DNA of 58,977 nt, counting the filler. It is 6 parts of 6 records of this genome, joined end to end, with 100 filler letters (N's around TTAATTAATTAA, not from the genome) between each part and the next. Parts side by side here need not be neighbours in the genome. Positions count along the whole stretch, not along the records: positions 13,418 to 31,797 come from SRR31156797_30833; 5 more parts are not named here. One strand, 5' to 3'. Made by a program: the position numbers and the translations under genes. The notes beneath the pieces are model-generated. The model made no database searches and was not told where the DNA came from. It worked only from the letters and a program-made list of their open reading frames with translations. Below are positions 1 through 58,977 of the stretch, in pieces (the first letter of the stretch is position 1; each line of letters starts with the position of its first letter).

Positions 1-258
1 ACCGATGTTTCCTTTACGCATTTGTGTGCGTTGGCGTTCTTTGTAAGTTCCAACTTCGGTGCCATCGAAGTAATAATTACCGCTGCTTGGGTTATCAAGT
101 AATCCGATAATATTCAACAAGGTTGATTTTCCGCAACCCGATGGTCCCATGATGGCAACAAATTCGCCTTTTTTTACATGAATCGATACTTCGTTTAGTG
201 CGAATGTTTCTACTTCCTCTGTACGAAAGACTTTTGTGAGTTTTTCTGTTTTAAGCAT
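1..258 (-). CDS. ABC transporter ATP-binding protein (MacB/LolD-like), 3' part outside window
   Basis: Manual translation from ATG at 258: MLKTEKLTKVFRTEEVETFALNEVSIHVKKGEFVAIMGPSGCGKSTLLNIIGLLDNP, Walker A GPSGCGKST; not in ORF track because it runs off the window. Confidence 0.93.
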   Translation of the reverse strand, partial: MLKTEKLTKVFRTEEVETFALNEVSIHVKKGEFVAIMGPSGCGKSTLLNIIGLLDNPSSGNYYFDGTEVGTYKERQRTQMRKGNIG

Positions 259-272
259 AGTCAAGAATTTTT

Positions 273-421
273 GCTAAGGGCAGAGGGCCAAGGGCTAAGA
301 GTTTATAAAGCCCATATTCCGCTACCATTTGGTTTTATAATATTGATATTTTTTTTATAATCGTAAAGTTAAATTGTTGTTCCAATTCTTTGCCCATCGC
401 GCTCCGTTCTTTGCGCTAAGC
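273..421. repeat. Inverted pair of degenerate 7-bp repeat arrays downstream of the four-helix-bundle gene
   Basis: 273-300 GCTAAGG GCAGAGG GCCAAGG GCTAAGA; 387-421 TCTTTGC CCATCGC GCTCCGT TCTTTGC GCTAAGC (reverse-complement units); 86-nt AT-rich spacer. Confidence 0.7.
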
Positions 422-778
422 CCTCAAAAGTGTTTTTCTAAAATTTGTGATTTTTCTACTTAATGAATCTAAATCGTTTAAAATTTGGTTCAATTTTTCC
501 TGTTCAATGAATTTTCGTTTGAATAACACTAAGGAAATGTTGGCAGTTTCAAAAACTGACCTTCTTGAAATGTTTAAAAAGTTCGCAAAATCTTTATCAG
601 AAAATGACCCCGAGCCTTCTGCAATATTGTTTGAAATACTTAAAGAGGCACTTCTGAGTTGCTCTGCAACCCTGTAACTTTTTGCATCGCTTAACATATC
701 AGCGAGGTCAAAAAGTTGATCATTCAATTCAATTGAATCTTTCCAAATGTCTAAATCCATAAATCGAAAATGTGCCAT
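416..778 (-). CDS. Four helix bundle protein (23S rRNA IVP / bAvd-like family)
   Basis: 120 aa with F.DLDIW, QLRSASLSISNNIAEGSG, F..FLNISRRSVFET motifs typical of the family. Confidence 0.9.
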   Translation of the reverse strand: MAHFRFMDLDIWKDSIELNDQLFDLADMLSDAKSYRVAEQLRSASLSISNNIAEGSGSFSDKDFANFLNISRRSVFETANISLVLFKRKFIEQEKLNQILNDLDSLSRKITNFRKTLLRA

Positions 779-790
779 ACCTTATCATTT

Positions 791-945
791 ACATAGGGAC
801 AAGAGCAAAGTGTAAGGAAAACACACAATGTTTTTTACCCTAATTGGTTAATATTTTAAATTCGTTTATTACTATTTCCTGTTTCAGTTAAATTGTTTCA
901 AACTCTTTACTCTCTGCTCTTCGCCCTCTGCACCATGCCCTCAGC
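791..945. repeat. Inverted pair of degenerate 7-bp repeat arrays upstream of the four-helix-bundle gene
   Basis: 791-818 ACATAGG GACAAGA GCAAAGT GTAAGGA; 904-945 TCTTTAC TCTCTGC TCTTCGC CCTCTGC ACCATGC CCTCAGC; 85-nt spacer. Confidence 0.65.
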
Positions 946-2197
946 GCAGAATTAGCCGGTCATTATCGCCAAATAAATCGTAACCTGAAGTTATTACTTT
1001 TTCGCCGGATTGAAGACCTTCCAGAATTTCGTAATACCTAGGATTTTTACGTCCAATTCTAATTTCGCGTTTGGTCGCAAAATCGCCCGAAGGATCGACA
1101 ACATAAATCCATTGACCGCCGGTGCTGTTAAAAAATCCACCCAGACTCACCAGCAACGACTGTTCGGGTTGCCCCAGTTGCAGGTTAATGTAATAGGTTT
1201 GACCGGTTCTTATGTTTTCAGGCCGTTCATCAGTAAAGACGAGGTCAATCTGAAATTGTGAATTTCGTACCTCAGGATATACTTTTTTTACCCTTAAATT
1301 GAAAAGGCTGTTTTGTCGTTCAAAAGTAGCGCTTAACCCAGACCGAACGCGGTCGATATAATGCTCATCAATCAGGGCTTCAATTTTATAATCGGTTAAA
1401 ACATTTATTTGCCCTATACGCGATCCGCGGCCAATACTTTGGCCTATTTCTGCATCAAGCAATCCGAGTTGCCCGTCGACCGGCGATTTTACATTCAGGT
1501 TATCCAATCGCTCATAAACCAGATCGAGGGTTTGCTGCATTTTCCCTAAATCCTGTTCCAGCTGAATCATTTCTGTCGCCATAATCATTGAGTCGTTTTC
1601 AGCTTTCAATTTATTAATTTCCTGCATTTGCTTAGCATAATCGAAATCTTCTTCTGCTTGCAAATAGTTTTCTTTTGAAACTAATTCATCTTCATACAGC
1701 GCTTTTTGTTGTTCGAAATTCCGTTTCTTTTTAATTAGACCGAATTCGGAATCAAGCAACGATCTTTTTGATTCTATTCTTGCAGTTTCGAAACTTATCC
1801 GGGTTTGGCGCAACATATTTTGTTTTTGTGCCAGGTTCGATTCGCTGTTCATAATCTCCTGATACAACTGCCTGTTTTCCAGAATTAATATTACATCGTC
1901 TTTTTTCAAATCTGAACCTTCTTCAATAATCAGTTCTTTTACCTGGCCACCTTCCTGGGCATCGAGATAAATGGTTGAAATGGGCTCAACTGTTCCGTTG
2001 GTACGAATAAAATCATCGAAATTGCCTTGTTCGACTTCTTCAATGGTTATTTTTTCGGCATCCACTTTTAATGAAGTGACGTTAGAATCTTTAATAATTT
2101 TTACCAGTAAAAACACAAATACAATGGCGGCAACCGCGTATATAATATGTTTTGGCCGGATGCCTTTTTTCTTGTCTATTTTTCTGTCCATTCCCAT
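941..2197 (-). CDS. Efflux periplasmic adaptor (membrane fusion protein, HlyD/MacA-like)
   Basis: N-terminal TM anchor, lipoyl-like halves (LDAQEGGQV; VKSPVDGQL), coiled coil, C-terminal YEILEGLQSGEKVITSGY. Confidence 0.92.
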   Translation of the reverse strand: MGMDRKIDKKKGIRPKHIIYAVAAIVFVFLLVKIIKDSNVTSLKVDAEKITIEEVEQGNFDDFIRTNGTVEPISTIYLDAQEGGQVKELIIEEGSDLKKDDVILILENRQLYQEIMNSESNLAQKQNMLRQTRISFETARIESKRSLLDSEFGLIKKKRNFEQQKALYEDELVSKENYLQAEEDFDYAKQMQEINKLKAENDSMIMATEMIQLEQDLGKMQQTLDLVYERLDNLNVKSPVDGQLGLLDAEIGQSIGRGSRIGQINVLTDYKIEALIDEHYIDRVRSGLSATFERQNSLFNLRVKKVYPEVRNSQFQIDLVFTDERPENIRTGQTYYINLQLGQPEQSLLVSLGGFFNSTGGQWIYVVDPSGDFATKREIRIGRKNPRYYEILEGLQSGEKVITSGYDLFGDNDRLILR

Positions 2198-2237
2198 AGT
2201 AGCAACTTTTTATATCAGGTAATTATTTTTTAATTAT

Positions 2238-3575
2238 TTAATTCAGAAATTTAAAAACAGGTTCTCCCATATAAAAACCAATGGTTTTCTTTTTTATGGT
2301 ATACTGAAGTTTTGTGCGCAACAGGTCGCTTTTTGCCTGTGCCAATATGTTTTTCGAATCGTAAAGTTCAATTGTATTTATAAGTCCTTGCGCCATTTTC
2401 TTTTCGGCAGCATTGAATGCAACAGCAGCAAAATCGACTTGTTTTACCAGCTGTACGTATTCAGCCTCAAAAGATTCCAGTTCCTGGTAGTTTTGAGTGA
2501 TTTCGTTATATAGTTTTTGCGATGTTTTCTTAAAAACAGTTTCAACCTGTAAGATATTCAGTTTCGCTTTTTTCACTTCTGAACGTAATCCAAATCGTTC
2601 AAAAAGAGGAATGTTTAGTGAAAGGCCAACATACTGATAAGCATTGTTTTTAAACTGGTCGCTGAAAGAAATAGTATTGTCGTTATTTTTTAAAGCGGCA
2701 TAATTGGTTGCAGTTCCTGCTCCCATCGATAAACGGGGCCAAAGATTACCTTTTGTAATGGAAAGATCTTTTTCGGCAGCCGATTTTCTAATTTCACCAG
2801 CTTTAATAGCCGGGTAAAAATTTAGTGCTGCTGAATATATTTCTGACGTACTTTTATTTGCTGGTGAAACGATTGTTTCCGGGGCCGAAACATCAATCGA
2901 AAATTCTTCTTCAGGAAAAATATTCATAGCCTGTTGAAGGGTTAGTAACGATGTTTTGTAATAATTTTGTGTTTGAATTAAAATCAGTTCTTCTTTTGCC
3001 AGCCTCGACTCCAATTCCAATAAATCAGATTTTGCTTTTAATCCCAAATCGGCTTGTTTTTGTGCCTGTTTAAGGGTTAACACCGATAACTCTTTTTGTT
3101 CACGTACAATTTCAATTAATCCGTAAAAATAAACGGTATTGTAATATGCCTCCATTACGTTAAAAGCAATATCAAATTTTAGCTGTTTTTCATCCTCAAT
3201 ACCAGCCAGATAATTCAATTTTTGGTATGAAATGGTGTTTTGTTTTGTAAAGCCCCTAAACAAATCAATTCCTGCTGATACATTAAAATTAGTATAAAAC
3301 TGAGTTGTATTTACATATTCATATGAAGTATAATCCAGTGAGCGGCCATACGAATTGCTGGCATCGGAGCCTAAAGATACATAGGGTAAAAGATTTCGTT
3401 TCGACTGGTTAAAATTCTCTTTATTGATTTGATTCCGGATATTTGTACTTTTTATATCCAGGTTATTTGAAACTGCATATTGAACGCATTCTTCCAATGT
3501 CCATATTTTTTGTCCATATGAATGAAAACCGGCGAATAAAAATAAACTAACTAATATTATAAAATTGTTCTTCAT
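2238..3575 (-). CDS. TolC family outer membrane efflux protein
   Basis: Signal peptide, WTLEECVQYAVSNN start, two OEP repeats; first gene of the MFP/ABC operon. Confidence 0.92.
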   Translation of the reverse strand: MKNNFIILVSLFLFAGFHSYGQKIWTLEECVQYAVSNNLDIKSTNIRNQINKENFNQSKRNLLPYVSLGSDASNSYGRSLDYTSYEYVNTTQFYTNFNVSAGIDLFRGFTKQNTISYQKLNYLAGIEDEKQLKFDIAFNVMEAYYNTVYFYGLIEIVREQKELSVLTLKQAQKQADLGLKAKSDLLELESRLAKEELILIQTQNYYKTSLLTLQQAMNIFPEEEFSIDVSAPETIVSPANKSTSEIYSAALNFYPAIKAGEIRKSAAEKDLSITKGNLWPRLSMGAGTATNYAALKNNDNTISFSDQFKNNAYQYVGLSLNIPLFERFGLRSEVKKAKLNILQVETVFKKTSQKLYNEITQNYQELESFEAEYVQLVKQVDFAAVAFNAAEKKMAQGLINTIELYDSKNILAQAKSDLLRTKLQYTIKKKTIGFYMGEPVFKFLN

Positions 3576-3606
3576 GTCGTAAAATTGAATCTATCGTGAT
3601 TTTAAA

Positions 3607-3622
3607 TGCCAAAAAAATGCCA
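3607..3622 (-). promoter_or_regulatory. Putative sigma-54 (-24/-12) promoter of the TolC-MFP-ABC operon
   Basis: Minus strand TGGCATTTTTTTGGCA = GG-N10-GC, 31 nt upstream of the TolC ATG; divergent gene is a sigma-54 activator. Confidence 0.65.
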
Positions 3623-3686
3623 CATATTTTATGTTGTTGAAATACAGTTATGTAGGCTGTGAGATTTGTTGGTGTTTGGATAACAG

Positions 3687-3725
3687 TGTAAAAAAAATGG
3701 ACAAAAAGTGTAAAATATTTATACA
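3687..3725. promoter_or_regulatory. Two tandem TGT-N11-ACA sites, putative enhancer for the NtrC-type activator
   Basis: TGTAAAAAAAATGGACA (3687-3703) and TGTAAAATATTTATACA (3709-3725), 22 bp apart, upstream of the sigma-54 motif. Confidence 0.55.
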
Positions 3726-3959
3726 CTCTGTTTGTTTTGGTTTTTTGGAAACGTAAATTTGATAGAACTGGAACAAATATAAAATCGGGTAAGTACCTTA
3801 TAAATCGCGGTTTATACATAATTAAGGCATCGTTTGCATTCACCAATATAAAACAGGCATAAATTATGGTGAACTATAAAGTATATTTTTGGTGAAATTC
3901 TGGTAAACAAATAAAGAACCAATTAAAACAGATTTTAATTGCTTCCAAATTAAAGAGAA

Positions 3960-5324
3960 ATGACGAAAGGAAAATTACTCATAGTTGACGATAATAAAAG
4001 CATTTTAAGTGCGCTTGAGATACTTTTACAAGACGATTTTGAGGAGATAAAAACCATTGCCAATCCAAATCAACTTCCATCGTTAATAGAAACAGGAGAT
4101 TACGATCTGGTTTTACTCGATATGAATTTTTCGGCAGGTGTAAATACCGGAAACGAAGGTTTGTACTGGCTTTCCAGGATTCAGGAAATCCGCACAGATA
4201 TGGAGGTTGTACTTTTTACCGCATATGGCGATGTGGAACTGGCAGTAAAAGCGTTAAAAAAAGGGGCATCCGATTTTATTCTGAAACCCTGGGATAATGA
4301 GAAACTCAGAACAACACTGCGAAATGTTTATAAGCTGCAACAGTCGAAAAAAGAAATAAAGAAACTGCGGAGAAAAGAAAGTGCATTAAAAAGTGAAATA
4401 AATAAAGAGAAGCATTTTATTATTGCTCAATCGCCACAAATGCTGCAACTGCTAAACCTGGTTAGAAAGGTGGCAAAAACAGACGCCAATGTTTTAATTA
4501 CCGGCGATAGTGGAACAGGGAAAGAATTAATTGCAAAAGAATTACATCGCCACTCAAAAAGAGCCGGAGAGATTATGGTGAATGTAGATATGGGAGCAAT
4601 TAGCGAAACCCTTTTTGAAAGTGAATTATTTGGTCATAAAAAAGGATCGTTTACCGATGCCCGGGAAGATCGGACCGGGAAAATAGAAAATGCCAGTGGT
4701 GGCACGCTTTTTTTGGATGAGATTGGAAATTTACCGGTTCATCTTCAGCCAAAACTTTTGTCGGCATTGCAGAACAGGGCAGTAACACCTATTGGCAGCA
4801 ACAAACCTCTTCCCGTTAATGTGAGGCTCGTTTGTGCAACCAATCAAAATCTTAATGAAATGGTGTCAGAAGGAACTTTTCGTGAAGATTTGTTATATCG
4901 CATAAATACCATTCAAATTGAGATTCCTCCATTGCGCGAACGCGAGGAAGACATTATAGCAATTGCAGAATATTTTCTGAAAATATATTGTAATAAATAC
5001 AGAAAATCATGTCGTTCCATCTCAGAGGCCGGATTATCTAAACTTGCAGGTTACCGGTGGCCGGGAAATGTAAGAGAATTGCAGCATACCATAGAAAAAG
5101 CAGTCATTCTTTCTGATAAAGATACACTTTCACCCAGCGATTTCTTTTTTAAACCGGTTATTCAGGAAAACGATGAACTTTTTGAAGGAACCATCGAGGA
5201 GATGGAAAAAAGAATGATTTCTAAAGTCCTGTTGAAAAGTAGCTCAAATTTATCGGCGGCTGCCGAAAAGCTCGGGATAACAAGGCAAACATTATACAAT
5301 AAAATGAAAAAATATAATCTGTAA
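3960..5324 (+). CDS. Sigma-54-dependent response regulator (NtrC/AtoC family)
   Basis: Receiver (LIVDD, LLDMNF, KPW), AAA+ (GDSGTGKE, GSFTDA, LFLDEIG, WPGNVRELQH), Fis HTH (AAEKLGITRQTLY). Confidence 0.95.
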   Translation: MTKGKLLIVDDNKSILSALEILLQDDFEEIKTIANPNQLPSLIETGDYDLVLLDMNFSAGVNTGNEGLYWLSRIQEIRTDMEVVLFTAYGDVELAVKALKKGASDFILKPWDNEKLRTTLRNVYKLQQSKKEIKKLRRKESALKSEINKEKHFIIAQSPQMLQLLNLVRKVAKTDANVLITGDSGTGKELIAKELHRHSKRAGEIMVNVDMGAISETLFESELFGHKKGSFTDAREDRTGKIENASGGTLFLDEIGNLPVHLQPKLLSALQNRAVTPIGSNKPLPVNVRLVCATNQNLNEMVSEGTFREDLLYRINTIQIEIPPLREREEDIIAIAEYFLKIYCNKYRKSCRSISEAGLSKLAGYRWPGNVRELQHTIEKAVILSDKDTLSPSDFFFKPVIQENDELFEGTIEEMEKRMISKVLLKSSSNLSAAAEKLGITRQTLYNKMKKYNL

Positions 5325-6002
5325 ATGGTAAGCCAGAGATTAAATAGGAATATTATTTTCAGAATTTGTTTTTTGGCTGTTTCTGCTTTAGTAATAGGTT
5401 GGCTTACTTTCGACCTGAAAGTGTATATTCTGACTGGATTTGTTGCATTAGTGTTTGTAATTCAGACCATCGAAATTATTTATTTCTTAAACCGGACTAA
5501 TCGTAAAATTGCATACTTTTTTGATGCGGTAAGAAACGATGATTCAACATTGAATTTCCCTGAAAATGCAGGAAACAAGTCGCTGAGTGAATTGAATACA
5601 AGTTTAAACAATGTAAATGAACTAATTAAAAATATAAAGTTTGAATTGCAGGAACAGGAACAATATTTTAAAGCCATTCTTGAACATGTTTCTACGGGAA
5701 TTATAACATATAACGAAAAGGGCATTATTTATCTGGCAAATTCGGCGGCAAAAAATCTGCTTAACTACGAACATTTAACCCATGTAAATCAAATAATAAG
5801 AATCGATAAGAAACTATTTTCCGCATTAAAAGAGTTACAACCCGGCGATATGAAACTGGTGAGTTTTAATAGTGCAAATGGAATAATACAGCTTTCATTA
5901 AAATCTACGCTTTTTAAAACCACAAACGAAAGCTTTCAGTTGGTTACTCTGCAGGACATAAAAAACGAACTGGAAACCAAAGAGTTGGAGTCGTGGATTA
6001 AA
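5325..6002 (+). CDS. Sensor histidine kinase with PAS domain (NtrY-like), truncated at contig end
   Basis: Two N-terminal TM helices, PAS (GIITYNEKG...NSAA), ends at ELESWIK just before the H-box; abuts the response regulator. Confidence 0.85.
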
Positions 6003-6102
6003 NNNNNNNNNNNNNNNNNNNNNNNNNNNNNNNNNNNNNNNNNNNNTTAATTAATTAANNNNNNNNNNNNNNNNNNNNNNNNNNNNNNNNNNNNNNNNNN
6101 NN
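6003..6102. other. Artificial contig spacer
   Basis: N44-TTAATTAATTAA-N44 (stops in all frames). Confidence 0.98.
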
Positions 6103-6795
6103 CTCGTCAAAGGTTGAACTGATCACCTCGGCATCGACGGACCGGGCCATATCGGTTACTTCCTCCGGTCGTTCATCAATGAGCAACACGATTTTGTGGA
6201 TGGACTTATCATTGTTGGTGACACTGTTGGCGATATTTTGAAGGAGCATGGTCTTTCCGGTTCGGGGCGGCGCCACAATTAACCCTCGCTGGCCTTTTCC
6301 GATGGGGGTCATGAGGTCCATGACCCGTGTGGAGTAATTGTCCGCCTCAACCTCCATCTTAATCCTTTCATCAGGGTAAAGGGGCGTTAGATTGTCAAAA
6401 AGGATTTTTTCCCTGGCGATTTCGGGATCTTCATGGTTGACCTTTTCCACCTTTAACAAGGCGAAATAACGCTCGGATTCCTTTGGTGGGCGGATCTGTC
6501 CCGAGATGGTGTCCCCTTTTCTCAGGTTAAACCGACGGATCTGAGAGGGCGAAATATAAATATCATCGGGTCCGGGCAGGTAATTGGCGTCCGGAGCTCT
6601 CAGGAAACCAAACCCGTCCGGAAGGATTTCCAGTACCCCTTCGCCGTATATGAGGCCGTTTCGTGCTGAATGGGCCTGGAGCAAGGAGAAAGTGAGTTCC
6701 TGCTTGCGCATTCCAGAGGCGCCTTCAATCTTAAACTCCTTTGCCATTTCAGTTAATTCACTGATTTTCATTGTTTTTAGCTCTACAAGATTCAT
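6103..6795 (-). CDS. rho: Transcription termination factor Rho, 3' truncated
   Basis: MNLVELK start, [48 protein letters not shown] upstream of ATG 6795. Confidence 0.97.
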
Positions 6796-7167
6796 GATCA
6801 ATCTCCATTCATAAGTTTTGTGATCTCTAAGTTTAGGTAATTACGGAATGACTATAAATTTGAAGAAAGTGGAAAGGTTATTTTCCCCTTATATCTCTGA
6901 TATCAAATTTGGATAAGTTCGTGTGTTTCTGTTTCCATGCGTACAACAAAGGTCAACATCGCAGACCAGCTGCAAAACAACCGCTAAAATATATCACGGC
7001 AACCTTTTTGTGCCGCAAAATGAACCTTAAGTCCCCTGTTATGTGAGTTATTGAAGGTTTCTCAGCAGAATAGTAATGGAGTTTACTCGAACGACCGGTC
7101 TGTACCGAATCTCCCAAAGAAAGGAATTAGTTTATGTATAGGCCTATAGCGCATTTTTCACGTCATG

Positions 7168-8172
7168 TCAAGCATTTGTTTGTGGTGGCGCAATATTAAT
7201 GTCCAAGGCGCTGAGAACCCGGTTCATATCTTCAGGAAAAGGCGATTCGAATTCCATAAAAATCTTTTCCCGTGGGTGAACAAAGCCGATACGCGCGGCG
7301 TGTAGCATTTGCCTTTTTACGGCGGATACCAGCGCGGGGTTTTGTTTCAGAAAGCGTCTCTTCAAGGTATCGAGTCCATGGCCATAAACCGTATCCCCCA
7401 CCAGGGGGTGCCCCAGATGGGAGAAATGAACGCGAATCTGATGGGTTCTACCCGTCTTGATGGTAATGGACAAAAGGGAAAACCCCTCTTTACAATCAGC
7501 AATTTTTTCCCATAGGGTCAGAGCATTTCGACCGCCAACCGTTGAGACCGCCATCTTTTTTCGACGGACGGGATGCCGGGAAATGGGAAGGTCAATCCGG
7601 CCGCTTTCTTGGGAAGGGATGCCATGGATCAGGGCAATATATTCCTTTTTGATGGTTCCGTTTTTGAATTGCCGCGAAAGAACCTGATGGGCCATATCGC
7701 TTTTTGCCACCAGCATGAGCCCGGAAGTATCTTTATCGAGCCGGTGAACAATGCCGGGCCGGAGTTTTCCGCCAATGCCCGAAAGATCCTTGCAATATTT
7801 CAAAAGGCCGTGAACCAGGGTGCCCGATGAATGTCCGGGAGCCGGGTGAACGACAATGCCGGGCGGTTTATAGAGAACGATGATCCAGGGATCCTCAAAA
7901 ATAACGGAAAATGGGACTTCCTCGGGAACAAGTTCCAGAGGGGATGGCCTGGGAACCATGAGGCAAACCTGATCCCCGGTTTTCAGTTGATAGCTCGGTT
8001 TTGTTGGGATCCCATTGACCTGAACCGAATTGTTTCGAATCAAATCCTGTATTCTCGAACGGGACAACGTTGAATGGTTCCGGGAAAGAAACAGGTCCAG
8101 TCGGATACCGTGAGCGCCGTCAGGAATCGTATGGGAAAAAACACTGTCACGGGTATTATTGTTCACTGTCAA
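7168..8172 (-). CDS. rluD: RluA/RluD family 23S rRNA pseudouridine synthase
   Basis: S4 domain, KPPGIVVHP, RPGIVHRLDKDTSG, TGRTHQIRVH; start codon uncertain. Confidence 0.92.
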   Translation of the reverse strand: MTVNNNTRDSVFSHTIPDGAHGIRLDLFLSRNHSTLSRSRIQDLIRNNSVQVNGIPTKPSYQLKTGDQVCLMVPRPSPLELVPEEVPFSVIFEDPWIIVLYKPPGIVVHPAPGHSSGTLVHGLLKYCKDLSGIGGKLRPGIVHRLDKDTSGLMLVAKSDMAHQVLSRQFKNGTIKKEYIALIHGIPSQESGRIDLPISRHPVRRKKMAVSTVGGRNALTLWEKIADCKEGFSLLSITIKTGRTHQIRVHFSHLGHPLVGDTVYGHGLDTLKRRFLKQNPALVSAVKRQMLHAARIGFVHPREKIFMEFESPFPEDMNRVLSALDINIAPPQTNA

Positions 8173-8244
8173 TTTGATGCGGATAATGCGAAAGCGATGG
8201 CGATAAAAAGGATATTTCAGGTGGATCAGCGTGACGCGATGGTG

Positions 8245-8724
8245 TCAGGAAAAAATGAGGTCCAGATCGCTTTCAACTTGAGACTCTGTGATCTCTTTTG
8301 CCAGGGAAATTTCTTTAACCAGCAGCGTTCGGGCGGTGTCGAGCATTTTCCGTTCGCCGAAAGAAAGTTCTTTATCAAACCTTAAAATCAACAGGTCACG
8401 ATAAACTTCGGCTACTTCAAAAACCGACCCGGTTTTGATTTTTTCCATATAATCCCGGTAACGGCGATTCCAGGTCTGGCTGTCAAGTATGACGTCTCGT
8501 TTTTTGAGTATGGAAAATAGTTTGGGAAGTTCCGCTTTGGCAATAATATCCCTCAGCCCCACATGATCCACATTGGTGGTCGGAATCATGATAATCATGT
8601 TGTTGTCGAGGATGCGCATGACATAGAAATCCTGCCGGCATCCCGAAATTTCCTGGGATTCGATTTTTTCAATAACGCCGACGCCATGGGCGGGGTATAC
8701 GGCCAGATCACCTACTTGGAACAT
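8245..8724 (-). CDS. carD: CarD/CdnL family RNAP-binding regulator
   Basis: FQVGDLAVYPAHGVGVI, WNRRYR, LSFGERKML. Confidence 0.95.
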   Translation of the reverse strand: MFQVGDLAVYPAHGVGVIEKIESQEISGCRQDFYVMRILDNNMIIMIPTTNVDHVGLRDIIAKAELPKLFSILKKRDVILDSQTWNRRYRDYMEKIKTGSVFEVAEVYRDLLILRFDKELSFGERKMLDTARTLLVKEISLAKEITESQVESDLDLIFS

Positions 8725-8791
8725 CTAAGCCTCCGTTTACAAACTGTCTCCGGTTTCTGAAAATCAGGGACAAACCTAAATATACGCAATG

Positions 8792-8858
8792 AACCCATTG
8801 CCGCAACCGCTCGGAAGAAACAACATGCTTCCGGCCGAGGGCAGCGGACAATGGGGTT
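8792..8858. terminator. Long imperfect hairpin between hppA and carD
   Basis: AACCCATTGCCGC...GCGGACAATGGGGTT; weak U-tract, may be a stabiliser rather than a terminator. Confidence 0.35.
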
Positions 8859-8880
8859 GTTGTTAACGGCTATGTTTCTC

Positions 8881-10938
8881 TTAACCGAAGATCAAAGAAG
8901 CCGCCGGAAGGGTGGGTGCAATCACCAATGACACCACCGACATCAATTTGATCAGAATATTCATGGCCGGTCCGGAGGTATCCTTAAATGGATCGCCTAC
9001 GGTATCGCCGACCACGGCGGCCTTATGGTTATCGGAGCCTTTTCCGCCACAGTGACCTTCTTCAATGTATTTTTTGGCGTTGTCCCAGGCGCCGCCGCCG
9101 TTGGACATAAAGAGCGCAAAAAAGGCACCCATGACGGTTGCGCCGATGAGCACGCCGGCCAAAGTTTCCTTACCCAGGAAAAAGCCCACCAGAACAGGCG
9201 TCAACACGGCGATGAGGCCCGGTTTCACCATTTCCTTCAGAGCCGATGTGGTGGCAATGGACACGCAGGTGGAGGAGTCTCCCTTGACGCCTTCCTTTCC
9301 TTCCAGGAGCCCGGGGATCTCCCTGAACTGACGACGGATTTCCTCTACAATGGAATATGCCGCTTTGCCCACGGAAGTCATGGTGAGGGCCGCACAGGTC
9401 ATGGGGACCATGCCGCCGATGAACAGGCCGATGATGACCTTTGGATTATCCAGGAGCACCTGGCCCAGATTGGCGGCCTGTGAATAGGCCACAAAGAGGG
9501 CCAGGGCCGTCAAGGCCGCGGAACCGATGGCAAATCCTTTGCCGATGGCGGCTGTGGTGTTACCCAGGGCATCCAGGCCGTCGGTGATCTTTCGGGTTTC
9601 GGGTCCCAAGCCAGCCATTTCCGAGATGCCGCCGGCGTTGTCCACAATGGGTCCGTAAGCGTCCACGGTCATGGTGGCGCCGACGGTGGCAAGCATGCCC
9701 ACCGCCGAAAGGCCGATACCGTAAATGCCGCAGGATTCATAGCCCACATATGTTGCAACACAGATACCCATAATGGGGAGCCAGGTGGACTGCATGCCCA
9801 CCGCCAGACCGGCGATGATCACCGTAGCGGAACCGGTTTCAGACTGTTCGGCAATCCGTTTGACCGGGGGGCCGGAGGTGTAGTATTCCGCCATAAGACC
9901 GATGGCGATGCCGCAGAGCAGACCTGAGAAGATGGCCCAGAAAGCACCGAAAGGCATGCCCAGTGATTTGGTGATGATGATGGTTAAAATGATGAATATG
10001 ATGGCGGCCACAAAAGTGGTGTACCGCAGAGCGCCTGCCGGTTCGCCTTTCTGAAAGATTTTGATGGAGAATACGCCGAAAAATGAGCTGATCAATCCGG
10101 CGGTGACGATCAGGATCGGCATGGCCATGTATTTCAGTTTAATGGCGGTTTCCTCCAACCCCTGAAGGACCGGGAATTCTTTCAGGAATTCAGGGGTAAT
10201 GGCCATGGTGGCACCGATGGCGATGGTGGCGATGACGGATCCCACGAAGGATTCGAAAATATCCGCGCCCATTCCCGCGATATCACCCACATTGTCGCCC
10301 ACGTTATCGGCGATGACGCCCGGATTCCTGGGATCGTCTTCAGGGATGCCCGCTTCCACTTTACCCACCAGATCGGCGCCCACATCCGCCGCCTTGGTGT
10401 ACACGCCGCCGCCCACGCGGGCGAAAAGGGCGATGGAACTGGCGCCCATGGCAAATCCATTGATATATTCGGCGGTGGAGGGATCTCCACCATACACCCA
10501 GAACCAGAACCCTACGCCCAGGAGCCCCAGGCCGGCCACGGCCAGGCCCATGACGGAACCAGAAAAATAGGAAACATTCAGGGCTTCCGGTTGGCCATGT
10601 TTATTGGCGGCTTCCGCGGTTCGCGAGTTTCCCCGGGTGGCGGCCGTCATGCCCGAAAAACCGGCCACCATGGAAGCCAAGGCGCCGGTAATGAAACAAA
10701 TGGCGGTTTTCCAGGCGATGCCCCAACCCAGAAGAATAAAGACGATACCGATAAAAACGATTAAGACGGTATATTCCCTCTTTAAAAATGTCATGGCGCC
10801 GGTATGGATTTGATCTTCCAAATCTGCCATGAGGGGATTGCCGTTCGGCTGTTTTTTGACATAGTTGTAAATCAGCCAGGCAATAATCAAACTCAGAATC
10901 CCTATAAAGGGAGCTAATGTTGTCAATCCCTGCATCAC
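8881..10938 (-). CDS. hppA: Membrane-bound pyrophosphatase, K+-dependent, probably Na+-translocating
   Basis: [49 protein letters not shown] (Ala = K+-dependent type); DIFES gate Glu. Confidence 0.95.
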
Positions 10939-10948
10939 TTCTTCCTCC

Positions 10949-11524
10949 TTAAATTGTTAATCTCCGGCAATTGATATGGTTCATTGCCGATTGGACCCCT
11001 TCCAAAACAAACAGTTCGGATGCTTTCATGGCCATCCGAATAACTTTTTCCGCGAGTTTTATTTCGTCATCATAAAAACAGTCCAGGACATAATCCGCCA
11101 CGGCCTCCCCATGGCGCGGTCTGCCGATGCCGATTTTGACCCGCGAAAATTCAGAACTTCCCAAAAGGTGAATGATGGATAAAACACCTTTATGGCCACC
11201 CGCACCGCCATTTCTGACAACCTTGATTTTACCAAGCGGCAGGTCCAGATCGTCGTGTATGACCAGCAGCCTGTCAATTTCCAGGTCGTAATGGCGGATA
11301 CAGCCCCTGACCGATTCGCCGCTCAAGTTCATGAATGTCAGGGGGCAAAGAAGAACGATTTTGTTGCCCCGATAATCAAACAGGGCATGCTTTGAGCGAA
11401 AACGAAGGTTGTCTAGGGTTACCCCAAGCGATTTCCCCCACCGCTCAACAGTTTCCAGTCCAATGTTATGCCTGGTGTGTTCGTACTGTGGCCCCGGATT
11501 CCCAAGGCCTGCAATCAGGTACAA
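10949..11524 (-). CDS. pth: Peptidyl-tRNA hydrolase
   Basis: GLGNPG..Y..TRHNIG, FMNLSG, HDDLDL, GGHKG. Confidence 0.96.
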
Positions 11525-11554
11525 ATTTCCCTTTTAAGGTTCACCCCCTTTCCC

Positions 11555-12220
11555 TTATTCTTTTGATTCTTCGGCGGTTTCTTCCTCTGAACCGGCCGTT
11601 TCTTCTGTTGCTTCACCTTCTTCACCTTCAAGTTCCTCTTCCTCTTCCACGGCGCCCTTGACATTGACGACCGCCACGGTCAGGTTCCCCTCAACCATGG
11701 TTCGGATGCCTTCGGGAAGCGCAAGATCCCGAATGCGCAGTTTATCGCCGATATCCAAATGGGCGATATCCACCTCCAGCAAATCAATGAGTTTGTCCGG
11801 AAAACAGGAGATGACAATTTCCCGTCTGATCTGCTGCAGGATGCCCCCCTTTTCCGTGACCCCTACGGGAATATTTTGAAGTATAATGGGGATGGGCAGC
11901 GTCAGCTCCCGGTCGTTGGAAATTTCGTAAAAATCGGCATGTATGAAGCTGTTTTTGATGGGATCGACCACCAATTCCTTCACCATGACCTTCTTGGCCA
12001 TTTCCCCCTGGTCGGTTTCGATTGTGAGATCCAGGATGGCATTTTCACCTTTACCCGCTTTTTTAAGCTGTAAGAGATGAATATCTTGAACGGTCAGCAT
12101 AACGGGGTCGGCGCCCGGGCCGTAAAAAATGGCGGGAACCTGTTTGTTTTGCCTTAATCTTCTGGCGGCACCTTTTCCTGTTTCAGTCCTGATGCGGGCA
12201 GAAAGCGCTAGATCAGTCAT
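11555..12220 (-). CDS. rplY: 50S ribosomal protein L25/general stress protein Ctc
   Basis: GKGAARRLR..VPAIFYG, HADFY, acidic tail; GGAGG before ATG 12220. Confidence 0.95.
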   Translation of the reverse strand: MTDLALSARIRTETGKGAARRLRQNKQVPAIFYGPGADPVMLTVQDIHLLQLKKAGKGENAILDLTIETDQGEMAKKVMVKELVVDPIKNSFIHADFYEISNDRELTLPIPIILQNIPVGVTEKGGILQQIRREIVISCFPDKLIDLLEVDIAHLDIGDKLRIRDLALPEGIRTMVEGNLTVAVVNVKGAVEEEEELEGEEGEATEETAGSEEETAEESKE

Positions 12221-12301
12221 TCGTGTCTTATTACCTCCGGCATTAATAAAATTTTTCACAAAGTACGGTAGCCCGAAATATCAGGCATGTTTTCACAAGG
12301 G

Positions 12302-13258
12302 TTACACGAACAGCGTGCTAACCGAGTTGGAATCATGGACTCTCTTAATGGTTTCTCCCAGAATCTCAGCAATGGATAGATCGACAATTTTGGAGCATGA
12401 AGCGCCTGCCTCGCTCAGCGGAATGGTATTGGTGATTACCAGGCGGTCAATGGGAGAGTCTACGATTCTTTCTATGGCAGGCCCCGACAGGATTGGATGC
12501 GTGCAGCAGGCTTGAACCGCGACGGCGCCTCTTTCACTGAGCGCTCGGGCAGCCTGGGTGAGGGTTCCTGCGGTGTCCACCATATCGTCCAGGATGATGG
12601 CCGTTTTGCCTTTCACTTCGCCGATGATGTTCATGGCCTCGGCGACATTGGGCGTGATCCGCCGCTTATCGATGATGGCCAGAGACGCTGAAAGCCGTTT
12701 GGCAAAAGCCCGGGCCCGTTCAACACCCCCTGCATCGGGGGAAACGATCACCAGGTCGCCTTTTGTGTTATTCTGGATGTATTTCAGCAGGATGGGTGCT
12801 GCAAAGATATTGTCCACGGGAATATTGAAATATCCCTGGATCTGTCCTGCATGGAGATCCATGGCCACCACCCGATGGGCCCCGGCCGTGGCAATGAGAT
12901 CCGCAACCAGCTTGGCACTGATGGGTACCCGAGGTTTTACCTTGCGGTCCTGCCTGCCGTAGCCGTAATAGGGAATCACAGCAGTGATCCGTTCCGCGGA
13001 AGCGCGCCTCATGGCATCCATGATGATGAGAAGCTGCATCAGGTTGTCATTCACCGGGGTGGAAGTGGATTGTATGACAAAAACATCACGTCCTCTAATA
13101 TTTTCGCCCAGTTCGACCCGGGTTTCTCCATCACTGAATGTCTTGGCAAGAATTTTCCCGGGGTTGACGCCGAGATATTGACAGACTTCAAGGGTCAATG
13201 CGGGATTGGAAGTTCCGCCGAATAGTTTTATGTCATGGTCCAACGCCTGGGTCCTCAC
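12302..13258 (-). CDS. prs: Ribose-phosphate pyrophosphokinase
   Basis: [39 protein letters not shown]. Confidence 0.97.
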
Positions 13259-13289
13259 GGGTTATAATAATCGATCAGGTTTTAGATGA

Positions 13290-13317
13290 TGGCTGGGGCG
13301 GGAGGATTCGAACCTCC
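13290..13317 (-). tRNA. tRNA-Gln, 3' fragment (T arm, acceptor, CCA)
   Basis: Minus strand GGAGGTTCGAATCCTCCCGCCCCAGCCA; tRNA-Gln typically precedes prs; anticodon not visible. Confidence 0.8.
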
Positions 13318-13417
13318 NNNNNNNNNNNNNNNNNNNNNNNNNNNNNNNNNNNNNNNNNNNNTTAATTAATTAANNNNNNNNNNNNNNNNNNNNNNNNNNN
13401 NNNNNNNNNNNNNNNNN
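13318..13417. other. Artificial contig spacer
   Basis: N44-TTAATTAATTAA-N44. Confidence 0.98.
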
Positions 13418-13440
13418 TTCAACTCCGATTCCTGGCTCCA
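13418..13440 (+). tRNA. tRNA 3' fragment, probably tRNA-Thr
   Basis: TTCAACTCCGATTCCTGGCTCCA: T loop, acceptor 3' strand ending GGC-T-CCA; identity inferred, anticodon not visible. Confidence 0.65.
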
Positions 13441-13448
13441 AGGATATG

Positions 13449-13485
13449 AAGCCTCACAGCAATTTATGTGCTGTGGGGCTTTTTT
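13449..13485 (+). terminator. Intrinsic terminator after the tRNA
   Basis: AAGCCTCACAGCA-loop-TGCTGTGGGGCTT followed by T run. Confidence 0.8.
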
Positions 13486-13583
13486 GCGACAAACGGTAAA
13501 AACACATTATTACTCTGTAATGGATGCCCCCCCTTGAGAGAATCTAATTTTTACCAAAAATTACTTGTTCTCATCATTATTAA

Positions 13584-13617
13584 ATAGAAAAGACCGACAG
13601 GGGGCACCTGTCGGTCT
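13584..13617 (-). terminator. Intrinsic terminator of the minus-strand catabolic cluster
   Basis: AGACCGACAGG-5 nt-CCTGTCGGTCT, followed on minus strand by TTTCTAT. Confidence 0.8.
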
Positions 13618-13722
13618 CGGGGGTGAGCTGTTCCAACCAAAGAGATGGAGGTGTGACTAAGAAGCACGGTTAAGGATATGCCTCTAGACAGGGGTGATGG
13701 GGGCATCACTCTTTGGGGTCAG

Positions 13723-16539
13723 CTATTTGTTGGTTGTACACTCATCAATCAGATAGAGTATATTTCGGTATGTCTTGCCACCGTGAAGAGTCAGGCCTAT
13801 CTCGCAGGTACGGGAGGTACTGTACCCTTCGGAACACCCGCGGGTGCTCTCTTTGAGAGTGCGTAATGCAGAGGCGTTGAGCTCTGGATGGGTAAAACCC
13901 TTGTCACCGGAGAATCCACAGCAGTGAATCTCTTCGGGAATGACGACTTCGGTCACACATTTCTCTGCAACCTGACGAAGGGTTTCAACCAATCCCATTT
14001 CACGGGTGGAACATGTCGGATGTAATGCAACACTCCAGGTCTTCTTGGTAAAACAAAGCTTGTCAGAAAGGAATTTCAGGACGAATTCGGCTGGCTCATA
14101 CAGATCAAGCCTTTCGTCAAGTGTCTTTCTCATGCGTGCAAGGCAGGGGCTGGTGTCACACAAAACCGGAATGCTTCCATTGCCAGTTTCACGAAGCAAA
14201 ACTTTTCCAAGCTCATCGGACTTGCGATCAGCCTGCTCGAACATCCCCTTGGTTTCAAAAGCCTTACCACAGCACAACCCCTTGGTTTTGTCCGGGATTA
14301 TTACTGTGAATCCAGCTCTCTCCAGCAACCGTAATGTCACATCGATAAGCGGCTCATTCTTGTGAACGCCATCATCTGCATAGCCCATTGTCCGAACAGC
14401 ACAGGATGGGAAGTAAACAACTTTATTTTCACCGTGTGTTTTCCTGAGAGTCGGAATCGAAGAACCGCCGGTCAATTTGATCTCACGTAAGTCAGGGACA
14501 GTCATGCCTGTAATACCCTTAACAATGGGAGCTGTCTTGGTCGCCAAAGTATGCCCCATGAGCTTGTGTGCAGCGGATGCCACGTGCAGCATGGATGAAG
14601 CCGTGCTTTCCACAAGCTTGAAATGATTGGCAACCTTGTCAGCGCGGGAAATCTCGGTTTCCGTCAGAGCTTCGTTACGCAACTTTTTCATATATCCGGC
14701 AATATCAAGACCAAGTGGGCAACGCATGGAGCACAAGCCATCAGTAGCACACAGATCGCGGCCCTTCTTATCAAACAGCTTTTGCCATGCTTCAGCTTTG
14801 GTCAGATCGCCTGAAGCCCGCAAACATGCGATGGCGCGCAGGATATAAATACGCTGACGGGAAGAGAGGCCGACTTCCTTGGAAGGACAGACGTATTCAC
14901 AAAATCCACAGTCCACACAGGTGTCAACAATCTTGTCCACCGGCCCGGCATATTTCAGATTGGTCAGATGGCAGCGCGGATCATCATTGAGAATAACCTT
15001 GGGGTTGAGCAGGTTCTCTGGATCAATGACGTGCTTGAGGTCCTGCATGACTTTATACAAATCATCGCCCCACTCCAAACGAACAAACGGTGCTACGGCT
15101 CGGCCAGTACCATGTTCGGCCTTGAGCGCTCCGCCCAATGACAAAACAACATCACCAACTTCGGCGATAAGCTCGCCCATCCTGATCAAATCTTTTTCTA
15201 CATTGAGTCTGAGCGGAATCGAGAAATGAATATTGCCGTGCAAAGCATGCCCATGCACGCCGGATTCGGTGAATCCATGCTTGGCAAGAATTTCCACGAA
15301 AGAGCTACAGGCTTGGGGCAAATTCTGAATGGGGACGCAGTAATCCTCGGAATATGCGTATTCATCAGGAGCACGGGTACCTGCAAGAATCGGGAACAAG
15401 GCACGACGAATATTCCACAAAGATTCGCAGACTTCGTGATCCATCACGAACTCGGGCTGGACAGCAACGTCCACGCCACTCAACGCTTCAAGCACGAGGT
15501 CAACGTTAGTCTTCAGCTTTTCAGCATCCTCGCCACGTGTTTCCAGCAGCAATGCGCAGCCGTCATCACCCAATCCCTGAAGGGAATTCGGAAATTCCGG
15601 CAACTGCATCAATGCACTCAACGAAACACAGTTGAGAAATTCAACGGCATACATATCACACGTCTTTTCGAGACGCAGGACGCCCTGAATCGCTTCATCA
15701 AGCGAAGTAAACCCGACCAGAGCCGTCGCACGCAAAGGTTTGAGCACACCTGTACGAATCGTGATGGAATGAATAAAGGCAAGGGTGCCCTCGGAACCAA
15801 TGATGAGATGCTGAAGCAACTCGACAGGGTCCTCGTAATCAGTAAACGCATTCAGGCTGTAACCTGCAGTGTTCCTGATGGAAAATTTACGTCTGACTTT
15901 TTCATCCATGACTTCGTCATTAAGAATCCGTTCACGAATATCGAGAAGGTCCTGAAGCATCTTAGCGTGACTTTTCCTGAAAGCGGCCACACTGGCTTCG
16001 TCTTCCGTGTTCACAGTGGTTCCATCAACCAAAGTGAAATGCAGACCTGTCATCATATGATACAAGTTTTTGTCGATGGTACAGCTCAAACCCGCTGCAT
16101 TGGTGGCTGCCATACCACCGATGAAAGCGCTGTTGACCGAGGAAGGATCGGATGTCATCAGGCGTTTGTATGGAACAAGCGCCGCATTGATATCACCACC
16201 GACAACGCAACATCCTGCGCGCACCCGCTCGCCGTCATCAAGAATTTCCAAACGCTTCCAGTGTGGACCGACAAGTCGGACGGTGACTTCTTCGGCAATA
16301 GTCTGTCCACTCACACCAGTACCTGCTCCACGAAAAGTCAAACTGACTTTATGGGCATGGGAATAACGAAGCAACGCTTCCAATTCTTCCGGGGTTGTGA
16401 CATCCACAACCGCCTTGGCAATGGGCTCGAAAGGGCTACCATCAACGGAATAAGCCTTTACCAGCAACTCTTCCGTATGAACTCTTTCTTCCGGGAACGT
16501 ATTCTTGACATCAGCAATAAATACATCAATAGGACACAT
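13723..16539 (-). CDS. FAD-binding and Fe-S (CCG) 2-hydroxyacid dehydrogenase, Dld-II/GlcD-GlcF-like fusion
   Basis: FRGAGTGVSGQ, GSEGTLAFI, KAEHGTGR, LLNPKV; CVDCGFCEYVCP and CATDGLCSMRCP; two CCG domains (GLCCG, HCCGFSG). Confidence 0.88.
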   Translation of the reverse strand: MCPIDVFIADVKNTFPEERVHTEELLVKAYSVDGSPFEPIAKAVVDVTTPEELEALLRYSHAHKVSLTFRGAGTGVSGQTIAEEVTVRLVGPHWKRLEILDDGERVRAGCCVVGGDINAALVPYKRLMTSDPSSVNSAFIGGMAATNAAGLSCTIDKNLYHMMTGLHFTLVDGTTVNTEDEASVAAFRKSHAKMLQDLLDIRERILNDEVMDEKVRRKFSIRNTAGYSLNAFTDYEDPVELLQHLIIGSEGTLAFIHSITIRTGVLKPLRATALVGFTSLDEAIQGVLRLEKTCDMYAVEFLNCVSLSALMQLPEFPNSLQGLGDDGCALLLETRGEDAEKLKTNVDLVLEALSGVDVAVQPEFVMDHEVCESLWNIRRALFPILAGTRAPDEYAYSEDYCVPIQNLPQACSSFVEILAKHGFTESGVHGHALHGNIHFSIPLRLNVEKDLIRMGELIAEVGDVVLSLGGALKAEHGTGRAVAPFVRLEWGDDLYKVMQDLKHVIDPENLLNPKVILNDDPRCHLTNLKYAGPVDKIVDTCVDCGFCEYVCPSKEVGLSSRQRIYILRAIACLRASGDLTKAEAWQKLFDKKGRDLCATDGLCSMRCPLGLDIAGYMKKLRNEALTETEISRADKVANHFKLVESTASSMLHVASAAHKLMGHTLATKTAPIVKGITGMTVPDLREIKLTGGSSIPTLRKTHGENKVVYFPSCAVRTMGYADDGVHKNEPLIDVTLRLLERAGFTVIIPDKTKGLCCGKAFETKGMFEQADRKSDELGKVLLRETGNGSIPVLCDTSPCLARMRKTLDERLDLYEPAEFVLKFLSDKLCFTKKTWSVALHPTCSTREMGLVETLRQVAEKCVTEVVIPEEIHCCGFSGDKGFTHPELNASALRTLKESTRGCSEGYSTSRTCEIGLTLHGGKTYRNILYLIDECTTNK

Positions 16540-16651
16540 AGGAACTCCTTATGAAAAGCATCGGGCGGGAGCTCCGACACTTTTCTGTACATATGAAAAA
16601 TGGTGTCTGCATCAGATTTCATTGTATGGTTTAGGCGATAACCGCCTATAA

Positions 16652-16687
16652 GGGCCCCCAGACAGAGTGCGATCCGTCTGGAGGCCC
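16652..16687 (-). terminator. Hairpin after the OFOR gamma gene
   Basis: GGGCCCCCAGAC...GTCTGGAGGCCC; second small hairpin TAGGCG-CGCCTA at 16632-16648; weak U-tract. Confidence 0.4.
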
Positions 16688-16696
16688 GCTCGCAAC

Positions 16697-17233
16697 CTAA
16701 ACGGCGTTATACCCGCATTCGAAAGCCTTCATGTTGCCGGCTTCGAATTTTTCTTTTCCTTTCTTCCTGAACATGTCGTTCATGCCCTGGATTCCGTCTT
16801 CCATGGTGAAGTCGCCTGCCAATTTGATGATGGCTGCGGCTGCGATAACGTTCGCACCACGGGGCTGTTTAATCTCCTGAGCCAAGGTGCTGCATGACAG
16901 TTTGTACACACTCACGTCGTCGCGGACGTTCACGTCACAATCAACCATGTCACTGTTGACCAGAATAATTCCACCGGGCTTAACCATGGGATAGAACATC
17001 TCGAAAGACGGACCGTTCATGGCCAGCAACAAATCAGGCTCTTCCTGAGCTGGATTGTAGATGGTGTCCTCACCATACTTGACGGTGCAGTTTGCAGTAC
17101 CACCGCGCATAGCTGAACCGTAAGAAGGAATCCATGTTGCATTCTGGCCTTTGAAAACAGCGACCTGCGACATGATCAGACCGGAAGTCAGCACTCCCTG
17201 CCCACCAAAACCTGCGTATATTATCTCACGCAT
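16697..17233 (-). CDS. 2-oxoacid:ferredoxin oxidoreductase gamma subunit
   Basis: MREIIYAGFGGQGVLTSG, WIPSYGSAMRGGTANC; ATG at 17233. Confidence 0.93.
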   Translation of the reverse strand: MREIIYAGFGGQGVLTSGLIMSQVAVFKGQNATWIPSYGSAMRGGTANCTVKYGEDTIYNPAQEEPDLLLAMNGPSFEMFYPMVKPGGIILVNSDMVDCDVNVRDDVSVYKLSCSTLAQEIKQPRGANVIAAAAIIKLAGDFTMEDGIQGMNDMFRKKGKEKFEAGNMKAFECGYNAV

Positions 17234-17234
17234 T

Positions 17235-17975
17235 CTAGTTCTCCTTCCTTTCCTTGAAGACACCCAGCGGATAGTAGGGGATAAGTTCCTCTTCGATCCG
17301 TTTCATGGAATTCAAGGGAGTCATCTTCCAGTTGGTCGGGCACGGTGACAGCACTTCAATGACTGAATAGCCTTCACCATTCAACTGTGCCTCAAGACCA
17401 TTCTTGATGTACTTTTTCAATTTATTGACATTCTTGGGAGAGGTCACTGCACCACGAGCGGCAAAAGCCAAGTCGAACTGGCTGGCGACCAACTCAGGGA
17501 ACTTGAGGGGATTACCTGTGATTTCGCAATCACGACCCAAAGGCGAAGTGGTGGTCACCTGCCCGGGCATGGTTGTCCAGCTCATCTGTCCACCAGTCAT
17601 ACCGTAGTTGGTATTGTTGATGGCGATCATGGTGAAGTTCTCGTTGCGGTAAGCCGCATTGATGGTCTCGGCAATACCGATGCTGTAAGCATCACCGTCG
17701 CCCTGATAGGCAACAATGGTGTTTTCAGGCTGAACCCGCTTCATACCGGTGGCAACTGCGGAAGCACGACCATGGGGGCAATGCAACCTGTCGGTCACCA
17801 ATCCGCCACCCAGCAGGCTGGAGCAGCCAACACCAAGGGCGAAGATAAGGTTCTGGTCCTGCCCCAACTCTTCGAGGCATTCAGTTATGAGCCTGATCAC
17901 GATGCCATGCCCACAACCGGGACAAAATGACATCGGGTTATCAATGATGGCAGGCACTTTTCTTGCTTTAGCCAT
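17235..17975 (-). CDS. 2-oxoacid:ferredoxin oxidoreductase beta subunit (ThDP-binding, Vor-like)
   Basis: FCPGCGHG, GVGCS, GDGD...NNTNYGMTGGQ, LSPCPTNW; ATG overlaps alpha stop (TAATG). Confidence 0.93.
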   Translation of the reverse strand: MAKARKVPAIIDNPMSFCPGCGHGIVIRLITECLEELGQDQNLIFALGVGCSSLLGGGLVTDRLHCPHGRASAVATGMKRVQPENTIVAYQGDGDAYSIGIAETINAAYRNENFTMIAINNTNYGMTGGQMSWTTMPGQVTTTSPLGRDCEITGNPLKFPELVASQFDLAFAARGAVTSPKNVNKLKKYIKNGLEAQLNGEGYSVIEVLSPCPTNWKMTPLNSMKRIEEELIPYYPLGVFKERKEN

Positions 17976-19036
17976 TAGTAAGCCTCCTTGATCTCGCCAC
18001 TCATAATCTTGTGCAACCCTTCCTTGGTGAATTTGATGGTGGGGATGCCATACACACAGGGAAGGCAATATGTGGACACGTTGCGATCCTTGATTGTTTT
18101 CTTGATAGTCAGAGCGACATCGTCAACGAGTTGACCGGTGGCGTTGGCTTCAACCGAGATAAGCCCCTTCACATCCTTGTTGATGTTTTCAAAGGCTTTC
18201 TCCGGGAACGGCCAGGTCGTAATAGGACGAATGAATCCGACCTTATGACCTTCAGCTCTCAATTCCTTGACCGCGCCTTGTACGGAACGTCCGGGCAATC
18301 CGAAAGCAACGAAGACGTAATCCGCATCTTCCAGCCCATCTTCTTCCCAACGCTGTTCTTCGGCCTTGATGGTCTCATGCTTCTTATTCAGTTCGACAGC
18401 TTCATCCATGGAGTTACGATCAAAGATGCCGATTTTCTTATAGGTATACTTGCCGTCAAATCCCCATGGGTGCTTTTCAGGCTCAATGAAGTCGGGCATT
18501 TCGCACGGCTCCATCATCTGACCAAGTGCGCCCTCAGTCATCATGACTGTGACGATTCTGTACTTTTCAGCCAATTCATAAGCAGTGGCCATGAGGTCGA
18601 CTGCTTCCTGAATGCTTCCGGGAGACAGAACGATGCAACGATAGTCACCGTTACCGCCGCCACGTGTTTCGCGATGGTAGTCGCACTGAGCAGAATACAA
18701 AGTACCCAGTCCGTTGCCGTATCGAACTACGTTGATGACAACGCAAGCCAATTCTTCATCAGAGATACAGGAAATACCTTCCTGCTTAAGGCTGATGCCG
18801 GGACCGGATGAAGCCGTGAGAGCGCGTACGCCACATGCGGCAGCACCCATGACCATATTGATACCTGCGAGTTCACTTTCAGCCTGGACAAAACTTGCCC
18901 CGACTTCGGGCAGACGCTTGGACAGGTATTCCATGATTTCCGTGGAAGGAGTGATGGGGTACCCTGCGTACAACTTGACGCCAGCCCTCACCGCAGCTTC
19001 GGCGATTGCAATATTTCCTTTAATCATGTCGCCCAT
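17975..19036 (-). CDS. 2-oxoacid:ferredoxin oxidoreductase alpha subunit (Vor-like)
   Basis: KGNIAIAEAA, AGYPITPSTEI, QAESELAG, TASSGPGISLKQE. Confidence 0.93.
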   Translation of the reverse strand: MGDMIKGNIAIAEAAVRAGVKLYAGYPITPSTEIMEYLSKRLPEVGASFVQAESELAGINMVMGAAACGVRALTASSGPGISLKQEGISCISDEELACVVINVVRYGNGLGTLYSAQCDYHRETRGGGNGDYRCIVLSPGSIQEAVDLMATAYELAEKYRIVTVMMTEGALGQMMEPCEMPDFIEPEKHPWGFDGKYTYKKIGIFDRNSMDEAVELNKKHETIKAEEQRWEEDGLEDADYVFVAFGLPGRSVQGAVKELRAEGHKVGFIRPITTWPFPEKAFENINKDVKGLISVEANATGQLVDDVALTIKKTIKDRNVSTYCLPCVYGIPTIKFTKEGLHKIMSGEIKEAY

Positions 19037-19261
19037 TTAGTTCTCTCCTCCAGACTCGCCTTTCTGCGAGATCTCATACACCCCGTCAGGACACATTGTG
19101 TAGCAGATGCCACACTTGATGCATTTGGCATCATCAACTTCTACAGGCCTGTAACCGGCACTGTTTAATTTGTCGGAAAAAGAGATTGCTTCATTTGGAC
19201 AGTGAGCAACGCACAGTCCGCATTCCTTGCATCTTTCTTCCTTGACTGTGATAACATCCAT
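19037..19261 (-). CDS. 2x[4Fe-4S] ferredoxin, OFOR delta subunit
   Basis: CKECGLCVAHCP and CIKCGICYTMCP. Confidence 0.93.
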   Translation of the reverse strand: MDVITVKEERCKECGLCVAHCPNEAISFSDKLNSAGYRPVEVDDAKCIKCGICYTMCPDGVYEISQKGESGGEN

Positions 19262-19310
19262 AATCGTTTCAAACCTCTATGTTATATTATTCAGACAGCA
19301 GACTTTGAAC

Positions 19311-20588
19311 TTACGCTGCCTTTTCAACCGACTTTGCAAGGCTCTTCTTGTACTTGAAGGTCAGCAATGCACTGATGACACCAACAACAGTCATTACGAT
19401 GTCGTATGTGAAGATCATGGTGTATGCTTCGTTGCCATAGGTATCGATCCAGTTACCAAAGAGAATGAACTGGAAGAGGTCGGGGGAATAACCAATGGCA
19501 CAGACAATACCGCCGGTGATGGCTGCGTACTTCAAGGGAATCTGAACCTCGGAAGGAACAGCGAACATGGCACCACGAGCGGTGAACACGAAGGAGCTCA
19601 AAAGCAACATCAAAGTGATGGCGATGCCGATGGCGGTGTGTTCAGGTAGGAACATGATGGTCAGGATCACGCCGATACATGCGAGCCAGGAGAAAAGAAG
19701 AACCTTGGTCACAGAGTTCATCTTGTCGCCAAGATATCCACCGACCGGGCACAGGAAGAACCTGAGGCCGTATGTTCTGATAATGGCCAGTCCGCCGGAA
19801 AAGACCACGGAAACGCCGAGAACATTGGTGAAATAAGGCGTGAAGTAGGACAAAGAGCAGTACAGAGTATAAGTAGAGAAAACAGCAATACCGGCAAACC
19901 ATGTGCCAGGGCACTTCAAGACAATGAAGAAATCCTTGAGAGTGATCTTGTCGGAACTCTTGCTTGCAGCAACTTCAGTTTTTTCTTCTTTTTTGGGATC
20001 TTCGATAAGGTAGTACAGGATGGCGGTAGTAATGACACCACACACGGAGAAGAAGATCAGAACGGCCTTGAAACCAAAGATTTCGTTGGCGTATTTGGCG
20101 AAAACAGCCAAAGCGATAGCGTTCACAATGGTGCTGCCGATACCAGCGAAGGATTCGGCAAAACCAAAGACTTTACCCTGCTTGGACTCGTCAACCAACG
20201 AACGAACGATCTTGATATGTGCCGGGAAAAGCAGAAACAGTCCGGTTACTGCCAGGCCCGCAAATACAAAGATCGAAAAGCCATAGTTGAGATTGAAGGC
20301 CCACAGGAGAGACAACATGGACGTTCCAAACAAACCGGCGAGATATACCAGCTTATGGTTGTACTTGTCTGAAATGATACCGCCAATGGGTGCACCAGCA
20401 ATGTTACCGATGCCGAAAATGGCTACAAGAGTACCGAGTTGAGCGTTGGTCGCATTCAGAGCGTGCATGGTGGTATCATAAAATACGTACTGGACGAACG
20501 GAACTGCGTAAGTGATGGCATACCCCATGCCAATGAAAAAGAGGATGACAAATGTTTTTACATTAAATCCTTTACTTTCCTGCATCAA
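19311..20588 (-). CDS. MFS transporter (YihN/YqcE-like)
   Basis: About 12 hydrophobic segments, GGIISDKYNHK and GGYLGDKMNS loop motifs. Confidence 0.85.
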   Translation of the reverse strand: MMQESKGFNVKTFVILFFIGMGYAITYAVPFVQYVFYDTTMHALNATNAQLGTLVAIFGIGNIAGAPIGGIISDKYNHKLVYLAGLFGTSMLSLLWAFNLNYGFSIFVFAGLAVTGLFLLFPAHIKIVRSLVDESKQGKVFGFAESFAGIGSTIVNAIALAVFAKYANEIFGFKAVLIFFSVCGVITTAILYYLIEDPKKEEKTEVAASKSSDKITLKDFFIVLKCPGTWFAGIAVFSTYTLYCSLSYFTPYFTNVLGVSVVFSGGLAIIRTYGLRFFLCPVGGYLGDKMNSVTKVLLFSWLACIGVILTIMFLPEHTAIGIAITLMLLLSSFVFTARGAMFAVPSEVQIPLKYAAITGGIVCAIGYSPDLFQFILFGNWIDTYGNEAYTMIFTYDIVMTVVGVISALLTFKYKKSLAKSVEKAA

Positions 20589-20618
20589 TTTCTCCTCAAG
20601 TTAAAGAATGAACTACAG

Positions 20619-21515
20619 CTAGGACTGAGCCAGGAGGCAGGCGAGAGCTATGGAATTGATCTTCACCTCTGCGGTATCGGAACGAGATCCGAGCACCACA
20701 GGATGAGTCGTTCCAAGCACAACCCCTGCCCATTTCGCATTGCTGAGAGTCAACCAGGATTTGCCAAGCGCATTCCCGGTCTCAATGTTAGGTGCGAGAA
20801 TCAAATCGACCTCGCCGCTGACTTTGCTGTCGATACCTTTGTGCTCTGCCGCGTGCCGATCAAAAGCCACATCAAAAGCGATCGGGCCTTCAATGACACA
20901 ACTCGGAATTTCCCCCTTTTCTGCCAGTTTCACGAGCATATCGGCATCAACTGAAGCCTGGATTTTTGGATGAACGGTTTCACTTGCTGTCAGTGCAGCC
21001 ACGTTGGGACAATCCATGCCAAGGCGCTTCATGGCCCCAAGGGCATTGACGAGAATTGCCTGCTTCTGCTCCACGTCGGGAGCAGTGTTTATCCCGCTGT
21101 CACTACAATAAATCAGCTTGTGATATTCTTTGAGATCGTAGACGGCCAAGGCACTGATAAGGCTCCCGTTTCGCAGCCCTGTCTCCCTGTTCAGGATCGC
21201 ACGCATGTATGTGGCAGTGTTGATAATGCCCTTCATGAGTACGTCAGCCTGACCAGATTTAACGATTTCAACGGCAACAGCCGCGCACTCGTCAACGTCA
21301 TCACATGCGACCAATTCGAAATCGGTCAATCCGACTTCAGCAGCCAAATCACGAACTATTTTTTCATTGCCAACCAGAACCGGACGCATGAATCCCATGT
21401 CCACGGCCAGTTTGACGGCATGCAGCAATTCTCCGTCTTGGGCAGCGGCAACACACACCTTGTATTGTCTGCCAGACTTGGCTTTTTCTATTAATTCATT
21501 AAAATCTTTCAACAC
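20619..21515 (-). CDS. ptb: Phosphate acyltransferase (phosphate butyryltransferase family)
   Basis: ADVLMKG, DSGINTAP, EGPIAFDVA, PNIETGNALGK, SRSD. Confidence 0.9.
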   Translation of the reverse strand: MLKDFNELIEKAKSGRQYKVCVAAAQDGELLHAVKLAVDMGFMRPVLVGNEKIVRDLAAEVGLTDFELVACDDVDECAAVAVEIVKSGQADVLMKGIINTATYMRAILNRETGLRNGSLISALAVYDLKEYHKLIYCSDSGINTAPDVEQKQAILVNALGAMKRLGMDCPNVAALTASETVHPKIQASVDADMLVKLAEKGEIPSCVIEGPIAFDVAFDRHAAEHKGIDSKVSGEVDLILAPNIETGNALGKSWLTLSNAKWAGVVLGTTHPVVLGSRSDTAEVKINSIALACLLAQS

Positions 21516-21536
21516 AACTGATTCTCCACTTACATA

Positions 21537-22595
21537 TTAATATGTTTGTACTTCTTCGGTTCCGCTCATGACGCGGAGTGCACCAAGAGTCAGTGCCGTC
21601 ATTTCCTTTTCACCGGCAATGACCTCAAACTGTCCCAGATAGCCGACCCGTTCCCTGAGTTTCTCAACAATCAAGTCCGAATGGGCGATGCCACCAGTGA
21701 TAATGATACGGTCAACGTCACCGCTCAGTGACGCACCATACGCAGCGATTTCCTTGGCAGTCTGATAAATAAAAGAATCCAGTACTTTCACGACCTTTTC
21801 TTCCTTGGCCAAGTACCTGTTTTCAATGTCCATCATGTCCTTGGTGCCGAGGTAATCGAACATGCCCGCCTTGGTGCTGATCTTGCTCACCATTTCTTTC
21901 TGGGTATATTTTCCGCTGTAGCAAAGTTCGACCAACGGGAAGCTCGGCAGACCGCCGCAACGTTCGGGAGAAAACGGACCGTCGCAGCGACCTCCGCTTC
22001 CATCAATCATGCATCCCTTGAGGTGTGCAGCGATGGAAATTCCTGACCCCAAATGCGCAACGATAAAATTGAAATCCTGATATTTCCCGTTGAGACGCTC
22101 GGCAGTTTCACGACAAACAGCCTTCTGATTAAGTGCATGCATCCAACTGGAGCGTTCAAGATCGGAAATCCCGGAAATCTTAGCGATATCGAGGAATTCA
22201 TCCACAGACACGGGGTCAACGATAAATGCAGGGACATCAATGGAATCGGCGATATCCTTAGCAATGACAGGCCCGAGATTCGAAGGATGTTCACCATTTA
22301 TGGCGTTACGCAGATCTTCGATCATGGCGTCATTCACTTCATACGTGCCGCCTTCGACCGGTTTGAGCAGTCCACCGCGTCCGACAACGCAATCAAAATC
22401 TTCGATCTGGTAATCATTCGCCCGAAGTCTTTCGACGATGACGTCCTTGCGGTAGCGAAATTGATCAAACACGGAGTCAAAATCGTGCAACTCCGACTCC
22501 TGATGCATGACGTTCTCGCTGAAAAGCTCTTCTTCATTATTGAAGACAGCGATTTTGGTGGACGTTCCACCGGGGTTGATAGCAAGTATCTTCAC
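21537..22595 (-). CDS. buk: Butyrate kinase family carboxylate kinase
   Basis: INPGGTSTKIA, GRGGLLKP, HALNQKA, HLGSGIS, GPFSPER, TGGIAHS. Confidence 0.92.
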   Translation of the reverse strand: MKILAINPGGTSTKIAVFNNEEELFSENVMHQESELHDFDSVFDQFRYRKDVIVERLRANDYQIEDFDCVVGRGGLLKPVEGGTYEVNDAMIEDLRNAINGEHPSNLGPVIAKDIADSIDVPAFIVDPVSVDEFLDIAKISGISDLERSSWMHALNQKAVCRETAERLNGKYQDFNFIVAHLGSGISIAAHLKGCMIDGSGGRCDGPFSPERCGGLPSFPLVELCYSGKYTQKEMVSKISTKAGMFDYLGTKDMMDIENRYLAKEEKVVKVLDSFIYQTAKEIAAYGASLSGDVDRIIITGGIAHSDLIVEKLRERVGYLGQFEVIAGEKEMTALTLGALRVMSGTEEVQTY

Positions 22596-22619
22596 AATTA
22601 ATTCTCTTCGATGTTTCAG

Positions 22620-23396
22620 TTATTTGATACGACTTGATGTCTGAACCAATTCCGTTATTTCACTCGCAACCTGCTTCAATCTGGTTACGACATTTTCAAT
22701 ATTGATATGCTGGATGCGCTGGGAAGGACCGGACACACTCATGGCTGCAATGGCTTCCCCTTTCTTGTTGAAAACAGGGACACCAACGCAGATGAGGCCG
22801 ACTTCCTGCTCTTCATTGTCCAAGGAATATCCATCGCGTTTGACCTTCGCCAATTCCGCAACCAATTCGTCGTAGCTGGCAATGGTATTCGGTGAATATT
22901 TCTTGAATTCATACTTTTTCAAAATCTCGTCGGAAATATCCGAAGAGAATGCGAGCAGGCTCTTGCCCACCGATGAACAATAACAATCATTTTTTGACCC
23001 AACTTGCGGGCTGACGGACAGAACGTTGTCGATGGCATCTTCCTTGACCACGACAACACTTTGATATGGCCCGGAAGTCGTTTTATCCAAAACTGACACG
23101 TTGACCGTTTCCTTGAACTCTTGATTCAACTCTTTGACGAACGGTACAAACACATCATAGAGCGTGATCTTGTTAGCCATGGAAAACAGGCTGACTCCCA
23201 ATGTGTACTTCCCGGTTTCCGGGTCCTGCTGCACGAAATGCCTGTCTTCCAATGTCGCCAAAGTACGGAACACTGTACTTTTGTAGATGCCCATATCCTT
23301 ACTGATGGTTGATATGCCCACCGGATCTTTTTGACTGTTTATATACAACAAGACATCCAACGCTCTTGCGACTGAACTGATAATATTATTAGACAC
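22620..23396 (-). CDS. IclR family transcriptional regulator
   Basis: SVARALDVL, KSTVFRTLATL HTH, CSSVGKSLLA, GYSLDNEE...CVGVPV. Confidence 0.95.
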   Translation of the reverse strand: MSNNIISSVARALDVLLYINSQKDPVGISTISKDMGIYKSTVFRTLATLEDRHFVQQDPETGKYTLGVSLFSMANKITLYDVFVPFVKELNQEFKETVNVSVLDKTTSGPYQSVVVVKEDAIDNVLSVSPQVGSKNDCYCSSVGKSLLAFSSDISDEILKKYEFKKYSPNTIASYDELVAELAKVKRDGYSLDNEEQEVGLICVGVPVFNKKGEAIAAMSVSGPSQRIQHINIENVVTRLKQVASEITELVQTSSRIK

Positions 23397-23425
23397 TTTT
23401 CTCTCTCCCCTTCATGACCTTTGAG

Positions 23426-24991
23426 TTACTGCAGAATATCGAGTTTCTTCTGCATCTGAATCAGCTTTATCAAGGAAAACGCTGATCCTATTATCACTAA
23501 TGTGATTGGTGCTCCACCAAGATACGTCAAAGTTTTCATCCCATCGAGGCCTGAAAAGACCAACATGATAAACGCGAGGGTTCCAATCATCACTCCCCAT
23601 GCGATCTTGAGAAATGGAGGTGCTTCCTGATTGGACTCAGAGAGATTCTTTGTCGTGAGAGAAGCCATAGCGTTGGTGGTTGAATCCGCAGCCGTGATAA
23701 AGGAAATGAACACAGCAAAAAGAAAAACAGGAATGATGAAGTTCGCCAAAGGCAGGTTTTCAAGCAAAACATACACAGCCTCATCAACACCTGTTGCAAT
23801 GTTTGCCTGCAAATTCACACCACCGACAATCTGCTGCCAAATTGCGGTACTGCTGAAAACCGAAGCATGAAGGAACACATAAACCATGGGGAAAAGGACA
23901 TTGACGGAAATGAACTCTCTGACTGTGTACCCTTTGGAAATTCGACCGAGGAACAATGCCGAGATCGGTGCCCATATCATGTAGTTCGCAAAAGAAAACA
24001 CTGTCCATTTCTGTGGCCATGAATCAACGCGGAACGAATCCGTAAACAGACACCGCTCAAAGAAATGTCCGACAAAGGAACCAAAAGATTCAACACTGAA
24101 GTCGAGTATAAAGACTGTAGGACCGACAATAAAAACAACAGCCATCAGGCCAAACAATAATTTGGCATTGAGTTCTGAAAGAATACGCATGCCTCTCAGC
24201 ACACCGCTAATGGAAGAAATAATACAGATGATCATGACAATGACGATGAGTATACCCCACGTCTGTGGCGCACTTTCAATGAACGGAAACATTCTTGAAA
24301 GCCCCCCGGACAACATAAGCACACCGGTCCCGAGGGACGTGCCCATACCCAATGCCAAAGCATAGAGGGAAACAATGTCCACGACTTTCCCCATACTCCC
24401 GTTTGCTCTCTCTCCCATAATTGGAAACAGGATAGACCCCAAGCTGAAGGGACGCTTAAGGTTGTAGTAGCAGATTGCAAACACCAATGCAGGCAATGCG
24501 TTGATTGAATAGGGAACCAATCCCCAGTTCATATACATGGAGGCGAGAGAAAAACGAGCAGAACCATAGGTGTTTGCGGCAAATCCGAGAGCCTGCGGAG
24601 GTGCGAGCATATCCTGAAGAGGTTCAACGATGGGCCAGAACAAGATATTAATAGCAATAGTAGTACATAACGTAATGGAAAACCATTGCCACTTATTCAA
24701 TACAGGTTTGGCTTTTTTACCACCAATAACAATGTTACCGAACTGGGAAAAGAATGCAACGCTGATAACTACTAAACAGAACAATCCCGTAATCGAGAAA
24801 AGCCAACTGAAATTTTTAAGGATAAACTTCTGACCAGTCGTAACGACGAGACCAAATGTATCTGGCATTATCAAACCAATAATCACAGAAAATGCAATAA
24901 GTGAAAATGGTGCCCAGAAAACTAAACTGTTCAATTCTTTGTGTGTATCAGTATCGCTAGAATATTTTGCTGATAGGCTCTTGGTACTCAA
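23426..24991 (-). CDS. BCCT family transporter, divergent substrate pocket
   Basis: LFWPIVEP, NWG, WAP..LFLGRISKGYTVREF, FITAADS; AGGAG before TTG start. Confidence 0.88.
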   Translation of the reverse strand: MSTKSLSAKYSSDTDTHKELNSLVFWAPFSLIAFSVIIGLIMPDTFGLVVTTGQKFILKNFSWLFSITGLFCLVVISVAFFSQFGNIVIGGKKAKPVLNKWQWFSITLCTTIAINILFWPIVEPLQDMLAPPQALGFAANTYGSARFSLASMYMNWGLVPYSINALPALVFAICYYNLKRPFSLGSILFPIMGERANGSMGKVVDIVSLYALALGMGTSLGTGVLMLSGGLSRMFPFIESAPQTWGILIVIVMIICIISSISGVLRGMRILSELNAKLLFGLMAVVFIVGPTVFILDFSVESFGSFVGHFFERCLFTDSFRVDSWPQKWTVFSFANYMIWAPISALFLGRISKGYTVREFISVNVLFPMVYVFLHASVFSSTAIWQQIVGGVNLQANIATGVDEAVYVLLENLPLANFIIPVFLFAVFISFITAADSTTNAMASLTTKNLSESNQEAPPFLKIAWGVMIGTLAFIMLVFSGLDGMKTLTYLGGAPITLVIIGSAFSLIKLIQMQKKLDILQ

Positions 24992-25125
24992 AATTATCTC
25001 CTTGAGTAATTTTGTTTCATTAAATTCAAATAATAAATCATTTTTTTATATCAGCTCTTCAGTTTATCCCCGTTTTGAAATTACTACAGAGATTTTTCAT
25101 CTATGCTCTATGGTTTTACATTGTG

Positions 25126-25144
25126 CGTTCTACTGTGTGGAACG
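25126..25144. promoter_or_regulatory. Palindrome upstream of BCCT gene, candidate IclR operator
   Basis: CGTTCTAC-TGT-GTGGAACG (8-bp arms, 1 mismatch) about 135 nt upstream of the operon start. Confidence 0.45.
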
Positions 25145-25641
25145 ACGTTCTATCTTTCGACGCCTTTGCAATGCACCATGTCGAAAACTTAGTCAACCAG
25201 ATTTGTAAAAATAGTTGAGTCAAAACTGATATGATCAAAAAAAACATGAGAAGGGGTAACGCGACATAAAATATAATTCCAAGCTGTTAGCTCTGGATTC
25301 ATTCAATCGAGCAAAGTGAAACAGCACAATAAAAAAACTTTACTCGTCAGTTATACGACCCAAACCACATGATGAATACGGAGGTTCCCAAGATAACTAA
25401 TACCAAAAAAAGGGCGATAAAAAGACTCAACGCGCCCCGACAAGGAACAACACATAGGGAGAACGCCCTTTCATCTCAAAGGACACGCCAAATAAATAAT
25501 CAAATAAAACAGCTTACTAAACCAGTAAGCGTACTTATTTATTCCTATAAAATCATATTTCTATTGTCTGTCACGACTCACAAAGCAAGAGGGCTTGCCT
25601 TTTATGACATTCTCAAATATCAATAAATCTAGATATAAGGA

Positions 25642-25800
25642 TTTGGCGAGAAACGGAAAGCGGTGAAAAGCCGCTGCGGACGCGCCGCTGTAACCGGCAA
25701 TACCCGTTGAAAACCACCTTTATGGGGAAGGGATTCAACACAATGGGACCGGAAGCCAGAAGACGTCTTGCCAAAGAGCGAACGACCTCGCGACCAGGTT
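25642..25800 (+). ncRNA. Cobalamin riboswitch upstream of metE
   Basis: GGAAAGCGGTGAAAAGCCGC, CCGCTGTAA, CCAC...GGGAAGG, B12 box AAGCCAGAAGAC; closing stem TTTGGCGAGA/TCTTGCCAAA; precedes the B12-independent methionine synthase. Confidence 0.88.
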
Positions 25801-25912
25801 GGTGATGCAGATATTCATACGACACGGGATCATATCATCCGGTGTGTCATGCTCTGTTGCCAACAAACCGAGGCTCGCGCTCTTCGTCTTTCACCCGAAA
25901 CATGGAGTAGAC

Positions 25913-28189
25913 ATGAACGCGCACGTATTGGGTTTTCCCAGAATGGGGATTAACCGCGAATTAAAATGGGCACTCGAAAAATTCTGGCGAGGGGAAACAA
26001 CAGAAACCGCACTCGTTTCCACAGCCGAAGGACTCAAGCAACGCCACTGGAATCTTCAGGCCTCGTCAGGAATGGACCTGCTGCCAGTCGGCGACTTTTC
26101 TTTATACGACCATATTCTGGACACTATCGCCATGCTCGGAGCAGTCCCTCAACGGTTCCAGCATGACGGGAATACAATCGACCGCAAAACATATTTCCAT
26201 ATGGCCAGGGGCAATGTCGAAAAAAGCATTCCGGCCATGGAAATGACCAAATGGTTTGATTCCAACTATCATTATATTGTCCCGGAACTCAGCCCAAACA
26301 TGTCCTTCAAAAAGGACAACTCTCAACTACTGGCAGATATAAAAACGGTTAAAGAACTCGGACACTCGCCAAAACCAGTCCTTGTCGGCCCGCTCACCTT
26401 TCTCCTGCTTGCAAAAGAGACTGATGGTTGCAACCGGTGGGACCACCTTGAACGCATGACTGATGTCTATTGCGAAGTCATCACGGAAATCGCCGCACAT
26501 TGTTCATGGATTCAAATTGATGAGCCGATCCTGTGCACCGACCTTCCAGCCGAAGCCAAAACAGCATTCCAGTCCGTATATTCCAAACTGCGCACAGTCA
26601 CCAACAGCACACGAGTGCTGCTCACAACCTACTTTGGCGATCTCGGTGACAATCTGGATCTGGCCTTGTCTCTGCCGGTTGATGGTATCCACATTGATTT
26701 GATTCGTGGACCGAACCAATTGGATGAAGTTCTGTCCAAGCTACCCGCCCATTTTACTCTCTCACTGGGGCTCGTGGATGGAAGGAACATATGGAAAACA
26801 GATCTTGAAGCTGCAGCACGACAAGTGAATATCGTTCGCCAAAAGGTCAAAGCCACTCATATCATGGTTGGCTCCAGCTGCTCACTCCTCCACTCTCCCG
26901 TGGATATCTCTGCAGAAGAGAATCTACCCCCTACACTTAAACAGTGGATGGCTTTTGCCGCTCAGAAATGCGAGGAAATTGCCGCTCTAAAACACGCTGC
27001 AACAACTGCCGAAAAGCCCCCGTTATTCGCCGAGAACAAAACCGCATTGCTTGCCCGGGCAGCTCATCCCGAGGTTATTGACCTTCAAACTCGCGAAAGA
27101 GTGCAGGCTATCACACCCGAAATGTTCAACCGTAATTCCCCCTTCACGGAACGCATTGCCATTCAACGTAATCGACTCAAGCTCCCGCTCTTCCCGACCA
27201 CGACAATCGGTTCATATCCCCAGACAGCCGAGATACGAAAAGCCCGCCTTGAATACAAAAAAGGTACTCTTTCCGAAACCAAATACATTGAAACAATGCA
27301 AGGGCATATACGAGAGGTTGTCGATCATCAGGAAGAATTGAAGCTTGATATTCTCGTGCATGGAGAACCGGAAAGAAACGATATGGTTGAATACTTCGGC
27401 CAACAACTCAAAGGATTCTGCTTCACTTCCAACGGGTGGGTCCAAAGTTACGGCAGTCGGTGCGTCAAGCCGCCGATCATATACGGAGACATTTCCCGTC
27501 CCGAAAAAATGACCGTGGATTGGGCGGTCTATGCGCAAAGCCTGACGAAGAAACCCATGAAAGGCATGTTAACTGGCCCGGTGACCATTTTGTGCTGGAG
27601 TTTTGTCCGTAATGACATGCCCCGAAGCGAAGTTTGCCGCCAGATTGCGCTGGCAATTCGCGATGAAGCTGTGGACCTCGAAACGGCTGGGATCGACGTC
27701 ATTCAAATCGATGAAGCTGCTCTTCGTGAGGGCATGCCCATACGAAAAATCCAACAGGACGAATACCTGCGATGGGCCGTGGATTGTTTCAAATTGGCGT
27801 CCAGCGGCGTCAAGGATAGCACGCAACTGCACTCGCACATGTGTTACAGCGAATTCAACGTCATCATGAAATCCATTGCGGAAATGGATGCTGACGTCAT
27901 TAGCATTGAAGCAAGCCGTAGCGGCATGGAATTGCTCGACGCTTTCAACGCATACCAATATCCCGCTGAAATCGGTCCGGGTGTCTACGACATTCATAGC
28001 CCCAGAGTTCCCGGTGCAGACGAAATATACTGGCTCTTGCAAAAAGCTCTGAAAGTCATTCCCGCAGAACGTCTGTGGGTCAATCCCGATTGCGGCCTGA
28101 AGACTCGGGCATGGCCAGAAACTCTCGCCTCCCTAAGAAACATGGTCACAGCTACCATACGTTTAAGAAACGAACACACACAGCAATAA
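25913..28189 (+). CDS. metE: Cobalamin-independent methionine synthase
   Basis: LGFPRMG, EMTKWFDSNYHY, PTTTIGSYPQT, HGEPERNDMVEYF, HMCYSE, NPDCGLKTR; GGAG before ATG 25913. Confidence 0.97.
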   Translation: MNAHVLGFPRMGINRELKWALEKFWRGETTETALVSTAEGLKQRHWNLQASSGMDLLPVGDFSLYDHILDTIAMLGAVPQRFQHDGNTIDRKTYFHMARGNVEKSIPAMEMTKWFDSNYHYIVPELSPNMSFKKDNSQLLADIKTVKELGHSPKPVLVGPLTFLLLAKETDGCNRWDHLERMTDVYCEVITEIAAHCSWIQIDEPILCTDLPAEAKTAFQSVYSKLRTVTNSTRVLLTTYFGDLGDNLDLALSLPVDGIHIDLIRGPNQLDEVLSKLPAHFTLSLGLVDGRNIWKTDLEAAARQVNIVRQKVKATHIMVGSSCSLLHSPVDISAEENLPPTLKQWMAFAAQKCEEIAALKHAATTAEKPPLFAENKTALLARAAHPEVIDLQTRERVQAITPEMFNRNSPFTERIAIQRNRLKLPLFPTTTIGSYPQTAEIRKARLEYKKGTLSETKYIETMQGHIREVVDHQEELKLDILVHGEPERNDMVEYFGQQLKGFCFTSNGWVQSYGSRCVKPPIIYGDISRPEKMTVDWAVYAQSLTKKPMKGMLTGPVTILCWSFVRNDMPRSEVCRQIALAIRDEAVDLETAGIDVIQIDEAALREGMPIRKIQQDEYLRWAVDCFKLASSGVKDSTQLHSHMCYSEFNVIMKSIAEMDADVISIEASRSGMELLDAFNAYQYPAEIGPGVYDIHSPRVPGADEIYWLLQKALKVIPAERLWVNPDCGLKTRAWPETLASLRNMVTATIRLRNEHTQQ

Positions 28190-28195
28190 AACACG

Positions 28196-28241
28196 GAGAA
28201 TCCGCGCCTGAAAGTCATTCTCGGGCGCGGATTCTCATTTC
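28196..28241 (+). terminator. Terminator hairpin after metE
   Basis: GAGAATCCGCGCCTGA-loop-TCGGGCGCGGATTCTC-ATTTC. Confidence 0.75.
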
Positions 28242-28454
28242 CTATCCTTCTCCTCGCCCCTTCTCTCTCCAATTCTCACTCCTCGCAACATCACACATTG
28301 ACATCAATTTATGATATACCCAGAAAAACCTTTTTTTCTGATAGATAACAATAACTGGTCAGGCCACTATGAATCAATTTGCCAAGGAGTATGAGTGGCG
28401 TTTATAAGGACGGCGGTCTCATATTAAAAACAATTTAGATGACAAAGGAATAGA

Positions 28455-29732
28455 ATGTCGAAGCAAATGGACGGCGGGTCCAATTCCTATCCTGAGATAG
28501 GGAACGGTCTTGAGAGCTATCTTGAAGTAATCCCAGCCATTGTCTGGCGAATTGATATTGTTGGCAAAGAAATATCATTTCTCAATTCCCATACTCTCCA
28601 GCCGCATGGCGAAAAAGTTCGGGCCATCATGCAGAATCCGCAATCGGCTGAACGTCTGGTCCTTGCTGAAGACCGGGAACGCTTTCAGCATAGTCTCAAG
28701 CAAATTCTCCATAGACAAAAAGCGACATGCGTATTCCGTATACAAGTGGATGAAGGGATAAACAAATGGTTCAAGCTTGCGGGAATGCCTGACCCGGAAC
28801 ACCCAACAAGTTCCGTGGGCGTACTTATGGACATAACTTCACATGTCAGCACCATCCTGACAACAGAAGGCCGGCCAGGGCTTTCCGTCAGAATAGACCT
28901 CGTTGATGACCCCGTACTCCTTGTCAGGTTTACTGATCGCTCCATCAGCATGGTCAACACGGCAGCGGATCAATTGTTGGGATACAGCAAAAAACAGCTG
29001 TCCAATCTTCATCTGCAGGAACTCTTGCAGGACACTCCCGGCACTGATCTCTTCCAAATATATGAAAGTCTCATTTTTTCAGACTGTTGGAACGGTGAAT
29101 TGTATGTGACCGACAGCACCGGCAGAAGCCATCAGTGCTCGGCTCGGATTCAGGTCATTGCCCGCGACGAAGAAAATCTACTCTGGATAACCCTGTCGCA
29201 TCTTAATGAATGTAGGGCATGCAAGGGGGTCCCCGTCAGAGGCAACGAGGTCCTTCCATCCAAGACTGTCAGTGCTGCCATGCGGAAGTGCACCACGGTC
29301 AAAGCACTCTTGGAGAGTATGCTCAAAGCGCTCCCCAAAGATTCCCCCACGGAAGCCATCATGCTTTCCAGAATATTCATCGACAAGGGAATTGTGTCCG
29401 TCACTGGAGTCGGAAAACCATTTGGTGGTGAACTGGAAGACTTGGTGCATCCATATGAAGGCTCAATCGCCAAGAACATCGTGCGTTTCGAACTCGACAA
29501 TCATGTTGTTATGGAAACATCAAAGAGTATTAAACCCATTGATTGGGCACTTTTCATTCCGCACGGCATCCATTCCTATTATGCACAACCCTTCTTCCAT
29601 GAAGGGGTACTGACCAGCGTTCTCATTTTTTGTTCAACGCAAAAGGGAAGTTATGACCCCGATGCAGACGCCCCACTGTCAGCATTGCATCAGGAATTCT
29701 TCACGCATTTAGAGCGCTGTCTAAAAAAATAA
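28455..29732 (+). CDS. PAS-PAS-GAF-like sensory protein with no recognisable output domain
   Basis: PAS-like segments (VLAEDRERF..KWFKLAG; VNTAADQLLGYSKKQL..WNGELYV), CRAC, C-terminal GIHSYYAQPF..VLIFCS; no GGDEF/EAL/H-box. Confidence 0.65.
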   Translation: MSKQMDGGSNSYPEIGNGLESYLEVIPAIVWRIDIVGKEISFLNSHTLQPHGEKVRAIMQNPQSAERLVLAEDRERFQHSLKQILHRQKATCVFRIQVDEGINKWFKLAGMPDPEHPTSSVGVLMDITSHVSTILTTEGRPGLSVRIDLVDDPVLLVRFTDRSISMVNTAADQLLGYSKKQLSNLHLQELLQDTPGTDLFQIYESLIFSDCWNGELYVTDSTGRSHQCSARIQVIARDEENLLWITLSHLNECRACKGVPVRGNEVLPSKTVSAAMRKCTTVKALLESMLKALPKDSPTEAIMLSRIFIDKGIVSVTGVGKPFGGELEDLVHPYEGSIAKNIVRFELDNHVVMETSKSIKPIDWALFIPHGIHSYYAQPFFHEGVLTSVLIFCSTQKGSYDPDADAPLSALHQEFFTHLERCLKK

Positions 29733-29767
29733 GTCCACAACGCTGGTCCAACCAAAACAACGATTCA

Positions 29768-29810
29768 AAGCGCAACTCGCCAAATTCAATTTTGGCGAGT
29801 TGCGCTTATT
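29768..29810 (+). terminator. Terminator hairpin after the PAS gene
   Basis: AAGCGCAACTCGCCAAA-TTCAAT-TTTGGCGAGTTGCGCTT, perfect 17-bp stem. Confidence 0.8.
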
Positions 29811-29903
29811 CTATGCTTAAGACCTTTTAGACCCTCTATTTCATACCAAATCATTTCAAACGTTTAGAACGTTTATTGTTCAAAAAACAATCTCCCAAAG
29901 CCC

Positions 29904-30028
29904 TATCTGGCCCAACCAGTTTGATAAACATTTCCACCAAAACCCTTGCGCCGATGCTTTTTCATTCATAAAACCGCTCTTATTGGAAGGAGAGACTCGA
30001 TAAACTTCAAAACTGGTTGGACCAGATA
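29904..30028. promoter_or_regulatory. Pair of FadR-type GntR operators (TGGY-N3-ACCA)
   Basis: TATCTGGCCCAACCAGTTT (29904-29922) and AAACTGGTTGGACCAGATA (30010-30028): 19-bp inverted copies with 1 mismatch; second abuts the GntR ATG. Confidence 0.65.
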
Positions 30029-30705
30029 TGGCTTCTGCACAACGCCCCATACTTTGTCAAAAGGTGACAGCAATGCTTCAGGGAGGCTCCTTTTCCATAG
30101 GAGACAGACTTCCCGGCGAACGTCGACTTGCTGAAATGTTCCACACAAGCCGCAACACCATTAGAGAAGTGCTCTGCAACCTTGAGACCATGGGTTACCT
30201 TGAGATCAAGGAAAAGAGCGGTTGCTATCTGAAAAGCAAGCAGGGACGCATTTCCTGGGAGATGCTACGGAAACGCAAAAGCCAAACGGCCAATCATCAG
30301 TTGATTGAAACCCTCATGTTTGTCGCCCCGAAACTGGCAAAAGCCGAGGCTCTTCGCCTCTCTCCCGCGAACATAGCCTCGCTGGAAAAAGCCACGGCAC
30401 GACTTGGTGAGGCCATCGTCAACTTCGACCTTTCCATGGTCAGCCGACAATACATCGCTTTTTTTCTGGCCTTGGCCGAGGCCTCCAAAAACGACTATCT
30501 CATTCTGTTGATGAATGAACTTTCAGTGGCTTCGCAAAACCTTGAACACGTCGGTACAGGGCTTTCCGAAGTGCAGATAGACTCACTTTTCGCCTATCAC
30601 GTGGAACTGTTTAACGCATTGAAGAACGGACAGCCGGAACAAGCGGAAAGCCTCGCTGAACAATGCATGCAGACATTTCACCAACTGGTCCTGCCAGAAA
30701 ACTAA
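30028..30705 (+). CDS. GntR family (FadR subfamily) transcriptional regulator
   Basis: GDRLPGERRLAEMFHTSRNTIREVL wHTH; FCD-like C terminus (ASKNDYL, H.ELFNALKNG). Confidence 0.92.
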   Translation: MASAQRPILCQKVTAMLQGGSFSIGDRLPGERRLAEMFHTSRNTIREVLCNLETMGYLEIKEKSGCYLKSKQGRISWEMLRKRKSQTANHQLIETLMFVAPKLAKAEALRLSPANIASLEKATARLGEAIVNFDLSMVSRQYIAFFLALAEASKNDYLILLMNELSVASQNLEHVGTGLSEVQIDSLFAYHVELFNALKNGQPEQAESLAEQCMQTFHQLVLPEN

Positions 30706-30733
30706 AAACCGTTTCACAATCAGAACACAGATC

Positions 30734-30961
30734 ATGAAACGAAGAGAATTTTTCAGCCGGTTTATTCCGAGAAAAGGGCACACCGAGGAGGTGGAGGATG
30801 TCGTTCACCAGCAGAAAGAGCCAGAAAAAGCTCCTCTGACTGAGAATGAATGTTTCTTACGCGCCATGGCTCTCGGAATTGATCCGGCTACTGTAACGCC
30901 TGGGCAATTGGAAAAACTGGTTTCGGAATCTGAACGTCAAAAAGACTGTAAAAGAGCATAG
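30734..30961 (+). CDS. Small hypothetical protein
   Basis: 75-aa ORF co-oriented between GntR and the membrane protein; MKRREFF N terminus. Confidence 0.65.
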   Translation: MKRREFFSRFIPRKGHTEEVEDVVHQQKEPEKAPLTENECFLRAMALGIDPATVTPGQLEKLVSESERQKDCKRA

Positions 30962-31015
30962 TTGGTTTCCGAGGATTGATCACCCTCTCCAGCGAACTCG
31001 CCAAAGGAATGTAAC

Positions 31016-31797
31016 ATGGACAACAGTAGTGTCAGCTATCTTGAGAGTCGAAAGCTGGTCAAACGTTGGAACGGGCCGATCCCGGCATTGATCAATACGA
31101 TTGTCATTTTTGCCTTTTTTTATGCAACTTGGTGGATTTTCCAGGATCCGCGTGGCCTTATGCGCATGTACACCCCCTATGTGGGTTACATGGTCTGTCG
31201 TTGGCTGCTGATTCTGTTTATCTGGGTCGCTTATATCTTTGATTTCTGGCCGTTCAAACGAACTTGGCTCCAAAAGACACACCCACTTATCAAGGGAACG
31301 GTGCTCGTACTTGTTAGTGTCGCGGCCATGGTCATTCTCATCAAAGGATTCTTCATCGGGGTTCTCGGCAACTTCGGTATCGCCTACTTTGATCCCGCAC
31401 GCCTTGAGGCCATGGGGCTCACCGATTTCTATTCCATCGAGTATGCTGCCGAAGCCATCATGATGTTCGCAGCCATTGCCTCCTGGCTTTCTCCAAGCTG
31501 GGTTGTGGCCTGCGAAAATGCGCCTTGGCAGAGCTTGAAGCAGCCGGCACGAGGCATCACTATTGTTCTCGTAACCTTCTTCTTCAGCATGATCGTCTAC
31601 TTCCTGACCATGCACTCACACATGGCCATTCTTTTCTACCCTTGGCAGAAATTCACGGCCATTTGCCCTCCCTACTGGGAGGACTTCGCCAACACGGTTT
31701 CCGGCAACTTCCATATTGCATGGATCATGTGTTGTACCGTTGTTGTCTGGCTGTTTGAAACCATCTGGGAGCGCTATCCCTTCAACCTGATCAAGAA
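31016..31797 (+). CDS. Polytopic membrane protein, probable permease, truncated
   Basis: AAGGA RBS, many aromatic-rich TM segments, internally repeated FDFWPF / CENAPW / WERYPF helix ends. Confidence 0.7.
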
Positions 31798-31897
31798 NNN
31801 NNNNNNNNNNNNNNNNNNNNNNNNNNNNNNNNNNNNNNNNNTTAATTAATTAANNNNNNNNNNNNNNNNNNNNNNNNNNNNNNNNNNNNNNNNNNNN
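31798..31897. other. Artificial contig spacer
   Basis: N44-TTAATTAATTAA-N44. Confidence 0.98.
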
Positions 31898-31898
31898 T

Positions 31899-32519
31899 GG
31901 AAACTTCCAGGAGTTGAATGTAATTGTTAAAGGTGATGTGGATGGATCTATTGAAGCTCTTTCTGATTCGTTAATTAAGCTTTCTACTGAAGAAATTGCA
32001 GTTAATGTGATTCATAAAGGTGTAGGTCAGATTTCAGAATCCGATATTATGCTGGCAGCAGCGTCTAATGCAATTGTAATCGGTTTCCAGGTTCGACCAT
32101 CAATATCAGCCAGAAGGATCGCAGAGAAAGAGGAAATTGATATCAGACTTTACTCTATTATCTACGATGCAATCGAAGAGCTTAAATCAGCTATGGAAGG
32201 TATGTTGTCACCTGAAATTAAAGAGCAGGTTATTGCAACGCTTGAAGTCAGAGAGACGTTTAAAATATCGAAAGTGGGTACCATTGCCGGTTGTATGGTG
32301 AAGGAAGGAAAAATTAAGCGTAACTCTAAAGTTCGATTAATTAGAGAAGGCATTGTGATTTACACTGGTGAATTAGGTGCATTGAAGCGTTTTAAAGATG
32401 ATGTAAAAGAGGTTGCTACCGGTTATGAGTGTGGTGTAAGTATTGGTAACTACAATGACCTTAAAGTTGATGATCTTATTGAAGCCTTTGAAGAAGTAGA
32501 GGTTTCCAGAACATTATAA
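31899..32519 (+). CDS. infB: Translation initiation factor IF-2, C-terminal part
   Basis: [40 protein letters not shown]. Confidence 0.97.
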
Positions 32520-32533
32520 AATATAGTTTCTTA

Positions 32534-32575
32534 AAACAACAAAGCCTGCTAATTATTTAGCAGGCTTTGTTGTTT
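32534..32575. terminator. Bidirectional intrinsic terminator between convergent infB and glycogen gene
   Basis: AAACAACAAAGCCTGCTAA-TTAT-TTAGCAGGCTTTGTTGTTT. Confidence 0.88.
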
Positions 32576-32585
32576 ATATACTTTT

Positions 32586-35500
32586 TTAAATCCACCTAAC
32601 GCAGCATAAATCCATTTGGTTTGCTGCAGCATCGGGATTAACAGGGAACATTCTGATGCCAAAATTATAGATACCTGGAATATTGAGTTTATGATTCAGA
32701 GTATAATATAGTTTTGACCCTTCGGTTTTTTCTAGTTCAAAATGTTCTATACTCAGCATTTTGGCAATTCCTTTTTCATTGACATCTGCAAAAATAGCCT
32801 GTACTTCTAATTGTATATCTTGTAAGGCTTTTAAGTCTATAATTAAATTAATAGTGTATGTTTCACCTATACCTAATTGATGAGCATAGATATCAGGCAT
32901 TTCAACTTTTACAACCTCTACATCATTCCAATTAGACTTAACTCGCCTTTTCCAATTAGTAATATCTCTGACTTTTGCATTGTCGTTTGAGCATAGTTCT
33001 TTTAATCGGCTATCCATTTTGAAGTAGAAACGATCCAGGTAATCATCCATCATACGCTTGGTGGTATAATTAGGAGCTATTTCTGCAATGGAATTTTTAA
33101 TATATTGTACCCAACGAGAAGAGACTCCCTGATCGTTTTTATCGTAGTATAAAGGGATAATATCGTTTTCAAGCATACTATAAATTGTAGCAGCATCTAG
33201 CTCATCCTGATAGTTTTGATTATCAAAGGTTCTTTTGTCAGACAGGCTCCAACCTGCTCCTTCACGATATCCTTCGTACCACCACCCGTCTAAAACACTA
33301 AAGTTTAATACGCCATTTAGTTCTGCTTTTTCACCACTTGTACCGGAAGCTTCCAGTGGACGAGTTGGCGTATTTAGCCATATATCAACACCACTAACCA
33401 GACGTTTAGCTAGTTCCATATCATAGTTTTCCAGGAAAATAATTTTACCCAGAAATTCAGGTTTCTTCGATATTTCAACAATATGTTTAATGAGCGCTTG
33501 TCCACCACCATCTGCAGGGTGTGCTTTACCTGCAAAAATAAATTGAACAGGCATTTTTTCATTATTCACAATTTCTGAAAGTCGCTTTTCGTCTGTAAAA
33601 AGTAGGTGTGCTCTCTTATAAGTGGCGAACCTTCTGGCAAATCCAATAGTTAAGGCCTCGTGGTTAATTGAATCTAGTACCTCTACAATTTGAGATGGAT
33701 CGGAGTGGCTGCTAGACATGTTTGCTGCCATTCGGTTTTTTACAAATTCGATCAGTTTTTTTCGAAGTGTGGTTTTGGTATGCCATATTTCTTCGTCATT
33801 AACCTGGTGAATCTGTCGCCAGTAGTCTTTATTGGAAAGATCTGTTTTAAAGGCAGGATTAAATTTATCTTCATATAAACGTTGCCAATCGCTTGAAGTC
33901 CATGTCCCATAATGTACTCCATTTGTAACATAGCCAATAGGTAATTCTTCAGGAAAGAAACCTTTCCATAAATTTTGGAACATATTGCGAGATACCTCAC
34001 CATGCAGCCAACTTACACCATTTATCCGCTCAGAGGTTTTAACCGCTAAAACACTCATAGAGAATTTTTCATGTTCATCGTCCGGATTTTCTCTTCCAAG
34101 AGCCATAAAATCTTTCCATGACATTTGAAGTTTCTCTGGTATGTGTCTAAAATAGATACGAATAAGGTCTTCATCAAATTTATCATGACCGGCAGGAACA
34201 GGCGTGTGTGTTGTAAATAAAGAGGAAGCTCTTACCAATTCAAGTGCTTCAGGGTATGAAAGATTGCCTCCTTGTGTATATTTCATCAAACGGGAAATGT
34301 TAATTAAGGCAGCATGTCCCTCATTACAATGGAATAAGTTTGTTTTTATGTTTAGTGTATCCAGCAGTTGAATACCACCCATTCCAAGTAAGATCTCTTG
34401 TTTTAAGCGGTTTTCCCAGTCGCCTCCATATAAGCTGTGAGTTATATGTCGGTCGCCTTCTGAGTTTAGCTCATGATCAGTGTCTAAAAGGTATAGAGGA
34501 ACTCTACCCACGTCTGCCCTCCAAACCCTTACGTTAACCAGTCGGCCAGGAGCAGACATTTTAAGAATTACCGGGGTGCCATCGCTGTTTTTTACTTCAG
34601 ATAATGGTAAGCCAGAGAACTCTTGTTTATCAAAGTTAGCTTGCTGTTCTCCGTTAATCGTTAATGATTGTCTGAAATAACCATATTTATAGAGTAATCC
34701 AATAGCAGTCATATTTACATTGGAATCACTGGCTTCTTTTAAATAGTCACCTGCCAATACACCGAGACCTCCGGAATAGATTTTTAGTACATCACTTATT
34801 CCGTATTCCATGCTAAAATAGGCAATGGAAGGATCTTCTCTTTTTTCCCTGTCCATATAAGCTCTGAACATGCCATAAACATGATCCAATTGTTGAATGA
34901 AATCAGGATTTTCTGATAATTCAAGAAGATATTCATAACTTACTCGCTCCAGTAGCTTATTCGGATCTTTTCCGCAAATTTGCCAAAGCTCTTTATCGAT
35001 AGATTCAAAGAGTTCTGTTGCCTGATAATTCCATGTCCACCATAGGTTATGAGATAACTCCCGTAAATTTTGTATTCTTTGAGGTAGTTTAGATTTTACA
35101 AATAACTTCTTCCAAACGGGCAGTGAAGACCTTTCTGCTTTAACATGAATACGCTTTTCATGTTTAATTTCCCCGATTTCCTTTCTTCTTTTAGTTACAG
35201 CTTCCAAAGCAACATGGTATGCCTCAAAATAATGGCTGATTAAGGAATCCCATTCTACTTTTGAGGATATTTGTTGTGCCTTGGCTCTTATATCATTCAC
35301 TTCATCAGCCGACTTAAGAGCAAACTTTTTGATAGAAGCAGCTATTTGTAAAGAAGCTTCCTGCATATTGTGATCATTCCTTTCGATAACAGCAACCCCG
35401 TCATCTATGCCTTTGGAATACTCAGAAGCCCATATGCCAAATCCGGCTAAATTTGTAGTGATAGTTGGAATTGAGAATGCTAAGCTTTCTAGAGGTGTAT

Positions 35501-36824
35501 ATCCCCAAGGTTCATAATAAGAAGGGAAAGCAGTTAAATCCATACCGATTAAAATATCGTAGTATGGCAAGTTGAAAATACCATCATCTCCGTTCAAATA
35601 AGAGGGAACAAAGATTAATTTAACGGTATCATCCTGTTCGTTATTCAGATGGATATCCTGAAGTTTATTAATGATGGGATCGTATCCCAAATCATTTAAA
35701 CCGTGCGTTAAGAATGGGTTGTCCAATTCTGTATCAGATGTTCCATTCAGTTTGTCTATTAAGTCTTTTCGAGCGCCATAGTTATTGGCAGGAATAAGTA
35801 CAAAAACAATGGTTTCCCGAGTGTAGCTTTCGTCTTCGTTTAAGTTTTTAAGACCGTCTAGAAAAACATCAATTCCTTTATTTCTATACTCGTATCTGCC
35901 ACTGTTAGTAACGAATAATGCATCTTCAGCAATTGAATAGCCTAATAATGCTTCTGTTACTTTTTTAAGCTTTTCCCTAGCCAGATCTCTTTTTGTGTTA
36001 AACTCATCTGGTTGAGGAACGAAGTTGTTTTCGAAGCCATTAGGCGTAACGACATCTACTTTACGTTGCATAAACTGCATACACTCTTTCGCTGTAATTT
36101 CAGATACTGTTGTAAAACAGTCTGCATTTATAGCGCTGTTTTTTTCGAGAGAATGTTTGGCTATAACACCCAGATCGTGCGATCTTAAATCTGCATTGAA
36201 ACTTTGTAAATGATCATAAATAGGTTCCCCATTTCCAGCCAGGCTTCTTCCTACAACAGTAGCATGTGTTGTAAATATGGTGGCCACCTGAGGTAGTTTA
36301 TTTTTTAAATAGAGTGCCCCACTTCCGGTCATCCATTCGTTAAAGTGAGCTATGACTTTATGATTGACATTTAAATAGCATTTGTAAAAGTTCTCTATCA
36401 CTTTTCCAACTGCATATCCAAATAAGGATGCTTCTATATAGTCCCATTGTCCTGATAAAGAGTCTACCTTGTATAGTTCCCAGAAACGTGCTAATATGTC
36501 ATTCTTTTGCGGAATAAAAGGGCTAAAATCGATAAGAACAGCTACCGGATTACCGACCACTTTCCATCTTCCTATCCTTACTCTCAAACCTTCTTTCTGA
36601 AGAAACTCTTTCCATTCCGGAAAAAGTGACTCGTCTGGTTCGAATTCAGAAATATCCTGTTTTTCAGTATAAAAATCAGGACCTATAAAAATTAAATGGT
36701 TACCAAATTGCTCAACAAGTGTGAGTGCTTTGGTGGATAAGACAGTGTGAATGCCACCCATCTTGTTGCATACTTCCCAGCTAGTTTCAAAAACATAATC
36801 TGGTCTTATTAAATTCTCCATCAT
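32586..36824 (-). CDS. glgP: Fusion of GT3-type glycogen synthase (N-terminal) and GT35 alpha-glucan phosphorylase (C-terminal)
   Basis: FETSWEVCNKMGGIHTV, GRYEYRNKG, FPSYYEPWGYTPLE; then YFSMEYG, YSGGLGVLAGD, HCNEGH, ARRFATYKRA, EASGTSGEK (PLP lysine). Confidence 0.92.
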   Translation of the reverse strand: MMENLIRPDYVFETSWEVCNKMGGIHTVLSTKALTLVEQFGNHLIFIGPDFYTEKQDISEFEPDESLFPEWKEFLQKEGLRVRIGRWKVVGNPVAVLIDFSPFIPQKNDILARFWELYKVDSLSGQWDYIEASLFGYAVGKVIENFYKCYLNVNHKVIAHFNEWMTGSGALYLKNKLPQVATIFTTHATVVGRSLAGNGEPIYDHLQSFNADLRSHDLGVIAKHSLEKNSAINADCFTTVSEITAKECMQFMQRKVDVVTPNGFENNFVPQPDEFNTKRDLAREKLKKVTEALLGYSIAEDALFVTNSGRYEYRNKGIDVFLDGLKNLNEDESYTRETIVFVLIPANNYGARKDLIDKLNGTSDTELDNPFLTHGLNDLGYDPIINKLQDIHLNNEQDDTVKLIFVPSYLNGDDGIFNLPYYDILIGMDLTAFPSYYEPWGYTPLESLAFSIPTITTNLAGFGIWASEYSKGIDDGVAVIERNDHNMQEASLQIAASIKKFALKSADEVNDIRAKAQQISSKVEWDSLISHYFEAYHVALEAVTKRRKEIGEIKHEKRIHVKAERSSLPVWKKLFVKSKLPQRIQNLRELSHNLWWTWNYQATELFESIDKELWQICGKDPNKLLERVSYEYLLELSENPDFIQQLDHVYGMFRAYMDREKREDPSIAYFSMEYGISDVLKIYSGGLGVLAGDYLKEASDSNVNMTAIGLLYKYGYFRQSLTINGEQQANFDKQEFSGLPLSEVKNSDGTPVILKMSAPGRLVNVRVWRADVGRVPLYLLDTDHELNSEGDRHITHSLYGGDWENRLKQEILLGMGGIQLLDTLNIKTNLFHCNEGHAALINISRLMKYTQGGNLSYPEALELVRASSLFTTHTPVPAGHDKFDEDLIRIYFRHIPEKLQMSWKDFMALGRENPDDEHEKFSMSVLAVKTSERINGVSWLHGEVSRNMFQNLWKGFFPEELPIGYVTNGVHYGTWTSSDWQRLYEDKFNPAFKTDLSNKDYWRQIHQVNDEEIWHTKTTLRKKLIEFVKNRMAANMSSSHSDPSQIVEVLDSINHEALTIGFARRFATYKRAHLLFTDEKRLSEIVNNEKMPVQFIFAGKAHPADGGGQALIKHIVEISKKPEFLGKIIFLENYDMELAKRLVSGVDIWLNTPTRPLEASGTSGEKAELNGVLNFSVLDGWWYEGYREGAGWSLSDKRTFDNQNYQDELDAATIYSMLENDIIPLYYDKNDQGVSSRWVQYIKNSIAEIAPNYTTKRMMDDYLDRFYFKMDSRLKELCSNDNAKVRDITNWKRRVKSNWNDVEVVKVEMPDIYAHQLGIGETYTINLIIDLKALQDIQLEVQAIFADVNEKGIAKMLSIEHFELEKTEGSKLYYTLNHKLNIPGIYNFGIRMFPVNPDAAANQMDLCCVRWI

Positions 36825-37021
36825 TTTATTATGCTTATAGGATATAAAAAGGGAACTTATATCTACTATTTATGAGTGACGTATTAGTAATATAAGGACT
36901 AAGAAAAAATTCTAAATCTTCCGTTTTCTGATCCTCTGTGGTAGCAGTACTAACCACAGAGCAACAGAAGTTTAAAATAGAGTAACAGGTAATTGAGTTA
37001 GATAAAGAGAGATTGATCTAC

Positions 37022-37333
37022 CTACAATTGGATTACACTGTTTTTTTCAGCATCACCAAGGCCATTGTCAATAAAGCTATCAGCTTCATCATCGTTGAAC
37101 CATAGGCTGTTGTTAACAAGGTAACGGAATTGTACCTGAGAGCCACTACTTAAATTAATGGTTTGTGTAAATTCGCCTGATTTTAAAGGTTTCATTGGTT
37201 CTGCATTTAGATCCCAATTGTTAAAATCACCAACTACTTTTACCGATTCAGCATTAATGCCGTCATTTTTCTGAAACTTAAAAGTAACCTTACATTCAGG
37301 TTTACTTTTTAAAAACTGTTTTTTAATACTCAT
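37022..37333 (-). CDS. Stand-alone glycogen-binding domain protein (CBM48 / isoamylase early set)
   Basis: VKVVGDFNNWD...MKPLKSGEF...FRYLVN..W.ND. Confidence 0.88.
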   Translation of the reverse strand: MSIKKQFLKSKPECKVTFKFQKNDGINAESVKVVGDFNNWDLNAEPMKPLKSGEFTQTINLSSGSQVQFRYLVNNSLWFNDDEADSFIDNGLGDAEKNSVIQL

Positions 37334-37403
37334 AATTCACTCGAATTTATCGATTTATATTTATTACTATGGTTATTAATAGTTCAATGTAATGTGGCTT
37401 TTT

Positions 37404-38660
37404 TTAACTTTTTGTTTTTTTTTTATGACGTAATTTTTTAATTCTTTCTTCTAATTCAGCGATTCTTTCATTCTTTTCTTTTAAGATATTGGAAAGGTGT
37501 GAAATAGATTCTTCTTCAGAAGTTTCAGGTACAGCTGCATTTAATCTCATTGTAAAATCACTTAACACATTCATGTAATTGATGAAGGCTTGATAAGGTG
37601 ATTCATAAGGGTTGAAATAGGCGTGTACATCGCCATCTGAAAAATACTTGGTACACATATAATAAAAGTGGTCACTGGCTTGCAAATAGGTCCAATCATC
37701 ACAAAGTTTAGGATCTGTACATTTTTCAATTTTAGGTAGTAAGTCATACAGTTTATTAAAAGCTTCTTCCTGCATTTCGTTACCCAACCAGGCTGTTAAG
37801 TCTCTTTCTTCATCAGCCCAAGAGATAGGATAAGGTACATTAATAGCTGCAATAGGTTGAAGTTTGTCGGCCACTTCAGATGGCGTTGAGAATGAAAATT
37901 CTTTATGCTTAAGAATTTCATCAGGAAGTTCTTCCAGAAATTTAAAAATACCGGTTTCTTCCCATTGATGTTCTCCAAAGGTTTCGTAATCCATAAACAG
38001 GTTAATAACCTCTGATTTCGGATCCAAATCTTTTAACCAATCAGTGTATTTTTTAGGTGTTAAAGGATGTTCATTCCATCCCTGATTTCCAAATCTAAAT
38101 GCGATATCATCACTTAATACAAAGTTTTTAAGCAGTACTTTAAGCTTTGGGTTAATGCTGTTACAATACAAGAAATTTGGGCTTTTCCAACCCAAAACAT
38201 GTTTGGCACCTTCGGTAAGCATAGCTTTATAACCCATTTTATAAACCATGTCACCCATCTCATCAGAATAAATCAACTCGGTATTTCTAAAAACGGTTGG
38301 TTCCTGATTGAAAAGTTCTTTGATTAGGGCTTTGTGCTTGTCAACCTGTCGTTTAAATTCTTTTTTGTCTTTTAAAGCAACAAGGGAATGGCAATAGGTT
38401 TCGGATAAAAACTCAACACTGCCAGTAGCAGCCAAACGCTGAAAGCTTTCAATAACCTCAGGCGCATATAATTGAAACTGCTTAATAGCAATTCCGGATA
38501 ATGAAAAAGCTACTTTAAATTGCCCTTTGTGCTTATTAAGTAATTTTAAAAGTATTTCATTGGTAGGTAAATAACACTTTTGTGCAATTTTTACCAAAAT
38601 GCTCTCATTAGAATAATCATCATAGTAATAGTGATCGTTACCAATATCAAAAAAACGGTA
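37404..38660 (-). CDS. Glycoside hydrolase family 57 protein, 5' truncated
   Basis: Frame open to contig end (YRFFDIGNDHYYYDD); ETYCHSL, FRNTELIYSD, SDDIAFRF, DYETFGEHQW, SWADEERD. Confidence 0.92.
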   Translation of the reverse strand, partial: YRFFDIGNDHYYYDDYSNESILVKIAQKCYLPTNEILLKLLNKHKGQFKVAFSLSGIAIKQFQLYAPEVIESFQRLAATGSVEFLSETYCHSLVALKDKKEFKRQVDKHKALIKELFNQEPTVFRNTELIYSDEMGDMVYKMGYKAMLTEGAKHVLGWKSPNFLYCNSINPKLKVLLKNFVLSDDIAFRFGNQGWNEHPLTPKKYTDWLKDLDPKSEVINLFMDYETFGEHQWEETGIFKFLEELPDEILKHKEFSFSTPSEVADKLQPIAAINVPYPISWADEERDLTAWLGNEMQEEAFNKLYDLLPKIEKCTDPKLCDDWTYLQASDHFYYMCTKYFSDGDVHAYFNPYESPYQAFINYMNVLSDFTMRLNAAVPETSEEESISHLSNILKEKNERIAELEERIKKLRHKKKTKS

Positions 38661-38661
38661 A

Positions 38662-38761
38662 NNNNNNNNNNNNNNNNNNNNNNNNNNNNNNNNNNNNNNN
38701 NNNNNTTAATTAATTAANNNNNNNNNNNNNNNNNNNNNNNNNNNNNNNNNNNNNNNNNNNN
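38662..38761. other. Artificial contig spacer
   Basis: N44-TTAATTAATTAA-N44. Confidence 0.98.
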
Positions 38762-38828
38762 AGAAAAACTCATAGACTTATATCTAAGAAAGCATTAAAT
38801 TGCAGACTATTAATAAGAAGGGAATCCT

Positions 38829-41150
38829 ATGGATAATAAAACCGGAAATGTGAATAATAATGTAGCTCAGAATTTTCACATTAAAGAAGAAAATGAGATT
38901 AACTTAAGATATTTGGTGCAAGTTGTAATGCAACGTATACACGTTGTGATCATCATGTTCCTCTTGATCTTTATTGGGACCATATTATATACGGTAAATC
39001 AATCAAAGGTATATATGTCGGAGACCCAGATATTAGTAGAGAACGGGAAAACCGCCGGTGGTGTTTTTGAACAAATGACCCCCTTTATTAATAATGATAT
39101 GGTTATCAATAATGAGATCCAGATCATCACATCCCGAACAATTGCGGAACGCACTGTAAATAGTCTTCTGGTAACATATCCGCTTGATTCATTATTTCTG
39201 TTCGATAGGGGTAGTCTGGTTGAAAATCAATCTTTTTCTACGAAGTTCAGGAAACAATTGAAAAGAATGTTCAAACGTGAAGAAGAAAAAGTTCTATCGA
39301 TCGACAGCAAGAAAAAGAATTATGTTAACAGGCTCCTGGGCAAGCTACAAGTTGAAACGGTAAGAGAAACACAAACAATTAATATATCAATTGAAAGTCT
39401 TGATCCTAATGAAGCTGCGATCATCTTAAATGAATTGGTTTTTCAATATTATGCCAATGATTTGGAAAGGGTCAGCAATGCCGCAGGTAAAGTTAGAAAC
39501 TTTCTTGAAGAACAGATCAATGACGTTGAACCTAAATTAGCAGCGATCGAAAAACATTTAAGTGATTTTCTGGAAGAAGAAGGTGTTGTCGATCTGGAAG
39601 AAAATGCAAAACAGCTTATTCAGAAATCAGCTGAATTTGAAGCTCAACTTTTTACAGCGAATGCAGAATTAAATATTGTACAAGACCAATTAGACTTTTT
39701 AATGGACCAATTAAGTGAAAAACAACAGCACGCGCTTAATAATAAGCTCCAGGTCGCCAATTCATTGATCATCCGTTTGCGGGAAGATATTGCAACTGAT
39801 GAAAAGAGATTAATGAAATATGATGAAAATGATGAAGGAGTATATACTCTAAAAAGAGAAATTGTAGAGAAAAAACAACGCCTGGAAGAAGAAACCTCAT
39901 TATTGATCCAATATGGATATTTACCAGGCGAAGTTAACCCTCTTGCAATTAACCAAACTATCATTGAGCAGATCGTAAAACTAGAGAGCCAGAAAGTCAG
40001 CCTTGAAACAAAAGCTGAAGAGTATGGAAAATTAAATGATTATTACAATAGTTTGATCGAAGAGATCCCTTCAACCAGTATTTCTTATATTCATTTGGAA
40101 AGAGAACGCCAAACACATGAACGTATCTATCTTTTAATGAAGGAAAGATATGAAGAAGCGCGTATTCAGGAAGCTTCTCAAATATCGAATGTTTATGTTA
40201 TCGATCCTGCAGTTCCCAAGCATGGCCCGATCCGGCCCAAGACCAATTTGAATATCCTTCTTGGCTTTATCTTTGGTTTAGCCGCCGGTGTAGGTGTGAT
40301 CTTGTTACGTGAATTCATGGATAATTCTATCAGAAGTAAAGAAGATCTGGAACGATTGGGTCTAACAGTTCTTGGTATTATTCCTTCAATGTCCATCGAT
40401 AAAGCTAAAAAAGTGCTTGATAAAAAATATTCAAGCAATGATGATTTCAGAAACCGACTTATTTCTCACTTTAAACCACGTTCGCCCATTTCGGAATCTT
40501 TCCGTTCATTAAGAACGAATTTGGAATTATCTGTTACTGATACTTCATATTCATCTCTTGTTGTAACATCTGCCGGAGCATCAGAAGGTAAATCAACCGT
40601 CATTGCGAACTTGGCGATCGCTTATGCCCAGTTTGGTATGAAAGTATTGCTGGTGGACGGTGATATGCGTAAGCCAACTATTCATAAGATGTTCTCTACG
40701 CCCAAGAAACCGGGTTTGGCGAATATGATCACAAAACGTTCGAAAATGGATGAATCTATTTTCAAAACCGAGATTGATAATCTTTATGTTATGCCTGCGG
40801 GAAGTTTACCTCCCAATCCTTCGGAACTATTAGGCTCCCGGGCAATGAAAGAACTCTATACTCAGCTGCATAAACAGTTTGACAAAATATTCTTTGATGC
40901 TCCACCTCTAATGGCTGTAACTGATGCCGCTTTATTGGGCTCAATGACACATGGTGTTCTTTTGGTAACACGTGCCGGTGAAGCTCAAAAAGAAGTTGTC
41001 GTTCACTTGCAGCAGGAAATGAAGAATACAAAGATCAATATTGCGGGTACCGTATTGAATGATGTTAATCCGAAAAATACTTCAAGTGGTTATTACTATT
41101 ATTACCAAAGATACTACTTCGATAAATACTACGGAGAAAACACAAAATAA
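38829..41150 (+). CDS. wzc: Polysaccharide co-polymerase / BY tyrosine kinase
   Basis: Two TM helices around a coiled coil, ESFRSLRTN, EGKST, LLVDGDMRKP, FDAPP, C-terminal Tyr cluster GYYYYYQRYY. Confidence 0.93.
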   Translation: MDNKTGNVNNNVAQNFHIKEENEINLRYLVQVVMQRIHVVIIMFLLIFIGTILYTVNQSKVYMSETQILVENGKTAGGVFEQMTPFINNDMVINNEIQIITSRTIAERTVNSLLVTYPLDSLFLFDRGSLVENQSFSTKFRKQLKRMFKREEEKVLSIDSKKKNYVNRLLGKLQVETVRETQTINISIESLDPNEAAIILNELVFQYYANDLERVSNAAGKVRNFLEEQINDVEPKLAAIEKHLSDFLEEEGVVDLEENAKQLIQKSAEFEAQLFTANAELNIVQDQLDFLMDQLSEKQQHALNNKLQVANSLIIRLREDIATDEKRLMKYDENDEGVYTLKREIVEKKQRLEEETSLLIQYGYLPGEVNPLAINQTIIEQIVKLESQKVSLETKAEEYGKLNDYYNSLIEEIPSTSISYIHLERERQTHERIYLLMKERYEEARIQEASQISNVYVIDPAVPKHGPIRPKTNLNILLGFIFGLAAGVGVILLREFMDNSIRSKEDLERLGLTVLGIIPSMSIDKAKKVLDKKYSSNDDFRNRLISHFKPRSPISESFRSLRTNLELSVTDTSYSSLVVTSAGASEGKSTVIANLAIAYAQFGMKVLLVDGDMRKPTIHKMFSTPKKPGLANMITKRSKMDESIFKTEIDNLYVMPAGSLPPNPSELLGSRAMKELYTQLHKQFDKIFFDAPPLMAVTDAALLGSMTHGVLLVTRAGEAQKEVVVHLQQEMKNTKINIAGTVLNDVNPKNTSSGYYYYYQRYYFDKYYGENTK

Positions 41151-41164
41151 ATTGTTGAACAACA

Positions 41165-41198
41165 TCAGCCCAGTTATCACAACTGGGCTGAATTCTTT
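41165..41198 (+). terminator. Terminator after wzc
   Basis: TCAGCCCAGTT-ATCAC-AACTGGGCTGA-ATTCTTT. Confidence 0.75.
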
Positions 41199-41231
41199 AT
41201 AATCGATTAAGCATGACAGGGACAGGGAACA

Positions 41232-42887
41232 ATGTCAACAAGCAAAACAAAGAAACAGTGGCTGGACACGACCTATAAAGCATTCTGCCAAAAAGGTGGC
41301 GAAAGGAACGAGGACTTCAAAACACTTTCAGGTGTGGAAATTGATCCTCTGTATACCCCCGAAAATATTGAAAATAATTATAATGATAAGATAGGCTATC
41401 CCGGTGAATATCCTTTTACCAGAGGTGTATACCCGACAATGTACCGAGGCCGGTATTGGACCATGCGTCAATATGCGGGTTTTGGTGATGCAAAACAATC
41501 GAACGAACGTTATAAATACCTTCTTGAAAATGGTCAAACAGGGCTATCCGTAGCTTTTGATCTGCCGACTCAGATCGGATACGATTCCGATGATCCCATT
41601 TGTGATGGAGAGGTTGGTAAGGTGGGAGTTGCCATTGATTCACTTGAAGATATGGAAGTTCTATTTGATAAGATACCTCTTGACAAAGTATCTACAAGTA
41701 TGACCATTAATGCTCCTGCGTCAGTTTTACTTGCTATGTACATGGTCGTTGCCGAGAAACAAGGTGTTTCACCTGAAAAACTTACGGGAACCATTCAGAA
41801 CGATATTCTCAAAGAATATATTGCTCGCGGCACTTATATATATCCACCTAACGCGTCTATGCGTTTGATCACAAATATTTTTGAATACTGCTCAAAGAAT
41901 ATTCCCAAATGGAATACGATCTCTATATCGGGATACCATATTCGGGAAGCCGGTTCAACTGCCGGTCAAGAGATCGGTTTTACATTGGCAGACGGTATCG
42001 CTTATACTGAAGCTGCGATCGAAGCCGGTATGGATGTGGATGCTTTTGCAGGCAGATTATCGTTTTTCTTCAATGCACACAATAACCTTCTGGAAGAAGT
42101 TGCGAAATTCAGGGCTGCACGACGTCTTTGGGCTAAGATCATGAAAGATCGCTTTGAAGCCAAAAAAGCGAAATCAATGATGCTGCGATTCCATACACAG
42201 ACCGGTGGATCAACACTAACAGCTCAACAGCCGGATAATAATATTGTTCGAGTTGCAATTCAAACTCTTGCGGCTGTGATGGGTGGAACGCAAAGTCTTC
42301 ATACCAATAGTAAAGATGAAGCATTAGCTCTTCCTACTGAAGATTCTGTTAGGATCGCGCTTCGTACACAGCAAGTAGTTGCGCACGAAAGTGGTGTTGC
42401 CCAAACGGTCGATCCACTGGCAGGCTCGTATTTTGTTGAGGCCTTAACAGATAAACTGGAAGCAGAAGCAGAAGCTTATATTAATAAAATTGATGAATTG
42501 GGTGGGATGTCTACTGCAATTGAACAAGGGTATGTTCAAAGAGAAATACAGAGAGAAGCTTATCGTTCTCAAAAAGAGATAGAAGACGACGAATGTATTA
42601 TCGTAGGTTTGAACAAATTCTCGATCAAAGAAGAAGCACCGAAGAATTTATTGAGAATTGACCGGCGAATTCAACATGAACAGATCGATCGTATAAAAAA
42701 ACTTAAATCACATAGAGATAATGATGCCGTTGCTAAAACTCTTTCAGATCTTAAGGAAGCATGTAAAGGTAAAGATAATCTGATGCCTTATATTGTTTCT
42801 GCTGTAAGGGAATATGCGACTCTTGGTGAGATATGTAATGTTATGAGAGACATATTTGGTGAATATAAAGAAAATATTGTAGTGTAG
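41232..42887 (+). CDS. Methylmalonyl-CoA mutase, substrate-binding (large) subunit
   Basis: [20 protein letters not shown] (Tyr) and KEYIARGTY (Arg) indicate MCM rather than isobutyryl-CoA mutase; no DxHxxG B12 domain. Confidence 0.93.
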
Positions 42888-42898
42888 GAGAGAGGTAA

Positions 42899-43303
42899 AT
42901 GGTTAAAAAGATCTCGCATATCGGAATTGCGGTTGTATCCCTGGAGGAACAGATACCCTATTACAGGGATGTTCTTGGATTGACCTACTCCGGTACGGAA
43001 ATTGTAGAAGATCAAAAAGTGAAGGTAGCTTTCTTTGATGTAGGTGATACGCGAATAGAATTGCTGGAAGCAACTGATGAAGAAAGTCCGATTGCAAAGT
43101 TTATTGCTAAAAAAGGTCAAGGTGTCCATCATATGGCTTATATGGTTGATGATTGCCAAATGGCCTTGAATACGATGGATGAAAAAGGTATTCGTTTGAT
43201 CGATACCAAACCAAGAGTCGGTGCCGGTGGCCATAAAATAGGTTTTTTACACCCTAAAACTACTTTTGGTATTCTAACAGAACTTACTGAGGAACATGAA
43301 TAG
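42899..43303 (+). CDS. mce: Methylmalonyl-CoA epimerase
   Basis: HIGIAV, QKVKVAF, IELLE, GVHHMA, FLHPK..GILTEL. Confidence 0.95.
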
Positions 43304-43320
43304 GGGGATTAGGAGAGACA

Positions 43321-44859
43321 ATGGATGAACTGAAACATTTACAGGAGATGCGTCGCGAAGCCCATATGGGTGGCGGCAGGGAACGTATAGACAAGCAACA
43401 TGAAAAAGGAAAAATGACAGCTCGTGAAAGAATTCATGCTTTGCTTGATCATGATTCTTTTGAAGAATTCGATACATTTGTAAAACATCGCTGCACCGAT
43501 TTTGGAATGGAGAAAAAACATTTCCTTGGTGATGGTGTTGTAACAGGTTGTGGTACGATCGATGGTCGCTTGGTTTATGTTTTTGCTCAAGATTTCACCG
43601 TTTTTGGTGGAAGCTTAAGTGAAACAGTCGCTAAAAAGATCGTTAAAGTACAGGAATTGGCAATGAAAATGGGTGCGCCGGTCATCGGATTGAACGATTC
43701 GGGAGGTGCTCGTATTCAGGAAGGCGTACTCGCCTTGAGCGGTTATGGCGATATTTTTCAAAAGAATGTTGAGGCCTCGGGTGTTGTACCTCAGATCTCG
43801 GCTATTTTAGGTCCTTGCGCCGGCGGTGCCGTTTACAGTCCAGCTATTACTGATTTTGTTATCATGGCTGAACATTCATCCTATATGTTCATTACCGGAC
43901 CAAAGGTGGTAGAAGCTGTGACCAATGAAAAGGTTACGGATGAACAGTTGGGTGGAGCAATGGTCCATGCGGCTAAATCCGGTGTGGCACATTTTGCCGC
44001 AGAGGATGAAAAAGAAGCAATTCTATTGATACGAAAGCTGATCTCCTTTATTCCTTCCAATAATATGGAAGAAACCCCTTTGCATTCAACGACTGATAAG
44101 ATCAACCGTCATTCTGATGTTTTGAACGATATTATACCCGAATCACCGAATTTACCCTATGATATGAAAGAGATCATTTATGAGATCGTAGATGACCAGG
44201 AATTTCTTGAAGTTCAGCGTCATTATGCTCCCAATATCATTATTGGGTATGGACGTATGAATGGTAGATCGGTGGGTATTATAGCAAATCAACCCAGTTA
44301 TCTTGCGGGTGTTCTGGATATCAAGGCCAGTATTAAAGCTGCAAGATTTGTTCGTTTTTGTGACGCATTCAATATTCCCTTGCTCACCTTAGTGGATGTA
44401 CCCGGTTTCCTTCCCGGTACAGCCCAGGAATACGGCGGTATTATCAATCATGGAGCTAAACTTATTTATGCCTATGCTGAAGCTACAGTACCTAAGGTAA
44501 CAGTGATCACCCGTAAATCTTATGGCGGTGCATATATCGTAATGAGTTCTAAACATTTGAATGGCGATATCAACTATGCCTGGCCAAAAGGTGAGATCGC
44601 TGTTATGGGTGCAGATGGTGCTGTCAACGTGCTTTATCGTCGTGAACTGAAGGATGATAAGGACGGTTCTAAAAAAGAAGAATTACTGAATGAGTACCGC
44701 GATAAATTCGCCAATCCTTTTGTAGCTGCCGAACACGGTTACATTGATGATGTGATCGAGCCCAAGAACACACGCTTTCGTGTGATCAGAGCATTTGAAA
44801 TGTTGGCTACAAAACGAGCGAACAATCCCATGAAAAAACACGGAAATATTCCTCTGTAA
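43321..44859 (+). CDS. mmdA: Methylmalonyl-CoA decarboxylase alpha (carboxyltransferase) subunit
   Basis: [44 protein letters not shown]; context with OadG/biotin carrier/beta. Confidence 0.9.
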
Positions 44860-44870
44860 AGGATCATAGG

Positions 44871-45272
44871 ATGAAAAAATACAGTACAGTGTTATTGATG
44901 CTATTAACTCCTTTCCTGATGCAGGCAGTTGGCATTCCGGAAGAGAACAAAAGCATGATCCTGACAATTACTTTGGTAGGCATCGCGATCGTTCTTGTTG
45001 CATTGGTTGTTGTCTCTGCATTTGTCGCGATCATGTCTAAACTCATCAATACAGCAGAAAATCAAGACGGTAAAAGAGTTAAGAAAATCAAAGAAGCTAT
45101 TATGTCCGATGAAGATGACAGAGCAGTTGCCATCGCGCTTGCGCTGCATCTTGAGAAAATCTCGATGGTAGAAGAGGAAAAAGCGATCCTGACGATCCAA
45201 AAAGTCATAAAACCTTTCTCCGGATGGAATAATAAAGCACTTGGGATGCGAGTTAATCCCAAGATAAGATAA
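44871..45272 (+). CDS. mmdD: Na+-translocating decarboxylase delta/gamma (OadG-like) subunit
   Basis: TM helix ITLVGIAIVLVALVVV, AVAIALAL motif, C-terminal SGW; operon position. Confidence 0.8.
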   Translation: MKKYSTVLLMLLTPFLMQAVGIPEENKSMILTITLVGIAIVLVALVVVSAFVAIMSKLINTAENQDGKRVKKIKEAIMSDEDDRAVAIALALHLEKISMVEEEKAILTIQKVIKPFSGWNNKALGMRVNPKIR

Positions 45273-45288
45273 ATCAAAGGTGTGCCTG

Positions 45289-45723
45289 ATGAAATCTTAC
45301 AAGATAAAAGTAAATAATAAAGATTACAGAGTGGAAATTGAATCCATTACAGATAATAAAGCCGATGTACTTTGCAATGATAAACGTTACGAAGTACTTT
45401 TTGAAGAAGCCACAGTTAAGACAAAGACACCGGTCATTGCAAGAAAAGCTGCCGTACCTGTTACTGATGTCAATACAGCATCACGTCAACCCGGTGCTAC
45501 TTCAAACAAGGTAGTAAAAGCTCCCATTCCGGGATTGATCATTGATATTCTTGTTAAAGTTGGAGATACGGTCAAGGGTGGTGAGGTTGTTGCAAAAATG
45601 GAAGCCATGAAAATGGAAAATAATATTTTAGCCTCCATTGATGGAAAGATAAAATCTATTGAGATCAAAATGGGCGATTCTGTTCTGGAAGGTGATGTAC
45701 TGATGGAGATGGAGGAAGCATGA
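45289..45723 (+). CDS. mmdC: Biotin carboxyl carrier subunit of the decarboxylase
   Basis: YKIKVNNKDYRVEIE, APIPG, EAMKMEN biotinylation motif. Confidence 0.92.
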   Translation: MKSYKIKVNNKDYRVEIESITDNKADVLCNDKRYEVLFEEATVKTKTPVIARKAAVPVTDVNTASRQPGATSNKVVKAPIPGLIIDILVKVGDTVKGGEVVAKMEAMKMENNILASIDGKIKSIEIKMGDSVLEGDVLMEMEEA

Positions 45724-46856
45724 ACATCCTGAATGAATTCATTTCTTATTCCGGTTTTGCCAATGCAACTTGGCAGCATCTTGTCATGATCATCATTGGA
45801 TGCGTGTTGATATATCTTGGTATTGCTAAGAAATATGAACCTCTCCTTTTGGTTCCTATTGGATTCGGTATTCTTTTGGGAAATATCCCTTTTTTACAAA
45901 ATGCCGGTCTTCAACTGGGAATTTATGAGGATGGGTCGGTCTTGAATTACCTCTATTTTGGTGTGATCAAAGGTATTTATCCTCCGCTGATCTTCCTGGG
46001 TATTGGCGCAATGACCGATTTTTCGGCTTTGCTTTCTAACCCTAAAATGATCCTTTTGGGTGCTGCCGCACAGATCGGTATTTTCCTGACCTTTTTCGGT
46101 GCCTCATGGCTAGGGTTCATGCCCGCTGAAGCAGGTGCTATTGGTATTATCGGTGGTGCAGATGGTCCTACCGCTATTTTCCTTTCATCCAGACTTGCAC
46201 CCCATTTAATGGGAATAATCGCTATATCAGCGTATTCTTACATGGCATTGGTGCCCATTATTCAACCGCCGGTCATGAAATTATTGACCACAAAAAAAGA
46301 ACGGGTTATAAAAATGAAGCCCGTTCGAAAAGTACCAAAAATTGAAAAAATACTATTCCCGATAATCGGTTTTCTCTTAACAACCTTTATTGCTCCTACT
46401 GCATTGCCGCTTCTTGGAATGCTGTTCTTTGGTAATCTATTAAAAGAATCGGGAGTAACTGAACGACTTGCAGATACATCCAGAAATTCAATTGTAAACA
46501 CTGTCAATATTCTTTTGGGTTTGACAGTAGGTGCTTCAACCCAGGCAGAATTTTTTCTGACTTGGAAGTCATTGGCAGTATTTGGACTGGGCGCCTTGTC
46601 ATTTATTATTGCTACGGCCGGTGGTGTTCTATTTGCAAAGTTCATGAATCTATTTCTTAAAAAAGACCATAAGATCAACCCGCTTTGTGGCGCGGCCGGT
46701 GTCAGCGCGGTTCCGGATTCTGCACGTGTTGTTCAACATGTAGGATTGGAATACGATAAAACAAATTATCTGTTAATGCATGCCATGGGTCCTAATGTTG
46801 CCGGAGTTATCGGTTCTGCAGTAGGAGCAGGTATTTTACTTGCCGTTCTTGGTTAG
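45720..46856 (+). CDS. mmdB: Na+-translocating decarboxylase beta subunit
   Basis: EPLLLVPIGFG, GIIGGADGPTAIF, AYSYMALVPIIQPP, HAMGPNVAGVIGSA. Confidence 0.95.
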   Translation: MNILNEFISYSGFANATWQHLVMIIIGCVLIYLGIAKKYEPLLLVPIGFGILLGNIPFLQNAGLQLGIYEDGSVLNYLYFGVIKGIYPPLIFLGIGAMTDFSALLSNPKMILLGAAAQIGIFLTFFGASWLGFMPAEAGAIGIIGGADGPTAIFLSSRLAPHLMGIIAISAYSYMALVPIIQPPVMKLLTTKKERVIKMKPVRKVPKIEKILFPIIGFLLTTFIAPTALPLLGMLFFGNLLKESGVTERLADTSRNSIVNTVNILLGLTVGASTQAEFFLTWKSLAVFGLGALSFIIATAGGVLFAKFMNLFLKKDHKINPLCGAAGVSAVPDSARVVQHVGLEYDKTNYLLMHAMGPNVAGVIGSAVGAGILLAVLG

Positions 46857-46865
46857 AGGTTATAA

Positions 46866-47744
46866 ATGAAGAGATTAGTCGATATTCATAATCATATTAT
46901 TTTTAATGTTGATGATGGTGCGCGCAATATTCAAGAATCCCTGAATATGTTGCAACAAGCTATAAAATATGGTATCACCGATGTAGTAGCAACTCCGCAT
47001 CAGTATGAAAATGATCAGGTTTCAGAGCATCATGAACGCCAAGATAAGATCATAGAAAATTTTAAAGAACTTCAGAAGAAAGTAGAGGAGGCAAAACTCC
47101 CCATTAAATTGCATTTGGGAGGAGAGCTTTATTATACAACCTATATAGTGAATGCTCCGGATGTAAAATATTTTACATATGGAGATCAAAAAAAATATGC
47201 GCTTATTGAATTTTCCATGAATTGGCATCCTGAAGGATATAAAGAAATATTTTATGAGTTGATACAAAATGGGATCACTCCCGTATTGGCTCATCCTGAA
47301 AGGTATGGCTATTTTTGGGAGATCGTTGAAGATATTATTGATCTTATCAAGATGGGCACAATTTTACAAATCAATGCCGGAAGTCTTCTGGGATATCAGG
47401 GAACTCAAGCCAGATTTGTATCGGAGATGCTATTAAAAGAAGGATTGGCACATGTAATCGCCAGCGATGCTCATAAACCCAGACGAGCAATGGGGTTTAA
47501 CATGGTCAGGGCGGTAAATGAGTATAAAGAAAAATACCCAAAGCTCGACATTGATAAATTAATATCTGATAATCCTTTGAAAATTATTCAGGGCGAGACT
47601 TTAGAAATTGATGAAGAACCCTGTTATAATTTTGATAAAAATAAACAATATAAACAGTGGCGAAAATTTTATTTTTTTCAGGATGTTTTGGGTATAGGCA
47701 ACAAAGCGAAGAAAAGAAAGCGGAAAAGATCTCGCCATTACTAG
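46866..47744 (+). CDS. PHP-type protein tyrosine phosphatase (CpsB/CapC/YwqE family)
   Basis: DIHNHI..VDDGA, ATPH, AHPERY, QINAGS, ASDAH. Confidence 0.92.
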   Translation: MKRLVDIHNHIIFNVDDGARNIQESLNMLQQAIKYGITDVVATPHQYENDQVSEHHERQDKIIENFKELQKKVEEAKLPIKLHLGGELYYTTYIVNAPDVKYFTYGDQKKYALIEFSMNWHPEGYKEIFYELIQNGITPVLAHPERYGYFWEIVEDIIDLIKMGTILQINAGSLLGYQGTQARFVSEMLLKEGLAHVIASDAHKPRRAMGFNMVRAVNEYKEKYPKLDIDKLISDNPLKIIQGETLEIDEEPCYNFDKNKQYKQWRKFYFFQDVLGIGNKAKKRKRKRSRHY

Positions 47745-47754
47745 TAGGTTTTTC

Positions 47755-48375
47755 ATGAAAATTGTAAAACACATATCAAAATTTGATTTTCGTCAAAATG
47801 GATACTTGCTCATCAAGAATAATGAAGCGCTTTTAATTGATCCGGGCGATGCTCCTGAGATTTTTATTAATAAGATCGAAAAAAGAGGCTTGAAATTGCA
47901 TGCGATTTTAGCGACACATGGTCATATTGATCATGTATATGGTGCAAAAAAGCTTTGTGAGCATTATTCGGTTCCCTTTGTTATGAATAAAAAAGATCAG
48001 GAATGGCTGAATGCTGTTGAGCTCATGTGCCAACAATTTAATGTGGAGTTTATTGGCACACCAAAGATCGATATTGATATTTCCGAACGGGATCGTATAA
48101 GCTTTGGTGAGATCGAACTGGAAATTCTACATACTCCCGGGCATACTCCCGGGTGTGTATGCTATCTTACTAATGATATATTGTTCAGTGGGGATACGCT
48201 TTTTTATCATTCGGTCGGCAGAACAGATCTTCCACGCTCAGATGGCGATTTATTAAAAAGATCTGTTATCGAAAAATTATTTGTGTTGCCTGATAATACG
48301 CTTGTTTATCCCGGACATTTTAATTCAACAACAATTGAAGAAGAAAAAAAGAATAATCCCTTTATAATATTATAA
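47755..48375 (+). CDS. MBL-fold metallo-hydrolase (glyoxalase II-like)
   Basis: THGHIDH, HTPGHTPG, SGDTLF..SVGRTD, YPGH. Confidence 0.92.
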   Translation: MKIVKHISKFDFRQNGYLLIKNNEALLIDPGDAPEIFINKIEKRGLKLHAILATHGHIDHVYGAKKLCEHYSVPFVMNKKDQEWLNAVELMCQQFNVEFIGTPKIDIDISERDRISFGEIELEILHTPGHTPGCVCYLTNDILFSGDTLFYHSVGRTDLPRSDGDLLKRSVIEKLFVLPDNTLVYPGHFNSTTIEEEKKNNPFIIL

Positions 48376-48392
48376 TCCAACCGGAGATCAAG

Positions 48393-49358
48393 ATGGACAA
48401 AATACTTATTATTGGTGCCGGCGGACAGATCGGTACGGAATTAACGACCTATTTGCGTAAAGAATATGGCGAAAAAAATGTGATCGCATCTGATATTCGA
48501 GCAACACTTCATGATGATCTGATGGAAAGCGGTCCCTTTATTAGAATGGATGCCATGGACAGTCGCCAGGTATATCAGGTTATTCAGAAAGAAAGAGTTA
48601 ATAAGGTCTATTTTTTGGCAGCTATTCTTTCTGCCGTATGCGAAAAGAACCCTGAAATGGCTTGGGATATTAATATGGGAACGCTGAATTCCGTATTGAG
48701 AGTTGCCCACGAATTAAAATTTAAAATGTTCGTTCCTTCTTCTATCGGTGCCTTTGGTAGAACAACACCAAAAGATAAAACACCTCAGCTGACAATTCAA
48801 CGTCCGAACAGTATCTATGGAGTAACAAAAGTTGCTGCTGAACTTCTGTGCGATTATTATCATGATAGGTATGGTATTGATGTTCGTGGTGTGAGATTTC
48901 CCGGGATCATTTCCAATGTGGTGCCACCGGGTGGCGGTACGACGGATTATGCCGTTGACATCTACCATAAAGCAGTGAAATTTAAAAAATACACGTCTTA
49001 TTTAAGTAAAAATACCTGTCTCGATATGATGTATATGCCCGATGCCCTGAAGGCTGCCGTTTCTTTGATGGAGGCAGAACACGATAAACTGAGATATCAT
49101 AATTCTTATAATATAACATCCATGAGTTTTTCACCGGAAACACAGGCCGAAGCGATCAAAAAGATAATTCCGGAATTTACGATTGATTATGATATTGATC
49201 CCGTTAGACAAGGTATTGCAGACACATGGCCTGATCAAATGGATGATACGGCTGCCCGGGAAGACTGGGGCTGGAAACCCGATTATGATCTGGATACAAT
49301 GAGCAAGGATATGATAGACGTCCTGAGTAAACGCTTTTCAGGAAAGGATACGAAATGA
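48393..49358 (+). CDS. tdh: L-threonine 3-dehydrogenase (SDR / UDP-galactose epimerase-like)
   Basis: IGAGGQIG, PSSIGAFG, YGVTK, PGGGTTDYAV; overlaps kbl (ATGA). Confidence 0.88.
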   Translation: MDKILIIGAGGQIGTELTTYLRKEYGEKNVIASDIRATLHDDLMESGPFIRMDAMDSRQVYQVIQKERVNKVYFLAAILSAVCEKNPEMAWDINMGTLNSVLRVAHELKFKMFVPSSIGAFGRTTPKDKTPQLTIQRPNSIYGVTKVAAELLCDYYHDRYGIDVRGVRFPGIISNVVPPGGGTTDYAVDIYHKAVKFKKYTSYLSKNTCLDMMYMPDALKAAVSLMEAEHDKLRYHNSYNITSMSFSPETQAEAIKKIIPEFTIDYDIDPVRQGIADTWPDQMDDTAAREDWGWKPDYDLDTMSKDMIDVLSKRFSGKDTK

Positions 49359-50569
49359 ATAAACTTGATCTGGCATTGAATAAATTGACCCAAGACCTTT
49401 ACTTTAGCGGAAGAGCTAAAGGTGCTGAACAGATCGTTACAAAAGTGATAAAAGCTGATGGTCAAAAAGGGCCAAGGTATGTGCTTGAAGGTTCTGCCTT
49501 GGAATATATTAAAATGAACAGCAATTCTTATCTTGGACTAAGTATGCATCCTGAGGTAGTAGAAGCTGAAGAGGAAGCCACGAAGAATTATGGAGTTGGA
49601 CCGGGTGCAGTGCGTTTTATTAGCGGTAGTTATGATGTGCATACAGGACTTGAGAAGAAACTGGCTGATTTTCACAGTAGAGAAGCTGCTATGATCTTTT
49701 CTTCGGCATATATGACAAGCCTGGGTGTTATTTCATCACTGACATCGTCTGAAACAGTCGTGGTTTCGGATGCTTTGAACCATAACTGTATTATTAATGC
49801 TATGCGAATGTCACGCCCTGCTGCTAAAATGATCTATGCCCATAATGATATGGAAGATCTAAAGTTGAAACTTGATGAAGCCAAAGGGAAGGGCAAGCGT
49901 TGTATTGTGATCACTGATGGGATTTTCTCCATGCGTGGTGATCATGCTCCATTACACGAGATTAAAGCTTTATGCGTAAAAGCTGACAATGATTTCGAAG
50001 AAGGGGTTTCCCTGATAGTTGATGATTCTCATGGAGTCGGTGCATGTGGTAAAACAGGGAGAGGAACTGAGGAACTGACATCAGCCAAAGCTGATGTATT
50101 AATAGGAACTCTTGGAAAAGCCTTTGGTGTGAATGGGGGATATGTAAGTGGATCGGAACAACTTATTACATTTTTGAGAGAATCAGCACCAACTTATATA
50201 TATTCTAATCCCATCACTGTTTCAGAGGCTGCTGCTGCGACTGCAAGTATTGACATTTGTGATTCAGAAACCGGGAAAGAACGTCTTGCGCATCTAAAGA
50301 ATATGACAAACAAATTCAGGAACGGTTTAACTGATCTTGGACTTGAAACCATTGCCGGCGAGCATCCCGTTGTACCCTTGATGGTCCGTGATACTCAAAA
50401 AACGGCTGATATCGTAAAACATTTGCTTGATAATGGCATCCTTGCCACCGGTTTGAACTTTCCGGTCGTTCCCAAAGGGGAAGAAGAGATCCGCTTTCAG
50501 ATCAATGCTGATCATACCCCGGCAGATATAGATCAGGCATTGGAAGTATTAAAACAATTTTCGGAGTAA
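49355..50569 (+). CDS. kbl: 2-amino-3-ketobutyrate CoA ligase (glycine C-acetyltransferase)
   Basis: NSNSYLGL, GAVRFISG, DGIFSMRGD, VDDSHG, GTLGKAFG (PLP Lys); paired with tdh. Confidence 0.85.
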   Translation: MNKLDLALNKLTQDLYFSGRAKGAEQIVTKVIKADGQKGPRYVLEGSALEYIKMNSNSYLGLSMHPEVVEAEEEATKNYGVGPGAVRFISGSYDVHTGLEKKLADFHSREAAMIFSSAYMTSLGVISSLTSSETVVVSDALNHNCIINAMRMSRPAAKMIYAHNDMEDLKLKLDEAKGKGKRCIVITDGIFSMRGDHAPLHEIKALCVKADNDFEEGVSLIVDDSHGVGACGKTGRGTEELTSAKADVLIGTLGKAFGVNGGYVSGSEQLITFLRESAPTYIYSNPITVSEAAAATASIDICDSETGKERLAHLKNMTNKFRNGLTDLGLETIAGEHPVVPLMVRDTQKTADIVKHLLDNGILATGLNFPVVPKGEEEIRFQINADHTPADIDQALEVLKQFSE

Positions 50570-50575
50570 TGATCA

Positions 50576-51838
50576 ATGATCCAAATTATCGATAAGTATA
50601 TTAAAGACCGCTATCATGATGTATATCAGGATGTGCGGGAAGAAGCGAAAGAAGCACTTCAAACACTACAAGCCAGGAACGGAAAAGGGAATGATTTTTT
50701 GGGTTGGCTTGACCTTCCTGAACGCGATCCTGAACATCTTGCTGATATAAAAGCGGTTGCAGATGAAATTAAGGCTTCTGGCGACCTTTTGGTCTGCGTG
50801 GGCATCGGTGGGTCGTATCTAGGTTCAAAGGCCTTTATACACGCTCTGAATGGCGAAAAACACAATATTCGTTTCGTAGGACATCACTTGTCGCCCCTGG
50901 AACTGAGCGATTTACTAAAAGAGCTTAATGAACGGGACTTTTATATCAATGTTATCTCAAAATCCGGCACAACAACTGAGCCCGGCATTGCTTTCCGTAT
51001 TATCAGAGATATTGCTGAGAAAAAGTATGGTAAAGATGCAAGCAAGCGGATCATAGCCACCACTGATGCTAAAAAAGGTGCATTGCGTGAGTTAGCCACA
51101 CAAAAAGGTTATCGCACTTTTGTTATTCCCGGCAATGTCGGTGGACGTTTTTCCTTATTATCACCGGTTGGACTGCTTCCGATCTTAGCGGCGGGTGCTG
51201 ACCTTGACCAGATCATCAGAGGTGCTGCTTCAGGTTTTAAGGTGGCATTTTCAGACGATGAATTGAATCCGGTATTAAACTATGTTACAAGCAGGAATAT
51301 CTGCTATCGCGATGGTAAGGGAATAGAGATACTGGCTTCTATGGAGCCGCGACTGCATTATCTCTCAGAATGGTGGAAACAGCTTTATGGTGAAAGCGAA
51401 GGTAAACAAGGCAAGGGTATTTTTCCTGCTTCCGTTAATTTTACCACAGACCTTCACAGTATGGGGCAGTGGATACAGGATGGTGTCAGGAATATCTTTG
51501 AAACCTTCATGGTTGTGGATCATTATCATCAAGATGTGGAAATCCCTTCCGATGACTCGGATCTTGATAAATTGAACTATCTTGCAGGTAAAAAACTCAG
51601 TGAAGTTAACTATAAAGCCTACAAGGGCACTAAATATGCGCACGAAGAGGGTGGAGTACCTACGATGGTCATTCACATTGATTATCTTGATGAAGAACAT
51701 CTTGCAAAACTATGTGTGATCTTTGAAGTTGGTGTGGCCGTTTCGGGCTATATGCTGGGTGTAAATCCTTTTGACCAACCGGGTGTTGAAGCGTATAAAA
51801 GTAAAATGTTCGAATTGCTTGGAAAACCAAAATCATAG
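50576..51838 (+). CDS. pgi: Glucose-6-phosphate isomerase
   Basis: GIGGSYLG, ISKSGTTTE, GGRFS, QLYGESEGK, DLHSMGQ, PFDQPGVEAYK. Confidence 0.96.
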   Translation: MIQIIDKYIKDRYHDVYQDVREEAKEALQTLQARNGKGNDFLGWLDLPERDPEHLADIKAVADEIKASGDLLVCVGIGGSYLGSKAFIHALNGEKHNIRFVGHHLSPLELSDLLKELNERDFYINVISKSGTTTEPGIAFRIIRDIAEKKYGKDASKRIIATTDAKKGALRELATQKGYRTFVIPGNVGGRFSLLSPVGLLPILAAGADLDQIIRGAASGFKVAFSDDELNPVLNYVTSRNICYRDGKGIEILASMEPRLHYLSEWWKQLYGESEGKQGKGIFPASVNFTTDLHSMGQWIQDGVRNIFETFMVVDHYHQDVEIPSDDSDLDKLNYLAGKKLSEVNYKAYKGTKYAHEEGGVPTMVIHIDYLDEEHLAKLCVIFEVGVAVSGYMLGVNPFDQPGVEAYKSKMFELLGKPKS

Positions 51839-51848
51839 GGAATAATTT

Positions 51849-52118
51849 ATGAGCCATTGGGAAATTATCATGTTGATCTGTTTTGGGGCGGCTTGGCCTT
51901 TTTCGATCTACAGATCTGCCAGATCGCATTCCACAAAAGGTAAAAGTTTACTTTTTATGATCATCGTGCTCTGTGGTTATGTGGCGGGTATGCTGCATAA
52001 AATGTTTTTTCACTATGACTTGGTGATCTACCTCTATGCATTGAACTTTCTAATGGTTTTTATAGATGTTTTGCTGTATCTGAGGAATCGCAAGGAAGAA
52101 AAAAGACTCGAAGAATAA
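51849..52118 (+). CDS. Small 3-TM membrane protein (PQ-loop/SemiSWEET-like)
   Basis: EIIMLICFGAAWPFSI..S..TKGKSLLF; three hydrophobic segments. Confidence 0.75.
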   Translation: MSHWEIIMLICFGAAWPFSIYRSARSHSTKGKSLLFMIIVLCGYVAGMLHKMFFHYDLVIYLYALNFLMVFIDVLLYLRNRKEEKRLEE

Positions 52119-52223
52119 TTGCCCTAAATATATATTAAAAATAAACTTAGAAAGAATTCTAATAAATTAGTTTTTATATTCTTAATTAATGTTTACATTA
52201 TAACAGATAACAAAGGTAATCAT

Positions 52224-52267
52224 ATGAGCGTAGCAGATCATAATATTGAAGAACTTGAAGCACAGCT
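52224..52267 (+). CDS. Start of an unidentified gene, truncated
   Basis: AAAGG then ATG: MSVADHNIEELEAQ to contig end. Confidence 0.4.
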
Positions 52268-52367
52268 NNNNNNNNNNNNNNNNNNNNNNNNNNNNNNNNN
52301 NNNNNNNNNNNTTAATTAATTAANNNNNNNNNNNNNNNNNNNNNNNNNNNNNNNNNNNNNNNNNNNN
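52268..52367. other. Artificial contig spacer
   Basis: N44-TTAATTAATTAA-N44. Confidence 0.98.
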
Positions 52368-52553
52368 TTCGATAAAAAATCACAAACACTTGAAGAATTC
52401 ACTAAAAAGTATGTAAGTAAAACAGATGTTAAACATATTTTATACTTCTCTACAATTGATTATTTACATAAGTATAATTTCAATTTATCTGCTTTAAATA
52501 GTAAATATAAAAAAACATACAGATCATTAATGAAAAATAACAGAATAGAATGA
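52368..52553 (+). CDS. 3' end of an unidentified AT-rich gene
   Basis: Open frame FDKKSQTLEEF...MKNNRIE* from contig start. Confidence 0.45.
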   Translation, partial: FDKKSQTLEEFTKKYVSKTDVKHILYFSTIDYLHKYNFNLSALNSKYKKTYRSLMKNNRIE

Positions 52554-52759
52554 TGATGAAATTACTGTAATTTTATTAGTATTGTAAAAAATAATTTTTT
52601 ATAGTAATAATTTACTCGAATTGGCCTTTTGTGATGTATATGAAGATAATATAAACTTAATAAATCAGCTATATCAGTAAGTATTACTATTTTATTGTAA
52701 TGGCGAATCATTTTAATAAGATATCATAGAATTAAAAAAATCAATATTAAAGGAAATAA

Positions 52760-53989
52760 ATGTTGAAATCAATTTGCTTAATATCTTATAAATTTCCACC
52801 AATGCCGGGAGTAGGTGCAAAAAGGTGGGCTAAATTTTCTAAGCACTTAGCTGATAGAGGTTATTGTATTCATGTAATTACCTCAAATTATTCAAACAAA
52901 GAATCTATTAGTTGGTTGAAAGATATTAATCATAAGAATATTATTCTTCACAATTTGGATTCTAAATTACCAGATTTCGTCCTATATGGTAAAAAGAGTA
53001 AATATTATAATTTTGTTAGAAGGATTTGGAGATTTTATCATTACAGAATTAAGAAAAGACTTGATGATGCCGATTCATGGTCTCAATCAATTGTGTCTTA
53101 TGTTGAAAATCTCATTGAGAAGGAATCAATTAAAACTCTTTTCGTTACGGGCGCACCTTTTTCCCAATTTGTTAGTGCTGCGATAATTAAAACAGATTTT
53201 CCAAATTTGAAATTAGTTGTTGATTATCGCGATGCCTGGAATTTTTTATCTTCTTATCAATACAAGAATGGTTTTTTTAAAACATTGAGTGATAAAAGAA
53301 AATCAATTAATAATGAAGAATTTGTATTGAGGAGTTCCAATAAGATTACATTCGTTACGAGAGGGTTGATGGAACTCTATATGCTTCAATATCCTACGTA
53401 TATGTCGAAAATGGAGTTCTTATACAGTGGATTTGAAAGCCAGGACGATTCAAATACCGATATTCAGATGGCTGGTACTGAAGGAAAAATTTTATTCCCA
53501 GGTAATTTGGGCTTTTCTCGGTTACATAATCTTGAGGAAGTAGCAAGAGCTATTGATAAACTGAATGATAAATATAGTCTGAAGCACTATAACATATATG
53601 TATATACAGATTTTATTGTACCCTTTGAGAATAAGTACAACTGTTTAAAGGTCCAAAAAAGGATTGGAGTTGATGAGATACAGTTAAGAATGAGGGAAGC
53701 TGACTTCTGCCTTTCTATCAATGCTGATGAGTTTGATTATGCAGTGAGTGCTAAGGTCTTTGACTTCATGGCTAATAAAAAGAGAATAATTCACATTTCA
53801 AGGGGTGGTGAATTATCAGAATTTCTATTTTCAAAAAATCAGGTAGTTATAGACAGTACAGATAGTAATGAATATCTATTTGGTCTTGAACGTATATATA
53901 CTGAAAATATAGAAATAGCTGATTACACTGAAATGGAAATAAGGAATTCTATAGACCAACTTGAGAAAGTTATTAACGGAAAACTATAA
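52760..53989 (+). CDS. Glycosyltransferase (GT-B, GT4-like)
   Basis: ISYKFPPMPGVGAKRWAKFSKHL, TGAPFS, DYRDAW, AKVFDFM. Confidence 0.8.
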   Translation: MLKSICLISYKFPPMPGVGAKRWAKFSKHLADRGYCIHVITSNYSNKESISWLKDINHKNIILHNLDSKLPDFVLYGKKSKYYNFVRRIWRFYHYRIKKRLDDADSWSQSIVSYVENLIEKESIKTLFVTGAPFSQFVSAAIIKTDFPNLKLVVDYRDAWNFLSSYQYKNGFFKTLSDKRKSINNEEFVLRSSNKITFVTRGLMELYMLQYPTYMSKMEFLYSGFESQDDSNTDIQMAGTEGKILFPGNLGFSRLHNLEEVARAIDKLNDKYSLKHYNIYVYTDFIVPFENKYNCLKVQKRIGVDEIQLRMREADFCLSINADEFDYAVSAKVFDFMANKKRIIHISRGGELSEFLFSKNQVVIDSTDSNEYLFGLERIYTENIEIADYTEMEIRNSIDQLEKVINGKL

Positions 53990-54009
53990 TTTGTTGATTT
54001 ATATGGAGT

Positions 54010-55209
54010 ATGTATATGAATAAAATATGCGTCATGGGACTTGGATATATAGGTTTGCCTTCGGCCGCACTTTTAGCCAGTCGTGGTTATGAAATCATTG
54101 GAGTCGATGTAAATGAAAACGTTGTGAATATCATTAATAAAGGTAATATTCACATAGTGGAACCGGATCTGGACGAATTTGTCTCTGCTGCTGTCGCTTC
54201 CGGAAAATTGAAAGCTTCAATGACACCCGAGGAAGCCGATGTCTTCATAATAGCTGTTCCAACACCATTCAAAGGGGAATACACACCCGATATAGCTTAT
54301 GTTGAAAATGCTTCAAAAATGATTGCTCCTTTTGTCAAAGCAAGGGATATTATAATTCTTGAATCTACATCTCCTGTAGGAACAACAGAACGGGTAAAAG
54401 AAGTACTACAGAATTCTGGTGTAGATACAGAAGGTATATATATTGCTCATTGTCCGGAAAGGGTCTTGCCAGGTCGGATTATGATTGAGCTCGTATCTAA
54501 TGATAGAATCGTAGGTGGAGTGAATCCAGAGTCTACGGAAGTAGTCGCTAAGTTTTATGAATCTTTTGTAAATGGAAGTGTTCTACGTACTGATGCTAAA
54601 ACTGCTGAATTTGTAAAGCTTGTTGAAAACTCCTCAAGAGATGTTCAGATCGCTTTTGCCAATGAGCTTTCTATCTTAAGTGAAAAACTTGGTGTTAACG
54701 TCTGGGAAGTCATTGCATTGGCAAACAAACACCCAAGAGTCAATATATTGCAACCTGGTACTGGCGTCGGAGGTCATTGTATTGCAGTAGATCCTTGGTT
54801 CATTGTTCATTCCGGTGGAGAAGATGCTAAACTCATCAAAACTGCCCGGAATAGGAATTTGGAAAAGACTGAATGGGTGATAGACTGCATTAAATCTAAG
54901 AATTCGCGTCTCCGGCAAAAATTGGGGAGGCTCCCTAAGATCGCCTGTATGGGGTTGGCATTCAAGCCAAATATCGATGATTTGAGAGAATCGCCTGCAT
55001 TATATGTTTTTAACAAACTTAAAGATGAAGGGCTTAATGTGTTGGCTGTAGAGCCACATGTACAACCATCTGATGATAGACAAATTTACAACCTTGAAGG
55101 TATCGACGACACTATAGATCTTTATGTATTTCTTGTTGCGCATGATGTTTTCTCTGCATTTGATGTCAAGAGTACTGATATTTTGGATTATTGTGGGGCT
55201 TTTAAATGA
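54010..55209 (+). CDS. wecC: UDP-N-acetyl-D-mannosamine dehydrogenase
   Basis: GLGYIGLP, ESTSPVGTTE, HCPERVLPG, GVGGHCIAVDPWF, AFKPNIDDLRESP. Confidence 0.93.
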   Translation: MYMNKICVMGLGYIGLPSAALLASRGYEIIGVDVNENVVNIINKGNIHIVEPDLDEFVSAAVASGKLKASMTPEEADVFIIAVPTPFKGEYTPDIAYVENASKMIAPFVKARDIIILESTSPVGTTERVKEVLQNSGVDTEGIYIAHCPERVLPGRIMIELVSNDRIVGGVNPESTEVVAKFYESFVNGSVLRTDAKTAEFVKLVENSSRDVQIAFANELSILSEKLGVNVWEVIALANKHPRVNILQPGTGVGGHCIAVDPWFIVHSGGEDAKLIKTARNRNLEKTEWVIDCIKSKNSRLRQKLGRLPKIACMGLAFKPNIDDLRESPALYVFNKLKDEGLNVLAVEPHVQPSDDRQIYNLEGIDDTIDLYVFLVAHDVFSAFDVKSTDILDYCGAFK

Positions 55210-56363
55210 AAAAAGTATTAGTTGTTTTTGGAACACGTCCAGAGGCTATAAAGATGGCCCCTCTGATAAAAAATCTCTCAAAATATAAAGATCACTATAT
55301 TTCTGAAGTTTGTGTCACTGCACAACATCGGGAAATGTTGGATCAGGTTTTAGAGATCTTTGAAATAACTCCAGATTACGATATGAATATCATGAAGGCT
55401 GGGCAGGATCTTTATGATGTTAGCAGCAATGTTCTGCTGGGTATGAGGGGGGTCCTGAGGAAGGCAAAGCCTGATATTGTTCTCGTTCATGGCGATACAA
55501 CAACCAGTTTTATCGCGGCTTTGGCATGTTTTTATGAGAAAATAAAGATTGGTCATGTTGAGGCGGGACTTCGAACCTTCGATTTGAAATCCCCTTGGCC
55601 GGAAGAGGGTAACCGACAGCTGACTGGACGGTTAGCTGACTTTCATTTTGCTCCTACAAGGACGGCAGAAAAGCATCTCCTGGCAGAAAAAAATGATGAG
55701 AGCTGTATTTATGTTACCGGCAATACAGTAATTGATGCTCTGCTATGGGTATTGAAAAGATTTGAAAATGATCAAGACCAGATTAAGATCAAAGATGAAA
55801 TAAGAGCCTTTGGATTTAATCTCTCGGATAGAAAGCTTATACTGGTTACTGGACACCGAAGAGAGAACTTTGGTGAGGGCTTTAAAAACATTTGTTTGGC
55901 AATAAAAGATATCTCTGAACGATATCCCGATATGGATATTGTTTATCCAGTGCATTTGAATCCAAATGTGAGGTCTGTAGTTTTTAACCTGCTTGACGGG
56001 CTGGATAATGTATATCTGATTGAACCTTTGGACTACAGGCTGTTTACTGCCTTGATGAATCGATCATATTTGATCCTTACAGATAGTGGCGGAATACAGG
56101 AGGAGGCGCCTGCGCTCGGGAAGCCTGTTCTTGTTATGAGGAATACAACGGAACGTCCTGAAGCTGTTGAAGCGGGAACAGTCAAACTTGTAGGAACCTC
56201 AAGAGAAGAAATCTTTAATGAGTTTATGAAACTTGCTGATAATTATCATGAGTATGAAAAAATGTCTAATGCCGTTAATCCTTATGGTGATGGTTTGGCT
56301 TCTCAGAGGATTTCTGAAATTCTTTTAGATTACTTTAGACAATACAACAAGGACGCAAAATGA
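55206..56363 (+). CDS. wecB: UDP-N-acetylglucosamine 2-epimerase (non-hydrolysing)
   Basis: FGTRPEAIKMAP, HGDTTT, HVEAGLR, HRRENFG, DSGGIQEEAP. Confidence 0.96.
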   Translation: MKKVLVVFGTRPEAIKMAPLIKNLSKYKDHYISEVCVTAQHREMLDQVLEIFEITPDYDMNIMKAGQDLYDVSSNVLLGMRGVLRKAKPDIVLVHGDTTTSFIAALACFYEKIKIGHVEAGLRTFDLKSPWPEEGNRQLTGRLADFHFAPTRTAEKHLLAEKNDESCIYVTGNTVIDALLWVLKRFENDQDQIKIKDEIRAFGFNLSDRKLILVTGHRRENFGEGFKNICLAIKDISERYPDMDIVYPVHLNPNVRSVVFNLLDGLDNVYLIEPLDYRLFTALMNRSYLILTDSGGIQEEAPALGKPVLVMRNTTERPEAVEAGTVKLVGTSREEIFNEFMKLADNYHEYEKMSNAVNPYGDGLASQRISEILLDYFRQYNKDAK

Positions 56364-57589
56364 AAATAGGAATGATTTTGCTCGGAGAGTCTCACTTTCC
56401 ACCTGATATACGTGTAGATAAAGAAGTTAGGTCTTTGGTATCCGACGGGCATGAAATCAGTCTATTAACTGAATACTCTGAAGAGAAAGATTATTGCGAT
56501 TCATCATATATTGATGGATTAAAGATCATCAGAATCCCCATAAGTAAAAGATCTTCCCTTAAAAAATTACTGTCATTACAGTATTTCCATCTGATTGATA
56601 GGCGTTATTTCCATTCCATAAGAGAATTTATAGATAAGGAAAACCCTGAGATACTTCATGTTCATGACTTTCATATGCTCCCGACTGTTTTTAAGTGTAT
56701 CGAGCATTATAAAATCCAGATTAAGATTATTGCAGATCTTCATGAAAACTATCCTGCTGCACTGAAAGCATATATTTCCGATTTACCAACACTGAAGAAA
56801 GTGATTTCTTCTCTATTATTGAATTATCATATATGGAAATGGCATGAGAAGAAATATCTTAGCAGGTGTTATAAAATCATAGCGGTTGTCGAGGAAGCGG
56901 CAGAACGTCTGAAGGAATATGGCATTTCTGACGATAGGATAGAGCTTGTGAGCAATACCGAAAACTCGGAGACCTTTAGTGTTGACTATTCCAATGTCTC
57001 TGCTGATTTGGATGAAAAGTACAGTGATAGGTTCGTAGTCTCCTATATCGGCGGTATCGGTCCACATCGTGGATTACAGACTGTTTTGAAAGCAGTACGG
57101 CAGTGTGTTAACGAGAATCCTGATTTTATTCTTCTCATTGTTGGAGCCAAACCCGGCAATGTCGCCAGAATTGAGCAGATTAAAAATGATCTGGGGATAC
57201 AAGACCTTTCATCTCACATAGAGATTGTCGGCTGGGTGCCCTTTTCAAAGGTTAATGAATATGTTGCTGTCAGTGATGTTTGCATGGTTCCTCATGAAGA
57301 CTTCGAGCATACGCAAACGACAGTACCCCATAAGCTTTTCCAGTATATGATGGGCCGAAAAACTGTCCTTGTCAGCGATTGTGCTCCTTTAAAGAGGATC
57401 ATTGGAGATAATGAAGCCGGCTATGTTTTTAAAGCAGGGGATCCGGTTTCTTTTGCTGAAACAATAAGGAAAATAACCCATGAAAGCGGTGAGAAAATCA
57501 AGGATACGCAGGAGAGAGCGTATTCTCTTGCCACAGGTGAGTATTCATGGACAAGCGATGCCGCCAGACTCCTGGCAATTTATCAGTAG
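56360..57589 (+). CDS. Glycosyltransferase family 4 protein
   Basis: FPPDIRVDKE, DLHENYP, YIGGIGPHRGL, PHKLFQYM. Confidence 0.88.
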   Translation: MKIGMILLGESHFPPDIRVDKEVRSLVSDGHEISLLTEYSEEKDYCDSSYIDGLKIIRIPISKRSSLKKLLSLQYFHLIDRRYFHSIREFIDKENPEILHVHDFHMLPTVFKCIEHYKIQIKIIADLHENYPAALKAYISDLPTLKKVISSLLLNYHIWKWHEKKYLSRCYKIIAVVEEAAERLKEYGISDDRIELVSNTENSETFSVDYSNVSADLDEKYSDRFVVSYIGGIGPHRGLQTVLKAVRQCVNENPDFILLIVGAKPGNVARIEQIKNDLGIQDLSSHIEIVGWVPFSKVNEYVAVSDVCMVPHEDFEHTQTTVPHKLFQYMMGRKTVLVSDCAPLKRIIGDNEAGYVFKAGDPVSFAETIRKITHESGEKIKDTQERAYSLATGEYSWTSDAARLLAIYQ

Positions 57590-57611
57590 CAAAAGATAGT
57601 TTTAATTAATA

Positions 57612-58977
57612 ATGTCTAAAACAGCAAATCGATCCTTTATTTTGGCGTCATCAAAGATCATTGTCATCCTTCTCAATGCAGTATTGCTGATGATGCTGTC
57701 GAGGATCTTCACCACCCATGAATATGGTGTTTACAAAGATATCGTATTAAAAGAAACCATCATCAGCATTATCGGGGAGATGGGACTGGCTTCCGCCGCT
57801 ATCTATTTTCTCAGCGGAAAGAGTAAGGATGAGTATCTTTCAGGTATTCTGAATCTATCATTCATTCTTGTTGTTCTTTCAATACCCATCAGTTTTATCT
57901 TCTCTCCCATTAACGGCTTTGGCAGCGGATTGTTTGTCCTCTTGGTAATGCTGAAGCTGCTGACCATCACCTCATCCAATATGATGATAGCCGATGGAAA
58001 CAATCGTTTTCTGATGGCTTATATACTTGTGCCACCGGTATTGACGGTTTTGCTGGTGGCTATAATGAGTCTCGCCGGAGGAACCGTCCTTGTTCTCCTT
58101 GCAATCCTGCTTGGAAAGAGGATCTGTGAAACGATCATCAGTCTCTTCTTCTGGTTGAAAATCGGTAATCCATTTAAAAGAGCTCCAGGGCATATCATCA
58201 AAGAAATAATTCATTTCAGCATACCCTTGGCCATTTCCAGTGTTGTCGGGATATTAAATATGAATATTGATAAACTGATGGTCAAATCTTTCTTCTCTCT
58301 GGAAGAGTTCGCTGTATTTACCAACGGCTCCTATGAACTACCTGTTTTACAGGTTTTTTCCGGTTCTCTGTTCACAGTGATGATACCGAAACTGAAGAAA
58401 TTAAAAGAAGAGGATAGAATCTCCGATGTTGTAGTGAACTGGAGACAGCTTGGAGAGATAACGGCAACAATAATTATTCCTCTTACCGTTATGCTCATCA
58501 TATTCGCTGAAAGTTTTATTTTATTCATGTTTTCAGATAAGTATCTTGCATCGGTAGATATTTTCAGAATCTATCAGTTTAAGAACCTTTTCAGGATCTA
58601 TCTATACGGCAGCATTTTTGTCGCTTTTGCAGAGAATAGAAGATTGCTTATCAATAGTGTAATAAGTCTCGTATTAAATTGCGTATTAAATTTGTTGTTT
58701 ATTCATTATCTGGGACTTACCGGAGTTGCCTATGCCACTACAATCAGCCTGTTTGCTCTTGTTCTGCTTCAGTGCTTTCAAATCTCCCGTTTCCTCAACA
58801 TAAGAATATGTGATACCTATCCTGCTTTGAAATGGGTGGCTATGATAGCTGTTTCTATTCCTCTGACATATATCGGAATGAGATTAACTATTACAAGCAG
58901 TCTTTTCATTAAGGTCATTGCCATGATCTTTGTCACGGTTATTAACTTTCTTATTGTCTCATTCCTCTTTAATAAAA
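57612..58977 (+). CDS. wzx: Wzx-type oligosaccharide flippase, runs off window
   Basis: Manual translation MSKTANRSFILASSKII...LSRIFTTHEYGVY; later FSIPLAISSVVGILNMNIDKLMV...FAVFTNG; many TM segments; absent from ORF track (no stop in window). Confidence 0.85.
   Translation, partial: MSKTANRSFILASSKIIVILLNAVLLMMLSRIFTTHEYGVYKDIVLKETIISIIGEMGLASAAIYFLSGKSKDEYLSGILNLSFILVVLSIPISFIFSPINGFGSGLFVLLVMLKLLTITSSNMMIADGNNRFLMAYILVPPVLTVLLVAIMSLAGGTVLVLLAILLGKRICETIISLFFWLKIGNPFKRAPGHIIKEIIHFSIPLAISSVVGILNMNIDKLMVKSFFSLEEFAVFTNGSYELPVLQVFSGSLFTVMIPKLKKLKEEDRISDVVVNWRQLGEITATIIIPLTVMLIIFAESFILFMFSDKYLASVDIFRIYQFKNLFRIYLYGSIFVAFAENRRLLINSVISLVLNCVLNLLFIHYLGLTGVAYATTISLFALVLLQCFQISRFLNIRICDTYPALKWVAMIAVSIPLTYIGMRLTITSSLFIKVIAMIFVTVINFLIVSFLFNK

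Follow-up and report, generated by a model that had tools for sequence, protein, structure and literature searches.

A VOR-like four-subunit OFOR, together with homologs of Ptb and Buk, converts 4-hydroxyphenylpyruvate into 4-hydroxyphenylacetate, as reported in PMC13285125. In the same source, a C. difficile kinase encoded beside the OFOR "Cd3b" is described as active on PA and HPA, and a ligase encoded beside the OFOR "Cd3c" as active on PA, HPA and IA. The trio of OFOR, Ptb and Buk was characterised for aromatic amino acids in 2026 (PMC13285125; bioRxiv 10.64898/2026.01.29.702580), and the C. sporogenes VOR is reported to be broad, acting on branched-chain substrates, keto-methylthiobutyrate and phenylpyruvate (bioRxiv 10.64898/2026.01.29.702580). 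Fermenters are reported to excrete phenyl-lactate and 4-hydroxyphenyl-lactate (PMC4683695). The initial annotation of the locus analysed here did not recognise its gene set as a described pathway; given what the two 2026 sources report, this view is outdated for the core trio. The locus resembles, by description, the oxidative "aromatic Stickland" trio (HpdDEFG/HpdJ/HpdK type), but has a hydroxyacid dehydrogenase where that system has an aminotransferase. If our reading is true, this dehydrogenase gives a novel entry to the route that was reported from gut clostridia in 2026.

The window, i.e., the whole stretch of 58,977 nucleotides that we analysed, consists of six contig pieces with a linker N44-TTAATTAATTAA-N44 between them. 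Gene calls and a profile search of the window gave ten genes on one piece, all on the minus strand, in the order BCCT, IclR, Buk-like kinase, Ptb-like transacylase, MFS, VOR-like OFOR (four subunits) and fused FAD/FeS dehydrogenase:

24992-25219, minus strand: upstream region, presumed promoter/operator, conserved with the closest relative (L001)
23426-24991, minus strand: divergent BCCT-family carrier, first gene of the presumed operon (PF02028, 399.8 bits)
22620-23396, minus strand: IclR-family regulator (HTH_IclR and IclR_C)
21537-22595, minus strand: Buk-family acyl kinase, proposed aryl-acetate kinase (TIGR02707, 451.9 bits, cutoff 289.1)
20619-21515, minus strand: Ptb-family phosphate acyltransferase, proposed phosphate aryl-acetyltransferase (PF01515)
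19311-20588, minus strand: MFS carrier (MFS_1, 104 bits)
19037-19261, minus strand: OFOR delta subunit, 2x[4Fe-4S] ferredoxin (two CxxCxxCxxxCP motifs, delta-subunit family matches)
17975-19036, minus strand: OFOR alpha subunit, VOR-like (POR_N and PFOR_II; NF005507 VorB, 380.8 bits, below the cutoff of 399)
17235-17974, minus strand: OFOR beta subunit, TPP-binding (PF02775)
16697-17263, minus strand: OFOR gamma subunit (PF01558, 124.5 bits)
13723-16539, minus strand: fused FAD / 2x[4Fe-4S] / CCG D-2-hydroxyacid dehydrogenase of Dld-II / YdiJ architecture (Pfam domains)
13590-13618, minus strand: intrinsic-terminator-like hairpin at the operon end (12-pair stem, 7 GC pairs, T-run)
13318-13417, no strand: artificial contig linker N44-TTAATTAATTAA-N44, bounding the contig piece with the cluster

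The intergenic gaps are, in gene order, 29, 24, 21, 30, 49, 0 and 0 nt, an overlap, and 157 nt, and a strong terminator sits 3' of the dehydrogenase gene. Coordinates, strand, family matches, gaps and terminator all agree with the ten co-oriented, tightly spaced genes noted initially, and we infer that they are co-transcribed as one operon. The BCCT gene starts with TTG, preceded by AAGGAG; the OFOR beta gene starts at ATG 17974 (not 18068), preceded by AAGGAGG and directly 3' of the alpha stop codon. Translated similarity to the closest relative ends at 25219, and no operator was identified in the upstream region 24992-25219. The cluster lies 305 nt from the end of its own contig; because the linker at 13318-13417 intervenes, the "downstream" prs, L25 and pth are not its physical neighbours.

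A few Desulfovibrionaceae conserve the whole gene set together. The same gene order recurs in other genomes at 60-96% protein identity, which makes the cluster more than a chance assembly. Among 301 family genomes, dehydrogenase orthologs (at least 64% identity) occur in only six, each cluster-bearing; BCCT orthologs (70-86%) are limited to cluster-bearing genomes (4/301) and are absent from two of the six with a dehydrogenase ortholog. The Buk ortholog is found in 9/301 family genomes, while 96 other matching genomes have only paralogs at 35-44%, and in 2/399 scored Clostridia; genomes with this Buk clade retain ordinary Buk paralogs as well. Similarity to the closest relative is limited to 13574-25219; the best explanation is that the operon belongs to an island shared by horizontal transfer, here in a Pseudodesulfovibrio-like sulfate reducer.

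The core of IclR, Buk, Ptb and OFOR, usually with MFS, is present in Bacillota too, where the place of the hydroxyacid dehydrogenase is taken by an aminotransferase or an amino-acid dehydrogenase. With ortholog loci merged into 21 lineages, this feeder enzyme, which would supply the 2-oxo acid, is the window-type FAD/FeS/CCG dehydrogenase in 8, a KAT-II/ArAT-II-type aminotransferase in 9, and a HisC-type aminotransferase, a LeuDH/TrpDH-like dehydrogenase or a GlcD-like FAD dehydrogenase in one lineage each; none was seen in 1/21. The IclR gene adjoins the module in 20 of the 21 lineages, and an MFS gene lies beside it in most, though not orthologous in all. Exchange of the feeder enzyme is what one would predict for a 2-oxo acid as the common intermediate. 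The general route from 2-hydroxy acid to 2-oxo acid, acyl-CoA, acyl-phosphate and finally acid plus ATP, as first proposed, therefore holds in its chemical logic, which is also supported by the dehydrogenase (938 aa; FAD_binding_4, FAD-oxidase_C, Fer4 and CCG). Its Arg379, His431, His438, Glu475 and His476 align with Arg347, His398, His405, Glu442 and His443 of mouse LDHD, and it retains the full catalytic residue set of metal-dependent D-2-hydroxyacid dehydrogenases. This enzyme would oxidise a D-2-hydroxy acid to the 2-oxo acid, with electrons presumably passing toward the membrane pool; the VOR-like OFOR would then yield acyl-CoA, CO2 and, as the probable acceptor, reduced ferredoxin, the Ptb homolog would form the acyl phosphate, and the Buk homolog would release the acid with ATP. 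IclR would sense the substrate or product.

On balance, with a probability slightly better than even, we read the locus as one operon on a shared island that converts a D-2-hydroxy acid into the one-carbon-shorter acid with one ATP, the substrate being most likely an aryl-lactate. The most likely substrates would be D-phenyl-lactate and/or D-4-hydroxyphenyl-lactate, with phenylacetate or 4-hydroxyphenylacetate as the product. Aryl-lactates were among the initial candidates and now give the best reading, and the initial view that the cluster does not serve lactate is supported. Among solved structures, the best matches to the relatives' aminotransferases are the M. tuberculosis putative Phe aminotransferase, Pyrococcus KAT/ArAT-II and the Thermococcus multiple-substrate aminotransferase; the relatives' feeder enzymes belong to aromatic/hydrophobic amino-acid families. 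Also listed in favour of an aromatic substrate, the LeuDH-like feeder enzyme of L039 carries Gly at the A113 and V294 positions and Lys at L40.

The analysis confirms the atypical pocket motifs reported at first, with changes to the aromatic box and glycine stretch of BCCT and substitutions particular to the clade in Buk, Ptb and OFOR. The Ptb homolog falls below the cutoff of every NCBIfam Ptb model (TIGR02706: 313 bits, cutoff 410.5) and has the clade signature Y126, F214, G251 (Tyr in paralogs), W254 and G276 (Thr in paralogs). In Buk, the signature is G10, W151, S184, G199-S-G-G-R203, M245, D247, K252, F275 and Y286, with canonical counterparts S, I/L, G and V-N-N-A-D/N; the window's clade has this sequence in place of the V-N-N-A loop that T. 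maritima Buk2 and 84-88% of 86 paralogs possess. Judged from these substitutions, Tyr251Gly and Thr276Gly with Trp254, Tyr126 and Phe214 in Ptb, and Val-Asn-Asn to Gly-Ser-Gly with Phe275 and Tyr286 in Buk, would make both pockets larger and add aromatic residues, in favour of an aryl substrate. On the same side, subsite B of the dehydrogenase shows Trp to Leu and Ile to Ser. In OFOR alpha, the YPITP motif and the loop RYGNGLGTLYSAQCDYHRETRGGGNGDYR are kept in orthologs. The kinase also exceeds the "butyrate kinase" equivalog cutoff, which counts against an aryl substrate.

The protein that NCBI names C. difficile butyrate kinase (P0221) shares 62% identity with the Buk of the window, falls within its clade in the tree, and is 97% identical to a Buk of the Clostridioides genome G623. 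This genome has three Buk genes, one of them IorAB-linked. Its ptb-buk-VOR locus (561.9 bits on the VorB model, 583.8 on the Buk model) is the canonical VOR/Buk pair; the window's Buk and Ptb signatures occur, among the G623 loci, only in the IclR-OFOR-Buk-Ptb-aminotransferase locus (411.1 and 473.2). Assigning the G623 loci to the published Cd3a and Cd3b by elimination and model scores, we propose that this signature-sharing locus is the "HPA/PA kinase" (Cd3b) locus. Counting against an aryl substrate, its OFOR shares just 47% identity with that of the window. Compared with three G623 cluster-3-type alphas, the window's alpha shares 56% (ligase-linked), 47% and 44% identity, and its nearest counterpart among them is the ligase-linked aryl-pyruvate OFOR. 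By analogy with the C. sporogenes VOR, the specificity of the window's clade may be broad too. No C. scatologenes names occur among the best 120 matches of the relatives searches.

The main rival has the same route act on aliphatic D-2-hydroxy acids, branched-chain or otherwise: 2-hydroxyisocaproate, 2-hydroxyisovalerate or 2-hydroxy-3-methylvalerate would give isovalerate, isobutyrate or 2-methylbutyrate and ATP, as in the classical VOR-Ptb-Buk module, here fed by a hydroxyacid dehydrogenase. We consider this unlikely. The TIGR02707 score of Buk agrees with it, as do VorB being the best-scoring family of OFOR alpha, the feeder dehydrogenase of L039, whose nearest matches are leucine dehydrogenases (E 1.6e-40), and the BcaP-like permease and Leu/Met-racemase-like class III aminotransferase close by in L044; mouse LDHD-type enzymes reportedly accept hydrophobic aliphatic side chains (PMC10589216). 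However, the canonical VOR/Buk pair of G623 is separate from the signature-sharing locus, the canonical Buk loop is replaced, ordinary Buk paralogs persist beside the window's clade, and this clade is rare in Clostridia, where branched-chain fermentation is common.

A charged or strongly polar side chain, favoured initially, seems quite improbable: the BCCT carrier would import a zwitterion, and the conversion would be DMSHB to DMSP, sulfolactate to sulfoacetate, that of 2-hydroxyglutarate, 2-hydroxyadipate or imidazole-lactate, or that of the thioether MTHB to methylmercaptopropionate. Keto-methylthiobutyrate is indeed reported as a substrate of the C. sporogenes VOR (bioRxiv 10.64898/2026.01.29.702580). 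Linkage of the BCCT gene to the cluster is strict, and such a carrier is unexpected for an aromatic mono-anion, which counts against aryl-lactates. An anionic side chain, rather than an aryl group, could be suggested by positively charged residues particular to the clade (Arg203 and Lys252 in Buk, Arg122 in OFOR alpha, Arg94 in OFOR beta) and by Lys at the L40 position of the L039 enzyme, which in glutamate dehydrogenases binds the carboxylate of the side chain. Two relatives have DcuC/YfcC-family and TRAP DctPQM carriers, and the 2-aminoadipate aminotransferase LysN belongs to the relatives' aminotransferase family. Yet the BCCT protein scores under the TIGR00842 cutoff (315 bits against 407.55), its TM8 (WTVFSFANYMIWAPI), TM4 (NWGLVPYSINA) and TM3 (TIAIN) stand where canonical members have the Trp box and GMGIG, and most of the aromatic box, the binder of quaternary ammonium or sulfonium groups, is lost. 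Subsite B of the dehydrogenase, which contacts the side chain, is Leu382/Ser397/Ser440, with no Lys, Arg, Asp or Glu, whereas D-2-hydroxyglutarate dehydrogenase has Lys401. Moreover, the Ptb gains are Gly and aromatic residues only, the cluster contains no C-S lyase or DMSP gene, and BCCT is missing from two of the six genomes noted above.

A reductive, biosynthetic direction, in which transporters scavenge aryl-acetate or branched acids for conversion via acyl-CoA and reductive carboxylation into 2-oxo acids and amino acids, with dehydrogenase and BCCT as unrelated passengers, is very improbable: every trio step is reported as thermodynamically reversible and IOR and VOR have been proposed as biosynthetic in methanogens and Bacteroides, but the same source contrasts the ATP-yielding kinase/transacylase pair with AMP-forming ligases for biosynthesis (PMC13285125), dehydrogenase and BCCT orthologs never occur without the cluster in the 301 family genomes, and the gene order is tight with a single terminator at its end.

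For aryl-lactate oxidation, one of the two carriers, BCCT or MFS, would import the substrate and the other would export the product. The MFS protein weakly matches the D-galactonate / anion:cation symporter subfamily (TIGR00893, 60.8 bits).

The ten genes that the initial annotation had placed in this cluster were borne out by Pfam and NCBIfam models, each of them on the minus strand. The gaps between them are of 0-49 nt (21 nt for the adjacent Buk and Ptb genes), with the exception of the 157 nt found 5' of the last gene, and we read the cluster as one operon.

Features of the cluster, in order of transcription (window positions).
23426-24991, minus: BCCT carrier; first gene, TTG start behind AAGGAG (Pfam BCCT fold, 399.8 bits)
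22620-23396, minus: IclR regulator (Pfam, NCBIfam)
21537-22595, minus: butyrate-kinase-family kinase, Buk (TIGR02707, 451.9 bits; cutoff 289.1)
20619-21515, minus: phosphate-butyryltransferase-family enzyme, Ptb (313-322 bits, under all curated NCBIfam cutoffs, 399-410)
19311-20588, minus: MFS carrier (Pfam, NCBIfam)
19037-19261, minus: OFOR delta, a 74-aa two-cluster ferredoxin (translation)
17975-19036, minus: OFOR alpha (VorB model NF005507, 380.8 bits; cutoff 399)
start ATG at 17974, minus: OFOR beta, starting immediately after the alpha stop codon
16697-17263, minus: OFOR gamma (Pfam, NCBIfam)
13723-16539, minus: dehydrogenase, a 938-aa fusion of FAD_binding_4, FAD-oxidase_C, 4Fe-4S dicluster and CCG domains (Pfam)
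13590-13618: hairpin of 12 pairs with a T-run, after the last gene

The distribution of the cluster was studied by scanning a genome collection with the window kinase as query, followed by tblastn mapping. The full ten-gene set is present in the closest relative, a Pseudodesulfovibrio MAG (86-96% protein identity), and the similarity between the two loci is limited to positions 13574-25219 of the window. Among 301 sampled Desulfovibrionaceae genomes, 105 have a Buk match (E <= 1e-60), which is an ortholog in 9 (52-88% identity) and a paralog in 96 (35-44%). Three genomes (G022, G130, G182) keep the order BCCT-IclR-Buk-Ptb-MFS-OFOR-dehydrogenase at 60-85% identity within unrelated flanks, the cluster of G182 being spread across two contigs. 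The BCCT and the dehydrogenase are tied to the cluster: orthologs of the former (70-86%) are found in exactly these 4 of the 301 genomes (the MAG and the three just named), the next-best BCCTs having 33-39% identity, and orthologs of the latter (at least 64%) in 6, every one cluster-bearing, with lower homologue tiers at 53-55%, 47-49% and about 40% identity. Two of the genomes with the cluster, G003 and G004, encode the dehydrogenase and no BCCT ortholog. Beyond the family, 2 of the 399 scored Clostridia genomes encode the orthologous kinase (G409 and G669 were left out of this sample), and further relatives occur in Desulfovibrio-named contigs and in gut metagenome contigs. The Buk tree has two separate Desulfovibrionaceae groups, and the module is common to Bacillota and Desulfovibrionaceae.

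The gene neighbourhoods of these relatives are informative about the chemistry. An alignment of 11 orthologous kinases, used to scan metagenomes, provided 80 loci, kept from at least 599 matching stretches, of which 22 have a kinase identity of at least 57%. The loci were mapped with tblastn and near-identical ones were merged, resulting in 21 lineages (repeats of loci already in the set: L010-L017, L041, L052; other merges: L045 into L044, L049 into L042, L055 and L057 into L053, L054 and L056 into L051, L061 into L062, L043 into the window; left out as too short: L018, L046, L058, L066; left out for grouping with a paralog in the tree: L063, L064). An IclR gene adjoins the module in 20 of the 21 lineages. 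The putative supplier of the 2-oxo acid is the FAD/FeS dehydrogenase in 8 lineages and a KAT-II/ArAT-II/LysN-family aminotransferase in 9; single lineages have a HisC-family aminotransferase, a LeuDH/TrpDH-like amino-acid dehydrogenase (L039) or a GlcD-like FAD dehydrogenase lacking the FeS domain (L059), and the last lineage has none visible before its contig ends. Nor is the extra transporter constant: NhaC-family carriers are found in nine lineages, BCCT in five, all of the dehydrogenase type, and TRAP, AGCS, YfcC-type or APC carriers are single cases. That the entry enzyme is swapped while the OFOR-Ptb-Buk-IclR core stays constant provides the strongest evidence for a 2-oxo acid as the shared intermediate, and indicates that the 938-aa protein of the window converts a 2-hydroxy acid to this oxo acid.

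The relatives of the feeder enzymes provide a hint that the side chain may be aromatic or hydrophobic. The nearest relatives of the commonest aminotransferase are Pyrococcus PH0207 (KAT/ArAT-II), a Thermococcus multiple-substrate aminotransferase and Thermus LysN; the HisC-type enzyme is closest to a putative phenylalanine aminotransferase of M. tuberculosis, and the L039 amino-acid dehydrogenase (7720-9075, minus strand) to leucine and tryptophan dehydrogenases. The latter has a GDH-like KGG motif with its Lys at the position of LeuDH L40, Gly at those of A113 and V294, and an N-terminal extension of 100 aa, and is probably unusual in its specificity.

Several loci have further genes around the module. 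In two metagenome loci (L047:3119-7452 and L051:2923-6728), the trio of OFOR, Ptb and Buk is accompanied by a PadH-like pyridine-nucleotide oxidoreductase, a 4Fe-4S protein resembling the PadI N-terminus and a 685-aa molybdopterin oxidoreductase, with molybdenum-cofactor genes nearby. A methionine sulfoxide reading was considered for these loci and rejected: the best family of the oxidoreductase is formate dehydrogenase alpha and its partners are PadH/PadI-like. These genes look like an electron-disposal module rather than a sulfoxide reductase, and they may serve to make formate or NADH from reduced ferredoxin and CO2. In the gut metagenome locus L059 (11542-17681), the genes that follow the module encode the GlcD-like FAD dehydrogenase, a CoA-transferase of family I, an acyl-CoA dehydrogenase whose best family is the acryloyl-CoA reductase AcrC (score below cutoff) and an MFS carrier of the lactate type; this set may serve the same hydroxy acids as their reductive branch. 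One Desulfovibrionaceae relative has a 581-aa FAD_binding_2 flavoprotein (L038:8244-9989, minus strand) with the HisC-type aminotransferase on one side and the OFOR on the other; it resembles the flavoprotein of fumarate reductase/succinate dehydrogenase and AprA, under every cutoff. M20 amidohydrolases (TIGR01891) recur by the module in Bacillota (L042:5571-8080, L049:16637-19142, L002:15946-17094, L057:6087 onward), and the Clostridioides-like loci L042 and L049 additionally hold a C45 autoproteolytic acyltransferase/hydrolase, which hints at N-acylated amino acids as a possible further way into the module.

The initial annotation had not recognised this gene set as a described pathway. This stands for the variant of sulfate reducers that includes a hydroxyacid dehydrogenase and a BCCT, on which our literature searches found no paper, but the core trio has been described (Jiang et al., Adv Sci 2026, PMC13285125; DeFeo et al., bioRxiv 10.64898/2026.01.29.702580). 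According to the available text of Jiang et al., HpdDEFG (a four-subunit VOR-like OFOR), HpdJ (a Ptb homolog) and HpdK (a Buk homolog) of C. scatologenes convert 4-hydroxyphenylpyruvate to 4-hydroxyphenylacetate with a gain of ATP. The same source reports that, in C. difficile, the kinase adjoining the IOR 'Cd2' prefers phenylacetate (PA) and 4-hydroxyphenylacetate (HPA), that 'Cd3a' groups with VORs already known and its neighbouring kinase prefers propionate, isobutyrate and isovalerate, that the kinase adjoining 'Cd3b' is active on PA and HPA, and that the ligase adjoining 'Cd3c' is active on PA, HPA and indole-acetate. The available text of DeFeo et al. describes VOR-like OFORs that prefer aromatic substrates by assay, at loci with an aminotransferase and Ptb and Buk homologs, in Blautia hydrogenotrophica and Intestinibacter bartlettii, which are acetogens of the gut; it describes no hydroxyacid dehydrogenase or BCCT there, and the likeness to the window is one of description.

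The Hpd, Cd3b and Cd3c systems share with the window a four-subunit VOR-like OFOR with Ptb and Buk homologs, turning a 2-oxo acid into a shorter acid with ATP and reduced ferredoxin. Yet the Hpd/Cd3 systems obtain the 2-oxo acid from an aminotransferase, whereas the window would obtain it from a membrane-type FAD/FeS D-2-hydroxyacid dehydrogenase, adds a BCCT carrier, lacks the HPA decarboxylase and belongs to a sulfate reducer instead of a Firmicute. Nearer to home, the lactate-utilisation (luo) operon of Desulfovibrio follows the same steps, from hydroxy acid to oxo acid, acyl-CoA, acyl-phosphate and finally acid and ATP, with a D-lactate dehydrogenase of the GlcD/FeS type. It further has a monomeric PFOR, Pta and AckA, together with a lactate permease; the window has instead the VOR-like four-subunit OFOR, Ptb, Buk, and the BCCT and MFS carriers.

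A Clostridioides genome (G623) links the published systems to the window. It has three Buk genes, located by IorAB (L133), in a ptb-buk-x-OFOR locus (L132) and in an IclR-OFOR-Buk-Ptb-aminotransferase-MFS locus (L042), and three VOR-like OFOR alpha genes, the third of which (L134) adjoins a HisC-like aminotransferase and an ADP-forming ligase and matches 'Cd3c'. Since L132 has the top scores on the VorB and butyrate-kinase models (561.9 and 583.8 bits), it was taken as the canonical pair, 'Cd3a', and by elimination and model scores L042 (411.1 and 473.2 bits) was taken as 'Cd3b'. The window scores 380.8 (OFOR alpha) and 451.9 bits (Buk). The latter value, although clear of the TIGR02707 cutoff, does not discriminate, since the Cd3b-type kinase and the IOR-linked one (L133, 472.1 bits, near the L042 value) pass it too. 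P0221, a kinase named C. difficile butyrate kinase by NCBI, is among the best 120 homologs of the window Buk (62% identity; 412 sequences are its members), has the same sequence as the L049 protein, shares 97% identity with the G623 kinase, and falls within the ortholog clade in a quick maximum-likelihood tree of 46 rows whose careful search was unfinished; no C. scatologenes name appears among the best 120 homologs listed.

Residue comparisons between 31 orthologs and 86 paralogs of Buk, and between 25 orthologs and 41-43 paralogs of Ptb, revealed a clade signature. In Buk, the fixed residues are G10, W151, S184, M245, D247, K252, F275 and Y286, and the loop D-G-S-G-G-R replaces D-V-N-N-A-D/N, the canonical form seen in T. 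maritima Buk2; the placing of this loop relative to the acyl pocket follows acetate-kinase work. In Ptb, they are Y126, F214, G251 (Tyr in paralogs), W254 and G276 (Thr in paralogs). All these Buk and Ptb residues are also present in the L042 proteins, with which those of the window share a clade, and the L132 and L133 proteins lack the signature. The OFOR alpha of the window is nearest to the ligase-linked, Cd3c-type subunit (56% identity, against 47% for L042 and 44% for L132). Under the mapping by elimination, both halves of the module thus seem to lead to enzymes with published partners that act on aryl-acetates.

Using the active site of mouse LDHD as reference (PMC10589216, available text), we found the catalytic and metal-binding Arg-His-His-Glu-His set of LDHD/GlcD/D2HGDH enzymes to be fully present in the entry enzyme: Arg379 corresponds to Arg347, His431 and His438 to the metal ligands His398 and His405, and Glu475 and His476 to Glu442 and His443. 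In the side-chain subsite, Trp351 is replaced by Leu382, Ile407 by Ser440, and Ser365 is kept as Ser397. These residues are identical across all 7 orthologs aligned and suggest a roomier, partly polar pocket. The domain architecture (fused FAD/FeS/CCG) and catalytic residues are also those of Dld-II of Shewanella. The architecture and catalytic residues are shared with the E. coli D-2-hydroxyglutarate dehydrogenase YdiJ (NF049975) as well, but the window protein scores 153 bits on that equivalog model (cutoff 1350), and its subsite B is an uncharged Leu/Ser/Ser where 2-hydroxyglutarate enzymes have Thr/Asn/Lys. The next-tier homologues (L125:1838-11452, L124 and L126; 52-55% identity) have Leu/Val/Thr at subsite B and lie by a TAXI-type TRAP transporter and argG/argH, not by the trio.

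The BCCT has the full-length fold, with matches to the solved BetP, CaiT, BetT, DddT and TmaT (E from 3e-70 to 6e-36, TmaT best), and a binding site in which most of the aromatic (Trp) box and the glycine-rich TM3 stretch of betaine, carnitine and choline carriers are lost. The TM3 stretch GMGIG is changed to TIAIN, HWGLHAWGIYA in TM4 to NWGLVPYSINA (Trp and Tyr becoming Tyr and Asn), and WTIFYWAWWIAWSPF in TM8 to WTVFSFANYMIWAPI (YW..WW becoming SF..NY); the BetP residue numbers are those of the literature. The rebuilt motifs are identical in all six orthologs; among other BCCTs of the family, the nearest (32-37% identity) are likewise non-canonical, to a lesser degree. Transport of betaine, DMSP or DMSHB by this protein is hard to envisage. 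Our guess is that this protein imports the hydroxy acid.

Taken together, these comparisons lead us to favour, by a modest preference, D-phenyl-lactate and/or D-4-hydroxyphenyl-lactate as the substrate. According to the available text of PMC4683695, fermenters excrete both phenyl-lactate and 4-hydroxyphenyl-lactate. The D-2-hydroxy acid would be imported and oxidised at the FAD/FeS enzyme, whose HdrD/GlpC-like CCG domain suggests that the electrons pass to the membrane pool. The OFOR would oxidatively decarboxylate the oxo acid to acyl-CoA and reduced ferredoxin, the acyl group would then yield one ATP via Ptb and Buk, and the product acid would be exported.

Branched-chain hydroxy acids rank second and seem unlikely. 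The classical VOR-Ptb-Buk system for branched-chain 2-oxoacid oxidation (C. sporogenes and C. difficile 'Cd3a') does use the same three families with the same energy logic, but the window differs from it: its OFOR alpha is under the VorB cutoff that the canonical G623 locus exceeds by far, its Buk lacks the D-V-N-N-A loop, and its Ptb lacks Tyr251 and Thr276 and stays under the NCBIfam cutoffs. A charged, polar or thioether substrate, the kind the initial annotation had inferred, is less probable still. Clade-specific positive residues (Arg203 and Lys252 in Buk, Arg122 in OFOR alpha, Arg94 in OFOR beta, and the Lys at the L40 position in L039) could bind an anionic group; they could equally bind a phenolic oxygen, favouring 4-hydroxyphenyl compounds. 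The dehydrogenase subsite has neither the Lys or Arg present in D-2-hydroxyglutarate dehydrogenase nor an acidic residue. Dicarboxylates (2-oxoadipate, 2-oxoglutarate) were retained solely within this minor alternative, and basic amino acids (Arg, His), proposed from YfcC/ArcD-like transporter names and MppQ/GntC-like aminotransferase matches, were rejected, the relatives of solved structure being KAT/ArAT-II and Phe aminotransferase.

If the aryl-lactate reading is right, the aromatic oxidative pathway described in 2026 in Firmicutes only extends to Desulfovibrionaceae with a different entry enzyme, and the residues Buk G-S-G-G-R with W151 and Ptb G251, W254 and G276 are a signature that parts aryl-acetate kinases and transacylases from proteins annotated as butyrate kinase and phosphate butyryltransferase. 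On this reading, a cross-feeding link would lead from the aryl-lactates of lactic-acid bacteria and clostridia to aryl-acetates made by sulfate reducers. A broader and rather speculative proposal is that the cluster is a mobile island for 'aryl-lactate respiration', by which sulfate reducers make a living from reduced aromatic waste products that fermenters leave, giving off phenylacetate and 4-hydroxyphenylacetate, the BCCT without a quaternary-amine box carrying the aromatic hydroxy acid. Were it true, this would be the first BCCT of such a non-betaine, aromatic-hydroxy-acid kind. The gut-metagenome relatives could bear on the sources of gut phenylacetate and p-cresol precursors. What the BCCT family can carry is a separate question raised by the rebuilt binding site.

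The surroundings of the cluster must be read with the make-up of the window in mind. Five 100-nt linkers of the form N44-TTAATTAATTAA-N44 (6003-6102, 13318-13417, 31798-31897, 38662-38761, 52268-52367) separate six contig pieces of differing composition that come from more than one molecule, the first having a GC content of about 0.32-0.38, the second and third 0.42-0.52, and the later ones 0.27-0.43. Gene adjacency across linkers is meaningless, and the prs, L25 and pth genes that had been placed downstream of the cluster lie in a different piece, hence they are no physical neighbours. The piece with the cluster spans 13418-31797, and the cluster ends 305 nt from its border. The sole physically linked neighbour on the other side is a cobalamin riboswitch (25600-25783, plus strand, 60.5 bits) directly 5' of metE, encoding the cobalamin-independent methionine synthase (25799-28189, plus strand), which is divergent from the cluster and whose adjacency to it is not kept in other genomes. 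In the window, we found no flanking repeats and no integrase marking island borders, and the lone 'palindrome' is the artificial linker. The rho (6103-6801, minus strand) and infB (IF-2; 31914-32519, plus strand) genes are truncated at linker borders to the N-terminal 248 aa and the C-terminal 201 aa, respectively, which fits contig ends and disfavours pseudogenes. A low-GC piece encodes a methylmalonyl-CoA mutase together with a carboxyltransferase and a Na+-pumping decarboxylase subunit of the OAD-beta type (41232-46856, plus strand), resembling a succinate-to-propionate module unrelated to the cluster, and a 1412-aa protein in which glycogen synthase and alpha-glucan phosphorylase domains are fused adjoins a GH57 enzyme at 32586-36824 (minus strand).
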